From Candidatus Termititenax aidoneus (GTDB lineage: Bacteria > Margulisbacteria > Termititenacia > Termititenacales > Termititenacaceae), in assembly GCA_003864455.1 (NCBI GenBank), contig BGZN01000004.1, positions 3,125 to 67,124 of the forward strand: a stretch of DNA of 64,000 bases. The letters run 5' to 3'. The notes under the pieces are model-generated. The model was not told the DNA's origin. It saw nothing but the letters and a program-made list of their open reading frames with translations, and did not search any database. Numbering within the stretch: the first letter of the stretch is position 1; the number at the start of each line of letters is the position of its first letter. Positions 1 through 64,000 of the stretch are shown here, one piece after another. Both the position numbers and the translations under genes were made by a program.

Positions 1-319
1 CCACGCCGATAAGCAGACTAAGTTTATCCAGGGAAATAACTTTTGACGCTTCGCCGATTTGCAAAGCCCGATAATAACAAAGCCAGGACAATCCGGTGGC
101 CACACCCGACAGCAGCAAAAACCATAAACTTTTAGAACCAATATTTGCCAGATCTTGCTGCTTGCCGGTCGCCCAAACCACCGCCCAGGACACGAGCAAA
201 ACCACCACAGTGCGTATGGCTGTCGCCAAATTGGAATTCACATTTTCCACGCCAATTTTCGCCAAGATCGATGTTAAGGCCGCAAAGAAAGCCGCCAGTA
301 AAGCGTAAACTATCCACAT
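1..319 (-). CDS. EamA/DMT-family transporter, N-terminal part only (gene runs off the window start)
   Basis: Minus-strand frame open from an ATG at 317-319 to position 1. The translation MWIVYALLAAFFAALTSILAKIGVENVN...LSWLCYYRALQIGEASKV has the hydrophobic-helix pattern of EamA-type transporters. It is absent from the ORF track because it is truncated by the window edge. Confidence 0.45.
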   Translation of the reverse strand, partial: MWIVYALLAAFFAALTSILAKIGVENVNSNLATAIRTVVVLLVSWAVVWATGKQQDLANIGSKSLWFLLLSGVATGLSWLCYYRALQIGEASKVISLDKLSLLIGV

Positions 320-465
320 GAGGCAATATTATATCCTAATTTGAAGTAATTTTTTATCTTGGATAGTCTAAATCTCATCGCATTTCATTTAATGGATGTC
401 GATGGCTTTGCGCTGCAAGTTATGCGAGCTCCAGCCACCGACAAAAAATTCAGAGAGCACAAAGT

Positions 466-1458
466 TTAGTTCACCTTTATCGAATTAACATTCGCCAGGG
501 CTTTGGCCGCGACAGATTGGGGGAGTCTGCCGTAGTCCAGTTCTCTGGTAAAAGCCTGCCCGTCCGCAATAATCCACTTCAACAGGTCTGTAACTTCTCT
601 GGCCTTGGCCGGATTTTTGGACAGATCCTGATAAGCCACCAGCCAGGTAAAGCCACAAATCGGATAGCCGTCGCGCGCTTTGGTGTTCACAATCGACGCA
701 CGGGTGTCCGCCGGTATCTCCACGTCAGCCGCCGCGCTGGTGGATTCCAAACTCGGTGTAATGAAAACACCGGAGCTGTTTTGCACCGCGGCGTATTTCA
801 TTTTATTCTGATTGGCGTAGGCGATTTCCGTATAGCCGATGGCGCCGGGCATTTGCTTAATCAGGCCAGCCACGCCGGAATTGCCTTTGCCGCCGACCGC
901 CAGTTTGGACTTGGTAGAAAAAGTTTTACTCATTTTCCAATTGGTCGGATCGATCTGGCTCAAATAATCCGTAAATATAGAAGTCGTGCCGGAGCTGTCC
1001 GAGCGGTGCACCACAAAAATATCTCCGTTAAGTTTCAGGCCAGGATTAACCGCCGCGATTTGCGGATCGCTCCATTTGTTAATCTCGCCGTTGAATATTT
1101 TGGAAACCAAAGCCGGCGTCAATTTCAAATCGGGATTGCCGGGGAGATTGTAAGCGACAACCACCGCGCCGATGCAGGTCGGAATATGTACGATTGGCGC
1201 GCCAGCCGCCGCGATCTCTTTGTCGGTCATATAGGCGTCCGTGCCGCCAAAATCAATGACCTTTTCCGTGAGCTGCTTAATGCCGCCGCCCGAGCCGATG
1301 CCCTGATAATTCACTTTCACGCCTTTTTGCTGTTCGTACACCGCAAATATTTTGGAATACAGCGGCTGGGGAAAAGTCGCGCCAGCGCCCAGCAAATCAG
1401 CAAATCCCAATGCGCCCAGCAATATTGTCAGCAAACTCATTTTTAATTTGTTGTTCAT
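466..1458 (-). CDS. pstS: phosphate ABC transporter substrate-binding protein PstS
   Basis: Translation MNNKLKMSLLTILLGALG... has a signal peptide followed by the PstS fold signature (YQGIGSGGGIKQL, DFGGTDAYM, GAIGY). Start chosen at the internal Met directly before the signal peptide. Confidence 0.85.
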   Translation of the reverse strand: MNNKLKMSLLTILLGALGFADLLGAGATFPQPLYSKIFAVYEQQKGVKVNYQGIGSGGGIKQLTEKVIDFGGTDAYMTDKEIAAAGAPIVHIPTCIGAVVVAYNLPGNPDLKLTPALVSKIFNGEINKWSDPQIAAVNPGLKLNGDIFVVHRSDSSGTTSIFTDYLSQIDPTNWKMSKTFSTKSKLAVGGKGNSGVAGLIKQMPGAIGYTEIAYANQNKMKYAAVQNSSGVFITPSLESTSAAADVEIPADTRASIVNTKARDGYPICGFTWLVAYQDLSKNPAKAREVTDLLKWIIADGQAFTRELDYGRLPQSVAAKALANVNSIKVN

Positions 1459-1563
1459 GTTTTTTCTCCTTGTGTTTTTTATTCTCTCACACGTCGCCTG
1501 TCTCTTGCGAGACAGGCTTGTGGGTCTCACTTCACGTTGCGCTCACGCGCTTGTGAAGTTCGA

Positions 1564-2745
1564 CTAGAACTTCACATTGATTTCAAAACGGGTCGAAGAC
1601 GAATTAAGTATCGCCTTGGCGGAATCGCTGAGATCATTGCCATCTCTGTCCGTATCGTCGATACCTTTGAATTTGTAGTAATCGACTGTAAAGCTCACAT
1701 TTTCCACCAAACCTAGAACTAAAGTTATCTGCTCGCCCTCGGTATTTTTCGTGCTATGGGCATCATCCGTAAAATCCCAGCCGAGATTTTTCTCTAAACG
1801 GCGATTCAGATAGCGCAGAGAATAATCACCTAATTTCGCAACTTTAGCTGTGCCAAACTCAAGACCGTACGCTTTGGCCTTGTTATCTTTGTTGTCGTTT
1901 GGATTTGTGAAATCATCGTACAGCAACGCTACTTTCTCAAAATAAGGCACGCTTAAATTAGCGCCAATCTTGGCAGCAATCTGATTAGCCGCCTTATCAC
2001 CAAAATAAGATATTACGGTGTTATCATAGAAAGGCACAGCATATTGAGTATAGGCCGTTTCTAAACTATAGTCTCTAAGTATTTTCCATTTTAACCCTAA
2101 CTGCTGTACCTCCAGATTGGCATTCACGCCCAGACCCGTGCCACTACTATAGGCACTGATGCCATTGACATGATTGAGCACATAACTGCCAACATTGGCA
2201 AAAAGATCCAAACCTTCGACACCCAAATTCTTATAATTGTAATTTAGGTTTTTGCCTTCCAGAGAAATATTGCTGTCCCAAGCGACCGTCGTTGTCGTGT
2301 AAATGCCTTCTTTCAAATCAAACTTACCAATAATCGCTTTGAATTTGCCTGTAACTTCCGGCACCCATTTTGGCGCATAACTCAAATAAGCCTGATCGAG
2401 ATTAATGCCTTGATTACCAAAAGGATTGGTGCTGCCACTGTCCCCAAGGGTCTGTGTAACCGACTTGGTGTTATTCAAGGCGCCGGTGGCCAGACGCGCG
2501 CCGGCCGTAAACTCTTCGTTGATTTTGGAAGTCAAACCAAGACGGTAACGGATACGTTCGCGGTAACGATGCGCGGTCTTCATGCTGTCATCAGCAACTT
2601 TGTAAATATCCTGAGTGTCCTCCTGTAACCTATACCTAAAATCCTGATTCACATCGGTCTGGATAAACCAGCCCGGCGCCGCGCTGGCTATTGAAGCCAA
2701 AGCCGCCGCTCCTATCACTAAAAATTTCAGCACATTTTTTCTCAT
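1564..2745 (-). CDS. outer-membrane beta-barrel porin; phosphate-selective OprO/OprP-like is possible given its position upstream of pstS
   Basis: Signal peptide MRKNVLKFLVIGAAALASIASA, alternating amphipathic strands, and a C-terminal ...FEINVKF ending in Phe, which is the OMP beta-barrel signature. It lies immediately upstream of pstS and is co-oriented with it. Confidence 0.45.
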   Translation of the reverse strand: MRKNVLKFLVIGAAALASIASAAPGWFIQTDVNQDFRYRLQEDTQDIYKVADDSMKTAHRYRERIRYRLGLTSKINEEFTAGARLATGALNNTKSVTQTLGDSGSTNPFGNQGINLDQAYLSYAPKWVPEVTGKFKAIIGKFDLKEGIYTTTTVAWDSNISLEGKNLNYNYKNLGVEGLDLFANVGSYVLNHVNGISAYSSGTGLGVNANLEVQQLGLKWKILRDYSLETAYTQYAVPFYDNTVISYFGDKAANQIAAKIGANLSVPYFEKVALLYDDFTNPNDNKDNKAKAYGLEFGTAKVAKLGDYSLRYLNRRLEKNLGWDFTDDAHSTKNTEGEQITLVLGLVENVSFTVDYYKFKGIDDTDRDGNDLSDSAKAILNSSSTRFEINVKF

Positions 2746-2889
2746 ATTTTCCTCCTTGTTTTTTCTGCATTTCCTGCAGTTGCGGAAAAGTTTAGAGAAA
2801 ATCTGTTAAAAGAAAATTTGCGGATTGTTATATCCGGGTTAAGAAAAAACAATAAAATATATTCGCGCAGCAAATGTTATAATAGAAAA

Positions 2890-3480
2890 ATGTTTATCAT
2901 CACCCAGCATCAATACGATCTCATTATGCGGCAGGCGCAGGAAAATTATCCGTACGAAACCGGCGGTGTGCTCTGCGGTTCTTCTGACGGAGTCATCAAA
3001 GGCGTCCTGCCGCTTTACAATCAAGCCGGCGGCGATCAGCACAAAGAATTTGGCATGTCTGCGGACGATATACTGCGCGGCCACGAGTTCGCCAAAAAGC
3101 ACGGCCTGATTTTTTTCGGCGTGTATCACACGCACCCCAACGGCATCGCTTATCCGTCCGACCAGGACATCAGTAACAATCAGCGCTTTTTATTTATCAT
3201 TTCGCTGCGCGACCGCTACAATCCCGAATTTGCCGCCTACAGTGTCCTGCCTGGCCGCGCGGTTATCCGCGAGGACATACAGGTTGTCAACGACAACGGC
3301 ATTACAGTCATTGATATTCACACCGGCAAACCCAAACTTTCCGAAAGTGTGTCCACGCTGGAAATGGGCAAACTGCACACGCTGATCGATGCTATCGTCG
3401 ACGAGCGTGCCAAATATCCGCGGCTCTCGCCCAAAAATAAATTTGAGGCCAGCCGTTTCAGTTTCAATACCGAAGCGTAA
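2890..3480 (+). CDS. Mov34/MPN/JAMM-family metalloprotease-like protein
   Basis: Carries the JAMM motif E...HTHP-x7-S-x2-D, seen as PYETGG ... YHTHPNGIAYPSDQD. Start set at MFIITQ. Confidence 0.7.
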   Translation: MFIITQHQYDLIMRQAQENYPYETGGVLCGSSDGVIKGVLPLYNQAGGDQHKEFGMSADDILRGHEFAKKHGLIFFGVYHTHPNGIAYPSDQDISNNQRFLFIISLRDRYNPEFAAYSVLPGRAVIREDIQVVNDNGITVIDIHTGKPKLSESVSTLEMGKLHTLIDAIVDERAKYPRLSPKNKFEASRFSFNTEA

Positions 3481-3482
3481 AA

Positions 3483-3511
3483 CTTGCGTATATTTCTTGC
3501 CGGATTTATAA
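3483..3511 (+). promoter_or_regulatory. sigma70-like promoter for gcvH (TTGCGT-17-TATAAT)
   Basis: ttgcgt at 3483-3488 and tataat at 3506-3511 are separated by a 17-nt spacer, about 30 nt upstream of the gcvH ATG. Confidence 0.4.
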
Positions 3512-3539
3512 TCCGCGCATCAAATTCACGAGGTGTTTT

Positions 3540-3923
3540 ATGTCCAATATTCCTGAGGAACTCAAATACACAGCCGAACACGAATGGGTCAAAATCGACG
3601 GCGGCAGCGCGCTGGTCGGCATCACCGATCACGCGCAATCCGAGCTGGGCGATATTGTGTTTGTGGAAATGCCGGCGGTCGGCAAACAGGTCGCGCAAAA
3701 CGGCGATTTCGGCGTGGTGGAGTCGGTCAAAACCGTGTCCAATCTTTACTCGCCGCTGTCCGGCGTGGTGTCGGCGATCAATCCGCTGCTGGAAAAATCT
3801 CCCGAGCTGGTCAACCAAGACCCTTACGGCGAAGGCTGGATCATCAAGCTAAAAGATTTTAACCCAGCCGAATTTTCCGCCCTGCTTGACGCGGCGCAGT
3901 ACAAAGCAAAAATAGGCGAGTAA
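3540..3923 (+). CDS. gcvH: glycine cleavage system H protein
   Basis: The lipoyl-lysine region VESVKTVSNLYSPLSGVV and the overall 127-aa GcvH pattern. Confidence 0.9.
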   Translation: MSNIPEELKYTAEHEWVKIDGGSALVGITDHAQSELGDIVFVEMPAVGKQVAQNGDFGVVESVKTVSNLYSPLSGVVSAINPLLEKSPELVNQDPYGEGWIIKLKDFNPAEFSALLDAAQYKAKIGE

Positions 3924-3931
3924 AAAAATCC

Positions 3932-5173
3932 ATGGCGTATTTTCCGCACACGGAAAACGAAATACAGGCAATGCTCCAAACTATTGGCGCGAAAAATATT
4001 GGTGAGCTTTTTGCCGATGTGCCGGAGAAATTAAAAAATCTGGAGTTCCCCGAATTTAAGCCGGTTTCGGAAATAGAGCTTCTGGCGGAGTTTGCCGAAT
4101 TACGGCGTCAGACGGAATGCCAGTCCGCTTCTTTTTTGGGCGGCGGACGTTATGCTCATTATATACCGCCTGTCGTGCCGGCTCTGGCCGGACGCTCGGA
4201 GTTTTACACAGCCTACACACCCTATCAGCCGGAGATCAGCCAGGGCACGCTCACGGCAATTTACGAATTTCAATCCATGCTCTGCGAATTGACCGGACTG
4301 GATATAGCCAATGCTTCGCTTTATGACGGCGCGACGGCTCTGGCCGAAGCGGTCAGCATGGCGGCTGCCGCCACCGGACGAACAGAATATGTTTTAGCCA
4401 ACACTCTGCACCCAAATTATTGTGAAGTCTTAAAAACTTATCTCACACCGCGCAATATTACGGAACAAAAAAAGAGCGGCAAAAACACCGCGGCGGTAAT
4501 TTTTGCTCTGCCGGATTTTCACGGACTGATCAGCGCCTGGCAAGAACATTTGCTAAAGGCCAAAGAAAACGGCGCGTTGTTTATTGTCTGCGCCGATCCA
4601 TTATTGCTTTCTGTCCTCGAGCCGCCTCCGGCGGACATCATCACCGGCGAAGCGCAGCCGCTGGGTTTGCCGCAAAATTACGGCGGACCGGCTCTCGGTT
4701 ATCTGGCCGCCAAAAAAGATTTCCTGCGCCAGATGCCCGGCCGCATAGTCGGGCGCACGACAGACGAGCGCGGCAACCGGCCTTTCGTCCTGACCATGCA
4801 GACGCGCGAACAGCACATACGCCGTGAAAAAGCGACTTCCAATATTTGCTCCAATCAAGCGCTCTGCGCGCTCATGGCTACTATATATATGTCCTATATG
4901 GGCAAGAGCGGCCTGCAAACTGTCGCCAGATTGTGCAAAGCCAACACGGATTACGCCAAGCAAACGCTGGGCAGTGTTCCAAATTTTTCTGCAGCCCAAG
5001 GGGAGCATTTTCGGGAATTTGTCCTGCATTGTCCAAGCGCCAAAAAAACAAATGAGGCGCTGGCCGAGGATTTTAAAATTGACCTGGTTTTAGATGACCG
5101 GCGCTTGTTATTGAGCGTTACGGAAAAAACAACAAAAGAACAGATAAATAAATTAGCAAAGGAATTAAGATGA
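3932..5173 (+). CDS. gcvPA: glycine dehydrogenase (decarboxylating) subunit 1
   Basis: The 413-aa translation matches the GcvPA N-terminal half of a split P protein ([24 protein letters not shown]). Confidence 0.9.
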
Positions 5174-5232
5174 ATAAATGTTGCCAAGCGCGTGATTCTC
5201 TGCGCGCGCAGGCATGCCAGACGCAGGGGCGG

Positions 5233-6666
5233 ATGGCAGAAAAGTTGATTTTCGAATATTCGCAAAAAGGCCGGAAAGCGCATACTTTGCCGGACGCGCC
5301 GCCGGTCAGTTTTGGTTTGCCGGAAAGAAAAGGCTTGCGCCTGCCGGAAGTCTCGGAAGTCGATGTCACACGGCATTACACTAAACTCTCGCAGCAAAAT
5401 TACGGCGTGGACAGCGGTTTTTATCCGCTCGGCTCCTGCACGATGAAATACAATCCGAAAATCAACGAACAGATTGCCGCGTGCGAAGAATTTGCCGAAA
5501 TGAATCCTTATGAGCCAGAACGTTTCGCGGCCGGACTGCTCAAAATACTTTACGCAGCCGAACAAATGCTCTGCCAAACTTTCGGTTACGCGAGATTTAC
5601 GCTGCAGCCAGCGGCCGGCGCGCACGGCGAATTTACCGGACTGTTGATAATTCGCGCGTATCATCTAGACCGCGGCGACACCCAGCGCGTCAAAATTTTA
5701 GTGCCCGACGCGGCGCACGGCACCAATCCGGCTTCCTGTGCGCTGGCCGGCTTTCAAATTGTAACTATTCGGTCTCTGCCGGACGGCGGTGTAGACCTAA
5801 ATGACCTAAAAAAACATCTCGACAATACTGTCGCTGGATTGATGCTGACTAATCCGAACACGCTCGGTTTATTTGAAAAAAATATTCTGCCAATCGCCGA
5901 GTTGGTGCATAACGCCGGCGGCCTGCTTTACTATGACGGCGCAAACGCCAACGCCACGCTTGGCCTAGCTCGTCCGGCCGATATGGGTTTTGACGTCTGT
6001 CATCTCAATTTGCATAAAACCTTTGCCACGCCGCACGGCGGCGGCGGACCCGGCTCCGGTCCGGTCGGCGTTACAACCGCGCTCGCGCCGTATCTGCCGC
6101 GTCCGCTAATCGATTTTCAAAACGGAAAATATTATCTGAATAATGACCGGCCTAAATCAATCGGCAAAGTGCATTCTTTTTACGGCAATGTCGGTGTGAT
6201 CCTCCGCGCTTACGCCTATCTAAAAATACAGGGTTCGGCAGGCTTGAAACGCGCTTCCGAATTGGCTGTGCTGAACGCCAATTATGTCAAAGCCCGTCTG
6301 CAAAAAGTTTATAATATTCCTTATCCGCAAATCTGTCAGCACGAGTTTGTCATCAGCGTCAAAGAATGGAAAAAGCAATATGGCGTGTCGGCCGCGGACA
6401 TTGCCAAACGCCTCATGGATTACGGTTATCATCCGCCGACGATTTATTTTCCGCTGATCGTGCCGGAATGTTTAATGATCGAGCCGACCGAAACGGAATC
6501 CAAAGAAACGCTGGACGCTTTTTGCGACGCCATGCTCAAGATCGCTACGGAGGTAAAGACGAACCCGGAGCTTGTAAAATCCGCGCCGCACAGCACAATT
6601 ATTGGACGTTTAGACGAAGTCAAGGCGGTCAAAGAGCCGGATTTGAATTATTTTGCCGGAGCTTAA
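5233..6666 (+). CDS. gcvPB: glycine dehydrogenase (decarboxylating) subunit 2
   Basis: [14 protein letters not shown]... is the usual GcvPB N-terminus, and a PLP-site region is present. The ORF is open from 5170, overlapping the gcvPA stop, but the conserved start aligns at 5233 with a GGGG Shine-Dalgarno. Confidence 0.88.
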
Positions 6667-6670
6667 GAAC

Positions 6671-6698
6671 AGGAATTGAACCTGCGACCCGCGCGTTA
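6671..6698 (-). repeat. partial duplicate of the tRNA-Thr 3' end (T-arm and acceptor 3' side, 28 nt)
   Basis: gaacaggaattgaacctgcgacccgcgc is identical to 7171-7198 inside the intact tRNA-Thr. The repeat is direct and sits 0.5 kb downstream. Confidence 0.7.
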
Positions 6699-6717
6699 TG
6701 ATACACTACCGAATATG

Positions 6718-7098
6718 AGAAAATTTACCATTGAATTTGAAGCAGGGGCATTGCCCACACAAAAAGAATTAGCAACAGCTTCTTTTCTCGCAAACCAAAG
6801 AAAGAAAATCTTATTTCTAAAACCGATAGACCGCAATCACATCAAAACTCCTGACATTATAATGGATAACTTAAAATGGGAAATGAAATGCCCTGAAGGT
6901 AAGGGAAAGTATTTGTTGCAAAACACTTTACACAAGGCAATAAAACAATCTGTCAATGTAATCATAGATTTAAGATGGATTAAAATTTCCCCGGAAGAAA
7001 AATGTATCAGTAAGTTAAATAAGGAATTTAACCTATCCAAAGCCCTGAAACGTCTGGTAATCATCACGCGGACAGAAATGCTTGACTTACAAAAATAA
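6718..7098 (+). CDS. hypothetical protein (orphan ORF inside the tRNA-Thr-bounded remnant)
   Basis: ORF of about 127 aa, MRKFTIEFEAG...IDLRWIKISPEEK..., AT-rich with atypical composition. No recognizable domain. Confidence 0.3.
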   Translation, partial: RKFTIEFEAGALPTQKELATASFLANQRKKILFLKPIDRNHIKTPDIIMDNLKWEMKCPEGKGKYLLQNTLHKAIKQSVNVIIDLRWIKISPEEKCISKLNKEFNLSKALKRLVIITRTEMLDLQK

Positions 7099-7161
7099 TT
7101 TGCTATGATTGCTATATAAAGCGCGGCCGGAACTGGAATGTATCGGTTGCGCTTTTTCTTT

Positions 7162-7237
7162 TGGAGCCGAGAACAGGAATTGAACCTGCGACCCGCGCAT
7201 TACGAATGCGCTGCTCTACCAGCTGAGCTATCTCGGC
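7162..7237 (-). tRNA. tRNA-Thr (anticodon CGT)
   Basis: The reverse complement GCCGAGATAGCTCAGCTGGTAGAGCAGCGCATTCGTAATGCGCGGGTCGCAGGTTCAATTCCTGTTCTCGGCTCCA folds as a cloverleaf. It has GTTCAATTC in the T-loop, anticodon loop TTCGTAA and an encoded CCA. Confidence 0.85.
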
Positions 7238-7760
7238 ATAAAGACAGATAATACTACCTATAACACAATTACAAAATAGCAATATATATTTAACGATACA
7301 TGAAACAGCAACCGTTGGTTGCTGTTAGCTATCTCGGCACGAAGACAATCACTATTATCTGCCAAATATTTACAAAATAACAACATCTACTCAACGTTAC
7401 ATGAAACCATAGCCGTCAGGCTATGGTTAGCTATCTCGGCACGAAGACAGTCACTATTATCTGTCAAATATTTACAAAATAACAACATCTACACAACCAT
7501 ACGGTAGCTTCGACAGGCTCAGCCACCGGGGTCAAATATTTACAATATCTACTCAACGTTACATAAAACCATAGCCGCAGGCTATGGTTCGCTATCTCGG
7601 CACGAAGACAGTCACTATTATCTGTCAAACATTTACAAAATAACAACATCTACACAACCATACGGTAGCTTCGACAGGCTCAGCCACCGGGGTTAAATAT
7701 TTACAATATCTACTCAACGTTACATAAAACCATAGCCGCAGGCTATGGTTCGCTATTTCG
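7238..7760. repeat. tandem repeat array of 4-5 units (90, 102, 161, 161 bp plus a partial unit); each unit begins with the tRNA-Thr 5' 11-mer and ends with a hairpin
   Basis: gctatctcggc recurs at 7227, 7328, 7430, 7591 and, degenerate, 7752. Units 7430-7590 and 7591-7751 are about 98% identical. Each unit carries the hairpin aaccatagccgcaggctatggtt. Confidence 0.8.
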
Positions 7761-7804
7761 GTATAAACTTAAAACAGGCCAGTATTTTAGCAGAAAAATT
7801 AAAT

Positions 7805-10531
7805 TTAGGGACTTTCGGCGGTATCTTTATTTTGAGCTTTTATTTTTGGCTTGCGTCCCAGCCGCGCGGCATTGAACGCGGAGCCAATAGTCAGTCCCTC
7901 ATGTATCAGCATAGAAATGAACATATCCATAGTGCGCAGCATACGGCCTACACTGTTGCTGAATAAATTTCCAACGTAATTGAAAGCAAGACCGGTATAG
8001 CCGGTAACCACGCCGCCAATGACTAGCGCATTGCCAATAGTCGAAAGGAGAATATTTTGCAGCATATTACGGGAATACTGCCGCGACATTTGTAAAATAT
8101 CTACAACTTTAGACAACTGACTGCCGTCCGTAACCAGCGCATGCGCGGCGTTGCGTGCCAGACCTTTGGCGTTCCAACTGATGCCAAAATCCGCCGCGGC
8201 CAGAGCGCCGCTGTCATTATTGCCGTCACCGACCATAGTTACATATTGTTTGCCGCCGTTTTGGTCTTTTTGCAAATTGCGAACGAGCGCGGTTTTTTCT
8301 TCCGGACGCAGTTCCGCATGTATATCTGTGTCTGGCAACGGTTTCGCGCCGCGCGCCAGTAATTCTTTATTCAAAAGTTCGACCGCGGCCTGAACTCGCT
8401 GCCGGCTGTCCCCCGAAGCGATCACAATCCGCTGTCCGGTTTTTTGCAGAGCGAGAATAGTGTCCACCGCGTCCGCGCGCAGAGTTTCCGCATATTCAAA
8501 ATAAAGCCGTGCCTGACCGTCCACAACCATAACCACAGCATCTTCATTGAGACCGGTTGTCTCTGCCGTTGATAATAAACCTTCACCGCGCAAATACTTT
8601 AATGAGCCAACAGAAATTGTATGCTCCTGTCCGTCCGCGGTGTATGTGCCTTGCACAGCTTTGCCTAAATCCTGGAAATTTCTAATTTCCGGTCTCTGCG
8701 TCTGCGGACCGATATATTCGAGTATTTTTTCCGCAATAGAATGCGCGGCCAGAAATTCCACAGCATACAACAGCGGCAAGTCTTGCTCCGGCGCGCCATC
8801 CACCGTGTAATGCAAACCGCGGATAGAGAGGTGCGAGCTGTCGGTCAGCGTATCAGTTTTATCAAAAACAATAATTTGAGTTTTGCCAGCGGCAGCCAGA
8901 GCTTTGGGATCGCGTAAAATAATGCGGTCTTTGGCCAGGCGGGAGATGAGCGCCAGCTTAGCGGTAGGCAGAGCGGTCTGTACTCCGCAGGGCGTAGTCG
9001 CGACCAAAATAGTTAACGCGTTTTTGATCGCGAACATATTGGCCGAAAGCACGCCGTACATAAAGTAACCGCTGGAAAACAAACTCATCGCCGGAGACCA
9101 TTTGCGGCTGAAAGCCTCGACAATATCTTCCGCCGCGCTTTTATTAGCGATGGCCTGCTGGATCTGTTTTTCCTGCTGGGCTAAAGCGGAATCCGCGTAA
9201 GTCCGGAGCGCCTGCGCCTGCGCTGTGTCGTCCAGAACAATAGCTCCTGATAATACAGTTTGACCGGGCATTTTCAATACAGGCACGGATTCGCCGGTCA
9301 TATGCGACTCGGACACGGTCATTTGCTGGAGAGCCACCGCGTCCACAGGCAACTGCTGGCCTTTTTTCAAAACCAGCGTGGATTGCGGCGCTATATTCTC
9401 CAGCGGAGTCAAAGTCTGTCTGCCGTCCTGCAGGGTGATATATTCCTTAGCCAGTTGAGAACTGTTCATCACTCTGGCCAGAGCTTTACGGGTTTTATTT
9501 TCCGCAAGTTTTTCCAGTACATGACTGAGCTGGCCGTGCATGACCGCCAAAAAAGCAGCCTCGGCCAAACCGGGTAAAGCGCCGCCATAATTTTGCCAGG
9601 GAGTGCCCAGACATTCTTGAATAGCTTGCTGATGTATCGGGCAGCAAGGAATATAATCGCCGCTGATAAAATTATACATAGACACAAAAAACGGCAGGGC
9701 AATCGAAAGCGCGATTTGCGTGTCTATCGAAACCGTTCTTCGGCGGGCAGTACGCAAAAACTGCAAAAAAGCCTCTTCGCGTTCTGACGTCAACTGCTCT
9801 TGAAAAACCGCCTGCGCCAACTGCCGCTGTTTATTTGGCGGAAGCAGCGCGGCTCTAGCCAAAAGTTTTTGCGCGCCCAGCAGTGAACGCCTGAAAAAAA
9901 GCTCGGCGTTTTGCTCCGCCGTATGACGCAAATAAGCCATGACCGCGTCGGTCTGCCCGATAGTCAAGCCCAGATCAAAAAGCGCCGCGTATATTTCCTC
10001 GGCGCAGTTTTGCGCGTTGACCGTATATAAATCTGCGCCCAACGGCGCGAGCACTTCCTGTTTCTTTAATAGGTCAAATATTTGTTCCAGCAAATTTTGA
10101 TCTTGAACTCCGGTCTGCAGAGCAAAGAGTTTTTGATCAATATTATTAAATTCTGAAAATTTAGTCTGCAGCTCAGACAGAGTAAAGCGCGGCAGGCGCA
10201 GATTTTGCACGGCGTCCTTAACCAGACCAAAACCATAAAAAGAAGCCAGGGTTAATCCGATAGTATTTACCAGACCGAGAGTTCCGGAAGAATGGATTTT
10301 GAACAAAGATACATTTTGCGCAGCGTCGGCCAAAATACCAAGGTTTAAGCTGGAGCGCACCTCAGAAATCTGTCCGCCTAAATTGCCAGAGCCATAATGG
10401 ATCAAAAGCGGCAGGGAAAAGATAAATGCGGCATAAGCGCCTCCCGCCACAGCGCCGGTGGTTTTAGCAATATCGTGAAATTTGATTTTCTCGGCCTCTA
10501 AAACATCCGCAGCCACAATTTTGAGATACAT
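7805..10531 (-). CDS. P-type ATPase, heavy-metal (P1B)-like, with divergent core motifs and a roughly 420-aa N-terminal extension
   Basis: Actuator motif SESHMTGES; membrane motif TPCG in place of CPC; phosphorylation motif FDKTDTLT in place of DKTGT; hinge motif VGDGNNDSGALAAAD; several transmembrane segments. Confidence 0.7.
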   Translation of the reverse strand: MYLKIVAADVLEAEKIKFHDIAKTTGAVAGGAYAAFIFSLPLLIHYGSGNLGGQISEVRSSLNLGILADAAQNVSLFKIHSSGTLGLVNTIGLTLASFYGFGLVKDAVQNLRLPRFTLSELQTKFSEFNNIDQKLFALQTGVQDQNLLEQIFDLLKKQEVLAPLGADLYTVNAQNCAEEIYAALFDLGLTIGQTDAVMAYLRHTAEQNAELFFRRSLLGAQKLLARAALLPPNKQRQLAQAVFQEQLTSEREEAFLQFLRTARRRTVSIDTQIALSIALPFFVSMYNFISGDYIPCCPIHQQAIQECLGTPWQNYGGALPGLAEAAFLAVMHGQLSHVLEKLAENKTRKALARVMNSSQLAKEYITLQDGRQTLTPLENIAPQSTLVLKKGQQLPVDAVALQQMTVSESHMTGESVPVLKMPGQTVLSGAIVLDDTAQAQALRTYADSALAQQEKQIQQAIANKSAAEDIVEAFSRKWSPAMSLFSSGYFMYGVLSANMFAIKNALTILVATTPCGVQTALPTAKLALISRLAKDRIILRDPKALAAAGKTQIIVFDKTDTLTDSSHLSIRGLHYTVDGAPEQDLPLLYAVEFLAAHSIAEKILEYIGPQTQRPEIRNFQDLGKAVQGTYTADGQEHTISVGSLKYLRGEGLLSTAETTGLNEDAVVMVVDGQARLYFEYAETLRADAVDTILALQKTGQRIVIASGDSRQRVQAAVELLNKELLARGAKPLPDTDIHAELRPEEKTALVRNLQKDQNGGKQYVTMVGDGNNDSGALAAADFGISWNAKGLARNAAHALVTDGSQLSKVVDILQMSRQYSRNMLQNILLSTIGNALVIGGVVTGYTGLAFNYVGNLFSNSVGRMLRTMDMFISMLIHEGLTIGSAFNAARLGRKPKIKAQNKDTAESP

Positions 10532-10700
10532 ATATTTCTGCCTTTCCTGGTAAATTATCGCAATTGAAATTCAACTGCAATAAATAACTTATATACTAAA
10601 TGAAAATAAATATCAATACCCTGCTCCCGCGCTTTTTGAATATTTCAACAAAATTTTTTTAAGAAAAATAGCTTCTGTCCACATAACCTGCCGAATCTTT

Positions 10701-12404
10701 CTAAACAGCCGCCACAGCTTCCAATTCCTGTTCTTGAAGCTCCGTGTCTTGTTTTTGTTTTTTCTTGCGGCGTCCTTCCTGCTCACGCCGGTCTTTTTGC
10801 TCGCGCTGGCGTTTAAGATAATCGCGCCAGACTCCGTACATACCTTCCAGATCTTCGTCCTGTTCTTCTTTATGTATAATTTTTCCCAGCAGCAAATTAA
10901 TCAATTTGCTTAGATTTTCTTTTTGTATATCGCGTTCATGGGCGATGCGGCTCAATTCCGCAAAAGAAATAATCGGCTGGCTCTGAACTTTGGCCTCTTT
11001 CGCGCCAATATCGCCAAAAGATAAAACGCCGCCGGATCTGCCAGCCAGAGCAGTTCCTTCCAGCCCTCTGAAATTATTCAGAATCATTTTTTCGCCGTTT
11101 TTGCCGGTAAGCATGGTTTGCTCCGCCGTCAGATTGGCAAAAGCCAGATTAATCTGTATCGGCCTGAGCATAACCTTTTCGCCGGTTACAACAGTATTGC
11201 CTGTATTGCCCGCCGCCAAAACTGCGGCGCCGGATTGATAGATATTTTTGGCGCTGTCAGAAAATACTGCGTTAACCGTATTATTTAAAACCGGACTATG
11301 CACAGCGCGTAAAATCTGCGCCGACATTCCCCCTGTGGCGGCGCTGTTAGACAGGTTTACCGCAGCAGCCGTATTCGCAGATGCGGAAGGCGGCGCGCCG
11401 GTCGCAGCAAGCGTGGCTGTTGCAGCTAGCCCGGTGGCTGAGCTTGTCGAAGCCACCGTATGCGCTCCAGCTGCAGCAGGCGCGGCGGTTGCAACTGTTG
11501 GAGTCGTGGGAACTGCTGGGGCGGCCTGGGTTACGGGAACTCCGGCAGGCACAACACGCCCTGCGCTAACCGTATTTTGCTGAACCGCCGCCGTGCCTGT
11601 ACTGGCCGCCGGCACATTGATTGTATTGTATTGTATTGAAGCCGTTTTAGAAAAAATATTTTGGGCTTGAGTATTTTGACCTGACCCAATATTTGACGTT
11701 ATGCTTCGCGCCGCCGCTGCCACAGTTTGATTTGAAATACCGGCGCGTGAGGCTGCTTGTACGGAAACAGTTGTATTGGCCGGCAGACTTACGCTGACCT
11801 TCACGCTGCGCCCCATAACAGGAGCAGAGGACTTGTCAGCGGCCTTGGCCGTAGCCAGGGCTTGGTCGGCCTTTGCCTCTGCAACGCGGCTATTTGCCAA
11901 ATGCTCGGCTGTAGTTTTGGCGGTAAGCTGCGCCTGTACAGAAGCTGAAGTATTTTGTTGTCCGACAGGTGTTTTCACATCCTGCGCTTTGTTTCCCGTA
12001 GAAGCGCTGACTATCGTTCCGGAACTCGACGCTGTATTGCTTGCTAAAGCGGATTTTGAAGAACCACCTGTTACCGGATCGCTAAAACTTACCGCTCTTG
12101 CGCCAGAACAAACCGGACAATTACAAGTGTCTGGATGTCCTCTCTGAATAGCGGCCGCCATAGCGCCCGCAGCTATTTTACTTCCTGCCGCCTGCTCAGC
12201 AACAACCAACGCCTCCACCTGCTTTGCTTGCTGCGGAGCAGCCTGTACGCTATTGGCATTCGACAATCCTCTTTGCACAATCACCGGCGCTCCTGACTTT
12301 GCTTGCTGTGGAACAGACTGCGCGTCATTAGCGCTTGACGCTCCTCGCTGCACAACTACCGGTCTTGCCGGCTGAGTAACCGCAAATAAACCAACACCGG
12401 TCAT
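10701..12404 (-). CDS. hypothetical protein, Ala/Thr/Ser/Val-rich low complexity, with a Cys cluster and a Lys/Arg/Glu-rich C-terminal tail
   Basis: 567-aa ORF with an N-terminal imperfect repeat (VVQRGASSANDAQSVPQQAK / VIVQRGLSNANSVQAAPQQAK), the motif CNCPVCSG, and the tail ...RQREQKDRREQEGRRKKKQKQ. Confidence 0.4.
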   Translation of the reverse strand: MTGVGLFAVTQPARPVVVQRGASSANDAQSVPQQAKSGAPVIVQRGLSNANSVQAAPQQAKQVEALVVAEQAAGSKIAAGAMAAAIQRGHPDTCNCPVCSGARAVSFSDPVTGGSSKSALASNTASSSGTIVSASTGNKAQDVKTPVGQQNTSASVQAQLTAKTTAEHLANSRVAEAKADQALATAKAADKSSAPVMGRSVKVSVSLPANTTVSVQAASRAGISNQTVAAAARSITSNIGSGQNTQAQNIFSKTASIQYNTINVPAASTGTAAVQQNTVSAGRVVPAGVPVTQAAPAVPTTPTVATAAPAAAGAHTVASTSSATGLAATATLAATGAPPSASANTAAAVNLSNSAATGGMSAQILRAVHSPVLNNTVNAVFSDSAKNIYQSGAAVLAAGNTGNTVVTGEKVMLRPIQINLAFANLTAEQTMLTGKNGEKMILNNFRGLEGTALAGRSGGVLSFGDIGAKEAKVQSQPIISFAELSRIAHERDIQKENLSKLINLLLGKIIHKEEQDEDLEGMYGVWRDYLKRQREQKDRREQEGRRKKKQKQDTELQEQELEAVAAV

Positions 12405-12515
12405 GTTAACCTTCCTTTGCCAGATAATCAGCAGCCTGCTTCAAAATAATATCGAGCAAACGCCGCTGCCCATCCTTTTTTAACCGCTCAGCATAAACTT
12501 GCGCTGTTTTGGTTT

Positions 12516-12947
12516 TCACGAAATGCTCCTTTCCGTAATGCTGGCGGCCTGTTTGCTCCGATGCTCCAGATAGGCCGGCATTTTTTCCACCAAGGCAAGA
12601 GTTTTAAGCAGCACATCGCGCAGAATAAAAATCTTTTTATCCATCTCGTCAATAAAAGTTTCCAGCACTTCAACTTTGTCGTTAAAAATATCCGTGTTTT
12701 TGGAAAGTATAGCGACAGCATGATAAACCGTCTCAAAAGTATTGGGGTTTTTGGCCAGCAGTTGATTGTATTTAGCGTTGATCTCTTTAGTCTGTTCGAC
12801 CTGCAGATTAATATAGTCTATTTTGCCCCAGAGCTTATCATTCTTGCGTACCGCTTCCAACTGAGCAAGCTGCTCTTTGAGCGCCGCCAAAACTTTATTC
12901 AATCCAGCTTCCGCGCCAGCAGTATTTTCTTTCACCGCGTCTGTCAT
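12516..12947 (-). CDS. hypothetical coiled-coil protein
   Basis: 143-aa ORF with a heptad-rich sequence. Its start overlaps the stop of the upstream 322-aa gene, so the two are probably in one operon. Confidence 0.4.
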   Translation of the reverse strand: MTDAVKENTAGAEAGLNKVLAALKEQLAQLEAVRKNDKLWGKIDYINLQVEQTKEINAKYNQLLAKNPNTFETVYHAVAILSKNTDIFNDKVEVLETFIDEMDKKIFILRDVLLKTLALVEKMPAYLEHRSKQAASITERSIS

Positions 12948-13912
12948 TTTGTTACGCCTTGTTCCTTTTCCGCATAGTTTGCCGCTTCTATAAAACCCGG
13001 CTCTTCATTTAAAATAGCCTGCGCGTTTTGAATGACCCGGCGGTCATTGGCCGGCTGTATATTTTCCGAGAACAAAACATTGATTCGCGAAAGATTATAT
13101 TGCGCGCCCATAGCGTCCAGCAGGGCATAAGCGCAATTCAAATCCGTCTGCGTGGCGTCCTCGCCAGGATCATTGGTGTAAAGGCGGTAGCCTTCCAACT
13201 GGCGCAATTTTTGCTGATAAGCGCTGTGGCGCAGATCCGCGTCAGAAATACTTGTCTCATCTTTATCCAGCGCGGCAATTTCACGCAAAAGACGCAGTTC
13301 TCTATCGGGCTGTTTGATCAACCGGCTGAGCAGAACATTGTTCGGATTATAAAGCTGTAGATTAAATAATATTTCTTTAGTCGGTCTAGATAAACTGCTC
13401 ATGGGCGGATTCACCGTAAAAGAACCCTCTTTCGGGACATTGTAAGCCCGCACAATAGCATGATGCGGAGGTTCTTCAGGCGGAAAATAAACTCCGGCAA
13501 ATTGCGGAATTTTCCGAAAATCCAAACCGAATAAAAACTCTTCCATAACAACATAACTATTCGCAAATTTGGCCGCACCCAGTCTCTCCCGCAAGCCTTC
13601 CAAAAACAGACGGGCTGTTTCCAAATCATAAAAAGTACAAAGCGCCTCATGCAAAGGACAATTATCATTCCAATACATGTAAATCCCCTGCATTTGACCG
13701 AGCAGTTCATCAGCCTGCTGTTGATTGGCTTTATAATCATCAGTGCTGATATAATTTCCGCCGGCGTCTTTTTTGAGCGCCGCAAATTTCCGCAATATAT
13801 CCAACTCCAACTGCGGATTTTCAATAATTATAGTTTTAGTCATATCGGGCTTTTCCCGATTGACCACAAAATTTGGGACTTGCGTTATATTTGGTATATA
13901 TGGATCTGCCAT
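12944..13912 (-). CDS. hypothetical protein
   Basis: 322-aa ORF preceded by an AT-rich promoter region (13913-14205). No recognizable motif. Confidence 0.4.
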   Translation of the reverse strand: MADPYIPNITQVPNFVVNREKPDMTKTIIIENPQLELDILRKFAALKKDAGGNYISTDDYKANQQQADELLGQMQGIYMYWNDNCPLHEALCTFYDLETARLFLEGLRERLGAAKFANSYVVMEEFLFGLDFRKIPQFAGVYFPPEEPPHHAIVRAYNVPKEGSFTVNPPMSSLSRPTKEILFNLQLYNPNNVLLSRLIKQPDRELRLLREIAALDKDETSISDADLRHSAYQQKLRQLEGYRLYTNDPGEDATQTDLNCAYALLDAMGAQYNLSRINVLFSENIQPANDRRVIQNAQAILNEEPGFIEAANYAEKEQGVTK

Positions 13913-14205
13913 AACTAACTCCTTTTTTTATTTTTAATTTATATTTCTAAATTTTGCTCTCTATCATTTCCAACATATTCACATTTACATAACCACCACA
14001 TCCTTTACTTGCAATTGATGCAATAGCATTGCAATTACAAGACGGATATTACAACTAAATGAAATTAAATGTCAATAGCCCGCATGGGCTTCAGGCAAAT
14101 GGCACTTAATTAGAGGGTTTAATCCAAAAATTCAACGGAGTTAAAATATCCAAACAATTCCCAGTACGACCTTGGTGTAAAGTTAAGCAATATTACAATT
14201 TTTTA

Positions 14206-14805
14206 TCAAAGAATTTTTTTGAGATATTTTTTCAACCAACCGAGATTATTATACTCTGGATTAACTTTAATTAGCGACTTATGTTTTTCCAATACTAGTT
14301 GCGGTTTGGCAGGTTTTTCCTCTGAATTATCAAATAAGAAAAAATTGTCAGCCACATTCATACAATCACACACAAGTTTTAATGATTTGTAATATCTTGA
14401 AACTATTTTATTTCTGGGCACATCATGCCCACCGTGCAGAACACGCTCTTGGATACGCCGGATATTTATTTTAGGATTTTGGGTTACAATGTATATTGCT
14501 GTTATAATGTATCCCTGTGTTTTCACAAACCTCAAAAAATCAAGTTTCTCAAATGTAGAAAAAACCGATTCAAAAGAAAAAGATTTGCTTTCGGCTACTG
14601 CTCTGTAACGCTGCAATTCTGCTAGCTGCATTGCTTTGATATAAATTTCTTTATTATTTTTTAATTTTTCATCGAGATTATTATCCGGACAGATGTAATA
14701 AGCCGGACATTTTTCCTCAAGCATAAATTCATTAACTATGGTTGACTTGCCAGAGCCATTTGGCCCGGCAAACAAAAATATTTCTTTTTGAGAATTGCTC
14801 CCCAT
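14206..14805 (-). CDS. zeta-toxin / P-loop kinase family protein (PF06414-like AAA ATPase)
   Basis: Walker A FLFAGPNGSGKST at the N-terminus. The roughly 200-aa size and organisation are typical of zeta-toxin-like kinases. Confidence 0.5.
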   Translation of the reverse strand: MGSNSQKEIFLFAGPNGSGKSTIVNEFMLEEKCPAYYICPDNNLDEKLKNNKEIYIKAMQLAELQRYRAVAESKSFSFESVFSTFEKLDFLRFVKTQGYIITAIYIVTQNPKINIRRIQERVLHGGHDVPRNKIVSRYYKSLKLVCDCMNVADNFFLFDNSEEKPAKPQLVLEKHKSLIKVNPEYNNLGWLKKYLKKIL

Positions 14806-14808
14806 GTC

Positions 14809-14943
14809 CTATAAAGAAACACCTAGAGCCTTGCGGGTCTGTTTAGCCGCATGATCAAGATTTTTCTTAACCGTGGCATAGGGCGTGATTGTTATGTTAG
14901 TCACGATTTTTTTTATTATCTTGGCTTTTTGAGCATAGGTCAT
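14809..14943 (-). CDS. small ORF (44 aa), candidate cognate antitoxin of the zeta-like protein
   Basis: MTYAQKAKIIKKIVTNITITPYATVKKNLDHAAKQTRKALGVSL. Its stop lies 4 nt before the start of the zeta-like gene, on the same strand. Below the 60-aa cutoff of the ORF track; found by hand. Confidence 0.3.
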   Translation of the reverse strand: MTYAQKAKIIKKIVTNITITPYATVKKNLDHAAKQTRKALGVSL

Positions 14944-14961
14944 TGACGCACCTCTTTCAAA

Positions 14962-15399
14962 TTACTGGCTACTTTTCTGGCATTTCTGGCAGACACCGCG
15001 CACTTTAGCGCCGAAACGCAGCGGTTGAAATTTGTGTCGCGCGGCAATCTTTTTTTGCAGCTTGATAATCGCGCTGTTGTCATACTCAAAAATCTGTCCG
15101 CACTTGACGCAAACCAAATGCCCGTGATCATGATGTTTGTAAAAATGCTCAAAACGAAACACGCCGTCAGCGCCGCGGATGCGCGCGGCCAGTCCAGCCT
15201 GCTCGATCACCTGCATCGCGCGGAAAGTTGACGAGTAGCTGACGTTAGGATGTTTTTTTTTCACCAAATCATGGAGTTCTTCAATCGAAAAATGTCCCTC
15301 GCTGTTGATAAAAACGTCCAGCACATCAAAACGCTGATGCGTGTTGCGCAGTGCGTTTTTGGCGATATAGTCCGCTAAAACCTGGGCTTCTTCTTGCAT
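14962..15399 (-). CDS. Fur-family transcriptional regulator (Fur/Zur/PerR)
   Basis: Winged-helix N-terminus, then HHDHGHLVCVKCGQ ... CQKCQ metal-binding Cys/His motifs. Confidence 0.8.
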   Translation of the reverse strand: MQEEAQVLADYIAKNALRNTHQRFDVLDVFINSEGHFSIEELHDLVKKKHPNVSYSSTFRAMQVIEQAGLAARIRGADGVFRFEHFYKHHDHGHLVCVKCGQIFEYDNSAIIKLQKKIAARHKFQPLRFGAKVRGVCQKCQKSSQ

Positions 15400-15426
15400 G
15401 GGGTTATTATAACAAATCCACGGATT

Positions 15427-15930
15427 TCAGGCACGTGGATTATTCTCTATATTCTTTTCCAGTTTCTTGATTTCCGCTGTATCCTTTGCGGCGGACATTT
15501 TGGCAATATTTTGCAGTTTCCAGTTCAGGGCAGGCAGGTTTTGCAAATTGGGAAATGGCAGTAGTGACCAGTCGGGCTGATTATGCATTAGCGACAATAA
15601 AAAATCCTTATGCTTTGCAGTCAGCGATTTTTTAACCCTATTGATTACAGAAATTCTAACGGCTAATAACTCTTCAAGGCTTATTTCTTCTGTCATACCT
15701 ACAAAGGAATTAACAAAAATATCCTTTATATTCAGCAGATTTGGCTCAAGAATTTCTGAAAATGGACGATTGCCCTGTGCCAGATAAGCAATAAAAACAT
15801 CCATAAGGGAATCCAAATTTTTGTTTTTTTGCAAATAAATCCGCATATCAAATATATCCTTCGGATGTTGGCGGTCAAGCATAGCGTTGAGTTTGCCAGC
15901 GTATAGTTCCAAATAAGACAGACATTTCAC
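15427..15930 (-). CDS. AbiEii/AbiGii-family toxin-like protein, C-terminal portion only (nucleotidyltransferase N-domain absent)
   Basis: LELYAGKLNAMLDRQHPKDIFDMRIYL resembles the conserved E.LA.KL.A...R..RD.YD region in the C-terminal half of DUF1814/AbiEii proteins. The N-terminal GG..L nucleotidyltransferase motif is not present. The gene lies 24 bp downstream of AbiEi. Confidence 0.4.
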   Translation of the reverse strand: MKCLSYLELYAGKLNAMLDRQHPKDIFDMRIYLQKNKNLDSLMDVFIAYLAQGNRPFSEILEPNLLNIKDIFVNSFVGMTEEISLEELLAVRISVINRVKKSLTAKHKDFLLSLMHNQPDWSLLPFPNLQNLPALNWKLQNIAKMSAAKDTAEIKKLEKNIENNPRA

Positions 15931-15954
15931 CGTGGCTTCTTTCTTGAAAATCTG

Positions 15955-16719
15955 TCATCCAAAATTGCTTCCCTCTGGCACGCAGATGGCATATCTGCCT
16001 ATGTATTTGCCACCAACAACAAGTTGCCTTGCCCCTGTGCCTAAATCTATTTTAGTCTCATTCAACTTCTTATACCACGGATGGTTGACGGTAGAGGCAA
16101 CATATAAGAATAGTCTTTTGGCTTTGATAGAAACACATTTTTCCAACAGGGTTTGTAAAAGATTGCTCCTTAAAGACGGGCAGAGTTCCATAAGTTTCAC
16201 AAATTCATCATAATCCGCTTTGGTCGGCACAAGATACGCCATTTCCAGCAAGGCTCTTTCCGGACTGGAAACTATTAGCCCCTCAATATTGACTACTGAA
16301 TCCACAAGCGGTCTTCTGGTCTTGAACAACGGCATTGCCACAACATTATAAATCTTTTGGCTTTTGAGCCATTTCAAATGAGGTGTTCTGCTCTGATCTG
16401 TCCTGAATACATAATAGGTTTGGGCTTTTTTAAGAAAATGCCGCACCCCTTGCAAGTACAAGGCAGATTGCCCACCAAGGACAAAATCCAGTTTGTGCTT
16501 AAATTCCTGTTCTTGCATAGCCTTTATGCTCAAAAGCGGGGAAAGCGGTTTGTCCGTATGTTTATAAACCTCGGGGGCAACCCTTTCCAGCCAATTGCTT
16601 TTACGGTATTTTTGCAATAATTGGCTGGTAAAGCCATTATTTCGCAAATATTTATAGAACAACGGCTGCCCGCGTTCATAGGCTAGTAAAGCTTGCAGTT
16701 TGTTTCTGTTCTTTTTCAT
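15955..16719 (-). CDS. AbiEi-family antitoxin/transcriptional regulator-like protein
   Basis: 254-aa protein with an AbiEi-like N-terminal region and the typical position upstream of an AbiEii-like gene. Confidence 0.5.
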   Translation of the reverse strand: MKKNRNKLQALLAYERGQPLFYKYLRNNGFTSQLLQKYRKSNWLERVAPEVYKHTDKPLSPLLSIKAMQEQEFKHKLDFVLGGQSALYLQGVRHFLKKAQTYYVFRTDQSRTPHLKWLKSQKIYNVVAMPLFKTRRPLVDSVVNIEGLIVSSPERALLEMAYLVPTKADYDEFVKLMELCPSLRSNLLQTLLEKCVSIKAKRLFLYVASTVNHPWYKKLNETKIDLGTGARQLVVGGKYIGRYAICVPEGSNFG

Positions 16720-17071
16720 CAGTATACCTATGGTTTAGTGATAGAGTATCTTATAAAGATAAGCATAATATTTCTTTATATTATGTCAATACGCTATATT
16801 TACGGTATACTAACAAGAGTTTTGGTAAAGAGGCTTGTTAAGAATATCGGGTCATATTTAATTAACTCGATTTTGTTAAATGTTTCAGGGATAGCGCTAC
16901 TACCAGAACCAACCAGAAAAGTTTTACACTCGTTCAATGTGTGCTGGTAATCGTTTTTAACAGATATGCTTAGCAGCTTCCTAAACAGAAAACCCAAAAC
17001 CGCCAATAACGCCACAAGTGGCGTTGCCTTGCGTCTCGGCCAGTCGCTCCCGACCCCGACCCGCCGAAACA

Positions 17072-17192
17072 GTCGCCAAAAAGAAATTAAAAACGCCAAA
17101 TGCAGTGCGGTTTTTTGCCCCCCAACCTGAAACCGTCTTAAAAAACAACCTTGCTCTATTCACCAAAAGCTGTGATTTTGGGTGGTTTGGGG
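17072..17192. repeat. left arm of a 122-bp inverted repeat pair
   Basis: gtcgccaaaaagaaattaaaaacgccaaatgcagtgcggttttttgcccccc...gggtggtttgggg matches the reverse complement of 25542-25663, with 3 small indels or mismatches. Confidence 0.85.
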
Positions 17193-17208
17193 TATAATGG
17201 AGGTGTTA

Positions 17209-17573
17209 TGGTAATCCGCCAAGAATACTTAAATCAACTAAAACTTCTCAAAGATCAAAAGATTATAAAAGTCATCACTGGTATTCGCCGTAGTGGCAAA
17301 TCCACACTTTTGGAACTTTTTCGCGACGAATTGGAAAAGCAAGGTATCAAAAAATCTCAGACTCAATCTTTCAATTTTGAGGAAGAGAAAAATGTGGATC
17401 TGCGAGATTGGCGAAAATTACATCAAACAATAGAGAAAAAACTCGTCTCCACCGAGATGAACTATATTTTTTTTGACGAAATCCAAAAAGTTGAGAAGTT
17501 TGAAGAGGTAGATTTTGTAGTGGAAAAGGGTAGCGGCGTGCGAAAATACTACCAAGTGGCATTGAAAAAATAA
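17209..17573 (+). pseudogene. truncated ATPase (AAA_14/DUF4143 family), N-terminal fragment
   Basis: Walker A VITGIRRSGKSTLLEL and Walker B IFFDEIQ match the about 400-aa DUF4143 ATPases, but the ORF stops after about 120 aa. A TATAAT at 17193-17198 immediately follows the left inverted repeat. Confidence 0.55.
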
Positions 17574-17613
17574 ATGTTGTTGATTGGCTATTAAATAAAG
17601 GAAAACAAAACTT

Positions 17614-19101
17614 ATGAACAACAACGAAACCCAACAACTCGAACGCACCCTCTGGGACGCCGCCAACAAACTGCGTGGCAATATCAACTCCTCCGACTAC
17701 AAATACGTCGTGCTGGGGCTGATTTTCATCAAATATGTTTCCGACGCTTTTGAAACGCAATTCGCCAAATACAAGGTGGAAGGCTTTGATGAGTCCGACG
17801 AGGATTTCCTCCGCGATTACCTGACCAAAGACAACATCTTCTATGTCCCGCCCACTGCTCGCTGGAAATATCTCCAAGACCACGCGAAAACCCCGCAAAT
17901 CGGCGAACTCGTGGACAAGGCAATGGACGCCATCGAAAAAGAGAATAAATCCTTAAAAGGCGTTCTCCCAACCAACTACGGACGCGAAGAATTGGACAAA
18001 ACCCGCCTCGGCGAACTGATTGACCTTTTCACCAACAAAATCCGTTTCGGCGCAGACAGCAAAGACCTGCTCGGGCGCGTCTATGAATACTTTATGGGAA
18101 TGTTTGCCGACAGCGAAGGCAAACACGGCGGCGAGTTTTACACCCCGCGCTCCATCGTCCGGCTGCTCGTAGCAATGATTCAGCCCTTCAAAGGCAGAGT
18201 ATATGACCCTTGCTGCGGCTCCGGCGGAATGTTTGTCAGCAGCGAAGATTTCGTGGCGGAACATTCCGGGCGTATCGGCGACATCGCCATTTACGGACAG
18301 GAACTCAACACCACCACTTGGCGTCTTGCCAAAATGAATATGGCGATTCGCGGCATTGACGCACGCCTCGAACAGGGCGACACCTTGCAGGACGACAAAC
18401 TCAAAGATTTGAAGTTTGATTTCATCCTCGCCAATCCGCCGTTTAATATCAGCGATTGGGGACAAGCCCGCGCCCAGGACGATGTCCGCTGGCAGTTTGG
18501 CACTCCGCCCGCCGGCAATGCCAACTACGCTTGGATACAGCACATCGTCCACCACCTCTCGCCTGCGGGAGTCAGCGGTTTTGTAATGGCAAACGGCACA
18601 ATGACCAGCAACACCTCCGGCGAAGGCGACATCCGCCGCCGCATCGTGGAAGCCGGACTCGTGGACTGCATCATCGCTTGCCCCGACAAACTCTTTTTCA
18701 ATGTTACGCTCCCGTGCTGCCTCTGGTTCGTTTCCCGCGACCGCGCCAACCGCAAAGACAAAACCCTCTTTATTGACGCCCGCAAACTGGGCTTTATGGA
18801 AAGCCGCAAAACCCGCAACCTCGCCGAAAGTGACATTCAAAAAATCACCGCCAAATATCACAAGTTCGTTTCGACCGGTGTAACGACAGATGAACCGGGC
18901 TTTGCCAAAGTTGCCACGCTGGAAGAGATCCGCAAAAACGGCTTCGCCCTCACGCCGGGCTTGTATGTCGGAAGCGAAGCGGTGGCAGACGACGGCGACC
19001 TTGACCAGCAAATCGCCAACCTCAAAGCCGAACTCCTCGCCGGTTTTGAAAAAGGCAGAGCGTTGGAAGAGAAAATTATTTACAACTTAAAGGAAGTCTA
19101 A
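17614..19101 (+). CDS. hsdM: type I restriction-modification system DNA methyltransferase subunit
   Basis: N6-adenine methyltransferase motifs, including the catalytic motif in FILANPPFNISDW, and the HsdM N-terminal domain. Confidence 0.9.
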   Translation: MNNNETQQLERTLWDAANKLRGNINSSDYKYVVLGLIFIKYVSDAFETQFAKYKVEGFDESDEDFLRDYLTKDNIFYVPPTARWKYLQDHAKTPQIGELVDKAMDAIEKENKSLKGVLPTNYGREELDKTRLGELIDLFTNKIRFGADSKDLLGRVYEYFMGMFADSEGKHGGEFYTPRSIVRLLVAMIQPFKGRVYDPCCGSGGMFVSSEDFVAEHSGRIGDIAIYGQELNTTTWRLAKMNMAIRGIDARLEQGDTLQDDKLKDLKFDFILANPPFNISDWGQARAQDDVRWQFGTPPAGNANYAWIQHIVHHLSPAGVSGFVMANGTMTSNTSGEGDIRRRIVEAGLVDCIIACPDKLFFNVTLPCCLWFVSRDRANRKDKTLFIDARKLGFMESRKTRNLAESDIQKITAKYHKFVSTGVTTDEPGFAKVATLEEIRKNGFALTPGLYVGSEAVADDGDLDQQIANLKAELLAGFEKGRALEEKIIYNLKEV

Positions 19102-20210
19102 TGACTACACAAACCGTAAAATTAGGCGAGGTGTGCGAGATAAACAGAGCGTCAATCGGTAAGGATTACGCTTTTGATAGCATTGAATACCTTGATACTT
19201 CCTCGGTAACGAGCGGCACTTTTTCTGAAACTGAACATTTGAATTTGGCTGACGCACCAAGCAGAGCAAAACGCATTGTCCAAAACAACGACATTGTGAT
19301 TTCAACAGTTCGTCCAAATTTAAGGCATTTCGGCATTATTCAAAACGCCAAACCCAATATGGTTGTTTCAACAGGTTTTGCTGTTTTAACAATTGACGAA
19401 AGCAAAGCAGATTACAGTTATATTTATTATCTCCTTACAAAAGACGACATAGTAGATTATTTATCAGCAGTCGCCGACCAAGCAGTTAGCACATATCCCG
19501 CATTCAATCCCTCTGTCTTGGTAAACCTTGACCTCTCCCTTCCTCCTCTCCCAGAGCAGCAGCGCGTAGCGGGGATTTTGGGCAGTTTGGACGAAAAAAT
19601 CGAAAACAACCGCACCCTCGTCCGCACCACCGAAGCCCTCGCCCGCACCATCTTCAAAAAACACATCGCCGCAAATGAGGAAAACAAGGGGTGGGAAACG
19701 GTAAAATTAGGTGATGTTTGCGAAGTTTTTATCGGTGGAGATGCTCATAAATATGACATAGTAAAGCAATCTGATAAAACTCATAACGTACCAGTATTTT
19801 CCAATGGCATTGTCAATGAAGGACTTTACGGTTATACAAAAAACGCAGAAGTAAAGGCGGGTTCGGTGACAGTCAGTGCCAGAGGAACTGTTGGTTTTAT
19901 AAAGCTACGAGATACTGATTTTGTTCCTATTGTCCGTTTGATTGCGGTTATTCCAAAAGAAGACGATGTTAGCGGCTATTTTCTTGAAGCAGTTTTACAA
20001 AAAGAAACAATTAACGCAAGTGGGTCAAGCCAACAACAAATAACGGCACCAATGATTAAAAACCTTAGAATCAAACTCCCTCCCGCCGCCGTCTTGCAAT
20101 CGTTCGATGCCGTCGTAGAGCCATTGTTTGCCGAAATCGGCTTTCTCACCCGCGAAAACCAAACCCTCGCCGCCACCCGCGACAAACTTTTAAGGAAACT
20201 AATTAAATGA
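19101..20210 (+). CDS. hsdS: type I restriction-modification system specificity subunit
   Basis: Two target-recognition domains separated by conserved central (LPPLPEQQRVAGILGSLDEKI) and C-terminal (LPPAAVLQSF...LFAEIGFLTRENQTLAATRDKLLRKLIK) repeats. Start overlaps the hsdM stop. Confidence 0.85.
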   Translation: MTTQTVKLGEVCEINRASIGKDYAFDSIEYLDTSSVTSGTFSETEHLNLADAPSRAKRIVQNNDIVISTVRPNLRHFGIIQNAKPNMVVSTGFAVLTIDESKADYSYIYYLLTKDDIVDYLSAVADQAVSTYPAFNPSVLVNLDLSLPPLPEQQRVAGILGSLDEKIENNRTLVRTTEALARTIFKKHIAANEENKGWETVKLGDVCEVFIGGDAHKYDIVKQSDKTHNVPVFSNGIVNEGLYGYTKNAEVKAGSVTVSARGTVGFIKLRDTDFVPIVRLIAVIPKEDDVSGYFLEAVLQKETINASGSSQQQITAPMIKNLRIKLPPAAVLQSFDAVVEPLFAEIGFLTRENQTLAATRDKLLRKLIK

Positions 20211-22363
20211 GTATGCTAACTAAAATTACAGATTACACTCACAAGTCTTTCAAGAAGTTCACGAACCCACCTGACTTAGAGTTCAGACAAAAAAACATCG
20301 TCTTTGGCTATAATGGCAAAGGCAAAAGTGCTTTTGCTCTCGGTGTTAAAGCGGAATTTCTGAAAGATGCGTCAAAAACCGACGCCCATTTTCGTTTGTT
20401 TAATAAGGAATACATAGGCAAGGATTTAATGCTTGAAAATAGCAATGGAAAACTGAAAGGAGTTAAAGCAAATTTCAGCGAAAAAGATGTAACTGCCGAA
20501 ACCAGAATAAAGGAGTTGGAATCTGAAATTGTTAAGCCAGAAGATATTAAAAAACAAGAAGAGGAAATTCTAAAAATAAGGAAAGATGCAAGAAAAGAAG
20601 TTGATAGTATTCACGACAGGAAAAAAGGTAAAGCCAGAATTGCGAAAAAAGAACAGAGTAAACCTGTTGAAGATATAATTAAACTTTACGAAAGCGACTA
20701 TACGGAAGCATACAAAATTGAAACAGATGATGAAAAGTTACTAAAAACAACAGGCGACGACTCAATCTCGAAAGAAATAGAGAAATTTGAAAGTTTGCAA
20801 AATCTAACTTTCACAACTTATTCAGAGACAGAAATAAACGAATTAAAAGCCATTTTTGAGGAAAAATTTGGCGAAGATGTTGAAATTCCGGCAAATGAAA
20901 TTGTGAATTGGATGTCACAAGGTTTGACTTTGCATAAAGATGGCGACAGTTGCAAAATGTGTGGCGGGAAATTGGATTATCAGTCGGTAAAAACGAAGAT
21001 AGAACAATACAAAGACAACAGAAAACATCAAGCGATTGAGAAATTAAAATCTTTCCAAACTAAACTGAAAAAATCCTCTGATGAGATAGAGAGTATCGCA
21101 AAACAAGAAAAAACCTATTCCGCAATTATTGGGGAATCGGTCAAAGAATCATTTCAAAATATAATTGGAAGCAAAACCTCGTTTGAAGAATTAGACAAAT
21201 CATTGCAAGCGAAGATTGAAGACATCTTATCTTCAAATAGTTTTGATTTTGATAAATTGAAATCTGTTTCTGAATCAATTAAAACAGAAATTGAGAGAAC
21301 ACAGAGGGAGAAAAGCCAACAATTAACCACCTTGCGAAACAAACAAAGCAATTTAGAAACATTGGTCAAAGGTTCAATCGGTTTAGAAGTCAAAAATTCT
21401 CAAACCATCAAAGATAAACTGGCAGAGATTAAGAAAAAAGAAGATGATTTGAAGAAAGCTAAAGATAAAAACACTGAAACTCAAGGAGAAATTCAAAAAC
21501 TGAAAACTTCTAAAAGCCCGACCAAAGATTTTGCAGAGTTTGTATCTCAAATTTTGCAAGACATCAACATCTCGCTGAAAGTTGAAGTAGAAGCGACAGA
21601 CAATAACTACATAATCAAAAGTTCACACGAAGAGGTATTACTTACCATAAGCGACATCAGCGAAGGTGAGAAAAACTTGTTGGCTTTGTTATTCTTTTAC
21701 TACGAACTTTTTAATGATAATAAACAGACCGAAGTCAAAACCGATATTGAGTTGGTTATTGTTGACGACCCCATTTCAAGTATGGACGACGCAAACAAGT
21801 TTTATATTTTGGAATTGATGAAAAACATTTTGAATTTAGAATCGCAACAAGTATTTGTTCTAACTCATAGTTGGGACGATTTCTGCAATCTTTCTTATGG
21901 AAGAAAAACAGGTGAAGCAACCTCAAAGTTTTCGACTATTGAAATCAGAAAGAATAACGGAAAAAGTTATTTAGAAAAAGTTGGAAACATTGAAAAACCA
22001 TATAAGCACTTATTCAAAGAACTCTACGATTTTTCGCAGAAGTCAGAAAAAGATATTGGAACTGATTGTGAAATCTACCATTTTCCGAATGTGATGAGGA
22101 GAGTTTTTGAAGAATGGTATAGTTTTAAGATTGGGAAAGATTTGAATTTAACAAGTAATCAACTTGACCGTCTGGCAAATGATTTTGCTATAACCGATAC
22201 AAATAAAAAAACAAAATTAGGAATGCTACTCAAAGTTTGCAACATTCTTTCTCATTCAATCAACACAACAAAAAACCCGCAAGAAATTCATCAATCATCA
22301 AAATTTTTGATGAAATTGATTGAAGACAACGATAGATTACATTTTAATTCAATGAAGGGATAA
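20207..22363 (+). CDS. RloC/PrrC-like anticodon-nuclease candidate (ABC/SMC-type ATPase with coiled-coil and CxxC insert)
   Basis: Walker A GYNGKGKSAF; a long Glu/Lys-rich coiled coil containing CKMCGG (zinc-hook-like); Walker B/D-loop IVDDPISSMDD and H-loop LTHSWDD; C-terminal MRRVFEEW...NILSHS fits the PrrC anticodon-nuclease R-x3-E...H motif. Located between hsdS and hsdR, as prrC is. Confidence 0.55.
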   Translation: MSMLTKITDYTHKSFKKFTNPPDLEFRQKNIVFGYNGKGKSAFALGVKAEFLKDASKTDAHFRLFNKEYIGKDLMLENSNGKLKGVKANFSEKDVTAETRIKELESEIVKPEDIKKQEEEILKIRKDARKEVDSIHDRKKGKARIAKKEQSKPVEDIIKLYESDYTEAYKIETDDEKLLKTTGDDSISKEIEKFESLQNLTFTTYSETEINELKAIFEEKFGEDVEIPANEIVNWMSQGLTLHKDGDSCKMCGGKLDYQSVKTKIEQYKDNRKHQAIEKLKSFQTKLKKSSDEIESIAKQEKTYSAIIGESVKESFQNIIGSKTSFEELDKSLQAKIEDILSSNSFDFDKLKSVSESIKTEIERTQREKSQQLTTLRNKQSNLETLVKGSIGLEVKNSQTIKDKLAEIKKKEDDLKKAKDKNTETQGEIQKLKTSKSPTKDFAEFVSQILQDINISLKVEVEATDNNYIIKSSHEEVLLTISDISEGEKNLLALLFFYYELFNDNKQTEVKTDIELVIVDDPISSMDDANKFYILELMKNILNLESQQVFVLTHSWDDFCNLSYGRKTGEATSKFSTIEIRKNNGKSYLEKVGNIEKPYKHLFKELYDFSQKSEKDIGTDCEIYHFPNVMRRVFEEWYSFKIGKDLNLTSNQLDRLANDFAITDTNKKTKLGMLLKVCNILSHSINTTKNPQEIHQSSKFLMKLIEDNDRLHFNSMKG

Positions 22364-22365
22364 CT

Positions 22366-25300
22366 ATGAATACAATCTTAAACGAAGACCAAATAGAACA
22401 AATGACGCTGGAGATTTTCGGCGAATTGGGCTGGACTGTAAAGCACGGCGCACAAATCAGCCGCGATGCCGACCTTTACGCTCCACTGCCGGATGGTGCG
22501 ACCACTTCCGCCGAGCGTGATTTTGGCGATGTGGTGCTGCGTGGTCGCTTGGAGCAAAAAATCCGCGAAATCAACCCGTGGCTGCCGAGCGAAAAGTTGG
22601 ACGAGGTGTTGCGCAAAATCACCCGCACACACGGCGCAAACGACATTGACAACAACCGCCAGTTTCACCACCTTTTGACCGAAGGTGTGGACACCGAATA
22701 CCGCGACGGCGGCGAAGTAAAAACCCGCAAAGTGTTTTTTGTGGATTTTCAACAACCCGAAAACAACGACTTTCTCGCTGTCAACCAACTGACCGTGATT
22801 CAGGACGGCGTCAACAAACGCCCCGACATTGTGCTGTTTGTCAACGGCTTGCCCCTCGGTGTAATTGAACTCAAAAACGCCGCCGATGCCACCGCCGACC
22901 TTTCCGCCGCTTACAACCAAATCCAAACTTACAGGGCAAAAATCTCAAATCTGTTCCGTTTCAACGAACTCTGCGTGATTTCCGACGGACTTGACGCAAA
23001 AATCGGCACTTTTTCCGCCCCCGAAAACCGCTTTACCGCTTGGAAAACCATTAACGGCGAAGAAATACAGCGCAGCGTGCAGATTGACACGCTGACACGC
23101 GGAGTGTTTGAAAAATCGCGTGTTTTGGACATTATCAAAAACTTCATCGTCTTTGAACGCGACGACACCAACTACATCAAAAAACTTGCCGCCTATCATC
23201 AGTATTGGGTGGTGAATAAAGCGCTAGCGACGACCACGCAGGCAATCGCAGGCGACCATCGCGCCGGTGTCGTCTGGCATACGCAAGGCAGCGGCAAGTC
23301 GCTTTCTATGGTGTTTTATGCCGGTAAGCTGATTGCGACGAGCGAACTGCACAACCCGACCCTCGTCATCGTTACCGACCGCAACGACCTCGACGGGCAA
23401 CTTTACAGCACTTTTCATAACTGTGCCGATTTGCTCCGTCAAACGCCCGTGCAAGCCACGAGCCGTGCCGATTTGAAGGACAAACTCAACCGCGAAGCCG
23501 GCGGAGTGATTTTTACTACCATTCAAAAGTTTGAAGAAAGCAACGAAGCAATTTCTGGGCGTTCAAATATCATCGTCATTGCTGACGAGGCGCACCGCTC
23601 GCAATACGGGCTGAAAGCGAGAGTTGGGCGTGACGGCGAGGTGGCGTATGGTGCGGCAAAATATATGCGCGACACGCTGCCCAACGCTTCGTATATCGGC
23701 TTTACCGGCACGCCGATTGAACTTGACGACCGCTCCACGCCGGCGGTGTTTGGCGATTATATTGATATTTACGATGTGGCGCGTGCGGTAGAAGACGGCG
23801 CAACAGTGCCGATTTATTACGAATCACGCTTGGTTGATTTGGGATTCGACGATGAGACGAAAAAGTGGATGGACGAAGAAGTTGACGCGCTTTTTGAAGA
23901 TGTGGAAATGAGTAAGAGCGAGCAACTGAAAGCCGAATTTGCCCAGAAAGAAGCCATTGTCGGCAACCGCGAGCGCGTGAAGTTGATAGCCCGTGACATT
24001 GTGGAGCATTTTGAAAAACGCGAGGAAGTTTTCGCCGGCAAGGGAATGATTGTGGCAATGAGCCGTCAAATTGCGGCGTCGCTTTATGAGAAAATTATCG
24101 CCCTGCGTCCCGACTGGCACAGTGACGAGGTAACTTCCGGCGCACTCAAATGCGTTATCACCGGCGCGTCGAGCGACCCGGCGAATTTGCAAAAACATAT
24201 CCGCAGCAAACCCGACCGCGTGATTGTGGAGAAACGCTTCAAAGACCCGAAAAGCGACCTGAAACTCGTGATAGTGTGCGATATGTGGCTGACCGGTTTT
24301 GATGTGCCGCCGCTTCACACGATGTATCTTGATAAACCGCTGAAAATGCACAATTTGATGCAGGCAATTGCCCGCGTGAACCGCGTTTATCCCGACAAAG
24401 TCGGCGGGCTGGTGGTGGATTATCTCGGCGTGGCGGGAGCGCTGCGCGATGCGATGGCGGTTTATGCTAAATCCGGCGGAACTGGGACGCAAACGGTTGA
24501 TGTTGAGGCGGCAGTGGTGGAAATGAACCGCCGCGTGGAAGTGGTGCGCGATTTGTTCCACGGCTTTGATTATGCGGCGTTTTTCACCGGCTCGGCTGGG
24601 AAAAAATTAGAAATAATGCTGGACGCCGAAGAGTTTATCTTGGGTAAAGTGGAAGACGGCGAAGCGCGCGTCTGAAACGCGAAGTTCACGGACTCTACAA
24701 GGCATTTTCGCTCGCAATGCCGCAACCCGACGCACTCGCAATTCGTGAAGAAGTGGCATTTTTCCAAGCAGTGAAAGCCCGCCTGACCAAAGCAGGTGAA
24801 ACCGGAAAATTAGACAAGGACTACAAAATACAGTTGCAACAGATTGTGGACAAAGCGATTCAACCGCTCGGCATTGTGGACGTGCTTGAAGCGGCGGGGG
24901 TTGAAAAACGCGAACTGCCAATGCTCTCAGAAGAGTTTTTGGCGGAAATCCGCAATTATAAGCGCAAAAGTTTGGCAGTCAGAGCATTGGAAAAACTGCT
25001 TGCTGACCAAATCCGCGCCGGGTTTGCTCACAACGCCATCAAGAGCGAACAATTCAGCGAACTGATTAAAAAGGCATTAGACCGCTACAAAAACGGCACT
25101 ATCGAAGCGGCGCAAATCATTGAGGAGTTGATAGACATTGCCCGCAAATTGAAGGCAAACATAGAAAATCGCCCCGCCGATATGACCGATGACGAAATCG
25201 CCTTTTACGATGCCCTCGCCGACAACGGCTCCGCCCGCGAAGTCCTCGGCGATGAACAACTCCGCGAAATCGCCCGCTATCTCGTGGAAAAAGTCCGCAA

Positions 25301-25469
25301 AAACATCACGACCGATTGGAGCGTGAGAGAAAGTGCAAGAGCGCAGTTGAAATACGAAGTTCGCGTAGCGCTGAACAAATTCGGCTACCCGCCGGATAAA
25401 CAAGCCATCGCCACAGAGCGCGTGCTGCAACAAGCCGAAGTGTTAGGCAATCAGGTTTCAGAGCAGTAA
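22366..25469 (+). pseudogene. hsdR: type I restriction enzyme R subunit, interrupted by a frameshift near 24655-24675
   Basis: 22366-24675 encodes the N-terminal, helicase and motor domains (DEAH-like IVIADEAHRSQ). The C-terminal domain continues in another frame from about 24661 (LKREVHGLYKAFSLAMPQPDALAIREEVAFFQAVKA ... to 25469). The junction lies in a gcgcgcg run. Confidence 0.8.
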
Positions 25470-25541
25470 ACCGCACACCCCAACCCACCCGCAGCGAAAT
25501 TGACGAGGTGATTGAGAGCAAAGTTTTATAATCTGTCTAAC

Positions 25542-25663
25542 CCCCAAACCACCCAAAATCACAGCTTTTGGTGAATATAGCAAGGTTGTTTTTTAAGACG
25601 GTTTTTCAGGTTGGGGGCAAAAAACCGCACTGCATTTGGCGTTTTTAATTTCTTTTTGGCGAC
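25542..25663. repeat. right arm of the 122-bp inverted repeat pair
   Basis: Reverse complement matches 17072-17192. It ends 24 bp before tRNA-Leu(CAA). Confidence 0.85.
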
Positions 25664-25686
25664 AATTCCGATTTAGTTCCATTTTT

Positions 25687-25774
25687 TGGTGCCGAAGGTG
25701 GGACTTGAACCCACACACCCGCAAGGAGTTCACGATTTTGAGTCGTGCGCGTCTGCCAATTCCGCCACTTCGGC
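25687..25774 (-). tRNA. tRNA-Leu (anticodon CAA)
   Basis: Reverse complement GCCGAAGTGGCGGAATTGGCAGACGCGCACGACTCAAAATCGTG...GGTTCAAGTCCCACCTTCGGCACCA; long variable arm, anticodon loop CTCAAAA, encoded CCA. Confidence 0.85.
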
Positions 25775-25802
25775 TAAATAAAAATGTCCTTTGCTTCAAT
25801 CC

Positions 25803-26777
25803 TCAACTGAAAATTCCCAGGCCCCTAAATTTATTATAGCGTTCGGCAGCGATTTCGTCAGCAGGGCAGCCGGAATAATTTTGCAAAAACGCAGCGATCG
25901 CCTGGCTGATCTTTTGCGCGGCCACCTCGTGATCATTGTGCGCTCCGCCTTGCGGCTCGGAAATAATCCCGTCGATGAGTTTTAATTTCAGCAGATCCGG
26001 CGCGGTGATTTTTAGCGCCTTGGCCGCGGCCTCTGCCTGCGCCGGGTCGCGCCAAAGTATCGAGCCGCAGGCTTCGGGCGAGATGACCGAATAAGTGGCG
26101 TATTCCAGCATCAGGATTTGATTGGCCACGGCGATGCCCAGCGCGCCGCCGCTGCCGCCCTCGCCGGTGATTATCGCCAGGACCGGCACTTTTAATTTGG
26201 ACATTTCCAGCAAATTGCGCGCGATGGCTTCGGCCTGACCGCGTTCTTCCGCGCCCAGCCCGGGAAAAGCGCCCGGCGTGTCGACAAAAGTAATGATCGG
26301 AAAATTAAATCTCTCCGCCGTACGCATGATGCGCAGCGCCTTGCGGTAGCCTTCCGGCTGCGGCATGCCAAAATTGCGGTAAATATTTTCTTTGGTGTCG
26401 TGGCCTTTTTGATGGCCGATCACGGCCACATTTTGCCCCTGATAAAAAGCGATACCGCCGACTACCGCCGGATCGTCGCCGAAAAGCCGGTCGCCTTTTT
26501 GTTCGACAAAATCCGTAAAAAGCAGCCGGATATAATCCAGCGTGTTCGGGCGCAGCTGATGACGGGAAATCTGCACAATATTCAACGGCGTCAAACTGGC
26601 AAAAATCTCTTGGGCTTTTTCCGCGGCGCGTTTTTTCAGCGCGGCGATTTCTTTATCCACATTGATATTCTGCGCTCTGGACATAGCCTCCAGTTCGGCA
26701 ATCGCGTCGTAAATCTCCGCCACCGGTTTTTCAAAATCCAGAAGTATTTTTTTCTTTTCGCCGGTATTTTCCGCCAT
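25803..26777 (-). CDS. accA: acetyl-CoA carboxylase carboxyltransferase subunit alpha
   Basis: LDFEKPVAEI...FGMPQPEGYRKALRIM...GEGGSGGALG is diagnostic of AccA. Confidence 0.85.
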   Translation of the reverse strand: MAENTGEKKKILLDFEKPVAEIYDAIAELEAMSRAQNINVDKEIAALKKRAAEKAQEIFASLTPLNIVQISRHQLRPNTLDYIRLLFTDFVEQKGDRLFGDDPAVVGGIAFYQGQNVAVIGHQKGHDTKENIYRNFGMPQPEGYRKALRIMRTAERFNFPIITFVDTPGAFPGLGAEERGQAEAIARNLLEMSKLKVPVLAIITGEGGSGGALGIAVANQILMLEYATYSVISPEACGSILWRDPAQAEAAAKALKITAPDLLKLKLIDGIISEPQGGAHNDHEVAAQKISQAIAAFLQNYSGCPADEIAAERYNKFRGLGIFS

Positions 26778-26778
26778 G

Positions 26779-27642
26779 TTACGCTTCCTGTTGGACAAAA
26801 TGTTTTAGCACACGCGCCAGATAATCTTTTAATTCCGGCCGCGTCAGCACCGCGTCGAGAAAACCGTGCTCTTCTAAATATTCGGCTCTTTGAAAATCGC
26901 GCGGCAGTTTTTGCCGGATAGTCTGCTCGATCACACGCGGACCGGCAAAACCGATCAGCGCGCCCTTTTCCGCCACCTGTATGTCGCCCAGCATGGCAAA
27001 ACTAGCCGTCGTGCCGCCGGTCGTCGGATCGGTAAGCACTACAATATACGGCAGGCGCGCCGCGTTTAGTTTCGCCACCGCCGCGGCAGTTTTGGCCATT
27101 TGCATCAGCGAAGCCAGTCCCTCCTGCATGCGCGCGCCGCCGGACGCCGTGAAAACAACCAGCGGCAATTTTTTCTCCAGAGCTTTTTCCGTTGCGCGGA
27201 CAAATTTTTCACCCAGCACCGAACCCATGCTGCCGCCCAAAAAGGCAAAATCCATAATTCCCAGAATCAGCGGATATTTATGAATAGCCGCCTCGCCGCA
27301 GACAAAAGGGTCGCGGTGTCCGGTTTTGGCCTGATTTTCCTGCAAACGGGTCTGATAAGTTTTGGTGTCTTCAAAAGCCAAAAAATCCACCGCCGTCAAC
27401 TCCGCGGCAAACTCTTGAAAAGACCCGGCGTCGGCGGTCAGAGCCAGCCTTTCCGCAAAAGTCAGACGGAAATGATAACTGCAGCTCGAGCAAACTTTTT
27501 GATTATCCTCCAGATCTTTTTTGTACAAAATCGTGGCGCAGGACGGACATTTCACCCACAAATCGCCCGGAATATCCAAACGCTCGGAAGTTTTTTCAGA
27601 AACATTTTCCTTTTGCTTGCTAAACCATTCCAAAACTGACAT
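26779..27642 (-). CDS. accD: acetyl-CoA carboxylase carboxyltransferase subunit beta
   Basis: N-terminal zinc ribbon CPSC...CSSC followed by the carboxyltransferase domain; adjacent to accA. Confidence 0.85.
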   Translation of the reverse strand: MSVLEWFSKQKENVSEKTSERLDIPGDLWVKCPSCATILYKKDLEDNQKVCSSCSYHFRLTFAERLALTADAGSFQEFAAELTAVDFLAFEDTKTYQTRLQENQAKTGHRDPFVCGEAAIHKYPLILGIMDFAFLGGSMGSVLGEKFVRATEKALEKKLPLVVFTASGGARMQEGLASLMQMAKTAAAVAKLNAARLPYIVVLTDPTTGGTTASFAMLGDIQVAEKGALIGFAGPRVIEQTIRQKLPRDFQRAEYLEEHGFLDAVLTRPELKDYLARVLKHFVQQEA

Positions 27643-27702
27643 AGGTGTGTTATTATACCGGCCGCGTTAATAAATGACAAGAAAAAGGAGAAATTTGTAA
27701 CC

Positions 27703-27969
27703 ATGGCAAACATCAAGTCCGCGAAAAAAAGGATTAAAATCACGGAACGCAACAATTTAAGAAATAAAGCGGCGCGTTCTGAAGTGAAAACTTTGCGCAA
27801 GCAGACGGAAGACGCTTTGCTCAAAGGCAGCGAGGGCAAGGATACTTTGCTGAAAAAATTTTTGGCGCGCATCGACAGCGCCGCGTCCAAAGGCGTGTTT
27901 CACCGCAACAAAGCCGCGCGGCTGAAAAGCAATATCATTTCTAAAGCACGAAAATCCGCTAAAAAGTAA
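27703..27969 (+). CDS. rpsT: 30S ribosomal protein S20
   Basis: MANIKSAKKRIKITERNNLRN... is a typical S20 sequence. Confidence 0.9.
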   Translation: MANIKSAKKRIKITERNNLRNKAARSEVKTLRKQTEDALLKGSEGKDTLLKKFLARIDSAASKGVFHRNKAARLKSNIISKARKSAKK

Positions 27970-27981
27970 AATTACTCGGAG

Positions 27982-28746
27982 TTATTCCGCATTTGGAGTA
28001 ACGGCTGCCGTTTCCACTGCCGGCGCTGGCGCAATCGGCTTTGGCTCAATCGCGTAAACGACATTTACTCTGGACGTAAAACTCACTTTACCTTCCGGCG
28101 GAGAAAAACTATCCGCGGCGGCTTCTTTCATCACGGCTAAACTGTTTATACCGGCAGCACGGCTGGAATAAGAGCCTGTTTCTTCAATGGAAACCGGCTT
28201 CACTAATTTCACATTGAAACTTCTAGCGATAAATCCGGCCTTAATCTGCGCGTTTTCCATAGCGCGTTTCAAGGCTTCCTGTTTGGCCAGAGCTGGGTCT
28301 TTCAAAGCATAATTAATATTTTCCACGCGGTTCGCACCGCCTTTGATCGCCACATCCACCACTTTGCCCATCTGCTGCACCTGATGCAGCTCAATGCTCA
28401 AGCGAATATGGGCGCGGTATTTGTCGATCTCCGGAGTTTCTTGAACATAGCCGGAACTCTTTTGCTGTTTGTAAACCGGATACAGCGAATATCCGTCGGT
28501 GCGCAACTGTTCCTGCGGCAAATCCAGCGGCTCGAGATTTTTGAGCACGGCGGAGAGAGCTTTGCGCAAAGCGTCCTGCGCTTCCTCGGCGGTCAGGCCG
28601 TCCCTCTGCACGCTGAGATTGACAAGCACGGTGTCCGGCAGAGTTTCGTACACACCCTCGCCGTAAGTCGCGAGAATTTCGCGCTCGGGCGCGTCCGCCG
28701 CCAGCAAAAACGCCGCGGTGAGAAATAAAACTATAAATTTTTTCAT
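27982..28746 (-). CDS. SIMPL-domain (DUF541) periplasmic protein
   Basis: Signal peptide plus the SIMPL/26-kDa periplasmic immunogenic protein pattern. Confidence 0.65.
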   Translation of the reverse strand: MKKFIVLFLTAAFLLAADAPEREILATYGEGVYETLPDTVLVNLSVQRDGLTAEEAQDALRKALSAVLKNLEPLDLPQEQLRTDGYSLYPVYKQQKSSGYVQETPEIDKYRAHIRLSIELHQVQQMGKVVDVAIKGGANRVENINYALKDPALAKQEALKRAMENAQIKAGFIARSFNVKLVKPVSIEETGSYSSRAAGINSLAVMKEAAADSFSPPEGKVSFTSRVNVVYAIEPKPIAPAPAVETAAVTPNAE

Positions 28747-28792
28747 GGCTGCTCCCCTTATCTTTTCATTTGTTATATATTAAAATAATTTT

Positions 28793-29179
28793 ATGGTCAA
28801 TATTCTAATTGTGGACGACGAAGCCAATATTATCACGATGTTTAAATTGACTCTGGAAATGCTGGGGCATACTGTGTACAGCGCCGCGCACGGACGGGAA
28901 GCTCTGGCTGTTTATGAACAAAACGCGGACAAAATTGAGCTTGTAATTTCCGATCTGACTATGCAGCCGGATATGAGCGGCTGGGAACTGTGCGCCGCGC
29001 TAAAAGACCGCGTGCCGGTGGCGTTGACCAGCGGAGAGCTGATCGATGAGAATTTTATGGAAAAAATTTTAGCGGCCGGAGCGGTCGGTTTTTTAAACAA
29101 ACCGGCCGATTATGTGCCGGCGGCGCTGGAGAAAAAACTAGAGGAATTTTTAAAAGCCTCCAGCCGCGGAAAATCCTAA
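28793..29179 (+). CDS. single-domain response regulator (CheY-like receiver)
   Basis: ILIVDDE...D(phospho-acceptor)...the conserved T/S position (S in GELIDE)...K is the receiver-domain pattern. No output domain. Confidence 0.75.
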   Translation: MVNILIVDDEANIITMFKLTLEMLGHTVYSAAHGREALAVYEQNADKIELVISDLTMQPDMSGWELCAALKDRVPVALTSGELIDENFMEKILAAGAVGFLNKPADYVPAALEKKLEEFLKASSRGKS

Positions 29180-30051
29180 TGCGCCTGTCTATAATTATTG
29201 TCAGTTGGAATGTCAAAGATCTGCTGGAGCGGACTATCGCTGCGGTTTTGCAAAATCCGCCCAATTCCGCTTACGAAATAATTGTGGTCGACAACGCCAG
29301 CGGCGACGGCTCGGCGGATTTGGTGGCCGCCAAATTTCCGCAGGTCAAATTGATCCACAGTCCGCAAAATGTCGGTTTTGCCGCCGGCAATAATTTAGGC
29401 TTCCGGCAGGCCTCCGGCGAATACCTGCTCTGCCTCAATCCCGACACGGAAATGCATGCCGGCGCTTTGGATTTTATAATCACCGCTTTGGACCGCGACG
29501 CCAGGCTCGGTGCGCTCGGCGTGAAACTGCTCAACAGCGACGGCACTCTGCAATTATCCTGCAAAAGTTTTCCGGCCGCGGACACCATACTTTACAATGC
29601 TTCCGGCCTCGACGCGCTTTTTCCCAAATCCAAAATTTTCGGCAAATACAATATGAGTTGGTTTAAGCATGACCGGGAAATCGAAGTCGATCAGCCGATG
29701 GGCGCGGTTCTGGCTTTGCGGCGCAGCGCGCTGGATCAGGCCGGCGTTTACGATGAGCGGTATTTCATGTATTTCGACGAAGTAGACCTGTGCTGGCGTC
29801 TCAAGCAGGCCGGCTGGAAAATCAAATTTTTTCCGCAGGTCTGCGTAACGCATCACTGGGCGCAAAGCACGAAACAGGCTTTGTTTAAAATGAACAAACA
29901 ATGGTATATTTCTTTTCAAAAATATTTAGTCAAAAATAAACATTATCCGGCGTGGCTGGCCTGGCTGTTATTGTCCAGCCTGATTTGGCTAAAACCGCTA
30001 ATCCTGATTTTGTTAATTTGGCTAATAATTGTAAATAGGAGCAGATTTTGA
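29179..30051 (+). CDS. family 2 glycosyltransferase
   Basis: LSIIIVSWNVKDLLERTI...VVDNASGDGS...DTE is a GT2 N-terminal Rossmann signature. C-terminal transmembrane segment. Confidence 0.8.
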   Translation: MRLSIIIVSWNVKDLLERTIAAVLQNPPNSAYEIIVVDNASGDGSADLVAAKFPQVKLIHSPQNVGFAAGNNLGFRQASGEYLLCLNPDTEMHAGALDFIITALDRDARLGALGVKLLNSDGTLQLSCKSFPAADTILYNASGLDALFPKSKIFGKYNMSWFKHDREIEVDQPMGAVLALRRSALDQAGVYDERYFMYFDEVDLCWRLKQAGWKIKFFPQVCVTHHWAQSTKQALFKMNKQWYISFQKYLVKNKHYPAWLAWLLLSSLIWLKPLILILLIWLIIVNRSRF

Positions 30052-31241
30052 AACGTAATATTCTAGTCATCAGCAACGGGCGCGGCGAAGACAGCATCGC
30101 TGTTACTTTGCTGGAAAATCTCAAAAAAGTTCTACGCAAAGAAGAGCTGTCCGAAGACGATCTCAATATTATCGCCCTGCCGCTGGTCGGCGAAGGCTTG
30201 CTCTACAAAAACGCCGGCTATTCCACAGCGGCAACTTGGGACGATCTGCCCAGCCACGGTTTTTTTTCTGTCTTTAGTTTTCTGCGCGATCTGCGCCACG
30301 GCTTGCTCGACAATTGGCGCAAGCAGGCTGAAATTATCAGGCGCGAAGCCCAAACCGCCGATTTGATCCTGACTGTCGGCGACATCTGGCCGGTGCTGCT
30401 GGCCTCTCTGTATGGCCGCCGGAAAAAAATCGTACACATGGCCACGGCTGCTTCTATATATATACGCCGTTATTCGCTGCCCGAACTTTGGCTTTTCAAA
30501 AAATATGTAAGCTGCGTGATTTGCCGCGACTTGCCGACCTGCGCGGAGCTGCAAAAATTCAGCGTCAACGCTTTTTACGCCGGCAATCCGATGCTGGACG
30601 ACCCGATCCTGCGCAGCACGAACACCAATCTGGGCTTGGACAAAAAACGCCGGCGGCTTGTTTTGATCCCCAGCAGCCGTGCAGACGCTTACGGCAACAT
30701 TTTACGCATGCTCAATGTAGTCAAACATTTTTCCGTCAAAAACAATTTTCAATTTGTCATTTCGCTGTCGCCCAATCTCAATCTCGACCGCCTGCGCCTG
30801 GCGCTAAACAAAAGCGACTGGAGCTTGTTTGACCTGCGGCACAAAAAAACGCCGATTGTCGCGGAACTGCTCAGCAGAAATTCCGCGCAGGTTTATGTCG
30901 TGCACGGCTATTTCCGCGAATGCCTCAATGAAGCTTCGCTGGTCATCGGCATGACCGGCACCGGCAATGAGCAGATCGCCGGTCTTGGCATACCGCTGGT
31001 CCTGCTCAAAGGCAAAAGCGCGGCGGCTTCGCGCGGACGGCTGAGGCATTACAAAAAACTGCTCGACGGCGCGGTTTTCGCGCCGCGCGGCTCTGACGAA
31101 AGAATCGCCCGGGCGGTAACCGAGTTGCTGGCCAGCAGCAAAAAACTGCAGAGCATGGCCGACGCCGGACGCGCGCGCTTGGGCGCGGCTGGCGGCTCTC
31201 ATTTTATCGCGCGCAAAATCTGGTATTACTTGTATGCCTAG
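30048..31241 (+). CDS. lipid-A-disaccharide synthase-related (LpxB-like) glycosyltransferase, putative
   Basis: The N-terminus ILVISNGRGEDSIA resembles the LxxSNGHGED.IA start of the LpxB-related family. Lies between two GT2 genes. Confidence 0.4.
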   Translation: MKRNILVISNGRGEDSIAVTLLENLKKVLRKEELSEDDLNIIALPLVGEGLLYKNAGYSTAATWDDLPSHGFFSVFSFLRDLRHGLLDNWRKQAEIIRREAQTADLILTVGDIWPVLLASLYGRRKKIVHMATAASIYIRRYSLPELWLFKKYVSCVICRDLPTCAELQKFSVNAFYAGNPMLDDPILRSTNTNLGLDKKRRRLVLIPSSRADAYGNILRMLNVVKHFSVKNNFQFVISLSPNLNLDRLRLALNKSDWSLFDLRHKKTPIVAELLSRNSAQVYVVHGYFRECLNEASLVIGMTGTGNEQIAGLGIPLVLLKGKSAAASRGRLRHYKKLLDGAVFAPRGSDERIARAVTELLASSKKLQSMADAGRARLGAAGGSHFIARKIWYYLYA

Positions 31242-32112
31242 CCCAGCCGCGCCAGATCTGTCGATCATTATTGTTTCTTTCAATAATCGCGAGTATTTGC
31301 GCGGCTGCTTAAATTCTATTTACGAAAATATCGGCAATCGCCTGCGTTACGAAATTTTTGTTGTGGACAATAATTCAATGGATCAGACGCTGCAAATGCT
31401 GCAGGAAAATTATCCGGCCGTGCAAGTTATCGACAACACGGAAAATGCCGGCTTTGCCAGAGCCAACAATCAGGCTCTGCGTCTCGCAACCGGACGCTAT
31501 ATGCTGCTGCTCAATAATGACACTTTTGTTCTGGGGCACTCTTTGGAACAAATGGTTGATTTTATGGACGCGCGCCGCGAGATCGGCGCTCTCGCGCCAA
31601 AATTGCTGGACGGCGATGCTCTGACCGCGCAAAAGCCGGGCAGCGCGCTAGCGCAAAAAGACTGGACTGCCGCAGAACCGCGGCATGTAAAATTCATCAG
31701 CGGCGCGGCCTTTCTCATCCGGAAGGAAACTTATAAAAATGTCGGCGGGCTGGATGAAAATTTCTTTTTTTACAATGAAGACCTGGATTGGTGTCGGCGC
31801 ATTTTGCAAAACGGCTGGCAAATTTATTATTATCCTGAAGCCGCGATTATTCATTACGGCGGCCAAAGCACCGGTTTTATCGGACGGCGGGCTACGGTTG
31901 AAGGTTTGCGCGGCGGCCTCTACTTTGCCTACAAACATTATCGGCCGCTTTTTCCGTTGTACTTTGTCTTGTTGAGCGCCGGACTGCTGGCGCTGATCCT
32001 CGGCAATATTTTAGGCCTGCTTTTCACCAAAACCGCCGCGGAAAAAATCGCCGCTTACGCGCAGGTACTCTGGCTGGCCGCAACCGCGCAATACAAACCA
32101 AAAGTGTTATAA
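31234..32112 (+). CDS. family 2 glycosyltransferase
   Basis: LSIIIVSFNNREYL...VVDNNSMDQT...NNDT plus a C-terminal transmembrane region. Confidence 0.8.
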   Translation: MPSPAAPDLSIIIVSFNNREYLRGCLNSIYENIGNRLRYEIFVVDNNSMDQTLQMLQENYPAVQVIDNTENAGFARANNQALRLATGRYMLLLNNDTFVLGHSLEQMVDFMDARREIGALAPKLLDGDALTAQKPGSALAQKDWTAAEPRHVKFISGAAFLIRKETYKNVGGLDENFFFYNEDLDWCRRILQNGWQIYYYPEAAIIHYGGQSTGFIGRRATVEGLRGGLYFAYKHYRPLFPLYFVLLSAGLLALILGNILGLLFTKTAAEKIAAYAQVLWLAATAQYKPKVL

Positions 32113-32891
32113 TGCGCTCCATGCTTTCTAAAAAAATTTTGGTTTTTTTGCTGCTCTGCGGAATTTTACTGGCCGCACCAATGCGGCACAATGAAAAAAT
32201 CAAAACCGATTATTTGAAATACAAGCAATTAACCACGCAACAACCGAATAACAAAGACTATCTTTTTGAATTTGCCATGATCTTAGCGGCGATGGGACGT
32301 ATCGAACAGGGCGGCGACACGCTGAAAAAAATCAATGAGCTGGACGAAAACTATGCGCGCGCCGCGCTGGGCAAGTTGGAACGCAGCCGCGCCGCCGGCC
32401 AGGACAATTGGTGGCTGCGTTTCAAACTCGGCTTTGTTTATTATTTTCTCTACGAGGAAGATCAGGGACGCATCGATCAGGCCAAACGCCGCATCAAAAA
32501 AAATCAAGACAGTCCCGCCGACCAATCCGGCCAGATCATTGCCCGCGAGCGCGCGCTGATCACGGAACGCCAGCCGCGTGCCAATCGTTACAAAGAAGCG
32601 TCACTGGCCAATTTTTACCTCGTCGCCACTAAGCAGCCGGAGGATTATCTCAACGCCTGGGGTTACGCTTACATGGCCACAGTCAAAGCAATCGAAAAAG
32701 ACTGGCCGGAAGCCAAAAATCTGATCGAAACAGCCGTGTCTATCGAACCTAATGCCTGGGCGATACGCGCCGCCTATATGGAAGCCCTGCGCCAAAACGG
32801 TAATCTCCTCGCGGCAGCCGGCCAATTGACTCAAGCGCTCAAATTAAAAGCTGAACAAGAAAGCTACGAGAAGCAGGCTTTCCATGAATAG
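32112..32891 (+). CDS. secreted TPR-like repeat protein
   Basis: Signal peptide plus helical repeat content. Confidence 0.4.
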   Translation: MRSMLSKKILVFLLLCGILLAAPMRHNEKIKTDYLKYKQLTTQQPNNKDYLFEFAMILAAMGRIEQGGDTLKKINELDENYARAALGKLERSRAAGQDNWWLRFKLGFVYYFLYEEDQGRIDQAKRRIKKNQDSPADQSGQIIARERALITERQPRANRYKEASLANFYLVATKQPEDYLNAWGYAYMATVKAIEKDWPEAKNLIETAVSIEPNAWAIRAAYMEALRQNGNLLAAAGQLTQALKLKAEQESYEKQAFHE

Positions 32892-33927
32892 GCCGGTGCT
32901 CTGGAATAAGATCACGATCAAACGCCGTTTTATTTTATTGCTCTTTATTCTCCTGCTGACCGCCGGCTGGTATTGTCTGAGCAAAATCCAGCCCTGGAAT
33001 ATCATTACTCCTCCTGTGCCGGCGCGCAAAACTCTGCCTGATTATGTTTTCCAGCAGGTCGCGCTGCGTGAAGTTTCCGGCGCCAAAATTTTTTATCAGA
33101 TCTCGGCCAATGCGCTGACGCTGGACAGCGCACAGGGACAGCTCGAACAGGTCACCGGCAGCATTCTGGAAAACAACAACTCCGTGTTTAATTTCACCGC
33201 GCAAAACGGCGTCCTGAACATCGCCAAAAAATTATTCACTTTGCATAATTTCAAAGGCCAGACTAATACCCGTTATTATCAGCCGTGGCACATTGAATCG
33301 CCGCTGGTTTACTGGGACAACGCCTTGCAGAGTTTTACTTTTGACCGCAAACCCAAATTGACCAGCCGCGACATCAGCATTTCCGCCAGCAAAATTGTCT
33401 ATAATTCGGTTTTCAATTTTTTCATTTTCGGCGCTGGCTGTGAAATTCAAAAAGGCGACTATACTGTCAAAAGCGACCGCGCGGTTTTGCGCAACGCTGT
33501 CGATATTCTGACTCTCGAGGACAATGTCTCTCTGCAAAGCAGCGATTTTGCCGGACGCGCCGACGCGCTGGACTGGGATATTCGCCGCGCAGAAATAAAT
33601 CTCAAAAACAATGTCATTTTGCAAACCGCGGACATTATTTTGACCGGCGAGCAGGTTTCGCTGAATACTACGCAGGAAACCGTGCTGCTCAAAAACAATG
33701 TGCGCTTGCAAAACAAAGAAAATAGCGGCATTGACAATATTATCGTCAACAGCGACCGCGCGCTGTGGCTGCGCCAGGAAGGTAAAATTCAGTTTTTTGA
33801 AAACACGCAAGCCTGGAAAAATAATTCGCTGATCCAGAGCAATCAGATCAGCTACGATTTCACGCAAAAAGACATCGTGGCTTCCGGCGGCGGCCGTACC
33901 ACGATCATCACCACCGATGACGAGTAA
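32884..33927 (+). CDS. LptC/LptA (OstA-like) domain protein, putative LPS transport component
   Basis: N-terminal membrane anchor followed by a beta-jellyroll-like repetitive region with SANALTLDSAQ.../GNVxLQ patterns typical of OstA-like domains. Confidence 0.35.
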   Translation: MNRPVLWNKITIKRRFILLLFILLLTAGWYCLSKIQPWNIITPPVPARKTLPDYVFQQVALREVSGAKIFYQISANALTLDSAQGQLEQVTGSILENNNSVFNFTAQNGVLNIAKKLFTLHNFKGQTNTRYYQPWHIESPLVYWDNALQSFTFDRKPKLTSRDISISASKIVYNSVFNFFIFGAGCEIQKGDYTVKSDRAVLRNAVDILTLEDNVSLQSSDFAGRADALDWDIRRAEINLKNNVILQTADIILTGEQVSLNTTQETVLLKNNVRLQNKENSGIDNIIVNSDRALWLRQEGKIQFFENTQAWKNNSLIQSNQISYDFTQKDIVASGGGRTTIITTDDE

Positions 33928-34541
33928 TGCCGGATAAATTTCAATTTTCTTTATTTAGCAAATTTCCGCAGATCGAGCATGGTTTTATCGGCCGCGCTTC
34001 CGGTCTGACCGAATTAGCCAAACACAATTTTGTCATTTCGCAGCAGGTGCACGGCGTGAAAATTTACAACATAGAAAAAACCTTTCTCGGCCGGTTGGAA
34101 ATAGACGGCTATGACGGCCTGGCCACGCGGCAAAAGGAAATCACGCTCGTGCTCAAGACCGCCGACTGCGCGCCTCTTTTATTTTTTGATCCCGTGACCC
34201 AAACCATCGCCGCCGCGCATGCCGGACGCGCCGGCACAGAATTGGGTATCGCCGCCAAAATGGTCGAACATTTGGCCGCAGTTTATTCCGTAAATCCTGC
34301 GGATTTGCTGGTCGGTCTTGGGCCGGCCATTTGCGTGAATTGTTATCAGATCGACCGCGCCAGAGACCTGCATTATGACCTGGCGGCGGAAAATCAAAAG
34401 CAATTAACGGCCGCCGGCGTGCAAAATCTTGAACTGTCCGGTCTGTGCACGGCCTGCAGCGCGCAGGAGCGTTTTTATTCTTACCGCCGCGAAAAAACTG
34501 ACCGGCGCAACTTTGCTTTTATTCGGTTAAAGCAAGTATAA
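33927..34541 (+). CDS. pgeF: peptidoglycan editing factor PgeF / YfiH laccase-domain protein
   Basis: TADCAPLLFFDPV...AAAHAGRAG...CVNCYQ are conserved DUF152/YfiH motifs. Confidence 0.8.
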   Translation: MPDKFQFSLFSKFPQIEHGFIGRASGLTELAKHNFVISQQVHGVKIYNIEKTFLGRLEIDGYDGLATRQKEITLVLKTADCAPLLFFDPVTQTIAAAHAGRAGTELGIAAKMVEHLAAVYSVNPADLLVGLGPAICVNCYQIDRARDLHYDLAAENQKQLTAAGVQNLELSGLCTACSAQERFYSYRREKTDRRNFAFIRLKQV

Positions 34542-34548
34542 TTTCCGC

Positions 34549-35115
34549 GTGAAAAAATTGGCTTTCTTTCTGATCTTGGCGGCGCTGTCTGCGGAAATCT
34601 CGCTGTCCGGCGGCCTGACGCAGGGACGGCAATTGCAGACTATTTCCGGCGCGGAAAATTATCGCGCGGCTGCGGAGTTGACGCTGCGTCCGGCTTATTT
34701 CGCCGAGTTTGACTCGGCAGGCCATTCGTTATTTTTGGCCAACGATCATGTCGCTTACGGCCTGGGCATCTTAACCGAATGCGCGCAGCGAGACGCTTAC
34801 GCGGCTTTCAATCAGCATCTGGCTTTTCCGCTGTACGCGACCTATTATTTAAATTTCGGCGCGCAAGCTGTCGGCTTCGGTCTAAATCTCAACATTTTAC
34901 AGCTGCGCCGCCGCAATTATGCGGTTCTGCAGGGACAGCAGCTCGGCAAACATATTTTCTGGCGCTTAAACGGCGCGGACAATTACTGGGAATTTGGCCT
35001 GATGCAGCTCTGCGCGGAAAGCAATTATCCCGACGACGAAATAAACAGTTTTTACGACACGACAAATTTTGTTTTGCGCTACGGATTTTATCCGGGCGGA
35101 AAAAATTTAATCTAA
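34549..35115 (+). CDS. hypothetical secreted protein
   Basis: 188-aa ORF with an N-terminal signal peptide. Confidence 0.35.
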   Translation: MKKLAFFLILAALSAEISLSGGLTQGRQLQTISGAENYRAAAELTLRPAYFAEFDSAGHSLFLANDHVAYGLGILTECAQRDAYAAFNQHLAFPLYATYYLNFGAQAVGFGLNLNILQLRRRNYAVLQGQQLGKHIFWRLNGADNYWEFGLMQLCAESNYPDDEINSFYDTTNFVLRYGFYPGGKNLI

Positions 35116-35190
35116 AAATTAAAATACAAAATAAAAATAATTTACAGAAAATTTTCAACAAAAAATCCAACGGCAAAATACATTAAGAAA

Positions 35191-35600
35191 TTTCGATGCA
35201 TTTTACAGGTATATTTTATCGATAAGCGGGTAATTACTGTTTTGTCAGTAGATGATTTTTGAGGAAGTAAAAATATTTGTTTATGCTTACGCGCGGCAAA
35301 TATCTTTACTTGCGCTCGGCGGCTGAGTTTCGGACGGTGAGCTTGGGACGGTGAGCTTGTCGAACCGTCGAACCGTCAAAGCCATCGTAAAACGGTCATT
35401 TCGACATCTCGACTTCGCTCGATGACCACAGGCTCAATGACCGAGTAGGTTACGTTCGCTACGGGCAAAGATATTTGCCGCGCTATTTGTGAAAAAACGA
35501 AAAAATGGAGTTTTGTCATGAAAAAGTTTTTAAATTTAAGATCTGTTAATAATTGCCCCCCCCCCATTTTTGGCGTAGGTACGCTGAAAAGCTAAGTTTT
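35191..35600. repeat. copy A of a roughly 430-bp repeated intergenic element (conserved ends, variable inverted-repeat core, poly-C tract)
   Basis: 5' block ttcgatgcattttacaggtatattttatcgataagcgggtaattact and 3' block ggagttttgtcatgaaaaagtttttaaatttaagatctgttaataattgCCCCCCCCCCatttttggcgtaggtacgc are shared with 43425-43870. Inner inverted repeat gcgcggcaaatatctttac / gcaaagatatttgccgcgc. Confidence 0.8.
35539..35575 (+). promoter_or_regulatory. candidate promoter with a C10 homopolymer in the -35/-10 spacer (TTGCCC-17-TAGGTA)
   Basis: ttgccc at 35553-35558 and taggta at 35576-35581 flank a spacer dominated by a C10 run (35556-35565). It is about 120 nt upstream of the 35698 ATG, and a good Shine-Dalgarno aggagg is present. 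Confidence 0.35.
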
Positions 35601-35697
35601 CTCCACTCTCTATTTTCTCCTAATAAACATCGAATGTTAAACGCCGCTGCCGCGGTTGTCTGAGATTTGGTGTTTAAAAAAAATTTAGGAGGAATTT

Positions 35698-37983
35698 ATG
35701 AGTATACAAACTATAAATAATAACGGAGTCGACTCTGGGGTTTTTGTCAAACAGCAGACCGGAAGAAGGGTTTCGGGAGAAGAGCGCAGGCTTAATGATG
35801 CTCTGTCCAGAATAAATCTAGACAGGGGCAACGATAATATTTATGGAGGATTTAATATCAGTAATGAAGAAATGCAGGCGGCGATTAGGCAAGACAGGGA
35901 GAATACGAGCGCCAATGTAGCCACTGTTTTTAAGAAACTTAACGAGACAGATGCGAGAATACTTTTCAATAGTTTTGACAGCGAGACTCAGGCACAATTG
36001 ATGAGCCATCTTTATGGAAGCAGAGGCAACGAAAATTTTACAAATATGATAAATAGCGAGCTGGACAATCCACAATCCAAACTTAATACCACCGTTTTAA
36101 ACGGTGAGCAAACCGGTGCTATTGCCGCCAGAGCTCTGACCAAAGGTTTGTTGGTTGCCGCCACTGGCCTCTTCGCCTCCGGCTCTACAGCCGAGACCGC
36201 TCAAAACCGTTTGACCAACTTATTGACAGGAGAGCATTCCGGAGTATTTCAAACGGCAATGCGTCAAGTGTATCAAAAATCTGAGCCCGGCAATGGTTTC
36301 ATTTCAAACTCTTCTAACAACGCCAGGGACGAGATCGAAAGATTTTTAAAGAAAACGGATAATCCAGAGCTGGCCGTTTTTAAAGCGGAGTTTACGCACA
36401 GCGGGATTACCAGCAGCGGCGCAGTCGTGCGCGCAGACAAGAACGCAGACGGCAAATATGATCTTAATGAATTGAAGAGTATGAATTCTGAACAAATCCT
36501 GCGTTTGAGTTGTACGGATGAACATTTTTTAGACAACATAGAAATACAAGGACCCAACGGCCCCTTAACGGGAGAGGCCAAAATCGACGCGCTGAAAAAT
36601 ATTTTCACGGAAATTGCGGCTAAAGAAAGAATGGACGGCGTGGCAATAGCTGTTTTTGTGGGAGCTACTTTGGCTACATTGACCGCTGGATTAGCGTCAG
36701 GCGTGGTAGCCACTGTGCTTGCGGTGGAAGGAACAGCTATGGCCACTCTTACCACAGGCGGCGTCATGACTGGCCGGCCAGCGCAGGCTTTGGAAAATAT
36801 CGCCAAGGAACAAATTGCTTCCGGCAATCCCCAGCAAATCCAAAGTTTTTTAGAAAGGTCAGACGCCTTTGGCAGATTGGGAGAAGACCGGACGAACAAC
36901 ATCATCGATAGTTTGGCTAACCTTCCGGACACCAAAATTGAAGCATTTTATACAGCGGTGGAAAATTTGCCGCCGGAACAACGCGCTAATATCTACGCAA
37001 GGATAGCCAAGGCTTTGCCCGACATGCAGCAAGGAAGGTATATAAATAATCCTAACAGCAGCAGAGGAGAACAAATAGAAAATAGGCGTTCAAACCCTAA
37101 CGGAGCGGCACGGCTTGTCAGGCTAAATCCAGAGAACAAATTTCAAGAGCTAAAGAGAATAATGGACACTGGAACCACAATTGAGCTAGCAAGTTACCTT
37201 GAAAAAAATCCGCCTACAAAAGCCCAAATCGCCCGCCTTACTCCGGACGATAAAGCTAAATTAGTCAATGCGGCCGAGGGATTGCAGAGTTTTGGTTCTC
37301 CTGCAGGAGATACAATAATTGCCTTAATGAGAGAAACACCAGACATGCAGTCTGAGATGCTTGCTGCTGTTCTAAATATGGATACTGCTACCAAAGAGCA
37401 GATAGTTACTACAACGCCGTCGCCCAAGAGCGAGACAATTGTTAGTGAACTGATTATTGAAGAAGAAGGTGGATTAACGAAAACCACCGATCAAGAGTCG
37501 GTTTTAAATTTATTCACCACAAACCAAAATGGAAACATCGAAGATGATAATTCAGCGCCAACAAATACAATTGAAGAAAACCAACAGCCCCCACCAGTCT
37601 CAGCAAACATAGCACGAAATGAACAAGCCGCTTCAAGCAGAAATTACCAAGTTTCTACTGTAACTTATCAAGATAACCCAAAATCCTCTGAGACGCAGTT
37701 TATTCCCAGGACTTACGGAATAACGCCACCATCTAATGGCAATGGAATTGAATATCTTAACAATGGCCAACGGATAATGACTGTGGGGAACGATACATTT
37801 GAGTTTGACAGCACATTCCAAGACAATAAAATAAAACTTGGTGGTCGGGAATATACTGTTCAAGGATCAAACCCAGTACATTTTAGAGACAATAATGGCA
37901 ACACTCACTATCTTGGCTGGGACGCTGCGACTAAAAGTTGGACTTATAGAAAAGAAGAAGGAGTGAACCTCAACGCCGCTTAA
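35698..37983 (+). CDS. large hypothetical protein (761 aa) with no signal peptide, a polar Asn/Ser/Thr-rich N-terminus and a central hydrophobic segment
   Basis: ORF with a strong ribosome-binding site; central hydrophobic stretch GVAIAVFVGATLATLTAGLASGVVATVLAVEGTAMATLTTGGVMTG (nt about 36637-36775); no recognizable catalytic motif. Confidence 0.5.
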   Translation: MSIQTINNNGVDSGVFVKQQTGRRVSGEERRLNDALSRINLDRGNDNIYGGFNISNEEMQAAIRQDRENTSANVATVFKKLNETDARILFNSFDSETQAQLMSHLYGSRGNENFTNMINSELDNPQSKLNTTVLNGEQTGAIAARALTKGLLVAATGLFASGSTAETAQNRLTNLLTGEHSGVFQTAMRQVYQKSEPGNGFISNSSNNARDEIERFLKKTDNPELAVFKAEFTHSGITSSGAVVRADKNADGKYDLNELKSMNSEQILRLSCTDEHFLDNIEIQGPNGPLTGEAKIDALKNIFTEIAAKERMDGVAIAVFVGATLATLTAGLASGVVATVLAVEGTAMATLTTGGVMTGRPAQALENIAKEQIASGNPQQIQSFLERSDAFGRLGEDRTNNIIDSLANLPDTKIEAFYTAVENLPPEQRANIYARIAKALPDMQQGRYINNPNSSRGEQIENRRSNPNGAARLVRLNPENKFQELKRIMDTGTTIELASYLEKNPPTKAQIARLTPDDKAKLVNAAEGLQSFGSPAGDTIIALMRETPDMQSEMLAAVLNMDTATKEQIVTTTPSPKSETIVSELIIEEEGGLTKTTDQESVLNLFTTNQNGNIEDDNSAPTNTIEENQQPPPVSANIARNEQAASSRNYQVSTVTYQDNPKSSETQFIPRTYGITPPSNGNGIEYLNNGQRIMTVGNDTFEFDSTFQDNKIKLGGREYTVQGSNPVHFRDNNGNTHYLGWDAATKSWTYRKEEGVNLNAA

Positions 37984-38003
37984 CTAGTTTTAAAAGGCAC
38001 GGC

Positions 38004-38684
38004 TTATTCTGTTTTCAGCATTTTCTCCAACGCTCCGCGCGTTTTGGCGGTCAGGTCTTCCGCCTCAGGCTCGATTGCTTCTCCAACAATAACGGTAAAA
38101 GAATTTGTGCGCCACGGCAATTTTTGCGTTGCTTTACCGCCTAAAACAGCCACAGGCAAAACAGCGGTTTGCGCTTGTTTGGCCAAACGCTCCATGCCGC
38201 TTTTGAAAGGCAGCAGCGGCTCGGCTGTAGTGTTGCGCGTGCCCTCGGGGTAGATCAGCAGCGTGCCGCCGCCGCGCAAAAACTGCGTCATGGCCGCCAT
38301 AGAGCGCGCCGCACTGTGGGGATTTTTACGATTGATTGGGAAATAGCCCAGCGTCCTGACCGCCCAGCCAAAAATCGGGATTTTAAAAAGCTCTTCTTTC
38401 ATCACAAAACTAAAATTCACCGGCAAATAACCCAGCGCGATAAAAATATCAAAATAACTCGTGTGATTGGAAGCGATGATCAGCGGCTTTTGCGGAATAT
38501 TTTCCAGCCCCTTCACGTTCACCCGAAAACCGGAGATCCAGAGCAAAAATCTGCCCCAGAACACCGCGACAAACCGCGCGTGCTTGGGCAGAAAAAAAGA
38601 CATGCAGAGCAGCGGCAAAAAGCCCAGAGGCATCGACGCGACTAGGGCAGTCCAGAGCAGCGCGAGACGGCAATAACCGATCAT
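38004..38684 (-). CDS. plsC: 1-acyl-sn-glycerol-3-phosphate acyltransferase
   Basis: Acyltransferase motifs NHTSYFD (H-x4-D) and YPEGTR. Confidence 0.8.
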   Translation of the reverse strand: MIGYCRLALLWTALVASMPLGFLPLLCMSFFLPKHARFVAVFWGRFLLWISGFRVNVKGLENIPQKPLIIASNHTSYFDIFIALGYLPVNFSFVMKEELFKIPIFGWAVRTLGYFPINRKNPHSAARSMAAMTQFLRGGGTLLIYPEGTRNTTAEPLLPFKSGMERLAKQAQTAVLPVAVLGGKATQKLPWRTNSFTVIVGEAIEPEAEDLTAKTRGALEKMLKTE

Positions 38685-39904
38685 GCGCTCAATCTGGCGA
38701 CGGTCAGTTCCTGGCCGAGCAGCTCCATTACTTCAAATATTCCGGGCGAAACATTGGAGCCGGTCAGTATAATCCGCAGCGGCATAATAATTTGCGCCGC
38801 GTCAAGATTTTGCTCGGCCGCAAAACCGCGCACTGTTTTTTCAATAGCCTCGGTTTGCCAAACAGCCGCTTTTAATCGCACCGCCAATTCCGGCAAATAT
38901 TTTCTGGCGCTCTCCGCCGCGGCCTGCAATTCCGCAGGAATAGTGATTTCTTTTTCAATAAAATACGCGCAGCTTTTGGCGATATGCCCGACTGTTTTCA
39001 TTCGCGACTGGCTCAAAGCCAAAATTTTGTCGATTTTGGGGTGTTGCAAATATTCCGCCGGCAAAAAATCTTTGAGCCGGCTCAAAGACGCTTTTTTGAT
39101 ATGCTCGGCGTTCAGCCATTCCAGTTTTTTGTTGTCGAAAATCGCCGCCGACCGGCCGACTTTGTTCAGCGAAAATTTTTCCAGCAAATCCGCGCGCGTA
39201 AAAAATTCCTGATCTTTGTACGCCCAGCCGAGCCGCGCCAGATAATTGACCATCGCTTCCGGCAGCACACCCTGCTTGGCATATTCCTCGACAGAAGTCG
39301 CGCCGTGCCGCTTGCTCAAACGCTGTCCGTCCGGCCCCAAAATCATCGGCACATGCACGATTTTCGGCACGGCCAAATTCAGCGCCTTGTAAATCATCAC
39401 CTGCCGCGGAGTATTCGAGAGATGATCATCGCCGCGGATAATATGCGTGATCCGCATCAGCGCGTCGTCAATGACCACCGCATAATTGTAAACCGGCATG
39501 CCGTCCGAACGGCGGATTACAAAATCCTCAATATTGCCGTCGGGGTCTGTGGATTTGAAATACACCGCGCCGTCTTTTTCGTAAGCCGTTTTTTGGCTGA
39601 GCAGTTCGGCCAAATATTTATTGTAAATTTCCAAACGCTGCGTCTGAAAATACGGGCCAAAATCTCCCCCGGCTTCCGGCCCTTCGTCCCAGTCCAGTCC
39701 AAGCCAGCGCAGGCCGTTGAGAATAGCCTGTATCGCTTCCGGCGTGGAGCGCGCGCGATCAGTGTCCTCAATGCGCAAAATAAATTTGCCGTTATTTTTG
39801 CGGGCGTACAGCCAGTTAAAAAGCGCCGTGCGCGCGCCACCGACATGCAAATAGCCGGTGGGCGACGGCGCAAAACGAGTGCGGATTTGAACATTCTCGG
39901 ACAT
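38681..39904 (-). CDS. gltX: glutamate--tRNA ligase
   Basis: Class I HIGH motif PSPTGYLHVGGAR and the KMSKS-like LSKRHG. Confidence 0.85.
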   Translation of the reverse strand: MSENVQIRTRFAPSPTGYLHVGGARTALFNWLYARKNNGKFILRIEDTDRARSTPEAIQAILNGLRWLGLDWDEGPEAGGDFGPYFQTQRLEIYNKYLAELLSQKTAYEKDGAVYFKSTDPDGNIEDFVIRRSDGMPVYNYAVVIDDALMRITHIIRGDDHLSNTPRQVMIYKALNLAVPKIVHVPMILGPDGQRLSKRHGATSVEEYAKQGVLPEAMVNYLARLGWAYKDQEFFTRADLLEKFSLNKVGRSAAIFDNKKLEWLNAEHIKKASLSRLKDFLPAEYLQHPKIDKILALSQSRMKTVGHIAKSCAYFIEKEITIPAELQAAAESARKYLPELAVRLKAAVWQTEAIEKTVRGFAAEQNLDAAQIIMPLRIILTGSNVSPGIFEVMELLGQELTVARLSA

Positions 39905-40004
39905 GGCATTATTTAAACACAAGAAAAAGGAAAATTACAGAACAAGCCGCCATTTGACCGCCTCGCCGTATTAGTGTATAGTAATACTTATCACGCGCGG
40001 AGGT

Positions 40005-40268
40005 ATGGAAGTTATGCTGATTTGCTCAAATTGCCATAAAGAAAATCAAGAAGATTCTAAGTTTTGTCAGGAATGCGGCTGTGCGCTGGAAGTGCAAAGT
40101 AATATTGTGAAAATCGGCAAACCAACCGGCGTCAGCAAATTTACGCCGTTGAGCCGCGAGGAGCGTTTTCGCCGCGCCAAGCTCGCCGCTTTGAAAGCGC
40201 TCAAAAACGCCGAAACTGCGGAAAGCGCGCCGGCAGGTGTTGTTTTCGTCGGCAAGAAAATTTTATAA
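40005..40268 (+). CDS. zinc-ribbon domain protein
   Basis: CSNC...CQEC at the N-terminus. Confidence 0.4.
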   Translation: MEVMLICSNCHKENQEDSKFCQECGCALEVQSNIVKIGKPTGVSKFTPLSREERFRRAKLAALKALKNAETAESAPAGVVFVGKKIL

Positions 40269-40292
40269 TCAACCAGGCATTCGGGGGGAACG

Positions 40293-41453
40293 GTGAATTT
40301 GTGGCCAAAAATTAGCGGATTTCTTTGTTTGCTGTCCGCGTTTGCCCTGGCCTCATTTCCGGTTGATCTTTTGGACAAAACTTCCGGTCTAGCCGTCCTG
40401 AGCTGCGGCGGAGCAGGAGCGGCGCGTACCGACGGCGTCGGCGCGGCTTACTGGAATCCGGCGGGGTTGGCTTTTTCCGGCAAAAGCGGCTTTGACCTGA
40501 CCTATTATCAAAAACTGGGTTTCGTGAATCACTCTTCACTGGACGCCGTGCTGCTGCTCGGCGGCGACATCTTGCCGCTCGGTTTCAATCTGGTGCAGGA
40601 GGGCATTAACAGTATTCCGCGCACCAGCTCGGCCGGCGGACTGCCGGTGGAAGAAGGCTCTTTCGCCGACGAGTACCGCTTTATTAATTTTTCTACAGCT
40701 TTTCGCCTCGATCACGGACTGTACGGCGGCCTCAATTACAAAATCATTTCTCATACTATCGACAAATACCGCGCCGAAGGCTTTGCTGTCGATCTGGGTT
40801 TAATCCAGATCATGAGCCAAAACTTGACGCTGGGCGCGACTTTTCGCAATCTTTTTTCCGCGCTGGACTGGACTACCGGTTTGCAGGAATATCTGGCGCG
40901 CAAATTGACCGCCGGAGTTGCCTATCATCTGCCGCTGGCCGATTTTGAAAATTATTTGTACGCCGATCTCGACATATACAGCGAAGAAGAGCGCGGCTGG
41001 GCGCTGGGCGCGGAGTCCTGGCTGCTGAAAAATGTTTTCTGTCTGCGCGGCGGCTACAACAGCGGCCAAGAATTCACGCTCGGCACCGGGCTGCGTTACA
41101 ATGATTTTCACTGCGATCTAGCTCTGCTTTTCAATCCGGACAAAGTGGAAATAGACAATTCTTTTTTGTTCGGGCTGGGCTTTGATTTTCAACTGCCGCG
41201 CAATTCCGCGGCGCGCGCCGTCAGCGACGCCAGTTTTCAGCCGGAAATCAGCGTATTTCGTAAACGCATTATTGTCAGCGATTTGCAGCCGGAGAAAATT
41301 CAAGAAATCGCCGTGCTTGATCCTGCTGACAATGTGCTTTCCCTGCCGGTCCGCAAAACTATTGAAATTCCGGCGCCGGCCACCGGCAATTACACGCTTT
41401 TTTTCCAACTCAAAAATGAAAAAATCATTAAACAAACCGTCCTGGTTGAGTAA
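40293..41453 (+). CDS. outer-membrane beta-barrel protein, UPF0164/PorV-like family (putative)
   Basis: Signal peptide; GAGAARTDGVGAAYWNPAGLA resembles the conserved N-terminal motif of PorV/UPF0164 OMPs; amphipathic beta-strands. Confidence 0.35.
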   Translation: MNLWPKISGFLCLLSAFALASFPVDLLDKTSGLAVLSCGGAGAARTDGVGAAYWNPAGLAFSGKSGFDLTYYQKLGFVNHSSLDAVLLLGGDILPLGFNLVQEGINSIPRTSSAGGLPVEEGSFADEYRFINFSTAFRLDHGLYGGLNYKIISHTIDKYRAEGFAVDLGLIQIMSQNLTLGATFRNLFSALDWTTGLQEYLARKLTAGVAYHLPLADFENYLYADLDIYSEEERGWALGAESWLLKNVFCLRGGYNSGQEFTLGTGLRYNDFHCDLALLFNPDKVEIDNSFLFGLGFDFQLPRNSAARAVSDASFQPEISVFRKRIIVSDLQPEKIQEIAVLDPADNVLSLPVRKTIEIPAPATGNYTLFFQLKNEKIIKQTVLVE

Positions 41454-41698
41454 ATTTCGCGGTTATCTTAATTAACGTTAATCTTAAATTCCCTCCAATT
41501 CACTTGGCATAAATCTTGCAGTTATACCTATAAACAGGTTGGCAAAAAAGTTAGAAATTTTTGTAAAGACTTGCGGCCAAAAAATCTACAAAGGAGGCGG
41601 TTTATGCAGAAAGACCCTTTATTGCTAAAAACGAAAATACGCGGCGGAGAAAAACTTTATTTGCTCGGTCTGCTCAAAAAGCAGCTCAAAAGCCTCAA

Positions 41699-42874
41699 TT
41701 AACGTCTTTTCTTTGGGGACTTAACTTTTTTGGGGCTGTGCTTTTGGGCCGGACGGCCAGACTTTTTTCGCGCGGCTTTGCGGCGCGGCCTATTTCTGGC
41801 CGGCAGGTCAAACTCCTCAGCAAAAGCGCCGTCGACATCCACGCCGAGGTCGACATTTTCGGAGTTTTTGAGCAAAGCTTTGTAGCGGTCTAAAATTTGC
41901 GCCAGTTTGCGCGAATACCAATTTTCCAAAATATATTTGGAAAAAATCGGCAGCCGCCGCTGCAAACCCAAACCTTGTTTTTTCAAAATTTTTTCCAGCG
42001 CGTTCAGTTGCTTGGCGTGATCCGCGCCGCTTTTCTTTTCCTCCGCCAGATCGTAAGAACCGATGTCCCGCACGCCGGCTTTGATAAAATCCAAAATATT
42101 TTCATTGTTCGCGCCGGGCACAGTGATCGGAATATCGTTCGGCAAAATCCGCCGCGCCAGCTCCAGCGTCTTGAGCATTTCCGCTTTGCTGATCTGATTT
42201 TTGATCTCCAGCTTGCTGTTATTGATCGGCAGATAATTTTGCAAAATAACATTTTGAATATTGCCGTATTCCGCGTGCAGAGCTTTGATGATTTCCAGCG
42301 CTTCGCGGCGGCTTCTGTCCGACTCGCCCAGTCCCACCAAAATACCCGTGGTTACCGGCACTTTGCCGAGACCCGCGTAAGAAATCGTGTCCACGCGCGA
42401 CTGCAGAGTTTTACGCGGCGAATATTTTTCCAAAATCTTTTCATCGGCGCAGTCCAGCATCATGTAAATCGATGCCACGATCCGCCGAATACCGTTCCAA
42501 CTGCTTTCCGGATCGCGCAGCATTTCTTCTTTGGCGATGTAACCGATATTCAGCGAAGGCAGCAGGCCTTCCAGAAAAGCCAGCTCGCAAACTGTGTACA
42601 CATATTCAATGTAAGAATTGAAGCCCCAGAGATCGAGGCGCGCGCGCACCGCGGAAAAATTATCCGGCCGCTCGCCGGCCACGAAAATCACTTCCTTGAC
42701 GCCGGCTTTCTTGGCCTGCGCGCAGTGCTTGATAGTCGAGTACGGCACAGCCAGTTCAAAAGCCGCCTGATCCGTGTTGTTCGCTGGAAAATCACAGTAG
42801 TCGCACAAACTGGAGCAAATCCGTGAGAGGCTGACCGTAGTCGAACGCGAATAAGTTACGATATTTTTATCCAT
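41699..42874 (-). CDS. radical SAM enzyme of the CofG/CofH/MqnC/MqnE family, with a Lys/Arg-rich C-terminal tail
   Basis: CSSLCDYCDF Cx3Cx2C cluster; NIQNVILQNY resembles the IQEVIxQNF motif of FO-synthase/futalosine enzymes; tail ...RPRRKAARKKSGRPAQKHSPKKVKSPKKRR. Confidence 0.55.
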   Translation of the reverse strand: MDKNIVTYSRSTTVSLSRICSSLCDYCDFPANNTDQAAFELAVPYSTIKHCAQAKKAGVKEVIFVAGERPDNFSAVRARLDLWGFNSYIEYVYTVCELAFLEGLLPSLNIGYIAKEEMLRDPESSWNGIRRIVASIYMMLDCADEKILEKYSPRKTLQSRVDTISYAGLGKVPVTTGILVGLGESDRSRREALEIIKALHAEYGNIQNVILQNYLPINNSKLEIKNQISKAEMLKTLELARRILPNDIPITVPGANNENILDFIKAGVRDIGSYDLAEEKKSGADHAKQLNALEKILKKQGLGLQRRLPIFSKYILENWYSRKLAQILDRYKALLKNSENVDLGVDVDGAFAEEFDLPARNRPRRKAARKKSGRPAQKHSPKKVKSPKKRR

Positions 42875-42904
42875 AAAACTCCTAAAAAAAATTAAAAAGA
42901 AAAC

Positions 42905-43279
42905 TTACCTGAAGCACAGGCGCCGGATGATCCGGAAAAACATAAATACCGCGGCGAACACTACGCCAAAAGCAGCCGCGCCTTTTTTATCCAGCACAGT
43001 TCTTACATCGCCCTCGATATTGTCCGAAATCGTGATGAGCGAACGCACCGATCCGGTCTTGAGATTTCTGGCTACGACCACCGCGTTGCCGCAATTGGTC
43101 TGATTGACATTCTGCGCTTTGAGCAAGCCGATGCCGGAATGATCGATGTCCGCGCGGCCGGCATTGATCGAACTGACGCCGGATTGCGAGCAATTCACCA
43201 TTTCCGCATAAATCGCTTCGGTTGTCTGACGGCTGACTTTTTCCTCTTTTTTCGGACTTTTTTTGCCGTTTTCGCTCAT
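42905..43279 (-). CDS. hypothetical protein with a C-terminal hydrophobic anchor
   Basis: 124-aa ORF with a basic N-terminus and C-terminal ...AAFGVVFAAVFMFFRII. Confidence 0.3.
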   Translation of the reverse strand: MSENGKKSPKKEEKVSRQTTEAIYAEMVNCSQSGVSSINAGRADIDHSGIGLLKAQNVNQTNCGNAVVVARNLKTGSVRSLITISDNIEGDVRTVLDKKGAAAFGVVFAAVFMFFRIIRRLCFR

Positions 43280-43424
43280 TTTGGTTTTTCCTTAAATGTA
43301 TAAAATTTCAAAAAAAAGCAGGTTATTTTACCTTATTTTTACTTGCCTTGTCAAACTCACCGTCAATTTTTGGCGTATTTAGGCAACTTTTTGATAAATG
43401 AATTAGTAAAAAACAACAACAAAA

Positions 43425-43870
43425 TTCGATGCATTTCACAGGTATATTTTCTCGATAAGTGGGTAATTACTTTTGTGTAAGTTTGTGAGCAGGTGAACTC
43501 TTTTAGAGCGAATATGTTTGCTTGCACGCGGAGAATATCTTTACCTGCGCGCGTGGTGGCTTCTCACTTAACTTCGCAGCCACGCTGCTTGTTAAGTTCG
43601 AACCAGACGCGCTCCGGCAAAATATTCTCCGCGCTTAACTTAAAGTAAACATGTGATTTTAGGCAGTGAAAATATTTGCTTCAAGCGGCCGTAACCTTCA
43701 GTGCTATGCCGTGGCCGCGGAAGTAAATATTTTCACTGCCGGAAAATTAGATGTGTTTTTTGAAAAATTTGTACAAAACAAAAAACGGAGTTTTGTCATG
43801 AAAAAATTTTTAAATTTAAGATCTGTTAATAGTTGCCCCCCTCCCCCCCCATTTTTCGTGTAGGCACGCG
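43425..43870. repeat. copy B of the repeated intergenic element (C6-T-C8 tract)
   Basis: Shares its end blocks with 35191-35600. Nested inverted repeats gcgcggagaatatcttt/aaaatattctccgcgc and cagtgaaaatatttgcttcaagcggccg/cggccgcggaagtaaatattttcactg. Contains a REP-like palindrome also seen at 1535 and 50632. Confidence 0.8.
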
Positions 43871-43983
43871 GAAAATCTAGAGTTTTTCACAAACGCGCTA
43901 AACAATAAAACCCTGTCCGGCTAAAGCCGGTTCGGGGTTTTTTGCGTTTGTGATAAATCTAAAAAAGAAAGGGGGTGTTTTTT

Positions 43984-44319
43984 ATGGTCGATTTCAATCC
44001 TAATTTTCAGATTAGTGGGTTTAAGCCAAAATTTGACTTAAACGAAGTCAAATTTGGGGGCAATCATTCTGACAGCACCAAAAAGTTTGCCAATAATGTG
44101 CATCAGAAAATTCAAGACAGCTTTGCCGAACAGGACATTAAGGCAAAAGTAGTTGTTAGCGCCGGATTTAAAGATGGACAACCAATACTTTACATAACGG
44201 CATATGACAATGGCAAACCTGTAATTAAGGACGCTGAAAACGCAATACAGAACAATTTGCCTGACGGCGCTTCTTTGACTGTCTATGACCACAAAGCTGA
44301 AATTCTTTTGCGTGAATAA
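43984..44319 (+). CDS. hypothetical small protein (111 aa)
   Basis: ORF with ribosome-binding site aaagggggtg, followed by a terminator. Confidence 0.4.
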   Translation: MVDFNPNFQISGFKPKFDLNEVKFGGNHSDSTKKFANNVHQKIQDSFAEQDIKAKVVVSAGFKDGQPILYITAYDNGKPVIKDAENAIQNNLPDGASLTVYDHKAEILLRE

Positions 44320-44335
44320 CAATTGCAAAAAGGCA

Positions 44336-44372
44336 TGCACACCCCTAGTCTGTCAATCAGGCTAGGGGTTTT
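44336..44372 (+). terminator. rho-independent terminator
   Basis: cacccctagtctgtcaatcaggctaggggttttcttg is a GC-rich hairpin followed by a T-run. Confidence 0.5.
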
Positions 44373-44437
44373 CTTGACAATATTTACCACTCGTCATATA
44401 ATTAGTCCAGTTAGTTTAGTTTACTAGGAGCACAGCC

Positions 44438-44707
44438 ATGCAGCAGGTCAATATTCACGCAGCCAAAACCCAGCTCTCCGCGCTCGTCGAACGGGCGGCG
44501 CACGGCGAGCCTTTTGTCATCGCCAAAGCCGGCAAGCCTATGGTAACAGTTGTTCCTTATCAAACGCCGCGCCCTAAAGCCACTAAACGTGTCGGTTTTC
44601 TCAAAGGCCGGATCAAAATTCCACCTGATTTTGATATTGATAAAATAATGGAAGATGAGATTATTGAAATGTTTTACGGATCAGACGGCGGCTCACACAA
44701 AGCCTAG
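44438..44707 (+). CDS. type II antitoxin, Phd/YefM (VapB-like) family
   Basis: MQQVNIHAAKTQLSALVERAAHGEPFVIAKAGKPMVTVVPY is the Phd/YefM pattern. Lies immediately upstream of a PIN toxin. Confidence 0.75.
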   Translation: MQQVNIHAAKTQLSALVERAAHGEPFVIAKAGKPMVTVVPYQTPRPKATKRVGFLKGRIKIPPDFDIDKIMEDEIIEMFYGSDGGSHKA

Positions 44708-44713
44708 TTTCGC

Positions 44714-45121
44714 ATGAAAATACTATTGGACACTAATTATGTAATCTGGATTGCGGAAGGCAACATCTCGCCAAAAGTCCAAACATATATTAATAATTCA
44801 GAAAACAGTTTTTATTTTAGTCCAGCCAGCATCTGGGAAGTCGGGTTGAAAAAACACAGTCAACGCAATTTTTCGGCTGAACCATTTGCTTTGCGTCTGG
44901 GACTTGTGGAAAACGGATACATAGAATTACCCATCACCAGTATGCATACCCTGCTCGTCAACGAACTGCCGCCTATTCATAAAGACCCTTTTGACCGTTT
45001 GCTAATTGCGCAGGCCAAAGCAGAGGGACTACTGTTATTGACCGCGGACAAAATCATCAACCAATACGACGCGCCGGTGCTTTATTGTCCTAGAAATAGC
45101 TCGCTGAGAAAAACTTCATAA
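44714..45121 (+). CDS. vapC: type II toxin VapC (PIN domain ribonuclease)
   Basis: MKILLDTNYVIW... with the conserved acidic residues of a PIN domain. Confidence 0.8.
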   Translation: MKILLDTNYVIWIAEGNISPKVQTYINNSENSFYFSPASIWEVGLKKHSQRNFSAEPFALRLGLVENGYIELPITSMHTLLVNELPPIHKDPFDRLLIAQAKAEGLLLLTADKIINQYDAPVLYCPRNSSLRKTS

Positions 45122-45156
45122 AAATTTATGGAGGGGTAATTCCGAAATCTCGGAAA

Positions 45157-45429
45157 CTACTCGTAATGCGACCACATTCTGATAATGCGCACATAATGCT
45201 CGCTGGCGTGTACCGAATAAACCAAGCGATGTTTTATATTTATTCTCCTGGAATATGCTCCAGCTAGATTGCCGCTCAATTTCTCATAAGGCGGCGGGAT
45301 TTGAAATGGATTTAGACGCAAAACATCAAGCAATTTTTGAGTACGGGATTTTAGTCCTGATTTACCAAGCAACTCGGCATCTTTAAGCGCTTGTTTGGTA
45401 AAAAGCAGTTCCCATACATCAGCTACCAC
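45157..45429 (-). CDS. Txe/YoeB-family toxin
   Basis: PF..P.YEKLSGNLAGAYSRRINIKHRLVYSV...W.HYE matches the YoeB consensus. Confidence 0.75.
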   Translation of the reverse strand: MVADVWELLFTKQALKDAELLGKSGLKSRTQKLLDVLRLNPFQIPPPYEKLSGNLAGAYSRRINIKHRLVYSVHASEHYVRIIRMWSHYE

Positions 45430-45683
45430 TTAAGGCTGCTTTCCTTGTGAAGTTTTTTCTTTGGTGCGTTTAAGCCTTGGACAATCGATTGCTCCAGGTT
45501 TGGAATGCTTGTTAAATACTCCGTGTCATTTTGAGCAATTGGTTCAAAAGGAATTTTACCATAATTGATCACTTGATGATAAAACAAGACCGTGGCTGAT
45601 GCTACGGTAAGCCCGATATTCTCAAATATCTGCTGGGCTTTTTTCTTAACACTATCATCAACCCTTACGCTAACAGTAGCCAT
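45423..45683 (-). CDS. RelB/DinJ-family antitoxin
   Basis: MATVSVRVDDSVKKKAQQIFENIGLTVASA is the ribbon-helix-helix pattern of DinJ/RelB. Overlaps the start of the toxin gene. Confidence 0.7.
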   Translation of the reverse strand: MATVSVRVDDSVKKKAQQIFENIGLTVASATVLFYHQVINYGKIPFEPIAQNDTEYLTSIPNLEQSIVQGLNAPKKKLHKESSLKW

Positions 45684-45772
45684 TTTTGTACTCCTTTTGT
45701 ATCAATTATGTATGAAATTGTAGCACATTTGCTATGAATTTGCAAAATATTTAAGGGATAATTCCGAAGTTT

Positions 45773-46504
45773 TTACGCTGTTAATTTTGGCGGTTTTTGC
45801 AGCAAATACAACAATATGCCGGCCGCCACAGCCGCATTGAGCGACTCGGCTTTGTTTTTATGGATCGGCAAAGAAACTTTTTGAGAAGCGCGCTGCAAAA
45901 TCTCCGCGGCCAAACCCTGCCCTTCGCTGCCAATCGCCAGGACAAAACCGCCGTTGATTTGCAAATTTTCCGGCGCGGCGCCGTACAAATCCGCCGCGAT
46001 AATATTGCCCGTCAAGTCCGTGATCTCCGCCGCCAGCAAATCCAGAGTAAAAACCGCGCCCATCGAAGCGCGCACTACTTTCGGCGCAAAAACATCAACA
46101 CAGCCTTTGTTGTAAATCAGGCCGTCCAGACCAAAAGCCGCGGCCGTACGAATAATCGTACCCAGATTGCCCGGGTCCTGCAGGCGGTCAAGAAAAATAT
46201 ATCTTTTTTTCTCGCTGTATTTGGCCGGCTTCGGTCTGGCGCAGACAGTCATAATACCCTGCGGATTTTCCATGCTGGACAGCGCGTCAAAAATATTTTT
46301 GGCGATGTAGCGGTGGCGGAGTTTTTGCAGATTTTCCGGCAGGACAATATCCTCGCGCGCGTAAAGCGTCCGTACATTTTTGGCGAATTGCAAAATCTTA
46401 AAACCCTCGCAGACCAAAGCTTTTTGCTCGCGGCGGTAAGCCGCATCGCTCAATAATTTGCGCAGGTTTTTGATCTCGGAGTTTTCCGGCGAAGTCAGCA
46501 GCAC
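45773..46504 (-). CDS. TrmH/SpoU-family RNA 2'-O-methyltransferase
   Basis: LDRLQDPGNLGTIIRTAAAFG and a C-terminal SLNAAVAAGILLY motif. Confidence 0.8.
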   Translation of the reverse strand: MLLTSPENSEIKNLRKLLSDAAYRREQKALVCEGFKILQFAKNVRTLYAREDIVLPENLQKLRHRYIAKNIFDALSSMENPQGIMTVCARPKPAKYSEKKRYIFLDRLQDPGNLGTIIRTAAAFGLDGLIYNKGCVDVFAPKVVRASMGAVFTLDLLAAEITDLTGNIIAADLYGAAPENLQINGGFVLAIGSEGQGLAAEILQRASQKVSLPIHKNKAESLNAAVAAGILLYLLQKPPKLTA

Positions 46505-46978
46505 TTATATTTTCTCGATGAGGACTACCGCTTCCGCGGCAATACCCTCGCCCCGTCCCGCAAAACCCAGCCGTTCGGTAGTGGTGGCCTTGACGCCGAT
46601 GCGGTCTGCCGACAGGCCAAACACCACGGCGATATTGGTTTGCATGTCCTGAATATACGGCGCGAGTTTCGGCTCCTGGCAAATAATCACGCTGTCGAGA
46701 TTAATTAGTTTATAACCGCGGCTGATAAGCAGCGCGTTGACGTTTTCCAGCAGCTCCAGACTGTTGATGCCCTGATAAGTCGGATCTGTGTCGGGAAAAT
46801 GCTCGCCGATTGAGCCCAGCGCCGCAGCGCCCAGCAGCGCGTCCATCACGGCGTGCAACAGGACGTCAGCGTCAGAGTGTCCGTCCAGTCCTTTGGCATA
46901 AGGAATATCCACGCCGCCAATGATCAATTTGCGTCCTGCGGTGAGCTGATGCACATCGTAGCCGATACCAACTCTCAT
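46505..46978 (-). CDS. ispF: 2-C-methyl-D-erythritol 2,4-cyclodiphosphate synthase
   Basis: MRVGIGYDVHQL...GHSDADVLLHA...DAL is the IspF signature. Confidence 0.9.
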   Translation of the reverse strand: MRVGIGYDVHQLTAGRKLIIGGVDIPYAKGLDGHSDADVLLHAVMDALLGAAALGSIGEHFPDTDPTYQGINSLELLENVNALLISRGYKLINLDSVIICQEPKLAPYIQDMQTNIAVVFGLSADRIGVKATTTERLGFAGRGEGIAAEAVVLIEKI

Positions 46979-47000
46979 GAAATATATTATACTCTCTCCT

Positions 47001-47960
47001 ATGAGCAAAAAACAACGCGGCGCGCTTTTGCTGGCGGCTCTTTGCCTGGTCTGGTGGCTGCTAGATAGTTTTGTGTTTTGGAAAGAAGTCGCCGAACAGC
47101 GCTATGTGCTGCACACTTTGGCGGAAATCAGGGTTCTTTGCCACAGCAGACAGCAGGGACGCCAGGCTATAAACACGGCTTTTGCTAAAATGAAAGAACT
47201 GGAAGAAAAATTTAATTATTTTGACCCCGGCAGCGAATTATCCCGGATTAATCAAAACGCTTTTCGGCAGGAAATGCCGCTCAGCGGGGACATGAACGCG
47301 ATACTGACCCTGGCGCTGGCCGGCAGCGAGATTTCTGGCGGCACTTTTGACATCACAATCACGCCGATCTCGCGCCTGTATGGATTTGGCACGGAGCAAA
47401 AACAAAAACCAGACCAGCGGAATATTCAAAATCAAATGCAGGGCGTCGGCTGGCAAAAGGTGCGGCTCGACAGCCAAAAACAAACCGTGCGCCTGCTGCA
47501 TAGCCGCACGCAGCTCGATCTAGGCGGCATTGCCAAAGGCTACGCGGTAGACCAAGCTGTCGAAACTCTGCAGCGGCACGGCATTCGCCATGCGCTGGTC
47601 AATGCCGGCGGCAATATTTTCGCGCTGGGGCAAAAACGCGGCAAGCCCTGGCGAATAGCGATACGCGATCCGCGCGCCGTCGAGAAAACTTTGCAGGTTT
47701 TTGAATTGAGCGACGAAGCCTGCGCGACTTCCGGCGATTACGAGCAATATTTTGTAGCGGACGGACAGAGATACTCGCATATTTTTAACCCGCAAACCGG
47801 ACGTCCGGCCAATCTCGAAAATGAACTGGCCAGCGTTACAGTTATCGCCGACAGCGCAGCCCGGGCAGACCTGCTCTCCACCGCCTGTTTTGTGCTGGGC
47901 GTGGAAAAATCCAGCATTTTTCCTGAAAAGAAATTTTTTTATAAGGCGAATGCCGACTAA
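47001..47960 (+). CDS. apbE: FAD:protein FMN transferase
   Basis: LDLGGIAKGYAVD is the ApbE motif. N-terminal lipoprotein-like signal. Confidence 0.8.
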   Translation: MSKKQRGALLLAALCLVWWLLDSFVFWKEVAEQRYVLHTLAEIRVLCHSRQQGRQAINTAFAKMKELEEKFNYFDPGSELSRINQNAFRQEMPLSGDMNAILTLALAGSEISGGTFDITITPISRLYGFGTEQKQKPDQRNIQNQMQGVGWQKVRLDSQKQTVRLLHSRTQLDLGGIAKGYAVDQAVETLQRHGIRHALVNAGGNIFALGQKRGKPWRIAIRDPRAVEKTLQVFELSDEACATSGDYEQYFVADGQRYSHIFNPQTGRPANLENELASVTVIADSAARADLLSTACFVLGVEKSSIFPEKKFFYKANAD

Positions 47961-50554
47961 CTTGCGGCCAGCGCTTTTAACTGCTCTTCCACAATTTTAA
48001 ATTTTTCGGCGTAATCTTTTTCTTTTTCTTTTTCTTTTTCGATAACTTCCGGCGGCGCTTTTTCGATAAAACTTTTATTGGCCAATTTATTTTTGATGCG
48101 GTTAATTTCGGTTTGGTATTTATTTTTTTCTTTTTCCAAGCGGGCAATTTCGGCCTGCAAGTCAATGAGCTTGTCCAACGGCACAAAAATCTCCGCGCCG
48201 TTGATCACCGCATGCGAGGCATTACGCGGCTTGGCAGCCAGTCTAGCCGCCAGATCGATTTTTTCCACGCCGGAGAGCTGCTGAATATACGGCTTGGCTT
48301 CGGTCAAGGCCTCGGCCACAGCCGGATCGCCGCAGAGAATAATCAAATCCGCTTTTTTCGCCGGCGCGACGTTCATTTCCGCGCGGATATTGCGCACCGC
48401 GCGGATCAGCTCAATAACCACAGCCATTTTTTTCTCGCGCGCCGGATTGAGCAGGGCTTTGTCCGCCTGCGGCCAATTCGCGTTGATCACTTTGCCGGCA
48501 TTGCCAAGCTTAGCCCAGATCTCTTCTGTGATAAAAGGTGTCAGCGGATGCAGCAGGCGCAAAATGCCGTTGAACACGGTCAAAAAAGTTTCTTTATGCA
48601 GCCCCAGTTTGGACATCTCGATATACCAGTCGCAAAATTCATTCCAAACAAAATCATACAAGCCCAGCGCCATGTCGCCGAAATAAAAATTGCGCAGCGC
48701 GGAGTCGGTCTTTTGGATCACCTGCTGATAGCGCGAAAGTATCCATTCGTCAGCCGGTGATTTTTCCGCGCTAAATTTATTGTCCGCCAATTTCAGCAGA
48801 ACAAAACGCGCGACATTCCAAATCTTATTCATGAAATTGCGGCTGGCCAAAACTTTTGACGCCGCCAGCTTGAGGTCCTGTCCGCCGGCCGTCGCCATCG
48901 AAGCCAGCGTAAAGCGCAGTGCATCCGCGCCGTATTCTTTAATCAACTCCACCGGGTCGACAGCGTTGCCGGTGGATTTGCTCATTTTTTTGCCGTGTTC
49001 ATCGCGAATCAAGCCGTGGATCACGACTTTGTGAAACGGCGCTTCTTTTTGAAATTCCAAACCCATAGTAATCATGCGCGAAACCCAAAAAGTGATAATG
49101 TCGTAGCCGGTTACCAGCAGCGCGGTCGGGTAATATTTTTTTAAGTCGGCGGCAGCGTCCGGCCAGCCCAGCGTAGAAAAAGGCCAGAGCGCTGAACTGA
49201 ACCAGGTGTCCAGCACGTCCGCATCTTGAGTTAATTTATCCGAGCCGCATTTGGGGCAGGTCTGCGGATCATCTTTGGCACAAATGATTTCACCGCACTC
49301 GCAGTACCAAACCGGAATGCGGTGTCCCCACCAGATCTGGCGCGAAATGCACCATTCGCGGATATTTTCCATCCAGTCAAAATAAACTTTGCTCCAGCGC
49401 TCAGGATAAAATTTTAGGCGGCCGGAACGCACAGCCTCGACAGCGGGCGCGGCCAGTTTAGGCATATCCACAAACCATTGCGGCGAAAGATACGGCTCGA
49501 TCACATCGTGGCAGCGGTAACAGCGGCTGATTTTATTTTCATAATCCTGCACCGAATCCAGCAGGCCTTTTTCCTCCAGATCGGTCAGCGCCAGCTCGCG
49601 GGCTTTGAAACGATCCAGCCCTTTGTAGCGCAGCGGCACATTTTCGTTAAGCAGTCCCGAAGTGTCCATGATCGCCAGCGCCGGTAATTTATGGCGTTTG
49701 CCGACTTCGTAATCGTTCACATCATGCGCCGGAGTGATCTTGACCACGCCCGTGCCAAATTCGCGGTCGACATATTCATCGGCAATAATCGGGATTTTTT
49801 TGTCGGTCAGCGGCAGCAGCACTTCTTTGCCGATCAGGTCTTGGTAACGTTCGTCCGCAGGATGCACAGCCACGGCCGTGTCGCCGAATAAAGTTTCCGG
49901 CCGCGTCGTCGCCACCACCAAATATTTTTTAGGATTTTCGGCCAGTTGATAACGTAAATGCCAGAGCTTGCCGGCGTTTTCTTCGTATTCCACTTCGACA
50001 TCGGACAACGCCGTATGACAGCGCGGACACCAGTTGATAATGCGCGGGGCTTTGAAAATCAGACCTTTTTTGTACAGTTCGACAAAAACTTCACGCACCG
50101 CGCGCGAACAGCCTTCGTCCATAGTAAAACGCTCGTGCGCCCAATCGCAGGATGCGCCAAGCAAACGCAGCTGGCTGGTGATCCGGCCGCCGTATTCTTC
50201 TTTCCAGCGCCAGACTTCCTCGATAAATTTTTCACGGCCGAGATCATGACGCGTCCGGCCATCCTGGGCTAATTTTTTCTCCACAACATTTTGCGTGGCA
50301 ATACCGGCGTGGTCGGTGCCGGGCACCCAGAGGACATTGTCGCCCAGCATGCGCCGCCAGCGCACCAAAATATCCGGCAAAGTGTCGTCAAGCGCATGCC
50401 CCATGTGCAAAGCGCCGGTTACATTGGGCGGCGGCATGACAATCGCGAACGGCTCACCGGCGCCTTTGGGCGCAAAATCTCCACTTTTTTCCCAATCCGC
50501 GTAAATTCGCGCTTCGATCTCCGAGGGGTTATAAACTTTTTCCATTTCGGACAT
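47957..50554 (-). CDS. valS: valine--tRNA ligase
   Basis: HIGH region PPNVTGALHMGHA, KMSKS, the editing domain, and the C-terminal coiled coil. Confidence 0.9.
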   Translation of the reverse strand: MSEMEKVYNPSEIEARIYADWEKSGDFAPKGAGEPFAIVMPPPNVTGALHMGHALDDTLPDILVRWRRMLGDNVLWVPGTDHAGIATQNVVEKKLAQDGRTRHDLGREKFIEEVWRWKEEYGGRITSQLRLLGASCDWAHERFTMDEGCSRAVREVFVELYKKGLIFKAPRIINWCPRCHTALSDVEVEYEENAGKLWHLRYQLAENPKKYLVVATTRPETLFGDTAVAVHPADERYQDLIGKEVLLPLTDKKIPIIADEYVDREFGTGVVKITPAHDVNDYEVGKRHKLPALAIMDTSGLLNENVPLRYKGLDRFKARELALTDLEEKGLLDSVQDYENKISRCYRCHDVIEPYLSPQWFVDMPKLAAPAVEAVRSGRLKFYPERWSKVYFDWMENIREWCISRQIWWGHRIPVWYCECGEIICAKDDPQTCPKCGSDKLTQDADVLDTWFSSALWPFSTLGWPDAAADLKKYYPTALLVTGYDIITFWVSRMITMGLEFQKEAPFHKVVIHGLIRDEHGKKMSKSTGNAVDPVELIKEYGADALRFTLASMATAGGQDLKLAASKVLASRNFMNKIWNVARFVLLKLADNKFSAEKSPADEWILSRYQQVIQKTDSALRNFYFGDMALGLYDFVWNEFCDWYIEMSKLGLHKETFLTVFNGILRLLHPLTPFITEEIWAKLGNAGKVINANWPQADKALLNPAREKKMAVVIELIRAVRNIRAEMNVAPAKKADLIILCGDPAVAEALTEAKPYIQQLSGVEKIDLAARLAAKPRNASHAVINGAEIFVPLDKLIDLQAEIARLEKEKNKYQTEINRIKNKLANKSFIEKAPPEVIEKEKEKEKDYAEKFKIVEEQLKALAAS

Positions 50555-50768
50555 AAGGCCACAATAATAGCATAAAATAGCCGCTCTAAGCATTTATAAA
50601 CTTGTCACTTCGGCCGCTAAAGCGGCCTTGTGGCTCTCACTTAACTTCGCGGCGGCGCCGCTTGTTAAGTTCGAGTGCGCGGAAGAGGACGACTGCGCCG
50701 GCTACCGCCGGCTTGTGGCCCTAATTTTTTTCTCTATACTTTTTACGTATAGTCATTTCAAACATATT

Positions 50769-50853
50769 AAATTACTTGGTGCGCGGAAGAGGACTCGAAC
50801 CTCCAAGCCTTGCGGCACAAGATCCTTAGTCTTGCGCGTATACCAATTCCGCC
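50769..50853 (-). tRNA. tRNA-Leu (anticodon TAG)
   Basis: Reverse complement GCGCGGATGGCGGAATTGGTATACGCGCAAGACTAAGGATCTTG...GGTTCGAGTCCTCTTCCGCGCACCA; long variable arm. Confidence 0.85.
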
Positions 50854-50911
50854 ATCCGCGCGTCAAAGAGCAAACAACTATACAACAAGAGCAAAATTTT
50901 TTCTAGAAAAA

Positions 50912-51262
50912 CTATTTTTCCCGACTGGTCTGGCTCATAAGCCGCAGCCAGAGCAGTTGCAGGTTTGGCCGTATTTTACGGAATACGCTCAGCAATTGTT
51001 TTTCCACACCGGCGCTTTCGCTAGGCACAGTTTTTACTCCGCGCTCCTGCAGAAAATAATTAAGCGGCACGCCGTGAAATTCCGCCAGTCTGTACAAAAT
51101 ATCCAGGCCAGGATTATTGTTTTTCGCATTTTCCAAACGCACATAATTGGCGTAATTTATATTAACCAGCCCCGTCAAAACATCCACAGTCAAGCCTTTT
51201 TTCAAACGCAGCTCTCTCAGCTTTTTGCCGATCTGCATTTTCAAATGTTGAAAATCCTGCAT
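50912..51262 (-). CDS. XRE-family helix-turn-helix transcriptional regulator
   Basis: IGKKLRELRLKKGLTVDVLTGLVNINYANYVRLE is an HTH_3 domain. Transcribed divergently from the repeat-protein genes. Confidence 0.75.
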   Translation of the reverse strand: MQDFQHLKMQIGKKLRELRLKKGLTVDVLTGLVNINYANYVRLENAKNNNPGLDILYRLAEFHGVPLNYFLQERGVKTVPSESAGVEKQLLSVFRKIRPNLQLLWLRLMSQTSREK

Positions 51263-51437
51263 GTTTTTACCGCCTCGTTTTATTTATTGTATTAATTAAA
51301 TCCTCCAATTAAGTATCTTTTACAGTACTTGCTTTTAAGATATTAATATGCTAAACTAGGGACTAGGTGTTAAAGCGGTATTTAGCTGACTGTTCAAACT
51401 TTACAAGTTCAACAAGGCAAAATAAAAAAAAGGGGGT

Positions 51438-52358
51438 ATGTATATGGCAAGTAATTACACAGACAGTTATGACGGCATAGCGAGCCGGGAGCCGTTGTCG
51501 GCGGAGAAAGTAACAGCGGCGCTGAACAAAATGGAAAAAGTGGCCAATAAAGTATCCAAGGCGGAATGGGAAGCAAATGCTGGTAGTGAGCAGAGCAGCG
51601 ACAGCAAATATCCTACCTGCGCGGCGGTCAATAACGCGGTCGAGGCAGTCAGCGCTAAGTTGAGCGACGATGCGCAGGCGCTTAATATTAAGATAGATGA
51701 AATGAACTTTGCTGCGGAGAAAGCAATAAACAAGATCCAGACAACCGAGACATGGGAGGACAATAAAAGCAGTAATGAAAAATACCCCAGCTGCAAGGTG
51801 GTCAATGCGGCAATCACGGAAAAGTTCGAGGGCGCGGAAAAAATAGTTAATAGAGTGGATTACACGCTATGGGATAGCAACACGGATGAGGATGCAAAAT
51901 ACCCCACCTGCGGGGCGGTTACTCATGCGATCAATCTCGCAATTGAGGCGATTGATGCTATGATCGCGGATGTCAATGAGAGGATCGCGACTGTTGTCCA
52001 CGACGATATTCCGCTTCTCAATGAGGAGATCGCGACTGTCAATGAGAGGATCGCGACTGTTGTCGACGACGATATTCTGCTTCTCAATGAGAGGCTCACT
52101 GCTGTTCAGGGCGAGCTTACGGCGCTGTCCGACGCGGCGGAAAGAACAGCCAATAAGGTCATTAAAGAAAATTGGTCAAGCAATAAGACCAATGCTACAA
52201 AATACCCCAGCTGCGCGGCTGTGCAGTTGGCCATAGAAACGGCCGCCATTAATACCGTTAATAATGTTAAAACAACTTCAATATCCAGCTCTTCAACGGA
52301 TGACAAATTCCCGACGGCCAAGGCTGTCCATGACTATTTCTGGAGTGTATTTCATTAG
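51438..52358 (+). CDS. repeat protein with a recurring KYP(S/T)C-x-AV module and a coiled-coil segment
   Basis: Modules at ...SDSKYPTCAAVNNAVEAV, ...NEKYPSCKVVNAAITE, ...DAKYPTCGAVTHAINLA, ...ATKYPSCAAVQLAIETA, ...DDKFPTAKAVHDYF. Internal roughly 45-bp DNA repeats (51982-52026 and 52048-52092) encode the hexadecapeptide repeats IATVV(H/D)DDI(P/L)LLNE(E/R). Confidence 0.5.
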   Translation: MYMASNYTDSYDGIASREPLSAEKVTAALNKMEKVANKVSKAEWEANAGSEQSSDSKYPTCAAVNNAVEAVSAKLSDDAQALNIKIDEMNFAAEKAINKIQTTETWEDNKSSNEKYPSCKVVNAAITEKFEGAEKIVNRVDYTLWDSNTDEDAKYPTCGAVTHAINLAIEAIDAMIADVNERIATVVHDDIPLLNEEIATVNERIATVVDDDILLLNERLTAVQGELTALSDAAERTANKVIKENWSSNKTNATKYPSCAAVQLAIETAAINTVNNVKTTSISSSSTDDKFPTAKAVHDYFWSVFH

Positions 52359-52376
52359 TTTTAAAAGGGGTGTTAT

Positions 52377-54023
52377 ATGGCTAGTGATTACGAGGGTAGT
52401 TATACCGGCATAGAACAAGGTAAAGTAGCCTACGCGCGGGACTTAACGAACGCGCTGAACAAAATGGAAAGAGTGGCCAATAAAGTAACCACCGCGGAGG
52501 AATGGGACATCTATGCCAATAAAATCAGTGAGGATAAATACCCCGCCTGCAATATTGTCAGCGCCGCGGGCGCGGCGGTAAAGACGTCTATGGATACCCA
52601 GCTTTCGGAATTATCCAGCCAGGCGACCGCGGTAGATGACGCTACGGAAAAGACAGCCAATAAAGTAACTTCAGGCGACTGGGCAGACAATAAGGAAGAT
52701 GATAACAAATATCCGAGCTGCAAGGCGGTTGATCAGGCGCTCACGGGAACAACCGGCTTCGAGCAAAGTATGAATATAATAAAATACGAATACACAGAGG
52801 AGAAAAACAGCTGGGGAAGAAACACGCGGAATGATTTAAAATATCCCAGCTGCAAGGTTGTGAATACCGTGGTCGGGGAGAATATCATCAGCGCCAAGAC
52901 CGCCGAGGTCGAGGGTAGTAACAATTTGGTAAATGGTATTAATACTTCGGTAGATGACAGCAACGCTTCGGTAGATGACAGCAATGCTTCGGTAGACGAT
53001 ATTAACGCTTCAGTCGATAATATTAACGCTTCGGTAGACAAAATCAGTGAGGATATTGAGGAATTGGACGGCGACACGGAAAAAATTGCCAATAAAGTCA
53101 TGGAAGGAACGCTAAAGGATTATGAGGACAGTGATGACAAATATCCGAGCTGTCCGGTTGTTGATGAGGGTCTAACCGCGGTTTTTAGCCAGCTAGACTT
53201 TGGCAAAATCACATCAGTTTCCGCGGATTCGACAGACATTTTGCTGCCAACGGCCGGAGCGGTGTATAGATTTGTACAGTCTATAATAGGCGTCTCGTAC
53301 GGCTCTATAGTTTCCAACGTTCATGTGGATAACAACGCATTTCATACAGTGATGGGTTACTATACTGGGAATAGTTATCAGCAGGATGCGGGCTATAATT
53401 GGTACGAGGCCGTGCAGTATTGCGCTTATCTGACGGTGCAGGAAAACGATGTGTCCCAGGCGGTCAAGGATTATATAATACAATATTATCTTGTGGACAG
53501 ATCCAGCCTTAACATAACCAATTACGATCAGACCATTGGAGATAAATGCAGCAATTATCTGAAATATGCTCTGATCACACCCGGATGTTATCGTCTGCCG
53601 ACCAGCACGGAGTGGACAGGCGTTTACAACCAAATTCTCAAGTACAGGTCTGGCCTGCACACTGAGACGTATTCAAATGATCCTTCAGTTGTTTTCAGTT
53701 CCACGAGCGATCATTATTGTCTTGAATGGTGCATAGATGCTAATAGTAGTTCCGATAAGATGCTGGGCGGCAAAGCTTTTAAGAATGGGAATTATCAGGC
53801 TGAACGCATTGTGCGCGGTGGTGTGGCCGGCAAATCCGAAGACAGAGGCCTCGACCCCACCCGCTGGTATTTTCGGCTGGCAGATTATATCTACCGCGCG
53901 GCGTCGTACTCCAGGGCAGGCCAATTAACACTAATTGGCAAAGGTAGCGGTGAAATTGAATACACTCACCACTACATACCGTACTCCGCGCACGGCATGC
54001 GTTTAGTCCAAACAGTAATCTAA
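52377..54023 (+). CDS. repeat protein (same KYPxC-AV modules) with in-frame 21-bp tandem repeats and a C-terminal FGE-sulfatase (SUMF1/DUF323)-like domain
   Basis: N-terminus is paralogous to the preceding gene (...ANKV...KYPACNIV, KYPSCKAVDQAL, KYPSCKVVNTVV, KYPSCPVVDEGL). The C-terminal NWYEAVQYCAYLT...CYRLPTSTEWTG...RIVRGG resembles the W.DA.AYC.WL / YRLPTEAEWE / R.LRGG blocks of FGE-sulfatase domains. Confidence 0.5.
   Translation: MASDYEGSYTGIEQGKVAYARDLTNALNKMERVANKVTTAEEWDIYANKISEDKYPACNIVSAAGAAVKTSMDTQLSELSSQATAVDDATEKTANKVTSGDWADNKEDDNKYPSCKAVDQALTGTTGFEQSMNIIKYEYTEEKNSWGRNTRNDLKYPSCKVVNTVVGENIISAKTAEVEGSNNLVNGINTSVDDSNASVDDSNASVDDINASVDNINASVDKISEDIEELDGDTEKIANKVMEGTLKDYEDSDDKYPSCPVVDEGLTAVFSQLDFGKITSVSADSTDILLPTAGAVYRFVQSIIGVSYGSIVSNVHVDNNAFHTVMGYYTGNSYQQDAGYNWYEAVQYCAYLTVQENDVSQAVKDYIIQYYLVDRSSLNITNYDQTIGDKCSNYLKYALITPGCYRLPTSTEWTGVYNQILKYRSGLHTETYSNDPSVVFSSTSDHYCLEWCIDANSSSDKMLGGKAFKNGNYQAERIVRGGVAGKSEDRGLDPTRWYFRLADYIYRAASYSRAGQLTLIGKGSGEIEYTHHYIPYSAHGMRLVQTVI
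52947..53054 (+). repeat. five 21-bp in-frame tandem repeats encoding VDD(S/I)NAS heptapeptides
   Basis: gtagatgacagcaacgcttcg / gtagatgacagcaatgcttcg / gtagacgatattaacgcttca / gtcgataatattaacgcttcg / gtagacaaaatcagt... Confidence 0.8.
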
Positions 54024-54033
54024 ACTACTTAGG

Positions 54034-54492
54034 TTACTCCACTTTGCCTTTGCGCTTGGGCGTCCAACTGGAGTCCACGTAAACGCCTTTCTTTTGTTCT
54101 TCCAAATTTTGAAAATCCGGCAGGTCAATATTGGACTGCGGCGCAAACTCATGGCGCAAACGCTCCAGACCGCGGACATTTTCGGTCAGCCCTTCGACGT
54201 GCTGATTGATCGCCGTGCCGCCGCGCGACTGGCGGATCTGCGTATAAGCGTCGATCACACCTTTGAGCGCCGCCGAACCCTGGCTGAAAATACCGGCGAT
54301 CAAACCAAAGCCCTTGAGATCAAATTCTTTCAAATCTTTGGCAATTTGCTTGACCGGCGAGGCCTGCTGTATTTCTTGAATATAAGCCACGCGCTCCGCC
54401 GGCGACATGCCGCCTGCCGCGGAGATCGGCGCTGTGCCGCCGCTGCCACCGTAAGCGGGCACGCTGCTTTTGCGTTTTTTCCGTTCGCTCAT
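54034..54492 (-). CDS. hypothetical protein
   Basis: 152-aa ORF; no motif. Confidence 0.3.
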   Translation of the reverse strand: MSERKKRKSSVPAYGGSGGTAPISAAGGMSPAERVAYIQEIQQASPVKQIAKDLKEFDLKGFGLIAGIFSQGSAALKGVIDAYTQIRQSRGGTAINQHVEGLTENVRGLERLRHEFAPQSNIDLPDFQNLEEQKKGVYVDSSWTPKRKGKVE

Positions 54493-54501
54493 ATTTCCTC
54501 C

Positions 54502-55329
54502 CTAAATTCGCGTTCTGCGGCCGGCGTTAATGTCTTTGCGCATTTTGCTCAAAATCTTTTTCTTGTAAGCCACGAGTTCGCCCGGACTCATTTTAGATGT
54601 GTCCGCCGAGATCACCGAATGTCCTTGCACAGGCGCGGCGGATTGTCCCAGCACAGTGCCTTTTTGTTGTTTTTCCAGTTCCTCGCTCAAAAGATTAACC
54701 GTTTGAGCGATCTCCGTTTGCTCGGTCATAAAAGTATCTTTGGCCAGCAGCTCGCCGGTCTCCGGAGCATTGAGCACAATCGCCTGACGCAAGGCCTCCT
54801 GCCGTTTCCGTTCGGCTTCCTGCATCTGCGCCAGAGCCAGCGCGCGTTTTTGCGTCTGCAATTCCTCGGCATTGTCTTTTAGCAAATCTTTTAATTCAGA
54901 AACGCTGCTGAGCTTGCGCTCTCCGCCGGCGCGTTTGTGCTCCGGCATCAGCATAGTCAACAAATCCTCTTTTTTGTCATCAGCGTTGCTGTATTTCAGC
55001 AACTCGGCGTAAATCGAACCCTGCATTTTGGCCTCGCGCAAAAGCTTGTCCACATAGCGGCTGATCTGCAGCGGATTGTCCAGACCGACAAAATACCTGA
55101 ATTTCTTTTCGTCAATCGTGCCGTCCAGATAGCCGGTCAGCAAAAAGTTCAAAAGAAAATCATAATACTGTTCCTGCGAACCGCCGCTCAGCAGAAAATC
55201 ATAAAATTCACCGGAATCCATTTCGTAAAAAGGCTTGGCCGGCGGCTCGCCGGGCACTTTGTTTAAGACTTCCCGCAGCTGCACAAAACGCTGCACGCGC
55301 GCCAGAAATTTTTTAATAAAACCCAACAT
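54502..55329 (-). CDS. hypothetical protein
   Basis: 275-aa ORF; Glu/Lys-rich coiled-coil C-terminal half. Confidence 0.35.
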   Translation of the reverse strand: MLGFIKKFLARVQRFVQLREVLNKVPGEPPAKPFYEMDSGEFYDFLLSGGSQEQYYDFLLNFLLTGYLDGTIDEKKFRYFVGLDNPLQISRYVDKLLREAKMQGSIYAELLKYSNADDKKEDLLTMLMPEHKRAGGERKLSSVSELKDLLKDNAEELQTQKRALALAQMQEAERKRQEALRQAIVLNAPETGELLAKDTFMTEQTEIAQTVNLLSEELEKQQKGTVLGQSAAPVQGHSVISADTSKMSPGELVAYKKKILSKMRKDINAGRRTRI

Positions 55330-55332
55330 AAC

Positions 55333-56625
55333 TTATTTCAACACCCGTTTAAAAATTTTCCGCACATTGCGGATCGTGTATTGATAATCAAATAAATCCA
55401 GCAGTTCTTTTTTCGTAATCCACTGCAATACTTCCGGATCACCCGTGATGTTGTCGCGGAAAGAACCGTCCTCGTCCCGCGCTCGCAAAGCATTGCGCTG
55501 CACCAATTTGTAAGCCCGCTCGCGCGTCAGTCCCTTGCCGACCAGAGCCAGTAAAACGCGCTGGGAAAAAATTATGCCGCCGCAGGCGTCCATGTTCCTG
55601 GCCATGCGCCGCGGATAAATCTCCATGCCGGCCAAAACTTTTTGCGCCAGCGAAAACATATAGTCCAGTAAGATACAGCCGTCGCCAAAAATAATTCGCT
55701 CCGCGCCGGAGTGCGAAATATCGCGCTCATGCCAGAGCGCCACATTTTCCAGAGCCGTAACCGCATAGCCGCGCAAAACCCGCGCCAGGCCGGTAATGCG
55801 CTCGCAAATAATCGGGTTGCGCTTGTGCGGCATCGCAGAAGAGCCTTTTTGTCCTTTGCCAAAAGGCTCGGCGGCCTCGGCGGTGTCGGTCTTTTGCAGC
55901 AGGCGGATTTCCACGGCGATTTTTTCCAGCGTCGCGCCAATAACCGCCAGTGTGGTCATAAACTCCGCATGACGGTCGCGCTGCACCACCTGCGTCGCCA
56001 CAGAGCACGGCATCAAATGCAGTTTTTTACAAACATATTTTTCGACAAAGGGATCGATATTGGCATAAGTGCCGACCGCGCCGGATAATTTGCCGACGGA
56101 AATATTTTTCCTGGCCTGCGCCAGACGCTGTTTGTTGCGCCGCATCTCCTCATACCAGAGCAGGAGCTTCAGGCCAAAGGTCGTCGGTTCGGCATGAATG
56201 CCGTGCGTGCGGCCGATCATAATCGTGTCTTTATATTTCAAGGCCTGTTTTTTTAAGACGGCCAGCAAAACGTCTACATCTTTTTCTAAAATTTCCGCCG
56301 ACTGCTTGAGCAGCAGGCAGGCCGCCGTGTCGCCGATGTCCGAGGAAGTCAGTCCCAAATGCACAAAACGCGAGGACGGACCGACATTTTCCGCCACATT
56401 GGTCAAGAAAGCGATGACATCGTGATTAGTTTCTTTTTCGATTTCCTCGATACGTTTAACGTCAAAACGCGCTTTAGCTTTGATGATCTGCAAATCTTTT
56501 TTGGAAATCAAACCTAGTTTTTGATTGGCCTCGCAAGCCGCTAGCTCAATATCCAGCCATTTGCGAAATTTATTTTCCGGCTCCCAAACAGCCTGCATTG
56601 CGGGCAAAGAATAACGGTCGAGCAT
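55333..56625 (-). CDS. purB: adenylosuccinate lyase
   Basis: Fumarate-lyase signature GSSAMPHKRNP and the PurB N- and C-terminal regions. Confidence 0.9.
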   Translation of the reverse strand: MLDRYSLPAMQAVWEPENKFRKWLDIELAACEANQKLGLISKKDLQIIKAKARFDVKRIEEIEKETNHDVIAFLTNVAENVGPSSRFVHLGLTSSDIGDTAACLLLKQSAEILEKDVDVLLAVLKKQALKYKDTIMIGRTHGIHAEPTTFGLKLLLWYEEMRRNKQRLAQARKNISVGKLSGAVGTYANIDPFVEKYVCKKLHLMPCSVATQVVQRDRHAEFMTTLAVIGATLEKIAVEIRLLQKTDTAEAAEPFGKGQKGSSAMPHKRNPIICERITGLARVLRGYAVTALENVALWHERDISHSGAERIIFGDGCILLDYMFSLAQKVLAGMEIYPRRMARNMDACGGIIFSQRVLLALVGKGLTRERAYKLVQRNALRARDEDGSFRDNITGDPEVLQWITKKELLDLFDYQYTIRNVRKIFKRVLK

Positions 56626-56681
56626 TGAATAACCCCTTATTTATTATAACATGCCGTTTCGACAGCGTCAGGATTGAGCTT

Positions 56682-57632
56682 TCATGCTCCCTTTAATAAT
56701 TTCAACGCCGCTGGTATCTGCACCAGAATATCGCCAGCGATAAGTCCGTCCAGCGAATAAACCTGCGCGGCCAAATTGCCGGCCAGACCGTGCACATAAG
56801 GCGCACACACCGCCGCGCGCAGAGCCGTCATGCCGCGCGTGGATACCCACAGTCCGGCGGTAATCCCGGCCAATACATCTCCGCTGCCGGCCGTGGCCAT
56901 GCCAGGATTGCCGTTAATATTTAAAAAATATTTTTGCTGATCCCGCGCGATATAAGTTTGGTCAGCATTTTTTAGGACAACCACCGCGTTATATTTTTGA
57001 GCAGCTTTGCCGGCCGCAATAAAAGGATGCCTCCTGACCGCGGCGGAAGACCAGCGCAGCATTTTGCCCAGCTCGCCGGCATGCGGCGTGGCTATCAAGC
57101 GCATTCTGGCACGGCCGCGCGGCAGGTCTGCCAGTATCTTTAAAGCGTCGGCATCCAGTACCACGCGCAGTCCCGGCCGGTAATTCTTGATGTATTGAAA
57201 CAAATCTTTACTAAACGCTTTGGTCTGGCGGCGCAAAGACAGCCCCGGCCCGGCCAAGATGCAATCATAATCGCCCAAACGCGGCCGTAAAACTTTCAAA
57301 GCGCCGGCTGTCAACGCGCCATTGGCGCTGGGCAAAGGCAGAGTCATTATTTCCGGAATCTGCACATCGATCAGGTCGGCCAATTCTTGAGGCGCCGCCA
57401 GAGTTACCAAACCAGCGCCGCTGCGCAAAGCCGCTCTAGCCGCCAGCAAAGCCGCGCCGGTCATACCGCGTGAGCCGGCAATCACCAGCACATGTCCGGC
57501 GGAATACTTATGTGTCTGACGAAAACGCGGCGGCAGCAGCGCGGCGATGTCAGCCTGTCCCAAAATTATCTGCTTGGCCTGCTTAACGCGCCGCATATAA
57601 ACACCCGCAATATTTTTGGCGGTAAAGTCCAA
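56682..57632 (-). CDS. nnrD: ADP-dependent NAD(P)H-hydrate dehydratase (YjeF C-terminal domain)
   Basis: HKYSAGHVLVIAGSRGMTGAALLAARAALRSGAGLV...GSGDVLAG. Confidence 0.8.
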   Translation of the reverse strand: MDFTAKNIAGVYMRRVKQAKQIILGQADIAALLPPRFRQTHKYSAGHVLVIAGSRGMTGAALLAARAALRSGAGLVTLAAPQELADLIDVQIPEIMTLPLPSANGALTAGALKVLRPRLGDYDCILAGPGLSLRRQTKAFSKDLFQYIKNYRPGLRVVLDADALKILADLPRGRARMRLIATPHAGELGKMLRWSSAAVRRHPFIAAGKAAQKYNAVVVLKNADQTYIARDQQKYFLNINGNPGMATAGSGDVLAGITAGLWVSTRGMTALRAAVCAPYVHGLAGNLAAQVYSLDGLIAGDILVQIPAALKLLKGA

Positions 57633-58104
57633 GCTCTTGAGCTAATTGCCTGCTGCGCGGATATAAATCACGAAAATTAAAATTTAAAAAATTTCCGCCG
57701 CGCCGCCGCGCGGCTTCCTGGCCGGCCAGAGTTATTTGCGCAAAATTTTTATGCGGCGAAATGGACAAAGTCGTCGCAAAACCAATGTACCCGCCGGACT
57801 GCGCCGCGGTATAAGAGAGCCGATAATTAAAACAAATCTGGCAGCGCGCGCCGCCTTCCGGTTCGGCGGCTAAGTCTTTGGTTAGACCCAGCCATTCCTG
57901 CGGCGCGTAAGGCGGCGCCAGCAGTTCAAAAGCAAAACGTTCCTGCAATTTGGCAAACTGCGCCAAACGTTCTTGATACTCCGCCTCCGGCTGAATATTG
58001 GGGTTGAAAAACAAAAGTGTCAATTCATAATCCGGCGCCAGTTTTTCCAGCGCCGCAGAACTGCAAGGCGCGCAGCAAGCCTGCAGCAGCAGCTTACCCT
58101 TCAT
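57583..58104 (-). CDS. queH: epoxyqueuosine reductase QueH (DUF208)
   Basis: LLLQACCAPCS...CQICF...CGC are the conserved Cys motifs of QueH. Start set at MKGKLLL. Confidence 0.7.
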   Translation of the reverse strand: MKGKLLLQACCAPCSSAALEKLAPDYELTLLFFNPNIQPEAEYQERLAQFAKLQERFAFELLAPPYAPQEWLGLTKDLAAEPEGGARCQICFNYRLSYTAAQSGGYIGFATTLSISPHKNFAQITLAGQEAARRRGGNFLNFNFRDLYPRSRQLAQELGLYRQKYCGCLYAAR

Positions 58105-59176
58105 CTTCTTCTTGCTGACGCAGGGCGCTGATCCGCATACGCACAAAATCCGAATTTTTGTAACCGGCTTCCAGTGCTTTTTGATAGTACTGGATCGCCT
58201 GCGCGCGCAAACTTAAATTGTCACAGGCGCTGGCCAAATAATATTGATAATCGGCACTCTTGCTGTTGGCCGCGGCGCGCGGCTCCAGCACGGACAGTAT
58301 GCCTTGAAAATCGCGGCCAAGCAAAGCGTTCTCCGCAAACTGCACGTACAACCCCTCTTCACGGCCGCCCGCGGCAATCGCCTTGCGCAAATTATCCGCC
58401 GCATTACTGTGATTTTCCAGGCCGGCATAAGCCTGCCCCAGATATTTGTATATGTCCGGCGCCGGCGTATACAAAACTCCCGCCCGCTGCAGGCCGTCAT
58501 TTATCAGCGTTAAGCCGGTCTGCCATTCTCTTTTTTTGACCTTTAACTCGCCCTGCTTGAGAAACAGCTCCACTTCCTGGCAGCCGGCGTCAAGCGCTTT
58601 CTGAAAATAATTTTCCGCCTCGCTAAAATTATCTAAATTATAATAACCCCAGCCGACATAATAAGCATAAGGATTATTAGTCCTAGGATCGTCCTCATCA
58701 AGCGTGCCTATAAAAAAATCCACAATTTCTTGATTTCTGTTTTGCTGCGTCAAAATAGAGATTATCTTTTGCGAAGCTGAACTTCTCTCCTTGGGAAATT
58801 TCCGAAATAACTGGCGGCAAACAGTCAGGGCCGTTTCCAGGTCGCCGCGCGCCTCAAAATAACCGACAATATTTTCGCCCATTTCATAACTCAAGTCCGG
58901 CTTGTCCAACGTCAGCAAATAGGCTTTGGCAGCCAAACGATGCCGCCTAAATCCGATATACGCCGCGCCCAGGTAATAATAATTGCGCGCGCTTTCGCGG
59001 GAAATCACAGCCTCGCGGGAAAGCTCCAGCAGACGCGGATAATCCTCCCGTTCGAGAATATCCGCCAGCGGATCATAAGCAGCAACAGCAGCCCAGAGCA
59101 GGCTAATTAAAACAAGAATTTTGCGCACGAAACTCCCCTTACAATAAAGTATACACCACTCGTTCTTTTCCACCAA
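58094..59176 (-). CDS. secreted TPR-repeat protein
   Basis: Signal peptide plus several TPR-like helical pairs (YYYLGAAY, YKYLGQAY, YQYYLASAC...). Confidence 0.5.
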   Translation of the reverse strand: MVEKNEWCILYCKGSFVRKILVLISLLWAAVAAYDPLADILEREDYPRLLELSREAVISRESARNYYYLGAAYIGFRRHRLAAKAYLLTLDKPDLSYEMGENIVGYFEARGDLETALTVCRQLFRKFPKERSSASQKIISILTQQNRNQEIVDFFIGTLDEDDPRTNNPYAYYVGWGYYNLDNFSEAENYFQKALDAGCQEVELFLKQGELKVKKREWQTGLTLINDGLQRAGVLYTPAPDIYKYLGQAYAGLENHSNAADNLRKAIAAGGREEGLYVQFAENALLGRDFQGILSVLEPRAAANSKSADYQYYLASACDNLSLRAQAIQYYQKALEAGYKNSDFVRMRISALRQQEEDEG

Positions 59177-59987
59177 GGTCTCGGACTATTTGCGCCGGAA
59201 TTTGAAAACGGTCTTGCAGCAGTTTGGCCACCGCACCGGCCTGCCTATGCCCGACCTCAAAAAAAACACCTTTTAAGTCTGACACCGCGCCGCTTTGCGC
59301 CAAAATTTTCTGGTAAAACTCCAGCCCGTCATTTTGCGCCAGCAAAGCCAGCCGCGGCTCATGCTCCCGTACTTCCGGCTCCAGAGCGGCGTATTCTGCC
59401 GGGGAAATATACGGCGGATTGGAGACCAAAAAAACGCCGCGCACCGGAGGGATATTAACGCCGGCCAGCAAATCCGCGCAAATAAATTCTATTTTATCCA
59501 CCGCTTGATGCGCGGCGGCGTTGGCTTTGGCCACGGCCAGGGCTTCCGGCGAAATATCCAGCGCCAGAACTTTTTTGCCGCGTTTGGCAAAAGTGACCGC
59601 CAAAATCCCTGAGCCGGCGCCGATGTCCACAATTAACTCTGCCTGGTCGAGATAGCGTAAGACTGTTTCCGCCAAAATCTCCGTGTCATAACGCGGAATC
59701 AAAGTGTGAAGTGAAACTTTGAACTTCTCACTCATAAACCAAGCCTCGCCGGTGATGTACTGCAAAGGCTCGCGGCTGGCACGGCGCAAAAGCAGTTTTT
59801 TGTACGCCGCGCGCTCAGTTGTAGTCAAAGGCTGGTCAAAACGCAGATACAAATCAAGGCGCTGACAGCCTAAAACAAAAGCCAGCAAACATTCAGCGCC
59901 ATGCTTGGCGGCAGCCACACCTTTTTCCCGTAAAAATTTTTCCGACCATTTAAGGATACTTAAAATCGTCCAGATTTCCGTGGACAT
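59139..59987 (-). CDS. prmC: release factor glutamine N5-methyltransferase
   Basis: SAM-binding motif VDIGAGSG and catalytic NPPY (LVSNPPYI). Immediately downstream of prfA. Confidence 0.8.
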   Translation of the reverse strand: MSTEIWTILSILKWSEKFLREKGVAAAKHGAECLLAFVLGCQRLDLYLRFDQPLTTTERAAYKKLLLRRASREPLQYITGEAWFMSEKFKVSLHTLIPRYDTEILAETVLRYLDQAELIVDIGAGSGILAVTFAKRGKKVLALDISPEALAVAKANAAAHQAVDKIEFICADLLAGVNIPPVRGVFLVSNPPYISPAEYAALEPEVREHEPRLALLAQNDGLEFYQKILAQSGAVSDLKGVFFEVGHRQAGAVAKLLQDRFQIPAQIVRDLGGKERVVYTLL

Positions 59988-61061
59988 TTACGCCGCCTGC
60001 AGTTTGGCGATGCGGTCAGCCTGGATCAAAGCGTTGGTGATTTCGGACAGATCGCCGCCTTTGACTATCGCGTCCAAATTGTAAAGCGTCAGGCCGATGC
60101 GGTGATCGGTGATGCGGTTTTGCGGATAATTGTAGGTGCGGACTTTTTCCGAGCGGTCGCCAGAGCCGACCTGCATTTTGCGCAAATCCTTTTCTTTTTG
60201 CTGGCGTTCCCGCGCCTGCATCTCGTAAATCCGGCTGCGCAAAACCCGCATGGCGCTGTCGCGGTTGGCGTGCTGCGAGCGGCCGTCCTGACAGGAAACC
60301 ACCACGCCGGTCGGCAAATGCGTGATGCGCACGGCGGAATCGGTTTTATTGATATGCTGGCCGCCGGCGCCGCTGGAGCGGTATGTGTCGATTTTCAAAT
60401 CGGCCGGATTTATTTCGATGTCCACATCTTCGACTTCCGGCATGATCGCCACAGTCGCCGCCGAAGTATGCACGCGCCCCTGCGCTTCCGTCTCCGGCAC
60501 GCGCTGCACGCGGTGCACGCCGGACTCGTATTTCATTTTGCCGTAAATGCCTTCACCGCCGATCTCCACAATGACCTCTTTAAATCCGCCCTGCTCGGCC
60601 TCGGTCAAAGAAATCACCTGAAAACGCCAACCGTTGCGCTCGGCGTAACGCCGGTACATCGAAAAAAGATCCGAAGCAAACAGCGCGGCTTCTTCGCCGC
60701 CCGTCCCCTGCCGTATTTCCAAAATCGCGTTTTTATTGTCATCGGGGTCTTTGGGCACTAATAAAAACTTTAATTCCTCTTCCAGCACGGCCAGCCGTTC
60801 TGCGCTGGTTTTCCATTCCGATTCGGCCAGCTCGCGTATTTCTTTGTCCGCCGCGGCGTCGTCCATAATCGACCGCGCGTCGTCCACAGCTTGACGTGTT
60901 TTTTTATACTCCTGATATTTTTCGACAATGTCTTTCATCTCGGCCTGGGCGCGCATCAACTCGCGGTAACGCTTCAAGTCCGCGGTTATCTGCGGGTCAT
61001 ACAAAGCCAGCTCATTGTCGCGGTAACGCTTGACGATCTCCTCGATCTTGTCCAGCATCAT
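59988..61061 (-). CDS. prfA: peptide chain release factor 1
   Basis: GGQ motif SSGAGGQHINKTDSAV and the PxT-region context. Start set at MMLDKIEE. Confidence 0.9.
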   Translation of the reverse strand: MMLDKIEEIVKRYRDNELALYDPQITADLKRYRELMRAQAEMKDIVEKYQEYKKTRQAVDDARSIMDDAAADKEIRELAESEWKTSAERLAVLEEELKFLLVPKDPDDNKNAILEIRQGTGGEEAALFASDLFSMYRRYAERNGWRFQVISLTEAEQGGFKEVIVEIGGEGIYGKMKYESGVHRVQRVPETEAQGRVHTSAATVAIMPEVEDVDIEINPADLKIDTYRSSGAGGQHINKTDSAVRITHLPTGVVVSCQDGRSQHANRDSAMRVLRSRIYEMQARERQQKEKDLRKMQVGSGDRSEKVRTYNYPQNRITDHRIGLTLYNLDAIVKGGDLSEITNALIQADRIAKLQAA

Positions 61062-61954
61062 TCTATCCCTTTGGCGGCTTCCAGCGCCGCGATCGCCGCC
61101 GCGACCATTTGCGCGTCCGGCTGGCGCGTGGTCAAATACTGCAAAAGCAAGCCCGGCCCCAGAATAATATTCGTCAAAAATTTCGGCAGGCGGCAAACCA
61201 AACGCACTAGCTCATAACTCAAGCCGGCCACGACCGGCAGCATCAGCAATTTGATCAGCAGACGGGAAAGCAGCGCCGTGCGGCCAAAAAGCGCCAGAAC
61301 AATTATAGAGACGACAAAAACCACAAGCAAAAACGAAGTGCCGCAGCGCGGATGCAGCGTGGAATATTTTTGCACGTTTTCCACCGTTAATTTTTCACCA
61401 GCCTCGTAAGCGTGCACGGTTTTGTGTTCCGCGCCGTGAAAACCAAAAACGCGCGCCATGTCCCGTGAAAAACCGACAACCAGCAAAAAAATAATAAAAA
61501 TTAAAATGCGCGCCGAGCCTTCCAGTAGATTTAAAAGCAGCACATTGCTAAAAACATTTTGCAGGCGCGCGAAAAAAAAGGCCGGCAAAAAAATGAACAG
61601 GCCGAAAGTCAGTAAAAAAGAAAACGCCAATGAGACCGGCATTTCGTATTTAGATTGTTTGGCCGATTCCTCCGACATGGCCACGCGCAGAGAAAAATCC
61701 AGCGCTTTGACGCCGAGATTCAGCATTTCTATAAGATTGAAAAAACCGCGTAGAAAAACCCAGCCTAAAAACGGGAATTTCTTTTTCCAGGGCGTGTATT
61801 CCTGGCGTTCCACGACCAAGCGGCCGTGCGGCGCGTAAACGGCATAGCCCAAAGCCTGGCTGCCTTTCATCATGACGCCTTCGATCAGGGCCTGACCGCC
61901 CAGCAATTCTTTACCTGACATTTTTCTCCTCCGGCAAATATTCCAGACAAACAA
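61058..61954 (-). CDS. DUF1385 (YqhQ-like) membrane protein
   Basis: LLGGQALIEGVMMKG...HGAEHK is the DUF1385 pattern. Conserved position upstream of prfA-prmC. Confidence 0.65.
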   Translation of the reverse strand: MFVWNICRRRKMSGKELLGGQALIEGVMMKGSQALGYAVYAPHGRLVVERQEYTPWKKKFPFLGWVFLRGFFNLIEMLNLGVKALDFSLRVAMSEESAKQSKYEMPVSLAFSFLLTFGLFIFLPAFFFARLQNVFSNVLLLNLLEGSARILIFIIFLLVVGFSRDMARVFGFHGAEHKTVHAYEAGEKLTVENVQKYSTLHPRCGTSFLLVVFVVSIIVLALFGRTALLSRLLIKLLMLPVVAGLSYELVRLVCRLPKFLTNIILGPGLLLQYLTTRQPDAQMVAAAIAALEAAKGIE

Positions 61955-62567
61955 TCTGCGGCTCGTTTTTAAAATCCTGCCGCTGGAAACGCAGAATATT
62001 TTTTGGTTCAGGAATTATAATATCTTTTTGCAGAGCGATAAACTCCGCCAGACCGCAGGCCGGACGCGGATTGTGCAGCGTGCGGTACAGCATCGGCAGC
62101 GCGTACTTATAAGATATCTGGCGCAAAACCTGCGCGGCCGTCTGCGGAGACCAAATCTCTCCGCCGCCGCTCGGAAAAAACAAAACATCAACCGTTCCGA
62201 TTTGTGCCAGCAGTTCCTGATCCGGCACAGAGCCGAGCGCGCCCAAATGACAAAAATGCACCGCCTGCATATCCCAGCAAAAAATCGTGCCGGCGCTGTG
62301 CGGCTGGCCGGGTGTTTGTACCGGAATGCCGCGGATTTTGACCCAATTTAACTCGCGGTAGCCAGCACCTTGAATGACCGCCGGCTGGCCGCCGACCGCC
62401 TCGGCACAATTATGCTCGGCGTGATTGCGTGAAATCAAAACAATATCCGCCGCGACCTCCGGCAAAACATAACCGAGAAAACCGCTGTAAGGATCGGTCA
62501 AAACCCGCAGTCCATCGTCTGCTGAAATCAAAAAACAGGCATGGCCAAGATATTTAATCTCCAGCAT
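61911..62567 (-). CDS. MBL-fold metallo-hydrolase
   Basis: LEIKYLGHACFLI...HxHxDH-like HAEHN. Confidence 0.65.
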   Translation of the reverse strand: MLEIKYLGHACFLISADDGLRVLTDPYSGFLGYVLPEVAADIVLISRNHAEHNCAEAVGGQPAVIQGAGYRELNWVKIRGIPVQTPGQPHSAGTIFCWDMQAVHFCHLGALGSVPDQELLAQIGTVDVLFFPSGGGEIWSPQTAAQVLRQISYKYALPMLYRTLHNPRPACGLAEFIALQKDIIIPEPKNILRFQRQDFKNEPQIVCLEYLPEEKNVR

Positions 62568-62572
62568 AAAAC

Positions 62573-63028
62573 TTAAAGGTGCTTACTACCGCCGGTAGAA
62601 CCAAAGCCGCCAGAGCCGCGCGCGGAATCCGGAAGTTCAGAAACAAATTTTAACTCCGCTCTGGCCACCGGCGCGATGACCATTTGAGCGATGCGCTCGC
62701 CGCGCCGCACGGTAAAAGGCTCACGGCCAAAATTAGTCAGGATCACGCCGACTTCGCCGCGATAATCCGCGTCAATAGTGCCCGGGCTGTTCAGCACACC
62801 GATATTTTTTTTGAGCGCCAGACCGGAGCGCGGCCGTACCTGCGCTTCATAGCCGGCCGGCAAAGCCATTTGAAAACCGGTCGGGATCAATTTCGTCTCA
62901 CCGGCCGTCAAAACAACCGGCTCGGTTACCGCGGCGTAAATATCCAAACCCGCCGCCTGCTCGGTCATGTACTGCATGGCCGGCAGGTCGTCTGTACCAG
63001 GGAGTTTTTTGATGAGAACTTCCAACAT
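62573..63028 (-). CDS. dut: dUTP diphosphatase
   Basis: [23 protein letters not shown] and RIAQMVI are the dUTPase motifs. Confidence 0.85.
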
Positions 63029-63106
63029 AGCGCTAGATTAACATTTTGTTTTAAGCGCGGCAAATATCTTTGCCGCGCTTTAACTACACTCCACAGAAAT
63101 TAGACA

Positions 63107-63982
63107 CTAGCTATGGACAAGCAGTTCCACCTGCTCCATAATTTTTCGCCAGTATTTTCTGGTCTGGACAGAATGATTATTAAAATCCAGGCGCAAAGTT
63201 CTTATTTTTTCCGGCGCCGGATTGTCCAAGAATAAACTCAACATTGAAAGCACGCCGGAAATATTAACGTATTGTTCATGAGTGGTTTTAGGGTTTTTTA
63301 TCATTTCACCGAACATTTCCTCGATAGCTTTATAATTATCTTCCAAAACCAGACAAAAAGCCGCAAATTTATTTTCTAAATACTGTATCTGCAATTCTTT
63401 TAACACATTCACTAATTCGCGGCATTTTTCTATATTCGCCGGTTCGGCGGCGGCCTCCAAATAGGCGTCCTGCAATAATTTGTAATCCGTGTCCGTTATC
63501 CAGCCCTCATATTCCTGCACAATATCCAGAGCGTCCGCTATCGAGTGAAGCGCGGCGTTTTCATTATGAACTTCCTGTACCGGCGGCGTTCTGCGCCGAT
63601 TGGGTTTCGGCATGGCAAAATTGGTTTTGCTTTGTATAGACCGCAATAAATCCTGAACACTTTTATACAAAATATACTCCACCGCTTGCTGATTTTCCTC
63701 CGGCGTGAAGCTCTGGTCAAAATAGGTTTTGCGGTGTTTTGGCGTATTATCCGGCGCGTTAAATCCGTCCGGATTGAAGCCGTTGGTCTGGTCTGTCTGA
63801 AAATAGCCCTCTAAAATAGCCGTGCCCTGCCGCAAAAAATCTTTATAATAAATTATTTCACGCGGCTTCTGCGCCAGCGGAGTTAGTTGTTCACCTGTGG
63901 CGGAGCGAATATCGAGATGGCGGCTCTCATTACCTCTTCTTCTCTCAAACAAGGCTTTTATTTTATCTATCCGTTCACGCAA
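63107..63982 (-). CDS. hypothetical protein
   Basis: 291-aa ORF; no recognizable motif. Confidence 0.35.
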   Translation of the reverse strand: MRERIDKIKALFERRRGNESRHLDIRSATGEQLTPLAQKPREIIYYKDFLRQGTAILEGYFQTDQTNGFNPDGFNAPDNTPKHRKTYFDQSFTPEENQQAVEYILYKSVQDLLRSIQSKTNFAMPKPNRRRTPPVQEVHNENAALHSIADALDIVQEYEGWITDTDYKLLQDAYLEAAAEPANIEKCRELVNVLKELQIQYLENKFAAFCLVLEDNYKAIEEMFGEMIKNPKTTHEQYVNISGVLSMLSLFLDNPAPEKIRTLRLDFNNHSVQTRKYWRKIMEQVELLVHS

Positions 63983-64000
63983 AGGATCAGCAGGGGATTT

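Follow-up and report, generated by a model that had tools for sequence, protein, structure and literature searches.

A head-to-tail array of units bearing copies of the tRNA 5' end lies upstream of tRNA-Thr(CGU) in Candidatus Termititenax aidoneus

Between a P-type ATPase gene and the tRNA-Thr(CGU) gene of Candidatus Termititenax aidoneus, four head-to-tail units of 101, 102, 161 and 161 nt occupy positions 7238 to 7762 of the 64,000-nt stretch of DNA that was analysed (hereafter, the window). Each unit combines a copy of the first 11 nt of the tRNA with a hairpin and promoter-like boxes. The same module precedes the same tRNA in five further contigs of the Margulisbacteria, so that it is conserved in six lineages; its copy number varies among them, its hairpin has undergone compensatory changes, and the insert that distinguishes the two longest window units is of local origin. 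The feature is real, conserved and unannotated; the mechanism of its formation is ordinary. With modest confidence, we read the array as a resident upstream control cassette of tRNA-Thr(CGU) that has been amplified head to tail by slippage or unequal recombination, the recombination mechanism being what we infer from these observations.

The tRNA gene, which borders the array downstream, is intact (7162-7237, minus strand; called by ARAGORN and scoring 69.4 bits with the Rfam tRNA model). At the opposite end, the array starts 42 nt past the stop codon of the gene for a P-type (E1-E2) cation ATPase (7805-10531, minus strand; Pfam PF00122 and PF00702, HAD), whose product displays 100% identity to PacS of Candidatus Termititenax aidoneus. 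An exact-protein look-up returned no record for this ATPase or for the small ORF found on the other side of the tRNA (see below). Directly upstream of the ATPase gene is an ORF of 567 amino acids (10701-12404, minus strand), rich in Ala, Thr and Ser and without a Pfam match. A literature search found nothing on the array or on the tRNA loci of Termititenax.

That a tandem array fills this interval had been proposed in a preliminary description of the window, and the proposal was borne out over 7238-7762. Tandem Repeats Finder reported, within 7269-7761, a period of 102 (2.3 copies, 84% matches) and a period of 161 (2.4 copies, 96% matches), and the start-to-start spacings obtained by repeat search were 101, 102 and 161. 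Instead of the "four to five" units of 102 and 161 bp first suggested, four were found, all on the minus strand. The unit adjoining the tRNA, W4 (7238-7338, 101 nt), is the most diverged and consists of an 11-mer (7328-7338), a hairpin that we call type A (7304-7326), and a -10-like TATTAT hexamer (7248-7253) situated 10 nt ahead of the tRNA start. Next to it, W3 (7339-7440, 102 nt) carries an 11-mer (7430-7440), a type-B hairpin with a 4-nt loop (7405-7428) and the promoter-like site TTGTTA-18-GATAAT (7354-7383). In W2 (7441-7601, 161 nt), the 11-mer (7591-7601), the type-B hairpin (7567-7589) and the promoter-like site (7456-7485) are accompanied by a 59-nt insert (7489-7547). The same holds for W1 (7602-7762, 161 nt), which adjoins the ATPase gene and includes a degenerate 11-mer (7752-7762), a type-B hairpin (7728-7750), the insert (7650-7708) and a promoter-like site (7617-7646); its hairpin is probably also the terminator of the ATPase transcript. 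W1 and W2 are 98% identical, in agreement with the recent duplication that had been suggested for the two long units. With the insert left out, W3 is 92-93% identical to both, while W4, with the 11-mer left out, shares only 66-68% identity with W1-W3. The identity of W4 to units from related contigs is 72-76% (L005, L007 and the unit L006_U2) or 63% (L006_U1).

Read in the sense of the tRNA, each unit starts with the 11-mer, which is followed by one variable base, AAC, a 10-bp stem with a 3-4-nt loop, GTT and T(T/C)ATGT, and then by two conserved boxes, GTTTCATGTAACGTTG and GCTGTTATTTTGTAAT. The second of these includes the -35-like TTGTTA; 18 nt further on comes GATAAT, then a leader of about 16 nt and the next 11-mer. 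The 11-mer, GCCGAGATAGC, equals nt 1-11 of the tRNA. It occurs four times without mismatch on the minus strand, at 7227, 7328, 7430 and 7591 (the tRNA itself, W4, W3 and W2, respectively), where shuffled sequence leads one to expect 0.9 matches at one mismatch or fewer. The W1 copy, ACCGAAATAGC, has two mismatches, and the earlier claim that every unit begins with the tRNA 11-mer thus holds exactly for W2-W4 only. Similarly, the hairpin aaccatagcc...ggctatggtt, attributed at that time to every unit, is the type-B hairpin of W1-W3, with one additional loop base in the 102-nt unit, whereas W4 possesses a different one, of 10 bp, written AACAGCAACC-AAC-GGTTGCTGTT.

In order to learn how widely this arrangement is distributed, related contigs were gathered via the ATPase and via GcvPB. 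Five further contigs of the Margulisbacteria (L001, L005, L006, L007 and L011) proved to have the module ahead of this tRNA, and the variation in unit number that the preliminary description had recommended looking for was indeed present, lineages having from one to four or more units. Contig L001, whose ATPase is 83% identical to that of the window, has a single unit made of the 11-mer, the hairpin GGACGC/GCGTCC and about 80 nt, after which the tRNA follows. L005 and L007 (ATPases 82% and 71% identical) each have a partial first unit and two full units. At least three copies of the 11-mer are present in L006 (ATPase 77% identical), and L011 has at least two full 99-nt units, 99% identical to each other, together with part of a third; these copy numbers rest on metagenome assemblies, of which two out of the six (L006 and L011) break inside the array. 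This conservation in relatives implies that the module is older than the split of at least six lineages. In the more distant contig L009 (ATPase 50% identical), the order is ATPase gene, hairpin CTGTCC/GGACAG, promoter-like region and tRNA, with no 5' tRNA fragment; since this single-copy region comprises the same parts in the same order, the parts of the units are resident sequence, a putative terminator and promoter. In L008, the tRNA is inverted and no 5' array is seen, while L002, L009 and L010 gave no copy-number information, synteny being lost or the array absent.

Compilation of the window and its relatives showed that the 11-mer is exact in 13 of the 14 copies outside the tRNA, and that in all lineages identity to the tRNA stops at nt 11, position 12 being T, G or A across the copies. 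The remainder of the unit is far more variable, as type I units (window, L005, L006 and L007) and type II units (L001 and L011) are only about 50% identical (49-59%) to each other outside the 11-mer. The ATPase-proximal 11-mer is exact in both L001 and L006, though the ATPases of these two contigs share only 79% identity; their left flanks are about 95% identical through the 11-mer plus AAC and then diverge completely (about 55% identity). Type II units have, in addition, an exact copy of tRNA nt 12/13-23 (TCAGCTGGTAGA), placed 12-25 nt before the next 11-mer and significant by local alignment against shuffled sequence (P = 0.002 for L011; P = 0.035 for L001). The presence of this second piece suggests that the units have been built from reiterated local tRNA sequence. 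Decayed copies of the whole tRNA were considered and rejected: beyond the 11-mer, the alignment of type I units with the tRNA is not significant (P = 0.29-1.0), and significance is reached only for this D-loop piece of the type II units. As neutral duplication alone does not account for the conservation of the 11-mer, a further cause is required: selection acting directly on it, recurrent re-copying from the tRNA, or a role in recombination.

The hairpin has changed its sequence and kept its pairing. Six stem versions were recorded, namely AACCATAGCC, AACAGCAACC, AACAGCAATC, AACAGCC, GGACGC and GCACAC, the L001 and L011 stems included. In an alignment of 13 units, pairing is kept in 92.9% of the hairpin cells, a share that drops to 17-47% if the partner strand is slid, and 5 of the 10 pairs have changed on both sides. 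A 23-nt hairpin of this kind was absent from shuffled sequence. Judging from this alignment, the hairpin is under structural selection. The stems are 6-10 bp long, with folding energies, flanks included, of -12.9 to -16.9 kcal/mol, and only 3-4 U follow them. The intrinsic-terminator reading offered earlier is plausible, but the terminator scan called no hairpin of the array, as too few T residues follow the full stem for its criteria.

As regards the putative promoters, TTGTTA-18-GATAAT is present in three window units and matches the sigma-70 hexamers at 9 of 12 positions, and both TTGTTA and GATAAT sit in the boxes that are most conserved across species. At the aligned -10 hexamer, W4 matches poorly. 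In every lineage, a TAnnnT hexamer can be read from the sequence 10-19 nt ahead of the tRNA start. The number of promoter-like sites in the region does not exceed that in shuffles (6 versus 4.3 +/- 2.1). The promoter and terminator activities that we assign to the units are predicted ones. A Bacteroidetes-type promoter (TAnnTTTG), suggested by the TTTG-rich boxes, was dropped, the host belonging to the Margulisbacteria and the spacing being wrong.

The 59-bp internal segment noticed previously in the long units is real, and it proved to combine a local duplication with 33 nt copied in inverted orientation. Its two copies (7489-7547 in W2 and 7650-7708 in W1) consist of three parts: a shortened second copy of the promoter box, ATTGTAAATATTTGAC; the 33-nt patch; and a second copy of GTTGTGTAGAT. 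The patch (7498-7530, and again at 7659-7691; minus strand) is an inverted copy of coding DNA, identical at 31 of 33 positions to 11430-11462, a match for which shuffles predict 0.00 occurrences. This probable source (plus strand) lies 3.8 kb from the array, inside the minus-strand ORF 10701-12404. Being made up of a local duplication and an inverted copy of nearby DNA, the insert points to template switching during replication and not to imported DNA. The long unit would thus have arisen by templated insertion and would then have been duplicated into W1 and W2.

Searches for a known identity of the units gave negative results. Rfam, applied at the gathering threshold to the whole window and in E-value mode (to E 10) to the region and four loci, yielded no family for the array; the E-value output listed tRNAs only, plus a spurious antisense match of Plastid-ycf2 on the tRNA itself. 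No homology to RtT RNA (Rfam RF00391) was detected, even at E values up to 10. Within the 64 kb, the unit motifs are confined to the array locus, viral-contig scans with the unit and with the insert produced 0 matches, and a pattern scan of metagenomes for pairs of 11-mers whose starts are 86-116 nt apart gave no match from this lineage. The same scan gave an irrelevant coding repeat (L003) and an unrelated tRNA-Phe case (L004), in which a second copy of the first 14 nt of the tRNA lies 112 nt upstream and a promoter-like site separates the two; judging from this case, the phenomenon may be general. No recombinase or integrase was present among the genes called in the fetched flanks (to about 6 kb per side) of L005-L008 and L011, and no recombinase among the five array-flanking ORFs of the window that were scanned against Pfam.

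Several classes of repeat were rejected on these grounds. The test for an insertion sequence or MITE, set beforehand, was negative: terminal inverted repeats are absent, the sole inverted repeats being the internal hairpins, and no dispersed copies exist in the 64 kb. The earlier statement that the array is neither CRISPR nor coding stands. In the former respect, whole units of 101-161 nt repeat without unique spacers. In the latter, the window units hold ORFs of 33-61 amino acids, but these small ORFs are not conserved, as a stop ends the frame after six codons in both L005 and L007, and 161, the longer period, is not divisible by 3. An integron attC site, which the AAC...GTT flanking each stem had brought to mind, was set aside: the RYYYAAC/GTTRRRY cores are not matched, the stems measure only 23 nt and no integrase accompanies them. 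IS200/IS605 or REP-like hairpin elements were likewise discarded, two hairpin sequences being present in one array without dispersal.

The other side of the tRNA presents a distinct picture. At 6657-6698 (minus strand), the 3' part of the tRNA, starting in the anticodon loop and reaching its end, recurs in degenerate form; this copy and the tRNA itself are the borders of a mini-island of about 500 bp, whose sole gene is a small ORF with a CdiA_C toxin-like domain (6676-7098, plus strand; Pfam PF18451, E = 2.6e-10). Its start is likely the ATG at 6715, and an orthologue of 127 amino acids is called in L005. Intact equivalents of the tRNA 3' repeat occur in L001 and L005, while the corresponding site of L007 is empty. 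Altogether, the CdiA_C mini-island and a 170-nt element were found on the 3' side, bracketed by tRNA 3' repeats of 25-41 nt; these are classic examples of the cis-mobilizable type, on the 3' side of the same tRNA. Searching PDB sequences with the CdiA_C-like ORF gave nothing informative, and a viral-contig scan for the 3' element gave 0 matches. On its 3' side, the tRNA-Thr(CGU) gene is a proven hot spot of integration. The known integrases that target tRNA genes duplicate the 3' part of the gene and not its 5' part (after Williams 2002). For the array, scars of integration and excision, which had been put forward earlier, turned out to be the weakest of the options then listed: neither an integrase, nor imported sequence, nor dispersal was seen, and the repeats confirmed to be of att type are those of the 3' side.

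Serial duplication of the promoter-leader region, also among the earlier proposals, fits best, in view of the parts and order of the L009 region, the variation in copy number and the local insertion. Under the control-cassette reading, each cassette would comprise (i) a stem-loop with a short U run, able to halt transcription arriving from upstream, (ii) conserved AT-rich boxes including the sigma-70-like TTGTTA-18-GATAAT, (iii) a leader of about 3-10 nt, the distance from the -10-like hexamer to the 11-mer being 16 nt, and (iv) nt 1-11 of the tRNA. The junction "tRNA nt 11 / variable base / hairpin" would have had a single origin in an ancestor of a Termititenax subclade, and the array would since have grown and shrunk by slippage and by unequal recombination between 11-nt and unit-length direct repeats. 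The pre-tRNA would be made directly by the tRNA-proximal promoter alone. Each upstream promoter, for its part, would give a transcript with the first 11 nt of the tRNA, which would either stop at the next hairpin, as a dead-end RNA of about 45-55 nt, or read through and add to the pre-tRNA. The hairpins would thereby shield the tRNA and each promoter from upstream transcription, that of the ATPase gene included.

Four other explanations were weighed against this one. Each unit may instead be a small-RNA gene whose product, some 50 nt long, would consist of a short leader, then GCCGAGAUAGC, then the terminator hairpin, and would have a selected function of its own, for example that of a regulator, or of a decoy or competitor for a factor recognising the 5' acceptor/D region of tRNA-Thr. 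The near-invariance of the 11-mer amid flanks that are about 50% identical, the compensated hairpin in its six versions, the conserved promoter-like boxes of each unit and the independent expansion of the array in several lineages all speak for such a battery of RNA genes. It is nevertheless rather unlikely in our estimation, as the window offers no complementary target except the tRNA itself, no Rfam family matches, the ATPase-proximal 11-mers of L001 and L006 are exact though no unit promoter stands in front of them, and turnover of the array, if it resets the 11-mers from the tRNA copy, could look like selection. The exactness of the 11-nt block and its sharp edge at nt 11/12 in all lineages would also be expected if the 11-mer were the core at which mini-cassettes are exchanged or accreted by site-specific or microhomology-directed recombination, an arrangement that would be the 5'-side analogue of the integrase-less cis-mobilizable elements stacked at tRNA genes. 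Consistent with this are the degeneracy of the outermost window copy, the flank common to L001 and L006 up to the 11-mer plus AAC with unrelated unit types thereafter, the 3'-side hot spot with its empty site in L007, and the published description of cis-mobilizable elements and tandem accretion (PMC5704250). We regard it as unlikely, given that no integrase was called in the flanks fetched from the module-bearing loci (up to about 6 kb per side), that the units consist of resident terminator and promoter as in the outgroup L009, that no copies were met elsewhere in the window, in the viral collection or in the metagenome scan, and that the long unit derives from a local templated insertion.

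A stack of attenuators, in which the 11-mer, paired with the hairpin's 3' arm, would serve as an anti-terminator and a signal would set how much transcription reaches the tRNA, has in its favour that GAGAUAGC can pair with GCUGUUUC, the 3' arm and tail of the type-A hairpins, that this alternative pairing is the minimum-energy fold of the short L006_U1 hairpin, and that the 5' arm of the type-B hairpin shares AUAGC with the 11-mer. In most units, however, the 10-bp hairpin is far stabler than the alternative, which finds no support in covariation and was not seen in the one type II hairpin folded (L001); as no sensing element is apparent either, this explanation is improbable. Least credible of all is an assembly artefact or a wrong repeat count in metagenome-assembled contigs. 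Short-read assemblers do mishandle repeats of 100-160 bp, and the L006 and L011 contigs end in the array, yet the module is present in six independent assemblies from different samples and pipelines, and units of one array differ by substitutions, hairpin type and insert, differences that collapse or expansion would not create. The possibility that the module of 11-mer and hairpin is itself selected, be it as an array of promoter-driven RNAs of about 50 nt or as a recombination core through which promoter cassettes could be exchanged at the 5' end of a tRNA gene, seems to us a doubtful one; in the former case, the RNAs would carry the exact 5' end of tRNA-Thr(CGU) and would be genome-encoded decoys or regulators of 5'-tRNA-fragment type, perhaps linked to the gene for the tRNase-like CdiA_C toxin at the same tRNA.

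The locus shows that a conserved tandem array with a fragment of the tRNA can occur on the promoter side of a bacterial tRNA gene, whereas the example known so far, E. coli tyrT, is confined to the 3' side. Should the units be transcribed, they would form a naturally occurring series of insulated promoter-terminator cassettes and would encode RNAs with a tRNA 5' fragment; if they are a mere by-product of slippage, they would neatly illustrate concerted evolution and templated insertion next to a highly transcribed gene. The retention of 11 exact nucleotides across lineages, in units otherwise about 50% identical, is a specific and testable puzzle. On the practical side, such arrays break metagenome assemblies, as in two of the six contigs here, and could pass for CRISPR-like or mobile elements.

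Among known systems, the closest in layout is that of tyrT/tyrV of Escherichia coli MG1655, where 3.1 copies of a 178-bp unit, annotated rttR/tpr, each contain the last 19 nt of tRNA-Tyr, and where transcription of the repeats gives rise to a small RNA (bioRxiv 10.1101/2024.07.17.603846). In both cases, head-to-tail units flank a tRNA gene and each carries a terminal fragment of that tRNA. In contrast to the E. coli repeats, which lie on the 3' side and contain the tRNA 3' end, the Termititenax units lie on the 5' side and contain nt 1-11, and each has promoter-like boxes and a terminator-like hairpin. They share no similarity of sequence or structure with the E. coli repeats, do not match the Rfam RtT model and belong to another phylum, the Margulisbacteria; they are therefore an analogue and not a member of that family. 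The array also resembles the P1/P2 tandem promoters of rrn operons in that promoter-like elements stand in series upstream of one stable-RNA gene. Unlike P1 and P2, the predicted promoters of the array are exact or near-exact repeats, and they are separated by terminator-like hairpins and a gene fragment, which implies that most upstream initiations may never reach the gene. With the cis-mobilizable elements that accrete in tandem at tRNA genes (PMC5704250), the units have in common that they are short, integrase-less tandem segments with tRNA-identical direct repeats at both ends, and that they vary among relatives; they differ in copying the 5' end of the gene, in being resident and not foreign, in measuring 95-161 nt and in having no recombinase. 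Finally, as with truncated tRNA pseudogenes or remnants, short exact partial copies of a tRNA adjoin the intact gene; unlike such remnants, the copies in the array keep 11 nt (plus nt 12-23 in type II), hold a fixed position relative to hairpin and promoter, and are conserved across species.

Both long repeat units of the tandem array on the 5' side of tRNA-Thr (161 nt each, minus strand) carry an inverted copy of a 33-nt stretch found elsewhere in the window. This stretch (11430-11462, plus strand) recurs at 7498-7530 and at 7659-7691 (minus strand) with 31 of the 33 positions identical, and the inverted copy in the long units is a templated patch insertion. The source stretch belongs to the ORF upstream of the P-type ATPase gene, which encodes 567 aa (10701-12404, minus strand); the composition of its product is strongly biased towards Ala, Thr, Ser and Gln, with a charged C-terminal part in which Lys, Glu and Gln abound, and the product found no match in Pfam. 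ORFs in a similar position ahead of the ATPase gene, likewise devoid of Pfam hits, occur in the related contigs L005, L008 and L009. At the other end of the ATPase gene, the first ~18 nt past the stop codon, AATTTTTCTGCTAAAAT (approximately 7789-7806, minus strand), have equivalents in L001 and L005-L007; five lineages share this block without a single change and it can still be recognised in the more distant relative L009, although the 3' UTR around it diverges between lineages.

Just upstream of the tRNA, three related contigs, L011 (11915-11960), L001 (8090-8131) and L009 (7850-7891), each harbor a copy of their own D-loop sequence. The copy reads CAGCTGGTAGA in L011 and TCAGCTGGT in L001, while that of L009, AATTGGTA, matches the variant D-loop of this genome, CAATTGGTAGAG. 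Across these three contigs, the upstream box thus seems to track the tRNA D-loop.

On the 3' side of tRNA-Thr lies a mini-island of ~500 bp (6657-7161), also found in L001 and L005. It is bordered at one end by tRNA-Thr and at the other by a second, degenerate version of tRNA nt ~36-76 (6657-6698, minus strand); in the window, its sole gene is a small ORF with a toxin-like CdiA_C domain (6676/6715-7098, plus strand), and no integrase is present in it. As the island is missing from L007 and the far flank is identical there, L007 represents an empty site. Between the CdiA_C-like ORF and the tRNA, an inverted repeat, AAAGCGCGGCCG/CGGTTGCGCTTT (7118-7155), with T runs on both strands, looks like a bidirectional terminator serving these two convergent genes.

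Outside the window, a 170-nt element (L001, 8208-8376; L008, 8729-8902) is flanked by tRNA-Thr and a 25-nt copy of the tRNA-Thr 3' end. About 125 nt of it are ~90% conserved between these divergent genomes, and compensatory changes mark several of its hairpins (e.g. GTTCCGC..GCGGAAC versus GTGCCGC..GCGGCAC). The element had no match in Rfam and no hit in a viral search. Possible identities are a structured RNA not described before and a mini integrative element.

An unrelated organism, on metagenome contig Ga0155630_104 (L004, 842-1030), likewise has a tRNA gene preceded by a fragment of its own 5' end. There, the first 14 nt of a tRNA-Phe belonging to a tRNA cluster, GCCGAGATAGCCAA, have a second copy 112 nt upstream, immediately after tRNA-Ile, and a promoter-like TTGGAT-17-TATAGT lies between this fragment and tRNA-Phe. 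This tRNA-Phe is an independent instance of the arrangement.

Follow-up and report, generated by a model that had tools for sequence, protein, structure and literature searches.

Type I restriction-modification (R-M) systems can be phase-variable, as in Mycoplasma pulmonis hsd and Streptococcus pneumoniae ivr/SpnD39III, where hsdS is invertible. Invertible hsdS loci carry repeats inside several hsdS genes, swap target-recognition domains and usually possess a dedicated recombinase. Type I R-M systems are also linked to the anticodon nucleases RloC and PrrC, and the prr locus has the order prrA-prrB-prrC-prrD. A Mycoplasma invertible type I case is mentioned by Furuta, Abe and Kobayashi (2010, NAR 38:2428; PMC2853133), who described R-M systems with long imperfect inverted repeats on either side. 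In this class, the R-M system is complete, has no transposase or integrase linked to it and lies between imperfect inverted repeats that are found nowhere else. The best cases had repeats of 65 bp and 26 bp, 8-bp target duplications and empty sites (PMC2853133). Inversion-associated DNA duplication (DDAI; 2011, PNAS 108:1501) was considered according to the passages on it in PMC4671568 and PMC8963470. There, the segment at one inversion breakpoint recurs inverted at the other, and each copy has one native junction. As far as these passages go, DDAI and R-M-linked rearrangements are documented phenomena (PMC2853133, PMC4671568, PMC8963470).

The locus described here was found in a 64,000-nucleotide stretch of the genome of Candidatus Termititenax aidoneus, hereafter the window. 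Between two inverted repeat arms, it contains a cluster of about 8.3 kb of this termite-gut symbiont, comprising a type I R-M system and a candidate anticodon nuclease beside a tRNA gene. The locus shares with the class of Furuta et al. the complete R-M gene set, the lack of a linked transposase or integrase and the imperfect inverted repeats, found nowhere else in the window or the collections searched. It differs from the published cases in that the arms are longer, no target duplication is present and the arms appear to derive from the promoter of a gene inside the unit. The preliminary description of the locus overstated its unusualness, since R-M systems with long imperfect inverted repeats are a described class (PMC2853133). 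Invertible hsdS loci likewise tie inverted repeats to a type I system, but the window has a single hsdS, intergenic arms and no recombinase, and inversion would not affect specificity. The locus also resembles DDAI. In contrast to the described DDAI cases, only 122 nt of non-coding spacer were duplicated, and the un-inverted order was seen only in the distant relative L008, in a probably non-orthologous cassette; a replication template switch or another mechanism is a candidate. R-M-linked rearrangements, DDAI and a prr/RloC-type type I gene content are already known, and the locus opens no long-standing question.

The Inverted Repeat

The arm pair was recovered by repeat search, MAFFT and blastn alike. 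The left arm (17072..17192, plus strand) comprised 121 nt and the right arm (25542..25663, minus strand) 122 nt. Aligned with the reverse complement of the right arm, the left arm was identical in 119 of 123 columns (96.7%), which confirmed the long near-perfect inverted repeat with three small differences reported earlier. The arms differed by a C/A substitution at 17155, by one nucleotide in the length of a C run (C6 versus C5) and by two nucleotides in that of an A run (A3 versus A5). Identical stretches of 46, 22 and 37 nt lay within the arms in the MAFFT alignment, and two of the three differences changed a local hairpin on folding. The arms were intergenic and non-coding, with indels between them that disrupt any reading frame.

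The pair was the sole inverted repeat of at least 40 nt in the window. None of 100 dinucleotide-preserving shuffles of the window contained a match to a 71-nt piece of the arm with up to three mismatches. The window held two copies of the arm only, and a common genome-wide repeat, which the preliminary description had considered, was thus not apparent within these 64 kb. A search of the GTDB representatives with an arm 20-mer produced just six matches of 20-23 nt, all by chance, a 22-mer gave no match in the JGI metagenomes, and no arm match was obtained by two IMG/VR scans or by blastn against plasmids and phages. Nor was an arm homologue found in the relatives L007, L090, L008 and L091, which are too distant for alignment at the DNA level.

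Other identities of the arm were considered. The Rfam search reported tRNA only and no family matching the arm, and the arms folded more weakly than shuffled sequences (z = +1.2 to +2.2), which ruled out a riboswitch, sRNA or MITE. A dispersed repeat or MITE was also ruled out within the window by the presence of only two copies in 64 kb and the lack of a stable hairpin. The arm contained CAGTGCGGT, yet the window had no DUS/USS enrichment, and an uptake-signal sequence was rejected. Arm-like matches inside hsdS at 19338-19368 and 19568-19590 had an E value of 0.42 and were taken as chance.

Genes Between the Arms

The arms had been said to delimit exactly hsdM, hsdS, an RloC-like gene, a frameshifted hsdR and a truncated ATPase gene, and ORF and Pfam analyses bore this out. 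All genes were located on the plus strand. Next to the left arm was the remnant of an AAA_14 ATPase gene (DUF4143-type, PADLOC PDC-S01; 17208..17573; PF13173), whose 121-aa product was identical to NCBI protein P0121 of Ca. Termititenax aidoneus; the protein is about 412 aa long in full-length relatives. The remnant carries an in-frame internal deletion: when aligned with the L008 protein, its residues 8-101 correspond to residues 1-93 and its residues 99-118 to residues 339-358. The type I methyltransferase gene hsdM (17614..19101; PF02384 and PF12161) was followed by a single copy of the specificity subunit gene hsdS (19101..20210), in which two stretches matching PF01420 represent the two target-recognition halves. 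The hsdR gene, assigned by Pfam, was split into ORFs of 769 aa (22366..24675) and 250 aa (24717..25469). Sequence inspection and alignment with hsdR of L008 placed the shift in reading frame at a (GC)n run near 24665-24675. The 72-nt tail between the hsdR stop and the novel right-arm junction (25470..25541, plus strand) showed no terminator-like fold. With a frameshifted hsdR and an internally deleted AAA_14, the cassette is decaying; AbiEii at the same locus had an N-terminal truncation.

Domain searches detected no recombinase in the cassette, as noted before, nor in the ORFs at 10.7-17.1 kb. No tyrosine or serine integrase gene was present beside the tRNA gene in the ORFs at 10.7-25.5 kb.

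Relation of the Arms to the AAA_14 Gene

Sequence comparison identifies the arm as the region flanking AAA_14 on its 5' side, consisting of a putative promoter/operator region and about 75 nt. Just inside the left arm, the sequence reads TATAAT at 17193-17198, at the place given in the preliminary description, and GGAGG at 17199-17203, ahead of the ATG at 17208. In L008, a TATAAT is likewise located directly before the AAA_14 start. This -10/RBS region (17193..17207, plus strand) was not called by a consensus promoter scan. It lies outside the duplicated part. Within the arm, the motif CTATTCACCAAAA and an imperfect dyad (17156..17184, plus strand) with the half-sites CACCAAAA (17161-17168) and TTTTGGGTG (17176-17184) form a candidate operator/-35 element of the AAA_14 promoter. 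The motif was also present in the right arm.

The nearest AAA_14 homologue was P0122 on L093, with 81% identity. Upstream of its ATG, CTATCCACCAAAA was found at -49, as was TTTTGGTGG followed by GATAAT further on; the motif in the window is at -52. The inner ~50 nt of the arm were collinear with the promoter/operator region of this homologue. The similarity of the inner arm half to the L093 upstream region was short and marginally significant, with 12 of 1000 shuffles reaching the observed local-alignment score. Owing to this collinearity, the junction between the left arm and the AAA_14 gene appears native, and the left arm seems still attached to its original partner, the gene start. Since the arm corresponds to the 5' flank of AAA_14, the right arm would be an orphan copy beside the tRNA gene; it continues into the hsdR tail, with neither a -10 box nor a gene. 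The arms had been treated as anonymous termini and are instead best described as two copies of the AAA_14 5' flank.

Directly outside the left arm, a terminator-like hairpin region with a U-rich tail was found on the minus strand (16975..17071; MFE -40.6 kcal/mol, z = -2.83). Only one of 200 shuffles folded equally well, and a simple terminator scan did not call the hairpin. No minus-strand gene lies upstream of it in the present orientation. In a flipped-back cassette, it would be located after hsdR, where it may have served as the terminator.

The tRNA-Leu Boundary in Related Genomes

The right arm abutted tRNA-Leu(CAA) (25687..25774, minus strand) as previously stated, with 23 nt between the arm and the 3' end of the tRNA gene. 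This 3' end was also a synteny break, and alignments to L007, L090, L008 and L091 all stopped at window positions 25683-25689. Because synteny with four relatives ends here, the region was classified as a variable hotspot. From the tRNA 3' end onward, the cargo varied across five related genomes and included the defence genes type I R-M, RloC-like, PDC-S01 and AbiE. The closest relatives, L007 and L090 (accA 88-89% identical), carried other cargo after the tRNA gene. In L008 (accA 75% identical), tRNA-Leu(CAA) was followed by a gap of 400 bp, AAA_14 and hsdM through to hsdR. This cassette was co-directional with accA and therefore opposite to the orientation in the window. Compared with the window, identities were 54% for hsdM, 48% for hsdR and 45% for AAA_14. 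As these values are only 45-54%, orthology is doubtful, and the L008 cassette is probably not orthologous to that of the window. L008 also encoded two AAA_14/DUF4143 paralogues in opposite orientation, at 5840-7156 (minus) and 11477-12715 (plus).

An hsdM-based search yielded 80 loci, unrelated metagenome loci with 61-66% identity to hsdM of the window, which was closer to them than to hsdM of L008. They were too distant for aligning the arms and were used as a background set. Among 82 loci, AAA_14 upstream of hsdM occurred in the window and L008 only, and 81 related type I loci were examined for flanking inverted repeats, with none found.

The start of variable defence cargo at the tRNA-Leu(CAA) 3' end resembles tRNA-adjacent defence islands, but the window differs from these in lacking an integrase and a directly repeated tRNA 3' end. 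The terminal 24 nt of the tRNA gene, searched with up to three mismatches, occurred once in 64 kb, and blastn-short revealed no partial copy. As stated earlier, the arms are not att-type direct repeats. In L008, a direct-repeat scar matching the tRNA 3' end lay 190 bp downstream of the tRNA gene. No left boundary of the variable region was detected within the window by tblastn with genes of L091, L009 and L008.

Origin of the Arms

With a probability of about 50%, we interpret the arms as the scar of an old inversion of the cassette in a decaying, tRNA-adjacent defence island, and not as the ends of a mobile element. The ancestral order would have been accA, tRNA-Leu, a spacer S, AAA_14, hsdM, hsdS, rloC, hsdR and the terminator. 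The block from spacer S to the hsdR tail would then have been inverted. During this DDAI-like inversion, S would have been duplicated in inverted orientation, leaving one copy at the tRNA gene and carrying the other with AAA_14 to the far end. Duplication and inversion may have been a single event, and separate events are also conceivable. The left arm would keep supplying the -35/operator region to the cassette promoter with its TATAAT at 17193. Each copy appears to keep one junction of a single tRNA-AAA_14 spacer, as 23 nt separate the right arm from the tRNA gene and the left arm leads directly into the -10 box and ATG. An inversion is supported by the hairpin orphaned outside the left arm, with no counterpart at the present hsdR 3' end, by the reversed orientation at the same tRNA gene in L008, and by the lack of a recombinase, a target-site duplication and a tRNA-fragment direct repeat. 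The non-orthology of the L008 cassette, the different cargo in L007 and L090 and the marginal promoter similarity to L093 count against it, as does the lack of visible microhomology at both novel junctions. We infer the un-inverted single-copy state indirectly, because no relative is close enough for an arm alignment at the DNA level.

In the preliminary description, the arms were a substrate for homologous inversion. Inversion remains the theme, in line with the reversed L008 cassette, but the arms look like a by-product of rearrangement and not like its device. The arms could nevertheless be older than the present orientation, in which case RecA-type homologous recombination would flip, or would have flipped, the cassette between two interconvertible states. 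The identical stretches of 46, 22 and 37 nt suffice for occasional homologous exchange, and both the L008 orientation and the orphan terminator-like hairpin suit a flipped state. However, the second copy would still require an inverted duplication, and its origin is left unexplained. Flipping would also leave the promoter and the hsdS specificity as they are, since the arms are nearly identical. The arms have diverged at three sites, and two of these changes affect the local hairpin, which speaks against frequent conversion; in addition, the cassette is decaying. Flipping may possibly be ongoing, but as an account of the arms we consider this history unlikely. It is most improbable that the arms are a working switch for phase variation of the whole operon by RecA or an unlinked recombinase. 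Under such a switch, one state would be co-directional with the accDA/tRNA-Leu transcription unit and end at the hairpin terminator, and the other would run head-on into tRNA-Leu(CAA). The switch would adjust how strongly the methyltransferase and the RloC-like anticodon nuclease are expressed, at constant specificity.

The opposed AAA_14/DUF4143 paralogues of L008 would fit a history in which the entire AAA_14 gene was duplicated in inverted orientation together with its promoter, so that two paralogues faced each other across the R-M genes, and the tRNA-side copy subsequently lost everything beyond the start of the -10 box; deletions are common at the locus, as in AAA_14 and AbiEii. This course is improbable, as it needs more steps and a deletion that stops precisely at the promoter, and no AAA_14 coding remnant was found in the 72 nt from the hsdR stop to the right arm. 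An amplification or assembly artefact appears a little less probable still. The genome was presumably obtained from whole-genome-amplified cells, and whole-genome amplification yields inverted chimeras. The assembly of this uncultured symbiont is a draft (83,348-bp contig), the hsdR frameshift is located in a (GC)n run, and no independent assembly of the species was found in the collections searched. However, the arms differ at three positions, unlike one template assembled twice; both novel junctions are surrounded by long sequence that is otherwise syntenic or coherent; and the 64 kb contained no further long inverted repeats. Mobilisation or capture of the cassette as a unit had also been proposed. 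The cassette would then be a non-autonomous, transposon-like R-M unit with the arms as its long terminal inverted repeats, mobilised in trans and inserted 23 nt downstream of tRNA-Leu. Such units without linked mobility genes, with imperfect long inverted repeats unique in the genome, are described (PMC2853133), and the synteny break adjoins the right arm. This origin is very improbable, because the searches found neither a target-site duplication nor a recombinase, a repeated tRNA fragment or an extra arm copy, and inverted repeats flanked 0/81 related cassettes. The left flank (...GCCGAAACA) and the right flank (AATTCCGAT...) share no direct repeat. No arm copies turned up in GTDB representatives, JGI metagenomes, IMG/VR, plasmids and phages, and the inner arm half resembles the promoter of a cargo gene, which occurs in L093 without a repeat partner.

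If the inversion scar is the correct reading, the locus is a clean small-scale inversion that duplicated its own breakpoint, outside Helicobacter and in the barely studied Margulisbacteria. Its setting would be a tRNA-adjacent defence hotspot with different cargo in every relative examined. Defence cassettes could then be re-oriented, and promoters orphaned, without mobile-element machinery. Long inverted repeats that bracket a defence cassette need not be transposon ends.

The RloC-Like Gene

The candidate anticodon-nuclease gene (20207..22363, plus strand) is peripheral to the repeat question. It was located between hsdS and hsdR, had a GC content of 32-35% and encoded an AAA_13 ATPase that matched PF13166 at full length (residues 24-699, E = 3e-56) and PADLOC PDC-S06. 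A search of solved structures by sequence gave a coiled-coil match only and no solved homologue. The protein contained the Walker A motif GYNGKGKS, CKMC (CxxC) and a C-terminal RRVFEE...SHS, of which CKMC and RRVFEE...SHS were read by eye as candidates for the zinc-hook CxxC of a coiled-coil insert and for the R..E...H nuclease motif of such anticodon nucleases. In contrast to the prr/RloC systems, the match to the PrrC profile was weak (1.3e-9) and the nuclease motif was identified by eye only. The RloC-like size, the full-length AAA_13 domain and the CxxC motif agree with these systems, and the order hsdM-hsdS-ATPase-hsdR corresponds to prrA-prrB-prrC-prrD.

Inverted repeat and gene content of the cassette

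The two arms of the inverted repeat, at 17072-17192 (plus strand) and 25542-25663 (minus strand), shared 96.7% identity over 123 columns in MAFFT and blastn alignments. Three differences separated them: a single substitution, an indel of 1 nt within a C run and one of 2 nt within an A run. Because of the small indels, the repeat search split the pair into two pieces that MAFFT and blastn united. A 71-nt piece of the arm with at most three mismatches was reproduced in 0 of 100 dinucleotide-preserving shuffles of the window, and the pair was the sole inverted repeat of at least 40 nt within the 64 kb. The preliminary description of a long repeat with three small differences was therefore correct. 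A difference at three sites between the copies makes an assembly or amplification artefact unlikely. Further copies, for which a search had been proposed, were absent from GTDB representatives, JGI metagenomes, IMG/VR, plasmids and phages; the uniqueness of the repeat is shown for the window and these collections. A structured RNA or hairpin element was rejected as an identity of the arm, which folded worse than shuffled sequences and matched no Rfam family.

The gene content between the arms (17208-25469) agreed with the preliminary description. It comprised an AAA_14 ATPase gene of 121 codons (17208-17573), hsdM (17614-19101), hsdS (19101-20210), an AAA_13/RloC-like gene encoding 718 aa (20207-22363) and hsdR (22366-24675 and 24717-25469), interrupted by a frameshift located at a (GC)n run. 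The TATAAT noted just inside the left arm was found at 17193-17198, directly after the arm and followed by GGAGG and the ATG at 17208. The right arm did adjoin tRNA-Leu(CAA) (25687-25774, minus strand), at a distance of 23 nt. The left flank contained AbiEi, an AbiEii truncated at its N-terminus, Fur, an ATPase-like ORF and further unknown ORFs, and its GC content fell to 35-43%. The right flank consisted of accA-accD and conserved housekeeping genes. The products of accA and of the AAA_14 gene matched NCBI proteins of Candidatus Termititenax aidoneus (P0001 and P0121, respectively) on an 83,348-bp contig with 100% identity. The suggested comparison of GC content with the flanks revealed a mosaic cassette, with 50-56% for hsdM and 32-35% for the RloC-like gene. 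As the latter was much more AT-rich than the surrounding hsd genes with their 50-56% GC, a separate insertion into the type I operon is suggested.

The cassette seems to be in decay. AAA_14 carried an in-frame internal deletion: residues 8-101 corresponded to residues 1-93 of the homologue on L008, a contig of a relative, and residues 99-118 to its residues 339-358. The hsdR frameshift (24660-24720) fell at a GCGCGCG run and may reflect either a true slip that inactivates the gene or an error of sequencing. Close to the outer side of the left arm (15427-16719, minus strand), the AbiEi antitoxin gene was intact and the adjoining AbiEii toxin gene lacked about 127 N-terminal residues, matching profile positions 128-289 of 290; this AbiE pair is decayed. 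Such decay points to a scar rather than a device.

Origin of the repeat

The closest homologue of the AAA_14 protein, P0122, was 81% identical, and the other close homologues P0123, P0126 and P0128 were 71-72% identical. The gene of P0122 was located on a short AT-rich contig, L093, downstream of an unrelated DUF5684 gene, and its upstream region was collinear with the arm's inner part. An upstream motif was found at -52 in the window (CTATTCACCAAAA) and at -49 in L093 (CTATCCACCAAAA), followed by a dyad partner (TTTTGGGTGG and TTTTGGTGG, respectively), a -10-like box (TATAAT and GATAAT) and an ATG start in both. The score of the inner-half alignment was equalled or exceeded by 12 of 1000 shuffles, and the outer-half alignment with L093 was not significant in the shuffle test. 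The collinearity suggests that the arm's inner ~50 nt are the native promoter/operator region of AAA_14 and that the junction of left arm and gene is probably native. The right arm is an orphan copy, since it is followed by the hsdR tail and not by a -10 box and a gene.

Directly beyond the left arm, two strong hairpins with a U-rich tail formed on the minus strand at 16975-17071 (-40.6 kcal/mol, z = -2.8). As the cassette is now oriented, these hairpins had no minus-strand gene upstream, and no terminator-like fold was present at the 3' end of hsdR. With the cassette flipped back, the hsdR stop would be followed after 72 nt by the hairpins, as at the end of a normal operon. The element was not called by a simple terminator scan, so its support for an original orientation is modest.

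DNA alignments of the window with four contigs of relatives (L007, L090, L008 and L091) all ended at 25683-25689, where the tRNA has its 3' end. Identity of accA to the window was 88-89% for L007 and L090, 75% for L008 and 72% for L091. The cargo after the tRNA differed across the genomes examined: a DUF6291 gene in L007 and L090, a P-type ATPase and RelA in L091, and TRL, ankyrin and RHS genes in T. persephonae. L008 carried AAA_14 (412 aa), hsdM, two inserted genes, hsdS, Fic and hsdR, in the same direction as accA and the tRNA. The window cassette was opposite, its hsdR end lying next to the tRNA and its AAA_14 gene on the distal side. AAA_14 upstream of hsdM was found only in the window and L008, and in none of 80 metagenomic loci with hsdM relatives of 61-66% identity. 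As the cassette proteins of L008 were only 45-54% identical to those of the window, its cassette is an analogue by position and perhaps no orthologue. On L008, GGAACAAGTCCCGCCTTCGGCAC at 11248-11268 was a near-exact direct copy of the tRNA-Leu(CAA) 3' end (11054-11076), about 190 bp downstream. This att-like scar shows present or past use of the tRNA for integration in the relative. Two AAA_14/DUF4143 paralogues on L008 (5840-7156, minus strand; 11477-12715, plus strand) flanked the accD-accA-tRNA-Leu block in opposite orientation.

From these arrangements we infer an ancestral order of accA, tRNA-Leu, the spacer S between tRNA and AAA_14, AAA_14, hsdM, hsdS, rloC, hsdR and terminator, and an origin of the repeat in a single event. 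The segment reaching from S to the tail of hsdR would have been inverted while one copy of S stayed beside the tRNA, which is the most economical history. Each arm retains exactly one native junction, the hallmark of an inversion-associated duplication of DNA (DDAI). According to PMC4671568 and PMC8963470, this pattern was described in H. pylori and subsequently in further bacteria.

Alternative explanations and function

Two less probable histories stand beside DDAI: an older repeat may mediate homologous flipping of the cassette, or the whole AAA_14 gene may have been duplicated in inverted orientation and one copy then deleted. The preliminary description had also considered a unit mobilised or captured as a whole. 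Such a transposon-like R-M unit, of the class of Furuta et al. 2010 (PMC2853133), is disfavoured by the missing target-site duplication at the arms, the lack of further arm copies in the databases searched and the likely identity of the arm as promoter region of a cargo gene. In addition, when 81 related loci of type I, 1.17 Mb in all, were screened with a pipeline that does recover the repeat of the window, none had a flanking inverted repeat. An integrase-type island is likewise disfavoured; the window contained neither an integrase, looked for in ORFs from 10.7 to 25.5 kb, nor a tRNA-fragment repeat, in line with the earlier reading that the arms do not fit att direct repeats and that the cassette lacks a recombinase gene.

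Given that the two arms hardly differ and overlap no gene, flipping would alter neither the promoter nor hsdS specificity. A shufflon-type phase-variable type I system was ruled out on these grounds. Regulation could conceivably be affected only by way of read-through, or of convergent transcription, involving the accDA-tRNA-Leu unit, and a live inversion switch of the whole operon is very improbable. R-M systems with long imperfect flanking inverted repeats, inversions linked to R-M genes, defence hotspots next to tRNAs and hsdM-hsdS-ACNase-hsdR operons are already known. Candidatus Termititenax aidoneus, a Margulisbacteria symbiont of the termite gut, adds a tidy case of these phenomena in an unusual lineage.

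Other repeats in the window

Four tandem units of ~101-161 bp were located at 7226-7738 beside tRNA-Thr(CGT) (7162-7237, minus strand). Each began with AGCTATCTCGGCA, the reverse complement of the tRNA 5' end, and the last two (7417-7577 and 7578-7738) were 98% identical. The 5' end of tRNA-Thr and its upstream region are thus duplicated repeatedly. Beside the same tRNA, a solitary ORF of 140 aa (6676-7098) encoded a CdiA C-terminal toxin domain (PF18451). Direct repeats of ~430 bp at 35175-35603 and 43408-43888 (families D5, D6 and D9) were 80-89% identical and ~8.25 kb apart, both with a terminal C-rich run, and may bracket a duplicated or inserted segment. At 51500-53200, seven copies of a 55-nt coding motif (...AAATAYCCNAGCTGC...) and a 66-nt tandem pair (families D1, D7 and D8) indicated a repeat-rich protein gene.

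Follow-up and report, generated by a model that had tools for sequence, protein, structure and literature searches.

The window, the whole 64,000-nucleotide stretch of Candidatus Termititenax aidoneus DNA that was analyzed, contains on its forward strand a type I restriction-modification (R-M) locus with an additional gene, here designated X, between hsdS and hsdR (Table 1). The gene order hsdM-hsdS-X-hsdR, first read from the sequence alone, was borne out by Pfam, NCBIfam, and PADLOC, and X thus resides in a type I R-M locus, as is characteristic of PrrC. The first-pass annotation had given the coordinates and length of the X open reading frame exactly, and every motif that it quoted (GYNGKGKS, CKMCGG, DDPISSMDD, THS, MRRVFEEW, and LSHS) was found in the protein. 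Its description of 1- to 4-nt overlaps along the operon holds for hsdM/hsdS (1 nt) and hsdS/X (4 nt, ATGA) but not for X/hsdR, which are separated by a 2-nt spacer. Because the start and stop codons of X abut its neighbors, the gene is probably cotranscribed and translationally coupled with them, cotranscription being judged from gene spacing only; a promoter and terminator scan at the locus gave signals at the same level as shuffled sequence.

Table 1. Features of the hsdM-hsdS-X-hsdR locus. Positions are those of the window, residue numbers are those of X, and conservation counts refer to an alignment of 101 sequences.
Feature	Positions	Strand	Description and evidence
hsdM	17614..19101	+	Type I methyltransferase subunit, 495 aa; Pfam N6_Mtase 9.9e-107, HsdM_N; PADLOC MTase_I 3.8e-184
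hsdS	19101..20210	+	Specificity subunit, 369 aa; Pfam Methylase_S, two stretches; PADLOC Specificity_I 1.7e-52
X (rloC-type gene)	20207..22363	+	718 aa, ATG start; ATPase head of ABC type, insert with predicted coiled coil and zinc hook, predicted C-terminal anticodon nuclease
Walker A / P-loop	20306..20329	+	GYNGKGKS, residues 34-41; K40 in 99/101
Helical insert	20483..21562	+	Largely helical, splits ATPase head, ~residues 93-452; AF2 DSSP helices, predicted coiled-coil region
Zinc-hook motif	20951..20962	+	C249-K-M-C252; both Cys in 101/101
ABC signature	21656..21673	+	ISEGEK, residues 484-489; S485 and G487 in 101/101
Walker B / D-loop	21752..21787	+	LVIVDDPISSMD, residues 516-527; D520 and D521 in 101/101
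H-loop (switch) histidine	21866..21868	+	H554, in THS 553-555; H in 96/101
C-terminal domain	21992..22360	+	All-helical, predicted anticodon nuclease (putatively HEPN-like), residues 596-718; conservation, predicted fold
Triad	22097-22099 (R631), 22109-22111 (E635), 22250-22255 (S682-H683)	+	Predicted catalytic from sequence
hsdR, upstream part	22366..24675	+	769 aa, carries the nuclease domain and the SF2 motor; TIGR00348 hsdR 1.4e-187; premature TGA
hsdR frameshift site	24664..24670	+	(GC)3G run; tblastn, in silico repair
hsdR, downstream part	24669..25469	+	Shifted frame, C-terminal helical domain; listed ORF from 24717

Type I R-M systems call for intact hsdM, hsdS, and hsdR; here hsdM and hsdS are intact and hsdR is frameshifted. 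The upstream part of hsdR corresponds to positions 4-755 of the 1029 in the PADLOC REase_I model, and the downstream part to positions 781-1025 of the same model and to positions 82-326 of 329 in Pfam T1RH-like_C (1.2e-83). When five intact HsdR homologs were used as tblastn queries, two adjacent HSPs were obtained in frames 1 and 3, and in silico removal of one GC unit restored a 1033-aa HsdR that aligned over positions 1-1028. This single frameshift had been missed earlier. The proposal that the locus is a "two-layer" unit of restriction plus abortive infection, which needs a working restriction subunit, is therefore not supported in that form, and the unit may be without its restriction arm. 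Other neighbors of X are degraded as well, with an N-truncated AbiEii gene and an AAA_14 remnant in addition to the frameshifted hsdR.

To describe conservation in X, we aligned 101 sequences including 100 relatives that are 20-58% identical. The ABC motifs of RloC (Walker A, signature, Walker B/D-loop, and switch His) are all found in X and are 95-100% conserved among the relatives; the DDPISSMDD string spans residues 520-528. The helical insert of ~360 residues was modeled by AF2 with pLDDT values mostly of 85-94 across its helices (93-452), and it carries at residues 249-254 the CKMCGG sequence, which contains the sole CxxC in X. This motif was placed in a loop between helices 229-239 and 258-299 and is embedded in a conserved block, W235-x3-G-L-x-L-H243-x5-C-x-[FM]-C, that matches the corresponding blocks of GkaRloC, AbaRloC, and the Campylobacter jejuni RloC (Fig. 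S1 of PMC2610378). X thus shows two features by which RloC is recognized: a helical insert that divides the ATPase head and, centrally in that insert, a CX2C, here a putative zinc hook. The AF2 model is poor at residues 1-38 (Walker A included), 244-251 (the hook, pLDDT <50), and 683-687 (the catalytic His loop). In fold comparisons against the PDB, X was matched best by SMC/Rad50 heads that include coiled coil. Searches of the PDB by sequence and by profile returned no solved RloC or PrrC and only coiled-coil noise. A genome scan that used the Walker B/D-loop stretch of X (LVIVDDPISSMD) as its pattern gave no Geobacillus and no Acinetobacter baylyi among its matches.

The C-terminal domain was modeled with a pLDDT of 87.6 and a pTM of 0.84. 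Its MRRVFEEW (residues 630-637) and LSHS (residues 681-684) strings provide a predicted triad spaced as R631-x3-E635-x47-S682-H683. The published RloC screen calls for ABC ATPase motifs, a CxxC, and a C-proximal Arg-X3-Glu-X36-52-His, often with Ser before the His, and the E-x47-H interval of X fits the x36-52 range; in GkaRloC, the anticodon nuclease (ACNase) activity requires each triad residue (PMC2610378). R631, E635, N679, S682, and H683 are conserved in 100, 99, 101, 100, and 99 of the 101 sequences, respectively, and R632 and E636, beside the triad residues, vary. Near-invariance of both the triad and the hook cysteines in 100 relatives of such low identity places these motifs beyond chance. 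The PDB matches of highest TM score for this domain were HEPN toxins, although at E values of 0.3-3 they are statistically nonsignificant; the HEPN-style motif of X is N679-x3-H683 versus the R-x4-6-H active-site motif of the superfamily, with the invariant R631 and E635 on an earlier helix.

Given these features and its homology to one of the proteins originally listed as RloC, X is assigned to RloC rather than to PrrC, so that the RloC half of the original "RloC/PrrC-like" label stands and the PrrC half does not. The Cupriavidus metallidurans CH34 RloC (792 aa; in PMC2610378 it is entry 37 of Table S1 and appears in Fig. S1 as Q3RRA9_RALME) was aligned with X end to end by hhalign (99.8%, E 9.5e-30, 671 columns) and was matched by BLASTP at 2e-17, with only ~20% identity. 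The two proteins are in register at CKMC opposite CLFC, PNVMRRVFEE opposite PNIARRLLES, and SH opposite SH; the Arg/Glu/His triad whose presence was to decide the first-pass proposal is thus there and aligned with that of a listed RloC. Pfam PF13166 (AAA_13) covered residues 24-699 of X with model positions 13-706 of 713 (191.8 bits). The best PADLOC match was PDC-S06 (1.9e-40, 137 bits), above PrrC (1.3e-9, 35.6 bits), with weaker matches to LmuB (1.5e-9) and AriA (2.3e-5). The CH34 protein matches the same PADLOC models and scores 1.2e-286 on the PDC-S06 model PDLC04894, which indicates that the PDC-S06 models cover RloC-type proteins. Homologs of X at 57-86% identity carry the JGI name "wobble nucleotide-excising tRNase," and the 718 aa of X lie within the published RloC length range of 658-897 aa (PMC2610378).

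Membership of X in PrrC is ruled out by architecture, since X is double the size of PrrC and contains the ~360-residue helical insert. Inclusion of the C-terminal domain raised the PADLOC PrrC score from 29.9 to 40.5 bits, with the alignment reaching model position 336 of 372. The domain thus adds 10.6 bits in full-protein context, but on its own it gave no match to the PADLOC PrrC model. C-terminal-only plasmid matches, checked for PrrC-sized proteins, were all full-length RloC-type proteins or fragments. The Walker A context of X, GKGKSAFAL, holds no Arg.

We conclude, with a probability of roughly 0.8, that X is an RloC-family anticodon nuclease that would act as a latent, DNA-end/ATPase-triggered abortive-infection backup to restriction. 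The connection to assayed enzymes runs at the sequence level through the listed CH34 ortholog and the Fig. S1 hook block. By analogy with the Geobacillus and Acinetobacter RloC proteins, the nuclease of X would be held off by its zinc hook and ATPase, and it could be released by DNA-end binding and ATP hydrolysis, as after phage-induced DNA breakage or restriction failure. Released X would then cut tRNA anticodon loops, excising the wobble nucleotide, and the resulting translation shutdown might serve as the abortive-infection backup. GkaRloC is a zinc-responsive, wobble-nucleotide-excising tRNase activated through its DNA-dependent ATPase (PMC2610378, PMC3458546). 

The gene itself entered by horizontal transfer, as an AT-rich cassette between hsdS and hsdR; its GC content is 33%, versus 51-53% for the flanking hsdM and hsdR. 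Comparison with an 86% identical ortholog (L092) gave a dN/dS of 0.096 at a dS of 0.77, and 0.053 for the nuclease domain, values by which X is under strong purifying selection. Given that hsdR appears frameshifted in this genome, the RloC arm may have been preserved better than the restriction arm.

The position of X raises the question of its control. The statement that the enzyme is "held silent by the R-M complex" describes PrrC biology and, as applied to X, is an analogy that lacks support as worded; RloC has an internal switch made of the zinc hook and a DNA-dependent ATPase (PMC3458546, PMC3874168), and AbaRloC was activated in R-M-deficient mutants (PMC3874168). Both of these studies explicitly leave the interaction between RloC and R-M open, and PrrC-type regulation is compatible with RloC membership: the surrounding Hsd complex would bind and silence X, and a phage anti-restriction factor would free it. 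Several observations point this way. X occupies the prrC slot (hsdS-X-hsdR) of the prr locus (PMC3710099), and its coding sequence abuts or overlaps its neighbors. Eight other genomes have the same slot filled, in hsdM-hsdS-X-hsdR order, by RloC-type genes only ~22% identical to X, and the hsd operons of five of these genomes are clearly related to the one here (hsdR 46-51% identical). Close relatives also lie within R-M operons of type I and type III and within ISP-like ones (L001-L006 among the R-M-linked loci). Set against these are the internal silencer of RloC, the close relatives with no R-M neighbor (L009, L011, L012, and L013), the frameshift of hsdR while X is intact and constrained, and the departure of X from PrrC size and architecture. 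On balance, we regard PrrC-type regulation as possible but unlikely. When the Escherichia coli prr locus was sought through hsdM similarity, none of the three hsd loci inspected contained prrC, and one had a DUF4268 insert. A more speculative proposal, which we consider improbable, is that the hsdS-hsdR junction of this type I family is a dedicated docking slot in which RloC-types only ~22% identical to one another have been exchanged repeatedly, the flanking hsd genes staying ~50% identical. The strong purifying selection on X next to an hsdR that has lost its frame would then fit R-M-embedded RloCs that work with the HsdM2S methyltransferase core as sensor or silencer, independently of HsdR. 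If true, X would belong to a restriction-independent abortive-infection module tied to the modification complex and would not be a mere backup to restriction.

It is less probable still that X is a Rad50/SMC-like DNA-handling ATPase devoid of RNase activity, whether a DNA-end sensor, a restriction accessory, or a Lamassu/PARIS/Septu-type protein with a partner nuclease. Such a role would agree with the Rad50 and SMC head fold matches and with the weaker LmuB and AriA hits, but these hits are limited to the ATPase motifs, and inclusion of the C-terminal domain gave zero gain on the LmuB, AriA, and PtuA models. The operon also has no LmuA, AriB, PtuB, Mre11, or SbcD-type partner; we rejected the Lamassu/PARIS/Septu-type assignment on the missing partner gene and score gain. 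Moreover, the triad is conserved like the ATPase motifs and aligned with that of a listed RloC, and each of its residues is essential in GkaRloC. The least probable reading, an inert relic decaying as a passenger in a decaying defense island of a symbiont genome, fits the degraded neighbors and the finding that some relatives (L019 and L020) are split pseudogenes, but the 718-codon frame is intact with all catalytic motifs kept, and pseudogene status was rejected on the dN/dS value.

As a clear new member of a known family, X is an ordinary find; it amounts to a solid annotation and falls short of a discovery, and it leaves current understanding unchanged. A well-supported RloC-type anticodon nuclease nevertheless joins the defense repertoire of the uncultured termite-gut symbiont Candidatus Termititenax, and the unnamed PADLOC PDC-S06 candidates are seen to include RloC-type proteins. 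The locus also offers a concrete system for asking whether an RloC embedded in an R-M operon is under Hsd control like PrrC or is governed by its internal DNA-sensing switch alone. The recurrent use of the slot by divergent RloC-types, the linkage to type I, type III, and ISP-like systems, and a constrained X beside a broken hsdR provide data for that question.

Among known systems, PDC-S06 and PF13166 are the best HMM assignments of X and are bioinformatic labels without mechanism. Rad50, SbcC, and SMC proteins have, like X, an ATPase head that is split by a long insert of helices, and their CxxC hook lies at its apex, as would that of X; they have no C-terminal nuclease domain and work on DNA with a separate Mre11/SbcD partner, whereas X has the domain and no Mre11/SbcD-type partner among its locus neighbors. 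PrrC, encoded in the E. coli EcoprrI operon hsdM-hsdS-prrC-hsdR, shares the type I operon position, the ABC ATPase motifs, and the Arg/Glu/His triad, and the PrrC-model alignment of X spans the triad region. Unlike X, PrrC is 341-416 aa long and has a contiguous ABC ATPase domain with no coiled-coil/zinc-hook insert; its PrrC Box and an Arg ending the Walker A motif are tied to GTP/dTTP control, and that Arg is described as missing from RloC (PMC3458546), in agreement with the Arg-free Walker A context of X. In addition, PrrC nicks its substrate and relies on an R-M protein as external silencer, whereas RloC excises. The closest correspondence is with RloC (GkaRloC and AbaRloC; COG4694, "wobble nucleotide-excising tRNase"; Davidov & Kaufmann 2008), which has the same size class and ABC ATPase motifs as X, the hook motif W-x3-G-L-x-L-H...C-x-F/M-C-G-x-K-[IL]-D within a helical insert, the C-terminal Arg-x3-Glu-x47-Ser-His, and an occasional location within R-M loci of type I or type III, the source of the name "restriction-linked ORF." Within this family, X belongs to a compact subfamily of ~715 aa, drawn mainly from metagenomic Bacteroidota, Patescibacteria, and Firmicutes. 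Of the 80 relatives sampled at genome loci, at least 19-21 are R-M-linked, including the eight with the hsdM-hsdS-X-hsdR order, versus 8 of 73 in the founding RloC survey (PMC2610378).

The gene between hsdS and hsdR, termed X here, encodes a protein with each of the four features by which RloC is defined: a length of 658–897 aa, the motifs of an ABC ATPase, a helical insertion bearing a CX2C at its center, and a C-proximal Arg-X3-Glu-X36-52-His in which a Ser often precedes the His (PMC2610378). The correspondence is literal, including the size of 718 aa and a C-terminal spacing of R631-x3-E635-x47-S682-H683. The motifs quoted in the first-pass annotation were all present where it had placed them, and an ABC signature was recognized besides; all were invariant across 36 close homologs. 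When 1.84 billion representatives were searched with a profile, 159 clusters matched at a threshold of E ≤ 1e-30 and 2176 when the threshold was relaxed to 1e-3. X was aligned with 100 full-length representatives (20–58% identity). The hook residues C249 and C252, as well as N679, were conserved in 101/101 sequences, R631 and S682 in 100, and E635 and H683 in 99, compared to only 54/101 for R632 and 46/101 for E636. From these counts, we assign R631, E635, and H683 as the triad. The alignment indicates that the motifs are under constraint and are not chance matches.

Features of the hsd locus, its neighbors, and the X protein
Feature	Position	Strand	Remarks
Zeta-toxin/AAA_33-like P-loop protein	14206-14805	-	weak match; beside defence genes
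Fur-family regulator	14962-15399	-	beside defence genes
AbiEii toxin ORF	15427-15930	-	GTG start; Pfam model 133-236/238 only
AbiEi antitoxin	15955-16719	-	apparently intact
AAA_14-type ATPase remnant	17151-17573	+	140 aa; immediately upstream of hsdM; Pfam AAA_14 model 4-79/129 only
hsdM	17614-19101	+	Pfam N6_Mtase 9.9e-107; also NCBIfam/PADLOC
hsdS	19101-20210	+	Pfam Methylase_S
X ORF	20207-22363	+	ATG start, 718 aa
hsdR upstream ORF	22366-24675	+	TIGR00348 1.4e-187
hsdR frameshift site	24664-24670	+	(GC)3G run; hsdR 22366-25469
Walker A, GYNGKGKS	X residues 34-41
CKMCGG	X residues 249-254		sole CxxC of the protein
ABC signature, ISEGEK	X residues 484-489		additional to the first-pass motifs
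DDPISSMDD	X residues 520-528
THS	X residues 553-555
MRRVFEEW	X residues 630-637
LSHS	X residues 681-684

Family models and homology to an RloC of the founding list agree with this assignment. Pfam PF13166 (AAA_13) matched residues 24–699 over essentially the whole model (positions 13–706 of 713, 191.8 bits), and several PADLOC PDC-S06 models matched, the best at 1.9e-40. The NCBI record of the identical Candidatus Termititenax aidoneus protein bears an uninformative name; many homologs at 57–86% identity are named "wobble nucleotide-excising tRNase", the RloC COG label, by JGI. A tblastn search of a plasmid collection with X found a match in Cupriavidus metallidurans CH34 (query residues 516–716) within a 792-aa ORF. 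This ORF is an RloC of the founding list, since its size equals that of entry 37 in Table S1 and its sequence is recognizable in the Fig. S1 row Q3RRA9_RALME, which is aligned to the Geobacillus kaustophilus enzyme, GkaRloC (PMC2610378). X and the CH34 protein aligned over their full length by BLASTP (E = 2e-17) and over 671 columns by profile comparison (99.8% probability, E = 9.5e-30), in register at CKMC/CLFC, PNVMRRVFEE/PNIARRLLES, and SH/SH. The CH34 protein also matched the PADLOC models of X (PDC-S06 PDLC04894 at 1.2e-286 and PrrC at 4.1e-13), and thus the PDC-S06 models cover RloC-type proteins. With the four defining features and this homology, the RloC-type identity proposed in the first-pass annotation holds, and X is well supported by sequence comparison as a new member of the RloC family.

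Identification of X as PrrC itself was rejected, as PrrC proteins are 341–416 aa long and have no insert (PMC2610378). The PADLOC PrrC model matched X more weakly than did PDC-S06 (1.3e-9; residues 429–705 on model positions 98–336 of 372). The suggested PrrC likeness of the C-terminal region was recovered only in context: the C-terminal 123 residues (C-domain) alone gave no match to this model, whereas residues 429–595 scored 29.9 bits (model positions 123–214) and residues 429–718 scored 40.5 bits (model positions 123–336). The LmuB, AriA, and PtuA models gained no score from the same extension.

In the full-length AF2 model (mean pLDDT 77), the ATPase head is predicted to be split by helices at approximately residues 93–452, and the CxxC is placed in a loop between helices 229–239 and 258–299; confidence was poor at residues 1–38, 244–251, and 683–687. 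The PDB structures that matched this model best were coiled-coil-bearing heads of SMC and Rad50 proteins (E ∼1e-4). Modeled alone, the C-domain formed a confident six-helix domain (pLDDT 87.6, pTM 0.84) whose highest-TM matches (0.44–0.54) were all HEPN toxins (7ae6, 5yep, 7bxo, 6m6u, and 1ylm). Because the E-values of these matches were 0.3–3, a HEPN fold is plausible but unproven; it agrees with published work that places the nuclease domains of both PrrC and RloC among HEPN proteins (PMC3710099). Sequence searches of the PDB found no RloC or PrrC structure.

The flanking ORFs, identified with Pfam, NCBIfam, and PADLOC, bore out the order hsdM-hsdS-X-hsdR, and RloC genes are already known from positions inside R-M operons. 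The short overlaps reported earlier were found at hsdM/hsdS (1 nt) and hsdS/X (4 nt, ATGA) but not at X/hsdR, where a 2-nt spacer occurs. A metagenome contig (L092, JGI sample 3300042602) is 86% nucleotide-identical to window positions 20109–22664 and has the same layout (L092:1–2695; hsdS C-terminus, X, 2-nt spacer, hsdR). Its upstream hsdS target-recognition region differs and the similarity ends within hsdS, which suggests swapping of hsdS specificity. The dN/dS of X in this pair was 0.096 at a dS of 0.77 (Nei-Gojobori). Regional values were 0.037 (N-terminal head lobe), 0.148 (insert), and 0.053 (nuclease domain), and the hsdR N-terminus gave 0.093. On the basis of the value of 0.096, X is a maintained gene under purifying selection, and its interpretation as a relic was rejected. 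The GC content of X is 33%, compared to 53% for hsdM, 43% for hsdS, 51–53% for hsdR, and 48% for the whole window; the L092 copy (244–2394) has 34% and its flanks 57%. Thus, X has 33–34% GC in two lineages at this dS, inside hsd genes of 53–57% GC. Base composition indicates that X is a cassette of foreign origin whose GC content has not moved toward that of the host; this persistence could reflect a Lys/Glu/Asn/Ile-rich composition or the rare-codon, low-expression feature of rloC genes (PMC2610378).

The intact two-layer defence unit envisaged earlier is not supported by the assembled sequence, in which hsdR is frameshifted. Five intact HsdR homologs (∼1050–1200 aa) each matched the window as two adjacent segments by tblastn, in frame 1 to ∼24648 and in frame 3 from ∼24669, with homolog coordinates contiguous over the break. 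Removal of one GC unit in silico at the frameshift site yielded a 1033-aa HsdR aligning over positions 1–1028; without this repair, the frameshift cuts the nuclease-motor part off from the helical domain at the C-terminus (Pfam T1RH-like_C). A real lesion is plausible since two upstream genes also look decayed, the AbiEii ORF resembling an N-terminally truncated toxin and the AAA_14 ORF a truncated relic. Alternatively, the frameshift may be an assembly error, or the run may be a phase-variable repeat. A 416-aa AAA_14/DUF4143 gene adjoins the hsd locus of L004, a comparison locus.

Close relatives of X occur in type III res-mod-X operons (comparison loci L001–L003), in hsdM-X-hsdS...hsdR (L004 and L005), and in hsdR-hsdM-RhuM-X-hsdS (L006); relatives in L009, L011, L012, and L013 have no R-M neighbor. 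Among 80 loci kept from a reference-genome scan, a deliberately simple test placed R-M genes (type I, type III, or ISP-like) within 8 kb in at least 19–21. Eight loci (L026, L030, L031, L034, L042, L067, L074, and L081) have the order hsdM-hsdS-X-hsdR, and all eight occupants retain the hook and the PN[IV]AR[RK]xxE...H motif. In the five tested (L030, L031, L034, L067, and L081), HsdR is 46–51% identical to that of the window and X only ∼22%. Different cargo, a DUF4268 gene, fills the same slot in E. coli GPT24-02 (L089:7401–14788). From these eight loci and the E. coli example, we conclude that the hsdS-hsdR slot is a recurrent insertion point, which fits the R-M linkage (8/73) of the 2008 survey (PMC2610378) as well as the initial "restriction-linked ORF" observation. 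In Saccharibacteria MAGs (L016:985–7535, L017, and L018), an RloC-type gene immediately follows the gene for a ∼1400-aa fused ResIII + Eco57I/N6_Mtase enzyme. This type ISP/IIG-like enzyme is a third kind of R-M partner, in addition to types I and III. Two ORFs make up the RloC-type gene, which is thus probably a pseudogene, in a Mollicutes MAG (L019:8001–10149) and a Streptococcus genome (L020:7998–10133). A conserved ∼818-aa RloC-type "AAA family ATPase" adjoins radC in L095:3210–5666 (the inspected plasmid, typed IncA/IncP) and ∼90 conjugative plasmids of Enterobacterales/Pseudomonas, echoing the RadC linkage in Table S1 (PMC2610378).

The sequence analysis shows the architecture of X, its conserved hook and triad, its family membership, its maintenance by purifying selection, and its place in the operon, whereas its mechanism is inferred from published work on other RloC proteins. 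X is most likely a latent anticodon nuclease, for which DNA breakage or failed restriction would most likely be the infection signal and translation shutdown the outcome. The PrrC-style regulation proposed in the first-pass annotation, in which the Hsd proteins would silence X, is not established, though it may occur. The GkaRloC nuclease is turned on by a DNA-dependent ATPase responsive to DNA ends, and agents that induce double-strand breaks activate the Acinetobacter baylyi enzyme, AbaRloC, even when the host is R-M deficient (PMC3458546, PMC3874168). GkaRloC removes the tRNA wobble nucleotide, with every triad residue essential to activity; hook mutations switch its nuclease on and Zn2+ inhibits it (PMC2610378). 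The hook block of X reads W-M-S-Q-G-L-T-L-H-K-D-G-D-S-C-K-M-C-G-G-K-L-D, compared to W-V-R-E-G-L-G-L-H-K-G-L-E-C-A-F-C-G-N-K-I-D as printed for GkaRloC (PMC2610378).

Follow-up and report, generated by a model that had tools for sequence, protein, structure and literature searches.

A modular candidate control region with REP-like hairpins and a C run precedes unrelated orphan genes in Candidatus Termititenax aidoneus

Two genes of Candidatus Termititenax aidoneus, NO1_0417 and NO1_0424 (gene starts 35698 and 43984), are each preceded by a copy of the same modular upstream region of about 450 bp, composed of conserved ends, a hairpin module and a C run of 10-15 bases. The two copies (A and B) were found in a 64-kb window, the whole stretch of 64,000 nucleotides that was analysed, and they lie in the same orientation, each 5' of its gene, the two genes being unrelated to each other. 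A full third copy (C) was found at another locus on a related metagenome contig, L092, together with unrelated cargo genes. Candidatus Termititenax has not been cultured and lives as an ectosymbiont on spirochaetes of the termite gut, and we know of nothing reported on its gene regulation. We consider it an evenly balanced proposition, and the best of the explanations weighed here, that the copies belong to a family of shared promoter and leader cassettes, composite control regions that each head a lineage-specific, fast-evolving gene cassette and carry REP-like hairpins upstream. As the same control region heads unrelated lineage-specific genes at separate loci, the organism would appear to treat a small set of genes as a class, and the element illustrates a route by which new genes may gain ready-made expression signals.

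Conserved blocks, their copies in relatives and the genes behind them

The 5' block of copy A (35175-35249, plus strand) matches that of copy B (43408-43482, plus strand) with 85% identity over 75 nt, rising to 94% in a 47-nt core; a three-way alignment with copy C gives this core as TCGATGCATTT..GTATATTTTnTCGATAAGyGGGTAATTACT. The 3' blocks (35490-35565 and 43770-43845) are 89% identical, with 95% identity in a 62-nt core, and the likeness carries on past the C run (35558-35603 and 43843-43888, 80%). Each of the two block patterns occurs twice in the window, compared with 0.00 occurrences expected from shuffles. Scored against shuffles, the 5' block reached z = 14.6 and the 3' block z = 14.2, the arms of the inverted repeats 6.5 (left) and 5.9 (right), and the hairpin interiors −0.1. 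These figures bear out the sequence-only reading, which had described two intergenic regions with common 5' and 3' blocks: identity ranges from 80 to 95%, and only two occurrences exist in 64 kb. The same reading let each copy stop about 120 nt before the gene start, a distance that we correct: from the end of the shared sequence to the start codon there are 95-98 nt in copy A and 96-114 nt in copy B. The copies occupy intergenic gaps of 582 and 695 nt, both among the three largest of a window that is otherwise tightly packed.

Cassette A (35116-38003, plus strand) consists of an AT-rich spacer, element copy A, a leader and a gene for a 761-aa orphan protein. Cassette B (43385-44368, plus strand) consists of a spacer, element copy B, a leader, the 111-aa orphan gene NO1_0424 (43984-44319, plus strand) and a terminator. 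The stretch of cassette A is missing in the close relatives L003 and L004, and at its site in L003 a 188-aa gene adjoins an acyltransferase gene with overlapping stop codons (TTAA). Cassette B is replaced by 116 nt in L082 and L083 and is missing in L086. Copy C comprises a 5' block (E = 1.7e-15), two hairpins, a 3' block, a C15 run and a leader like that of copy A; its likeness reaches the start codon, and the genes beyond are unrelated. The 3' half of copy B has an orthologue with C15 in both L090 and L091 (the 3' block core of L090 being 82% identical), and L084 carries a 3' block without the other modules. That lone block hinted at a tRNA-Leu promoter, a candidate that we rejected: the tRNA has a better promoter-like site closer in, and the upstream region of the T. 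aidoneus tRNA aligns weakly. Among 85 other loci, block patterns were found in none outside close relatives. The exact 5'- and 3'-block patterns had no match in GTDB species-representative genomes, JGI metagenome contigs or IMG/VR, collections that do not hold the source genome, and blastn against phage and plasmid collections gave no match to the element.

Billions of proteins contain essentially no homologue of the cargo genes. For the 761-aa protein of cassette A, no homologue was found besides its own record. The sole homologue found for the 111-aa protein is 76% identical; differences between the two genes fall by codon position as 29:15:10, with the third position highest, and we take the 111-aa gene to be a real coding sequence. 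An AF2 model of its product (pLDDT 80.6) returned no convincing structural match, only weak alpha/beta-sandwich matches with TM <0.5. Paralogy of the two downstream genes was considered and rejected. Plausibly, the cargo genes encode variable surface, secreted or interaction proteins.

Palindromic hairpins and the inverted module

The central parts of the copies are indeed built of inverted repeats, as had been claimed, with arms of 15-26 nt around segments of 37-159 nt. In copy A, a perfect 17-nt repeat (35291-35307 and 35467-35483) encloses 159 nt, and the resulting module (35291-35483), designated H1 type, is oriented like H1 of copy C; its interior lacks self-complementarity (z = −0.75). 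Copy B had been described as two nested pairs and turned out to contain two tandem hairpins, the first with a further hairpin inside. Hairpin B1 (43527-43633; z = −7.5) has 15-nt arms of 93% identity (43527-43541 and 43619-43633) separated by 77 nt, and equals H2 of copy C in reverse orientation. Hairpin B2 (43657-43745; z = −7.9) has 26-nt arms of 88% identity (43657-43682 and 43720-43745) separated by 37 nt, and is of H1 type in reverse orientation, with a loop whose 24 bases are all identical to positions 505-528 of L092 read from the opposite strand. Both B1 and B2 are plain long hairpins.

Units of this kind also occur away from the element. The arms of copy A are identical in sequence to a stand-alone palindrome, AGCGCGGCAAATATCTTTGCCGCGCT, at 63054-63079 (z = −7.2), and the 40-nt inner hairpin of B1 (43562-43601) recurs on its own at 50635-50674 (CTTAAC..GTTAAG). 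Another copy of the inner hairpin is inserted in the relative L002 where the window has just 14 nt. The palindrome motif GYAAAKATATTT is found 15 times where 2.4 occurrences would be expected, and units related to the family were also seen in L082, L002 and L092. We assign the repeat arms to a short REP/REPIN-like palindrome family that also occurs alone. The units share with the REP, BIME and REPIN sequences of Proteobacteria their form as short, GC-clamped, imperfect intergenic palindromes, either single (63054-63079) or as inverted doublets around a spacer (A, B1 and B2), as well as their nesting, clustering, variation between strains and occurrence in either orientation. By the doublet criterion for REPINs, B1 and B2 form long hairpins, whereas copy A consists of two inverted copies whose interior is not self-complementary. 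Just a handful of units were seen in the 64 kb of genome and the relatives' contigs, and no RAYT transposase among the scanned ORFs. Unlike REP/BIME clusters, the hairpins sit between two conserved non-palindromic blocks, and the host belongs to another phylum, the Margulisbacteria.

Copy B carries a module of about 225 bp, bounded by the outer arms, in the opposite orientation to copies C and A, with collinear flanks on both sides. The module alignment scored 142 against the reverse complement and 14 in direct orientation, the copies compared being from different loci or genomes. In the shared promoter and leader cassette that we favour, the flip would have arisen because REP/REPIN-like hairpin palindromes can recombine with one another. 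Alternatively, the element could be a programmed invertible switch, in which a trans-acting site-specific recombinase flips the module and its orientation, alone or together with the length of the C run, sets expression of the downstream gene. Such a switch is possible, if unlikely. It would account for a module flanked by inverted repeats with the common core GCRAATATCTTT, for both module orientations between collinear flanks across copies A, B and C, and for the same flanks being common to several loci; cargo genes that are orphan and fast-evolving are typical of phase-variable genes, and the contigs of relatives end at or near the module. Against it, the orientation difference is one between paralogous loci rather than within a single locus, the arms are also found as a simple stand-alone hairpin, and ordinary recombination between palindromic repeats would give the same picture.

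The content of the module argues in the same direction. The segment of copy A contains no sigma70-like site; that of copy B contains one 9/12 match to sigma70 on the minus strand, which is not conserved in C or A. Of the module hairpins in copies A, B and C, none has a T run 3' of it, and no conserved promoter or terminator was found in the module in either orientation. Nor did any of the approximately 56 ORFs of the window, or the ORFs of L092, give a Pfam match to a recombinase, in agreement with the earlier statement that no invertase lies nearby. The likeness to an invertible promoter switch, suggested by the sequence-only reading, thus survives in part: the module exists in both orientations among copies, but the segments are not promoter-like and the arms also form a stand-alone hairpin.

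The same balance emerges when the element is set beside known invertible systems. Escherichia coli fimS, the Mpi promoters of Bacteroides fragilis and the RecV-dependent cwpV and flgB switches of Clostridioides difficile likewise place a segment of about 100-230 bp, bounded by inverted repeats of 15-26 bp, in front of a gene, and they too show several loci with the same flanks and both orientations across copies, with a recombinase that may act in trans. One recombinase serves many loci in the case of the Mpi-controlled promoters of Bacteroides and the RecV switches of C. difficile. In contrast, the segment found here has no recognisable promoter or terminator, no recombinase was found in the ORFs scanned, and long self-complementary hairpins make up the segment, a build not seen in classical invertons.

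The 3' block, the C run and the leaders

In the shared promoter and leader cassette, the 3' block would be the working core. Its conserved part (35490-35555 in copy A and 43770-43835 in copy B, plus strand, from a five-way alignment) has an A-rich tract, possibly UP-like, followed by a sigma70-like arrangement of TTGTCA, an 18-nt spacer and TAAGAT that matches 9 of 12 consensus positions and stands at the same place in both copies (35513-35518 and 35537-35542 in A; 43793-43798 and 43817-43822 in B). The 18-nt spacing is retained in copy C and L090 despite an indel, and all five aligned sequences agree at A2 and T6 of the −10 hexamer. The hexamers of copy C have drifted to TTTATA (−35) and CAACAT (−10), and the number of sigma70-like matches in the region is not above that of shuffles. 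A search of the blocks by eye for sigma54, sigma28 and Bacteroidetes-type promoter motifs gave no match. From the 3' block we infer a sigma70-type promoter (TTGTCA or TTTATA, 18-nt spacer, TAAGAT) with a transcription start just upstream of the C run. The 5' block and the upstream hairpin module would form part of the duplicated unit, with the hairpins more likely to be an insulator, an operator or a recombination-prone spacer than the promoter itself.

The C run is a C10 homopolymer in copy A (35556-35565, plus strand) and a C6-T-C8 tract in copy B (43836-43850, plus strand), where the orthologues L090 and L091 have an uninterrupted C15. The tracts of A and B hold the sole runs of at least eight C or G in the 64 kb. 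Tract length is 15 nt in B, C, L090 and L091, against 10 nt in A. It would be the likeliest variable element of the cassette, by slippage, which could alter the 5' end or the pairing of the leader, or else the frame of an overlapping mini-ORF. An exceptionally long C run (10-15) ahead of variable, lineage-specific genes, within their 5' control region, recalls the homopolymeric-tract contingency loci of Neisseria, Haemophilus, Campylobacter and Helicobacter, the poly-C of Bordetella fim and the poly-G of Treponema pallidum tpr; tract length here varies between paralogous copies, and the T present in one copy would stabilise that tract. However, the tract lies after the predicted −10 box, rather than between −35 and −10 or in the main ORF, and the two available orthologous contigs, L090 and L091, which are independent, are identical in their C15 and show no length polymorphism.

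Past the C run, the transcript would go through a small hairpin (35567-35590 in A and 43852-43875 in B, plus strand) and then enter a structured leader. A, B and L090 retain this small hairpin, with a single compensatory change, and copy C has a weaker form that has lost 2 of 11 pairs. RNA folding of the element, a check put forward by the sequence-only reading, predicted sequestration of the Shine-Dalgarno sequence 5' of the genes of A and C and a terminator-like hairpin in the leader of B. The A-type leader hairpin (35613-35697, plus strand), as predicted, ties up the orphan gene's ribosome-binding site, AGGAGG, by pairing it with the anti-SD sequence UUUUCUCCUAAU. In the consensus of A and C, with 35 pairs, all eight varying pairs stay paired, seven of them via G-U; since these seven are tolerated by RNA alone, they point to a constraint on the A-type leader at the RNA level. 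The terminator-like hairpin of the B-type leader, with its T run (43907-43943, plus strand), lies about 40 nt before the start codon, and its stem is kept in L090 with a compensatory change from CCGGC/GCCGG to CCGGT/ACCGG. Given a leader that either sequesters the Shine-Dalgarno sequence or resembles a terminator, we propose that orphan-gene expression would be gated after initiation. Rfam 15 reported three tRNAs only in the window at gathering score, and permissive scans of both copies gave chance matches to miRNA-like hairpins and no family.

The notion of a modular, duplicated regulatory cassette over two unrelated genes can be carried forward with its regulatory part as an evenly balanced reading of the sequence. 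Arguments for it are the same orientation of the copies, the promoter-like and leader features, the conserved leader RNA structure and the third copy 5' of other genes in a relative.

The 3' block can be read in another way. An invariant ATGAAAAA is present in five copies, with a G-rich stretch 6-7 nt upstream, and in copy A the resulting GGAG-N7-ATG (35518) could be the start of a small upstream ORF. Were ATGAAAAA such a start linked to a ribosome-binding site, a promoter would be required further upstream. The region from the 5' block to the start codon would then be one long structured 5' UTR, transcribed from a −10-only promoter, the conserved TATATT of the 5' block, and the 3' block would supply a ribosome-binding site and a mini-ORF (MKKFLN..C/Y-Pro(n)) with a frame set by the length of the C run. 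The frame would decide whether ribosomes open the anti-SD or terminator hairpin, making a translational phase switch. We give this reading little credence. Adding or removing one C does toggle the mini-ORF between short and long forms, and the long forms cross the anti-SD (A and C) or end within the terminator loop (B and L090). A long-range pairing GGGUAAUUA : UARUURCCC is also predicted, by the MFE structure of copy A and the centroid of copy B, and tolerates the three observed variants; the RNA-level constraint on leader structure fits as well. But the coding of a small ORF was rejected upon comparison of copies: the peptide is not conserved, with all seven base changes between A and C at codon positions 1 or 2, the mini-ORF is truncated to only 10 codons in L084, and the present frames vary among copies with no clear pattern. 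In addition, the TATATT box has neither a −35 box nor a TGn motif, and one open long frame out of three is statistically ordinary.

Both switches could operate together in a combinatorial phase-variation cassette, a portable control region that moves along with newly acquired orphan genes or captures them. It would have two serial stochastic DNA switches, a recombinase-flipped hairpin module and a slippage-prone poly-C at the leader start or in a leader mini-ORF, read out via RNA structures that mask the ribosome-binding site or bring transcription to an end. Such a system would be previously undescribed, and we hold it to be improbable. Phase variation has to our knowledge not been described so far in this candidate phylum, to which it would be extended if the module flip and the C run are switches, and the combined architecture would then be unusual. 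If they are not, the element may still serve as a clean example of a promoter region reshaped by REP-like palindromes.

Mobile-element and integron readings

The element could also be a self-spreading, non-autonomous mobile one that has come to lie upstream of genes by chance, either a composite repeat of intergenic DNA akin to BOX, Correia or MITE sequences or a cluster of REP/BIME units whose flanks are conserved. We judge this to be unlikely. Its modular build of conserved ends with one or two hairpin units is what such an element would have, the small hairpins are clearly mobile between strains, copy locations differ among related genomes, and L084 has its lone 3' block. Nevertheless, the 5' and 3' blocks form no terminal inverted repeats, and comparisons of empty with filled sites show no target-site duplication. 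The 64 kb contain two copies, and the 85 other loci have none except in close relatives; the scanned ORFs of the window include no transposase, of the Y1 type or otherwise. All three full copies are co-oriented toward their downstream gene; a high-copy, randomly oriented MITE, which the sequence-only reading had named as an outcome that would speak against a regulatory role, was not what we found in the data examined. Likeness also extends through the leader to the start codon, indicating that the moving or persisting unit includes expression signals.

Comparison with the pneumococcal BOX element (boxA-boxB(n)-boxC) and the Neisseria Correia element leads to a similar division. These share with our element an A-B(n)-C layout of conserved end modules around a variable number of hairpin middle modules, a position near gene starts, and a potential for an outward promoter and RNA structure. 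By contrast, the end modules found here are not complementary terminal repeats, copy number is apparently far lower, conservation runs through a gene-specific leader, and there is no sequence similarity by Rfam or blast.

A relic of integron-like cassettes, with the hairpins as attC-type sites flanking promoter-less orphan and toxin-antitoxin cassettes, is disfavoured as highly improbable: the variable hot spot does hold orphan genes and two toxin-antitoxin pairs, and the inner hairpin of B1, ACTTAAC...GTTAAGT, fits the RYYYAAC/GTTRRRY cores, but that core-bearing hairpin is just 40 nt long (attC sites measure about 57-141 nt) and lies inside another hairpin rather than at a cassette boundary, the remaining arms lack core sites, the window has no integrase, the hairpins stand 5' of the cassette genes together with promoter-like sequence, and integrons have no counterpart of the conserved 5' and 3' blocks.

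Two short sequences at the cassette edges were considered along with these readings. The motif AAAAGGCAYG follows the stop codons of both orphan genes and was rejected as a cassette-end motif because it is also present in L082, which has no cassette. The sequence ATTTTTGGCGTA at 43366 resembles what follows the C run and was weighed as a target duplication; the likeness is weak, and relatives conserve this stretch within the upstream region of the neighbouring gene.

Shared blocks and hairpins of the upstream element

The upstream element is present in the window as copy A (35191-35600) and copy B (43425-43870), which share their ends, as the sequence-only reading had proposed. Identity between the 5' blocks (35175-35249 and 43408-43482) is 85%, rising to 94% in a 47-nt core, and between the 3' blocks (35490-35565 and 43770-43845) it is 89%, rising to 95% in a 62-nt core. 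Each block occurs exactly twice in the window against a shuffle expectation of zero, and likeness picks up again past a C run (35558-35603 versus 43843-43888, 80%). Both host intergenic gaps (582 and 695 nt) are within the three largest of 64 kb in this compact genome. Segment-wise z values against shuffles reached 14.6 (5' block) and 14.2 (3' block), with 6.5 for the left hairpin arm, 5.9 for the right arm and −0.1 for the hairpin interiors, indicating that the arms of A and B are homologous and their contents are not. The inverted repeats noted earlier are also present, but the pairs of copy B, thought to be nested, are two tandem hairpins, B1 (43527-43633) and B2 (43657-43745). The feature is real and specific.

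The hairpins behave as REP/REPIN-like palindromes. The arms of copy A are sequence-identical to a stand-alone perfect palindrome located between two minus-strand genes (63054-63079), the inner hairpin of B1 is found again at 50635-50674, and the common motif GYAAAKATATTT was observed 15 times against 2.4 expected. The A and B1 arms differ at two adjacent positions (CA/TG versus AG/CT) with pairing preserved. An extra CTTAAC..GTTAAG hairpin of the B1 inner type in L002, a locus from a relative (700-729), where the window has only 14 nt (41575-41590), is direct evidence that strains gain or lose small hairpins of this kind.

Further copies, relatives and the flipped module

The gene 3' of copy A encodes a 761-aa protein (NO1_0417 of Candidatus Termititenax aidoneus). 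A word-index search with it returned its own record alone, and extending this to 1.8 billion representatives with a full HMMER scan brought in one protein, with a 55-residue C-terminal similarity only. The 111-aa protein encoded 3' of copy B (NO1_0424) has one homologue (76% identity) and no relationship to the 761-aa protein, in keeping with the earlier claim that these genes are otherwise unrelated. Housekeeping neighbours are LptC-like, GltX, ValRS, IspF, SpoU and ApbE, and two toxin-antitoxin pairs lie directly 3' of the copy B gene.

Through the single protein with a C-terminus in common with the 761-aa orphan, we found a complete third copy (C) on the relative contig L092, with a 5' block (E = 1.7e-15), two hairpins, a 3' block and C15. 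Its leader is 79-82% identical to that of copy A, all the way to AGGAGGAATTTATG. Apart from the C-terminal stretch, the products of its downstream genes (312 and 532 aa) show no relationship to the 761-aa protein, and its neighbour gene is not that of copy A. The control region is thus conserved as cargo and genomic position change. Orthologues of the copy B 3' block, C run, leader, orphan gene and next genes were found in a JGI termite-gut metagenome and a Logan assembly (L090 and L091; 87.6% nucleotide identity), with an uninterrupted C15 run. L084, which derives from that JGI sample too, has a diverged version of the 3' block core (nhmmer E = 6e-12) adjoining the upstream region of the 124-aa gene that neighbours copy B (42905-43279), with a tRNA-Leu about 50 nt 3' of the core; the 5' block, hairpins and C run are all absent from this locus, and likeness ends exactly at TTGCC, the C-run start point in other copies. 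L084 (1-2113) matches window 42863-43394 and 49473-50862, joining the 124-aa gene to tRNA-Leu and ValRS in an order inverted relative to T. aidoneus and to three further relatives. The junction, exactly at the 3' block copy, is either a recombination/inversion breakpoint at a repeat or a product of a chimeric metagenome contig. Two homologues of the 124-aa protein (P0004 and P0005) bear the JGI name 'transcription termination factor Rho', which looks like an annotation artefact, as the protein has no Pfam match and a hydrophobic tail at its end.

Relatives were obtained by two routes, GltX and homologues of the 124-aa neighbour. L003 has the 188-aa and acyltransferase genes directly side by side, their stop codons overlapping, and 35116-38003 (spacer, copy A and orphan gene) is entirely missing; L004 also lacks this stretch. 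The B locus of L086 reads SpoU, 132 nt, 124-aa gene; L082 and L083 carry the Phd/PIN pair and just 116 nt in place of 43385-44368, those of L082 including a unit related to the element palindromes; L085, L087 and L088 have other genes there. From the absence of whole stretches it follows that copies A and B each arrived, or survive, as a unit with an orphan gene. As a site, B is a hot spot of variation.

Between its flanks, which are collinear in every copy, the hairpin module varies in orientation. Copy C reads 5' block, H1(+), H2(+), 3' block; copy A has a single hairpin, H1(+), oriented as in C; copy B reads 5' block, H2(−), H1(−), 3' block. The copy C module scores 142 against the reverse complement of that of copy B (161/243 identical) and 14 directly, and the non-palindromic interiors also match better in reverse (32/41 versus 18/43; 55/73 versus 38/71). 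The module, which inverted repeats bound, must therefore have flipped at least once; the REP-like hairpins upstream have undergone inversion. A programmed, inverton-like switch, which the likeness to invertible promoters first suggested, is unlikely: opposite orientations are indeed found between copies, but the module interior holds no conserved promoter-like or terminator-like feature, B1 and B2 are simple long hairpins, and a scan of about 56 ORFs of the window identified neither a recombinase nor a transposase, bearing out the remark that no invertase is nearby.

Candidate promoter, C run and leaders

The leading reading, to which we give about an even chance, is that orphan genes of the contingency type share a promoter-plus-leader cassette. 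Folding the element as RNA for attenuator-like structure, an earlier suggestion, revealed conserved hairpins. The A-type leader (A versus C) has a 35-pair consensus fold that brings UUUUCUCCUAAU into pairing with the ribosome-binding site; all eight of the variable pairs stay paired, and since seven of these change via G-U, selection seems to act on the RNA and not on the DNA. In the B-type leader, a terminator-like hairpin and T run precede the start codon by about 40 nt; the hairpin is kept in L090 with a compensatory change, and the leader is 90% identical, versus 84% for the orphan coding sequence and 67-84% for other spacers. A hairpin of 10-11 pairs 3' of the C run is kept in A, B and L090 (one compensatory change) and weakened in C. 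Such conservation of pairing and sequence argues that the leaders are transcribed and functional, and therefore that a promoter is needed 5' of them, which the 3' block may supply. In both A and B, TTGTCA-18-TAAGAT occupies the corresponding position, with an A-rich tract ahead of it. The hexamers of C and L090 have drifted to TTTATA and to CAACAT or TAAGAT, with the 18-nt spacing and −10 positions A2 and T6 preserved. The C run would lie about 7 nt into the transcript; C/G runs of at least 8 are absent elsewhere in the window.

The same region could instead belong to a longer leader in which a mini-ORF extends into the C run, would encode poly-proline and would act as a switch. It would start at the invariant ATGAAAAA, 6-7 nt after a G-rich stretch; a one-base change in run length toggles short and long forms, the latter traversing the anti-SD (A, C) or terminating within the terminator loop (B, L090). 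The two readings are mutually exclusive, as the ATG falls between the predicted −35 and −10 boxes. The peptide is unconserved, 7/7 A-versus-C changes fall at codon positions 1 or 2, and in L084 a stop follows after 10 codons. The mini-ORF is a rival, not the lead, and we judge it improbable. That the element is an autonomous mobile repeat is more doubtful still.

Within the conserved stretch 5' of the 124-aa gene, ATTTTTGGCGTATTTAGGC (43366-43384) resembles the sequence past the C run in both elements, matching copy A at 12/12 positions. The likeness may reflect a shared binding site or a recombination footprint, or may be due to chance.

Known systems and accessory content

The element recalls several known systems: its hairpins behave like REP/BIME/REPIN units, its A-B(n)-C layout recalls pneumococcal BOX elements, its C run contingency loci, and its flipped module invertons with a trans-acting recombinase. 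The complete set of defining criteria was found for none of the single families compared, and searches of Rfam, phage and plasmid collections gave no match. An integron attC reading was rejected on size, position and the lack of an integrase in the window.

Accessory content changes rapidly at several intergenic sites. L001, at 94% aa identity the closest relative found via GltX, contains a 320-aa orphan within a 1.2-kb insertion (1257-2438) between gltX and the zinc-ribbon gene, and has different genes (SDR, flavin reductase; 4360-6696) where T. aidoneus has cassette A. In the window, a 17-nt partial duplicate of the tRNA-Leu(aag) 3' end (gtgcgcggaagaggac; 50676-50692 versus 50777-50797) lies about 100 nt 3' of the tRNA gene amid several small hairpins and looks like an att-type scar of a now-lost integrated element. 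The third large intergenic gap, adjoining tRNA-Thr, holds 4-5 tandem repeats of about 100-160 bp (7226-7750), each ending in a hairpin with a 10-bp stem. Two neighbouring orphan ORFs (306 and 548 aa; 51438-54023) contain a 55-nt coding repeat (AAATAYCCnnnCTGC...) seven times, along with other internal repeats, and are possibly variable repeat proteins. A defence-type island (14206-25469) comprises a Zeta-toxin-like ATPase, an AbiEi/AbiEii pair, a type I restriction-modification system (HsdM, HsdS and an AAA_13 protein) and HsdR, whose gene appears split into two ORFs (22366-24675 and 24717-25469), as a T1RH-like C domain spans the gap.
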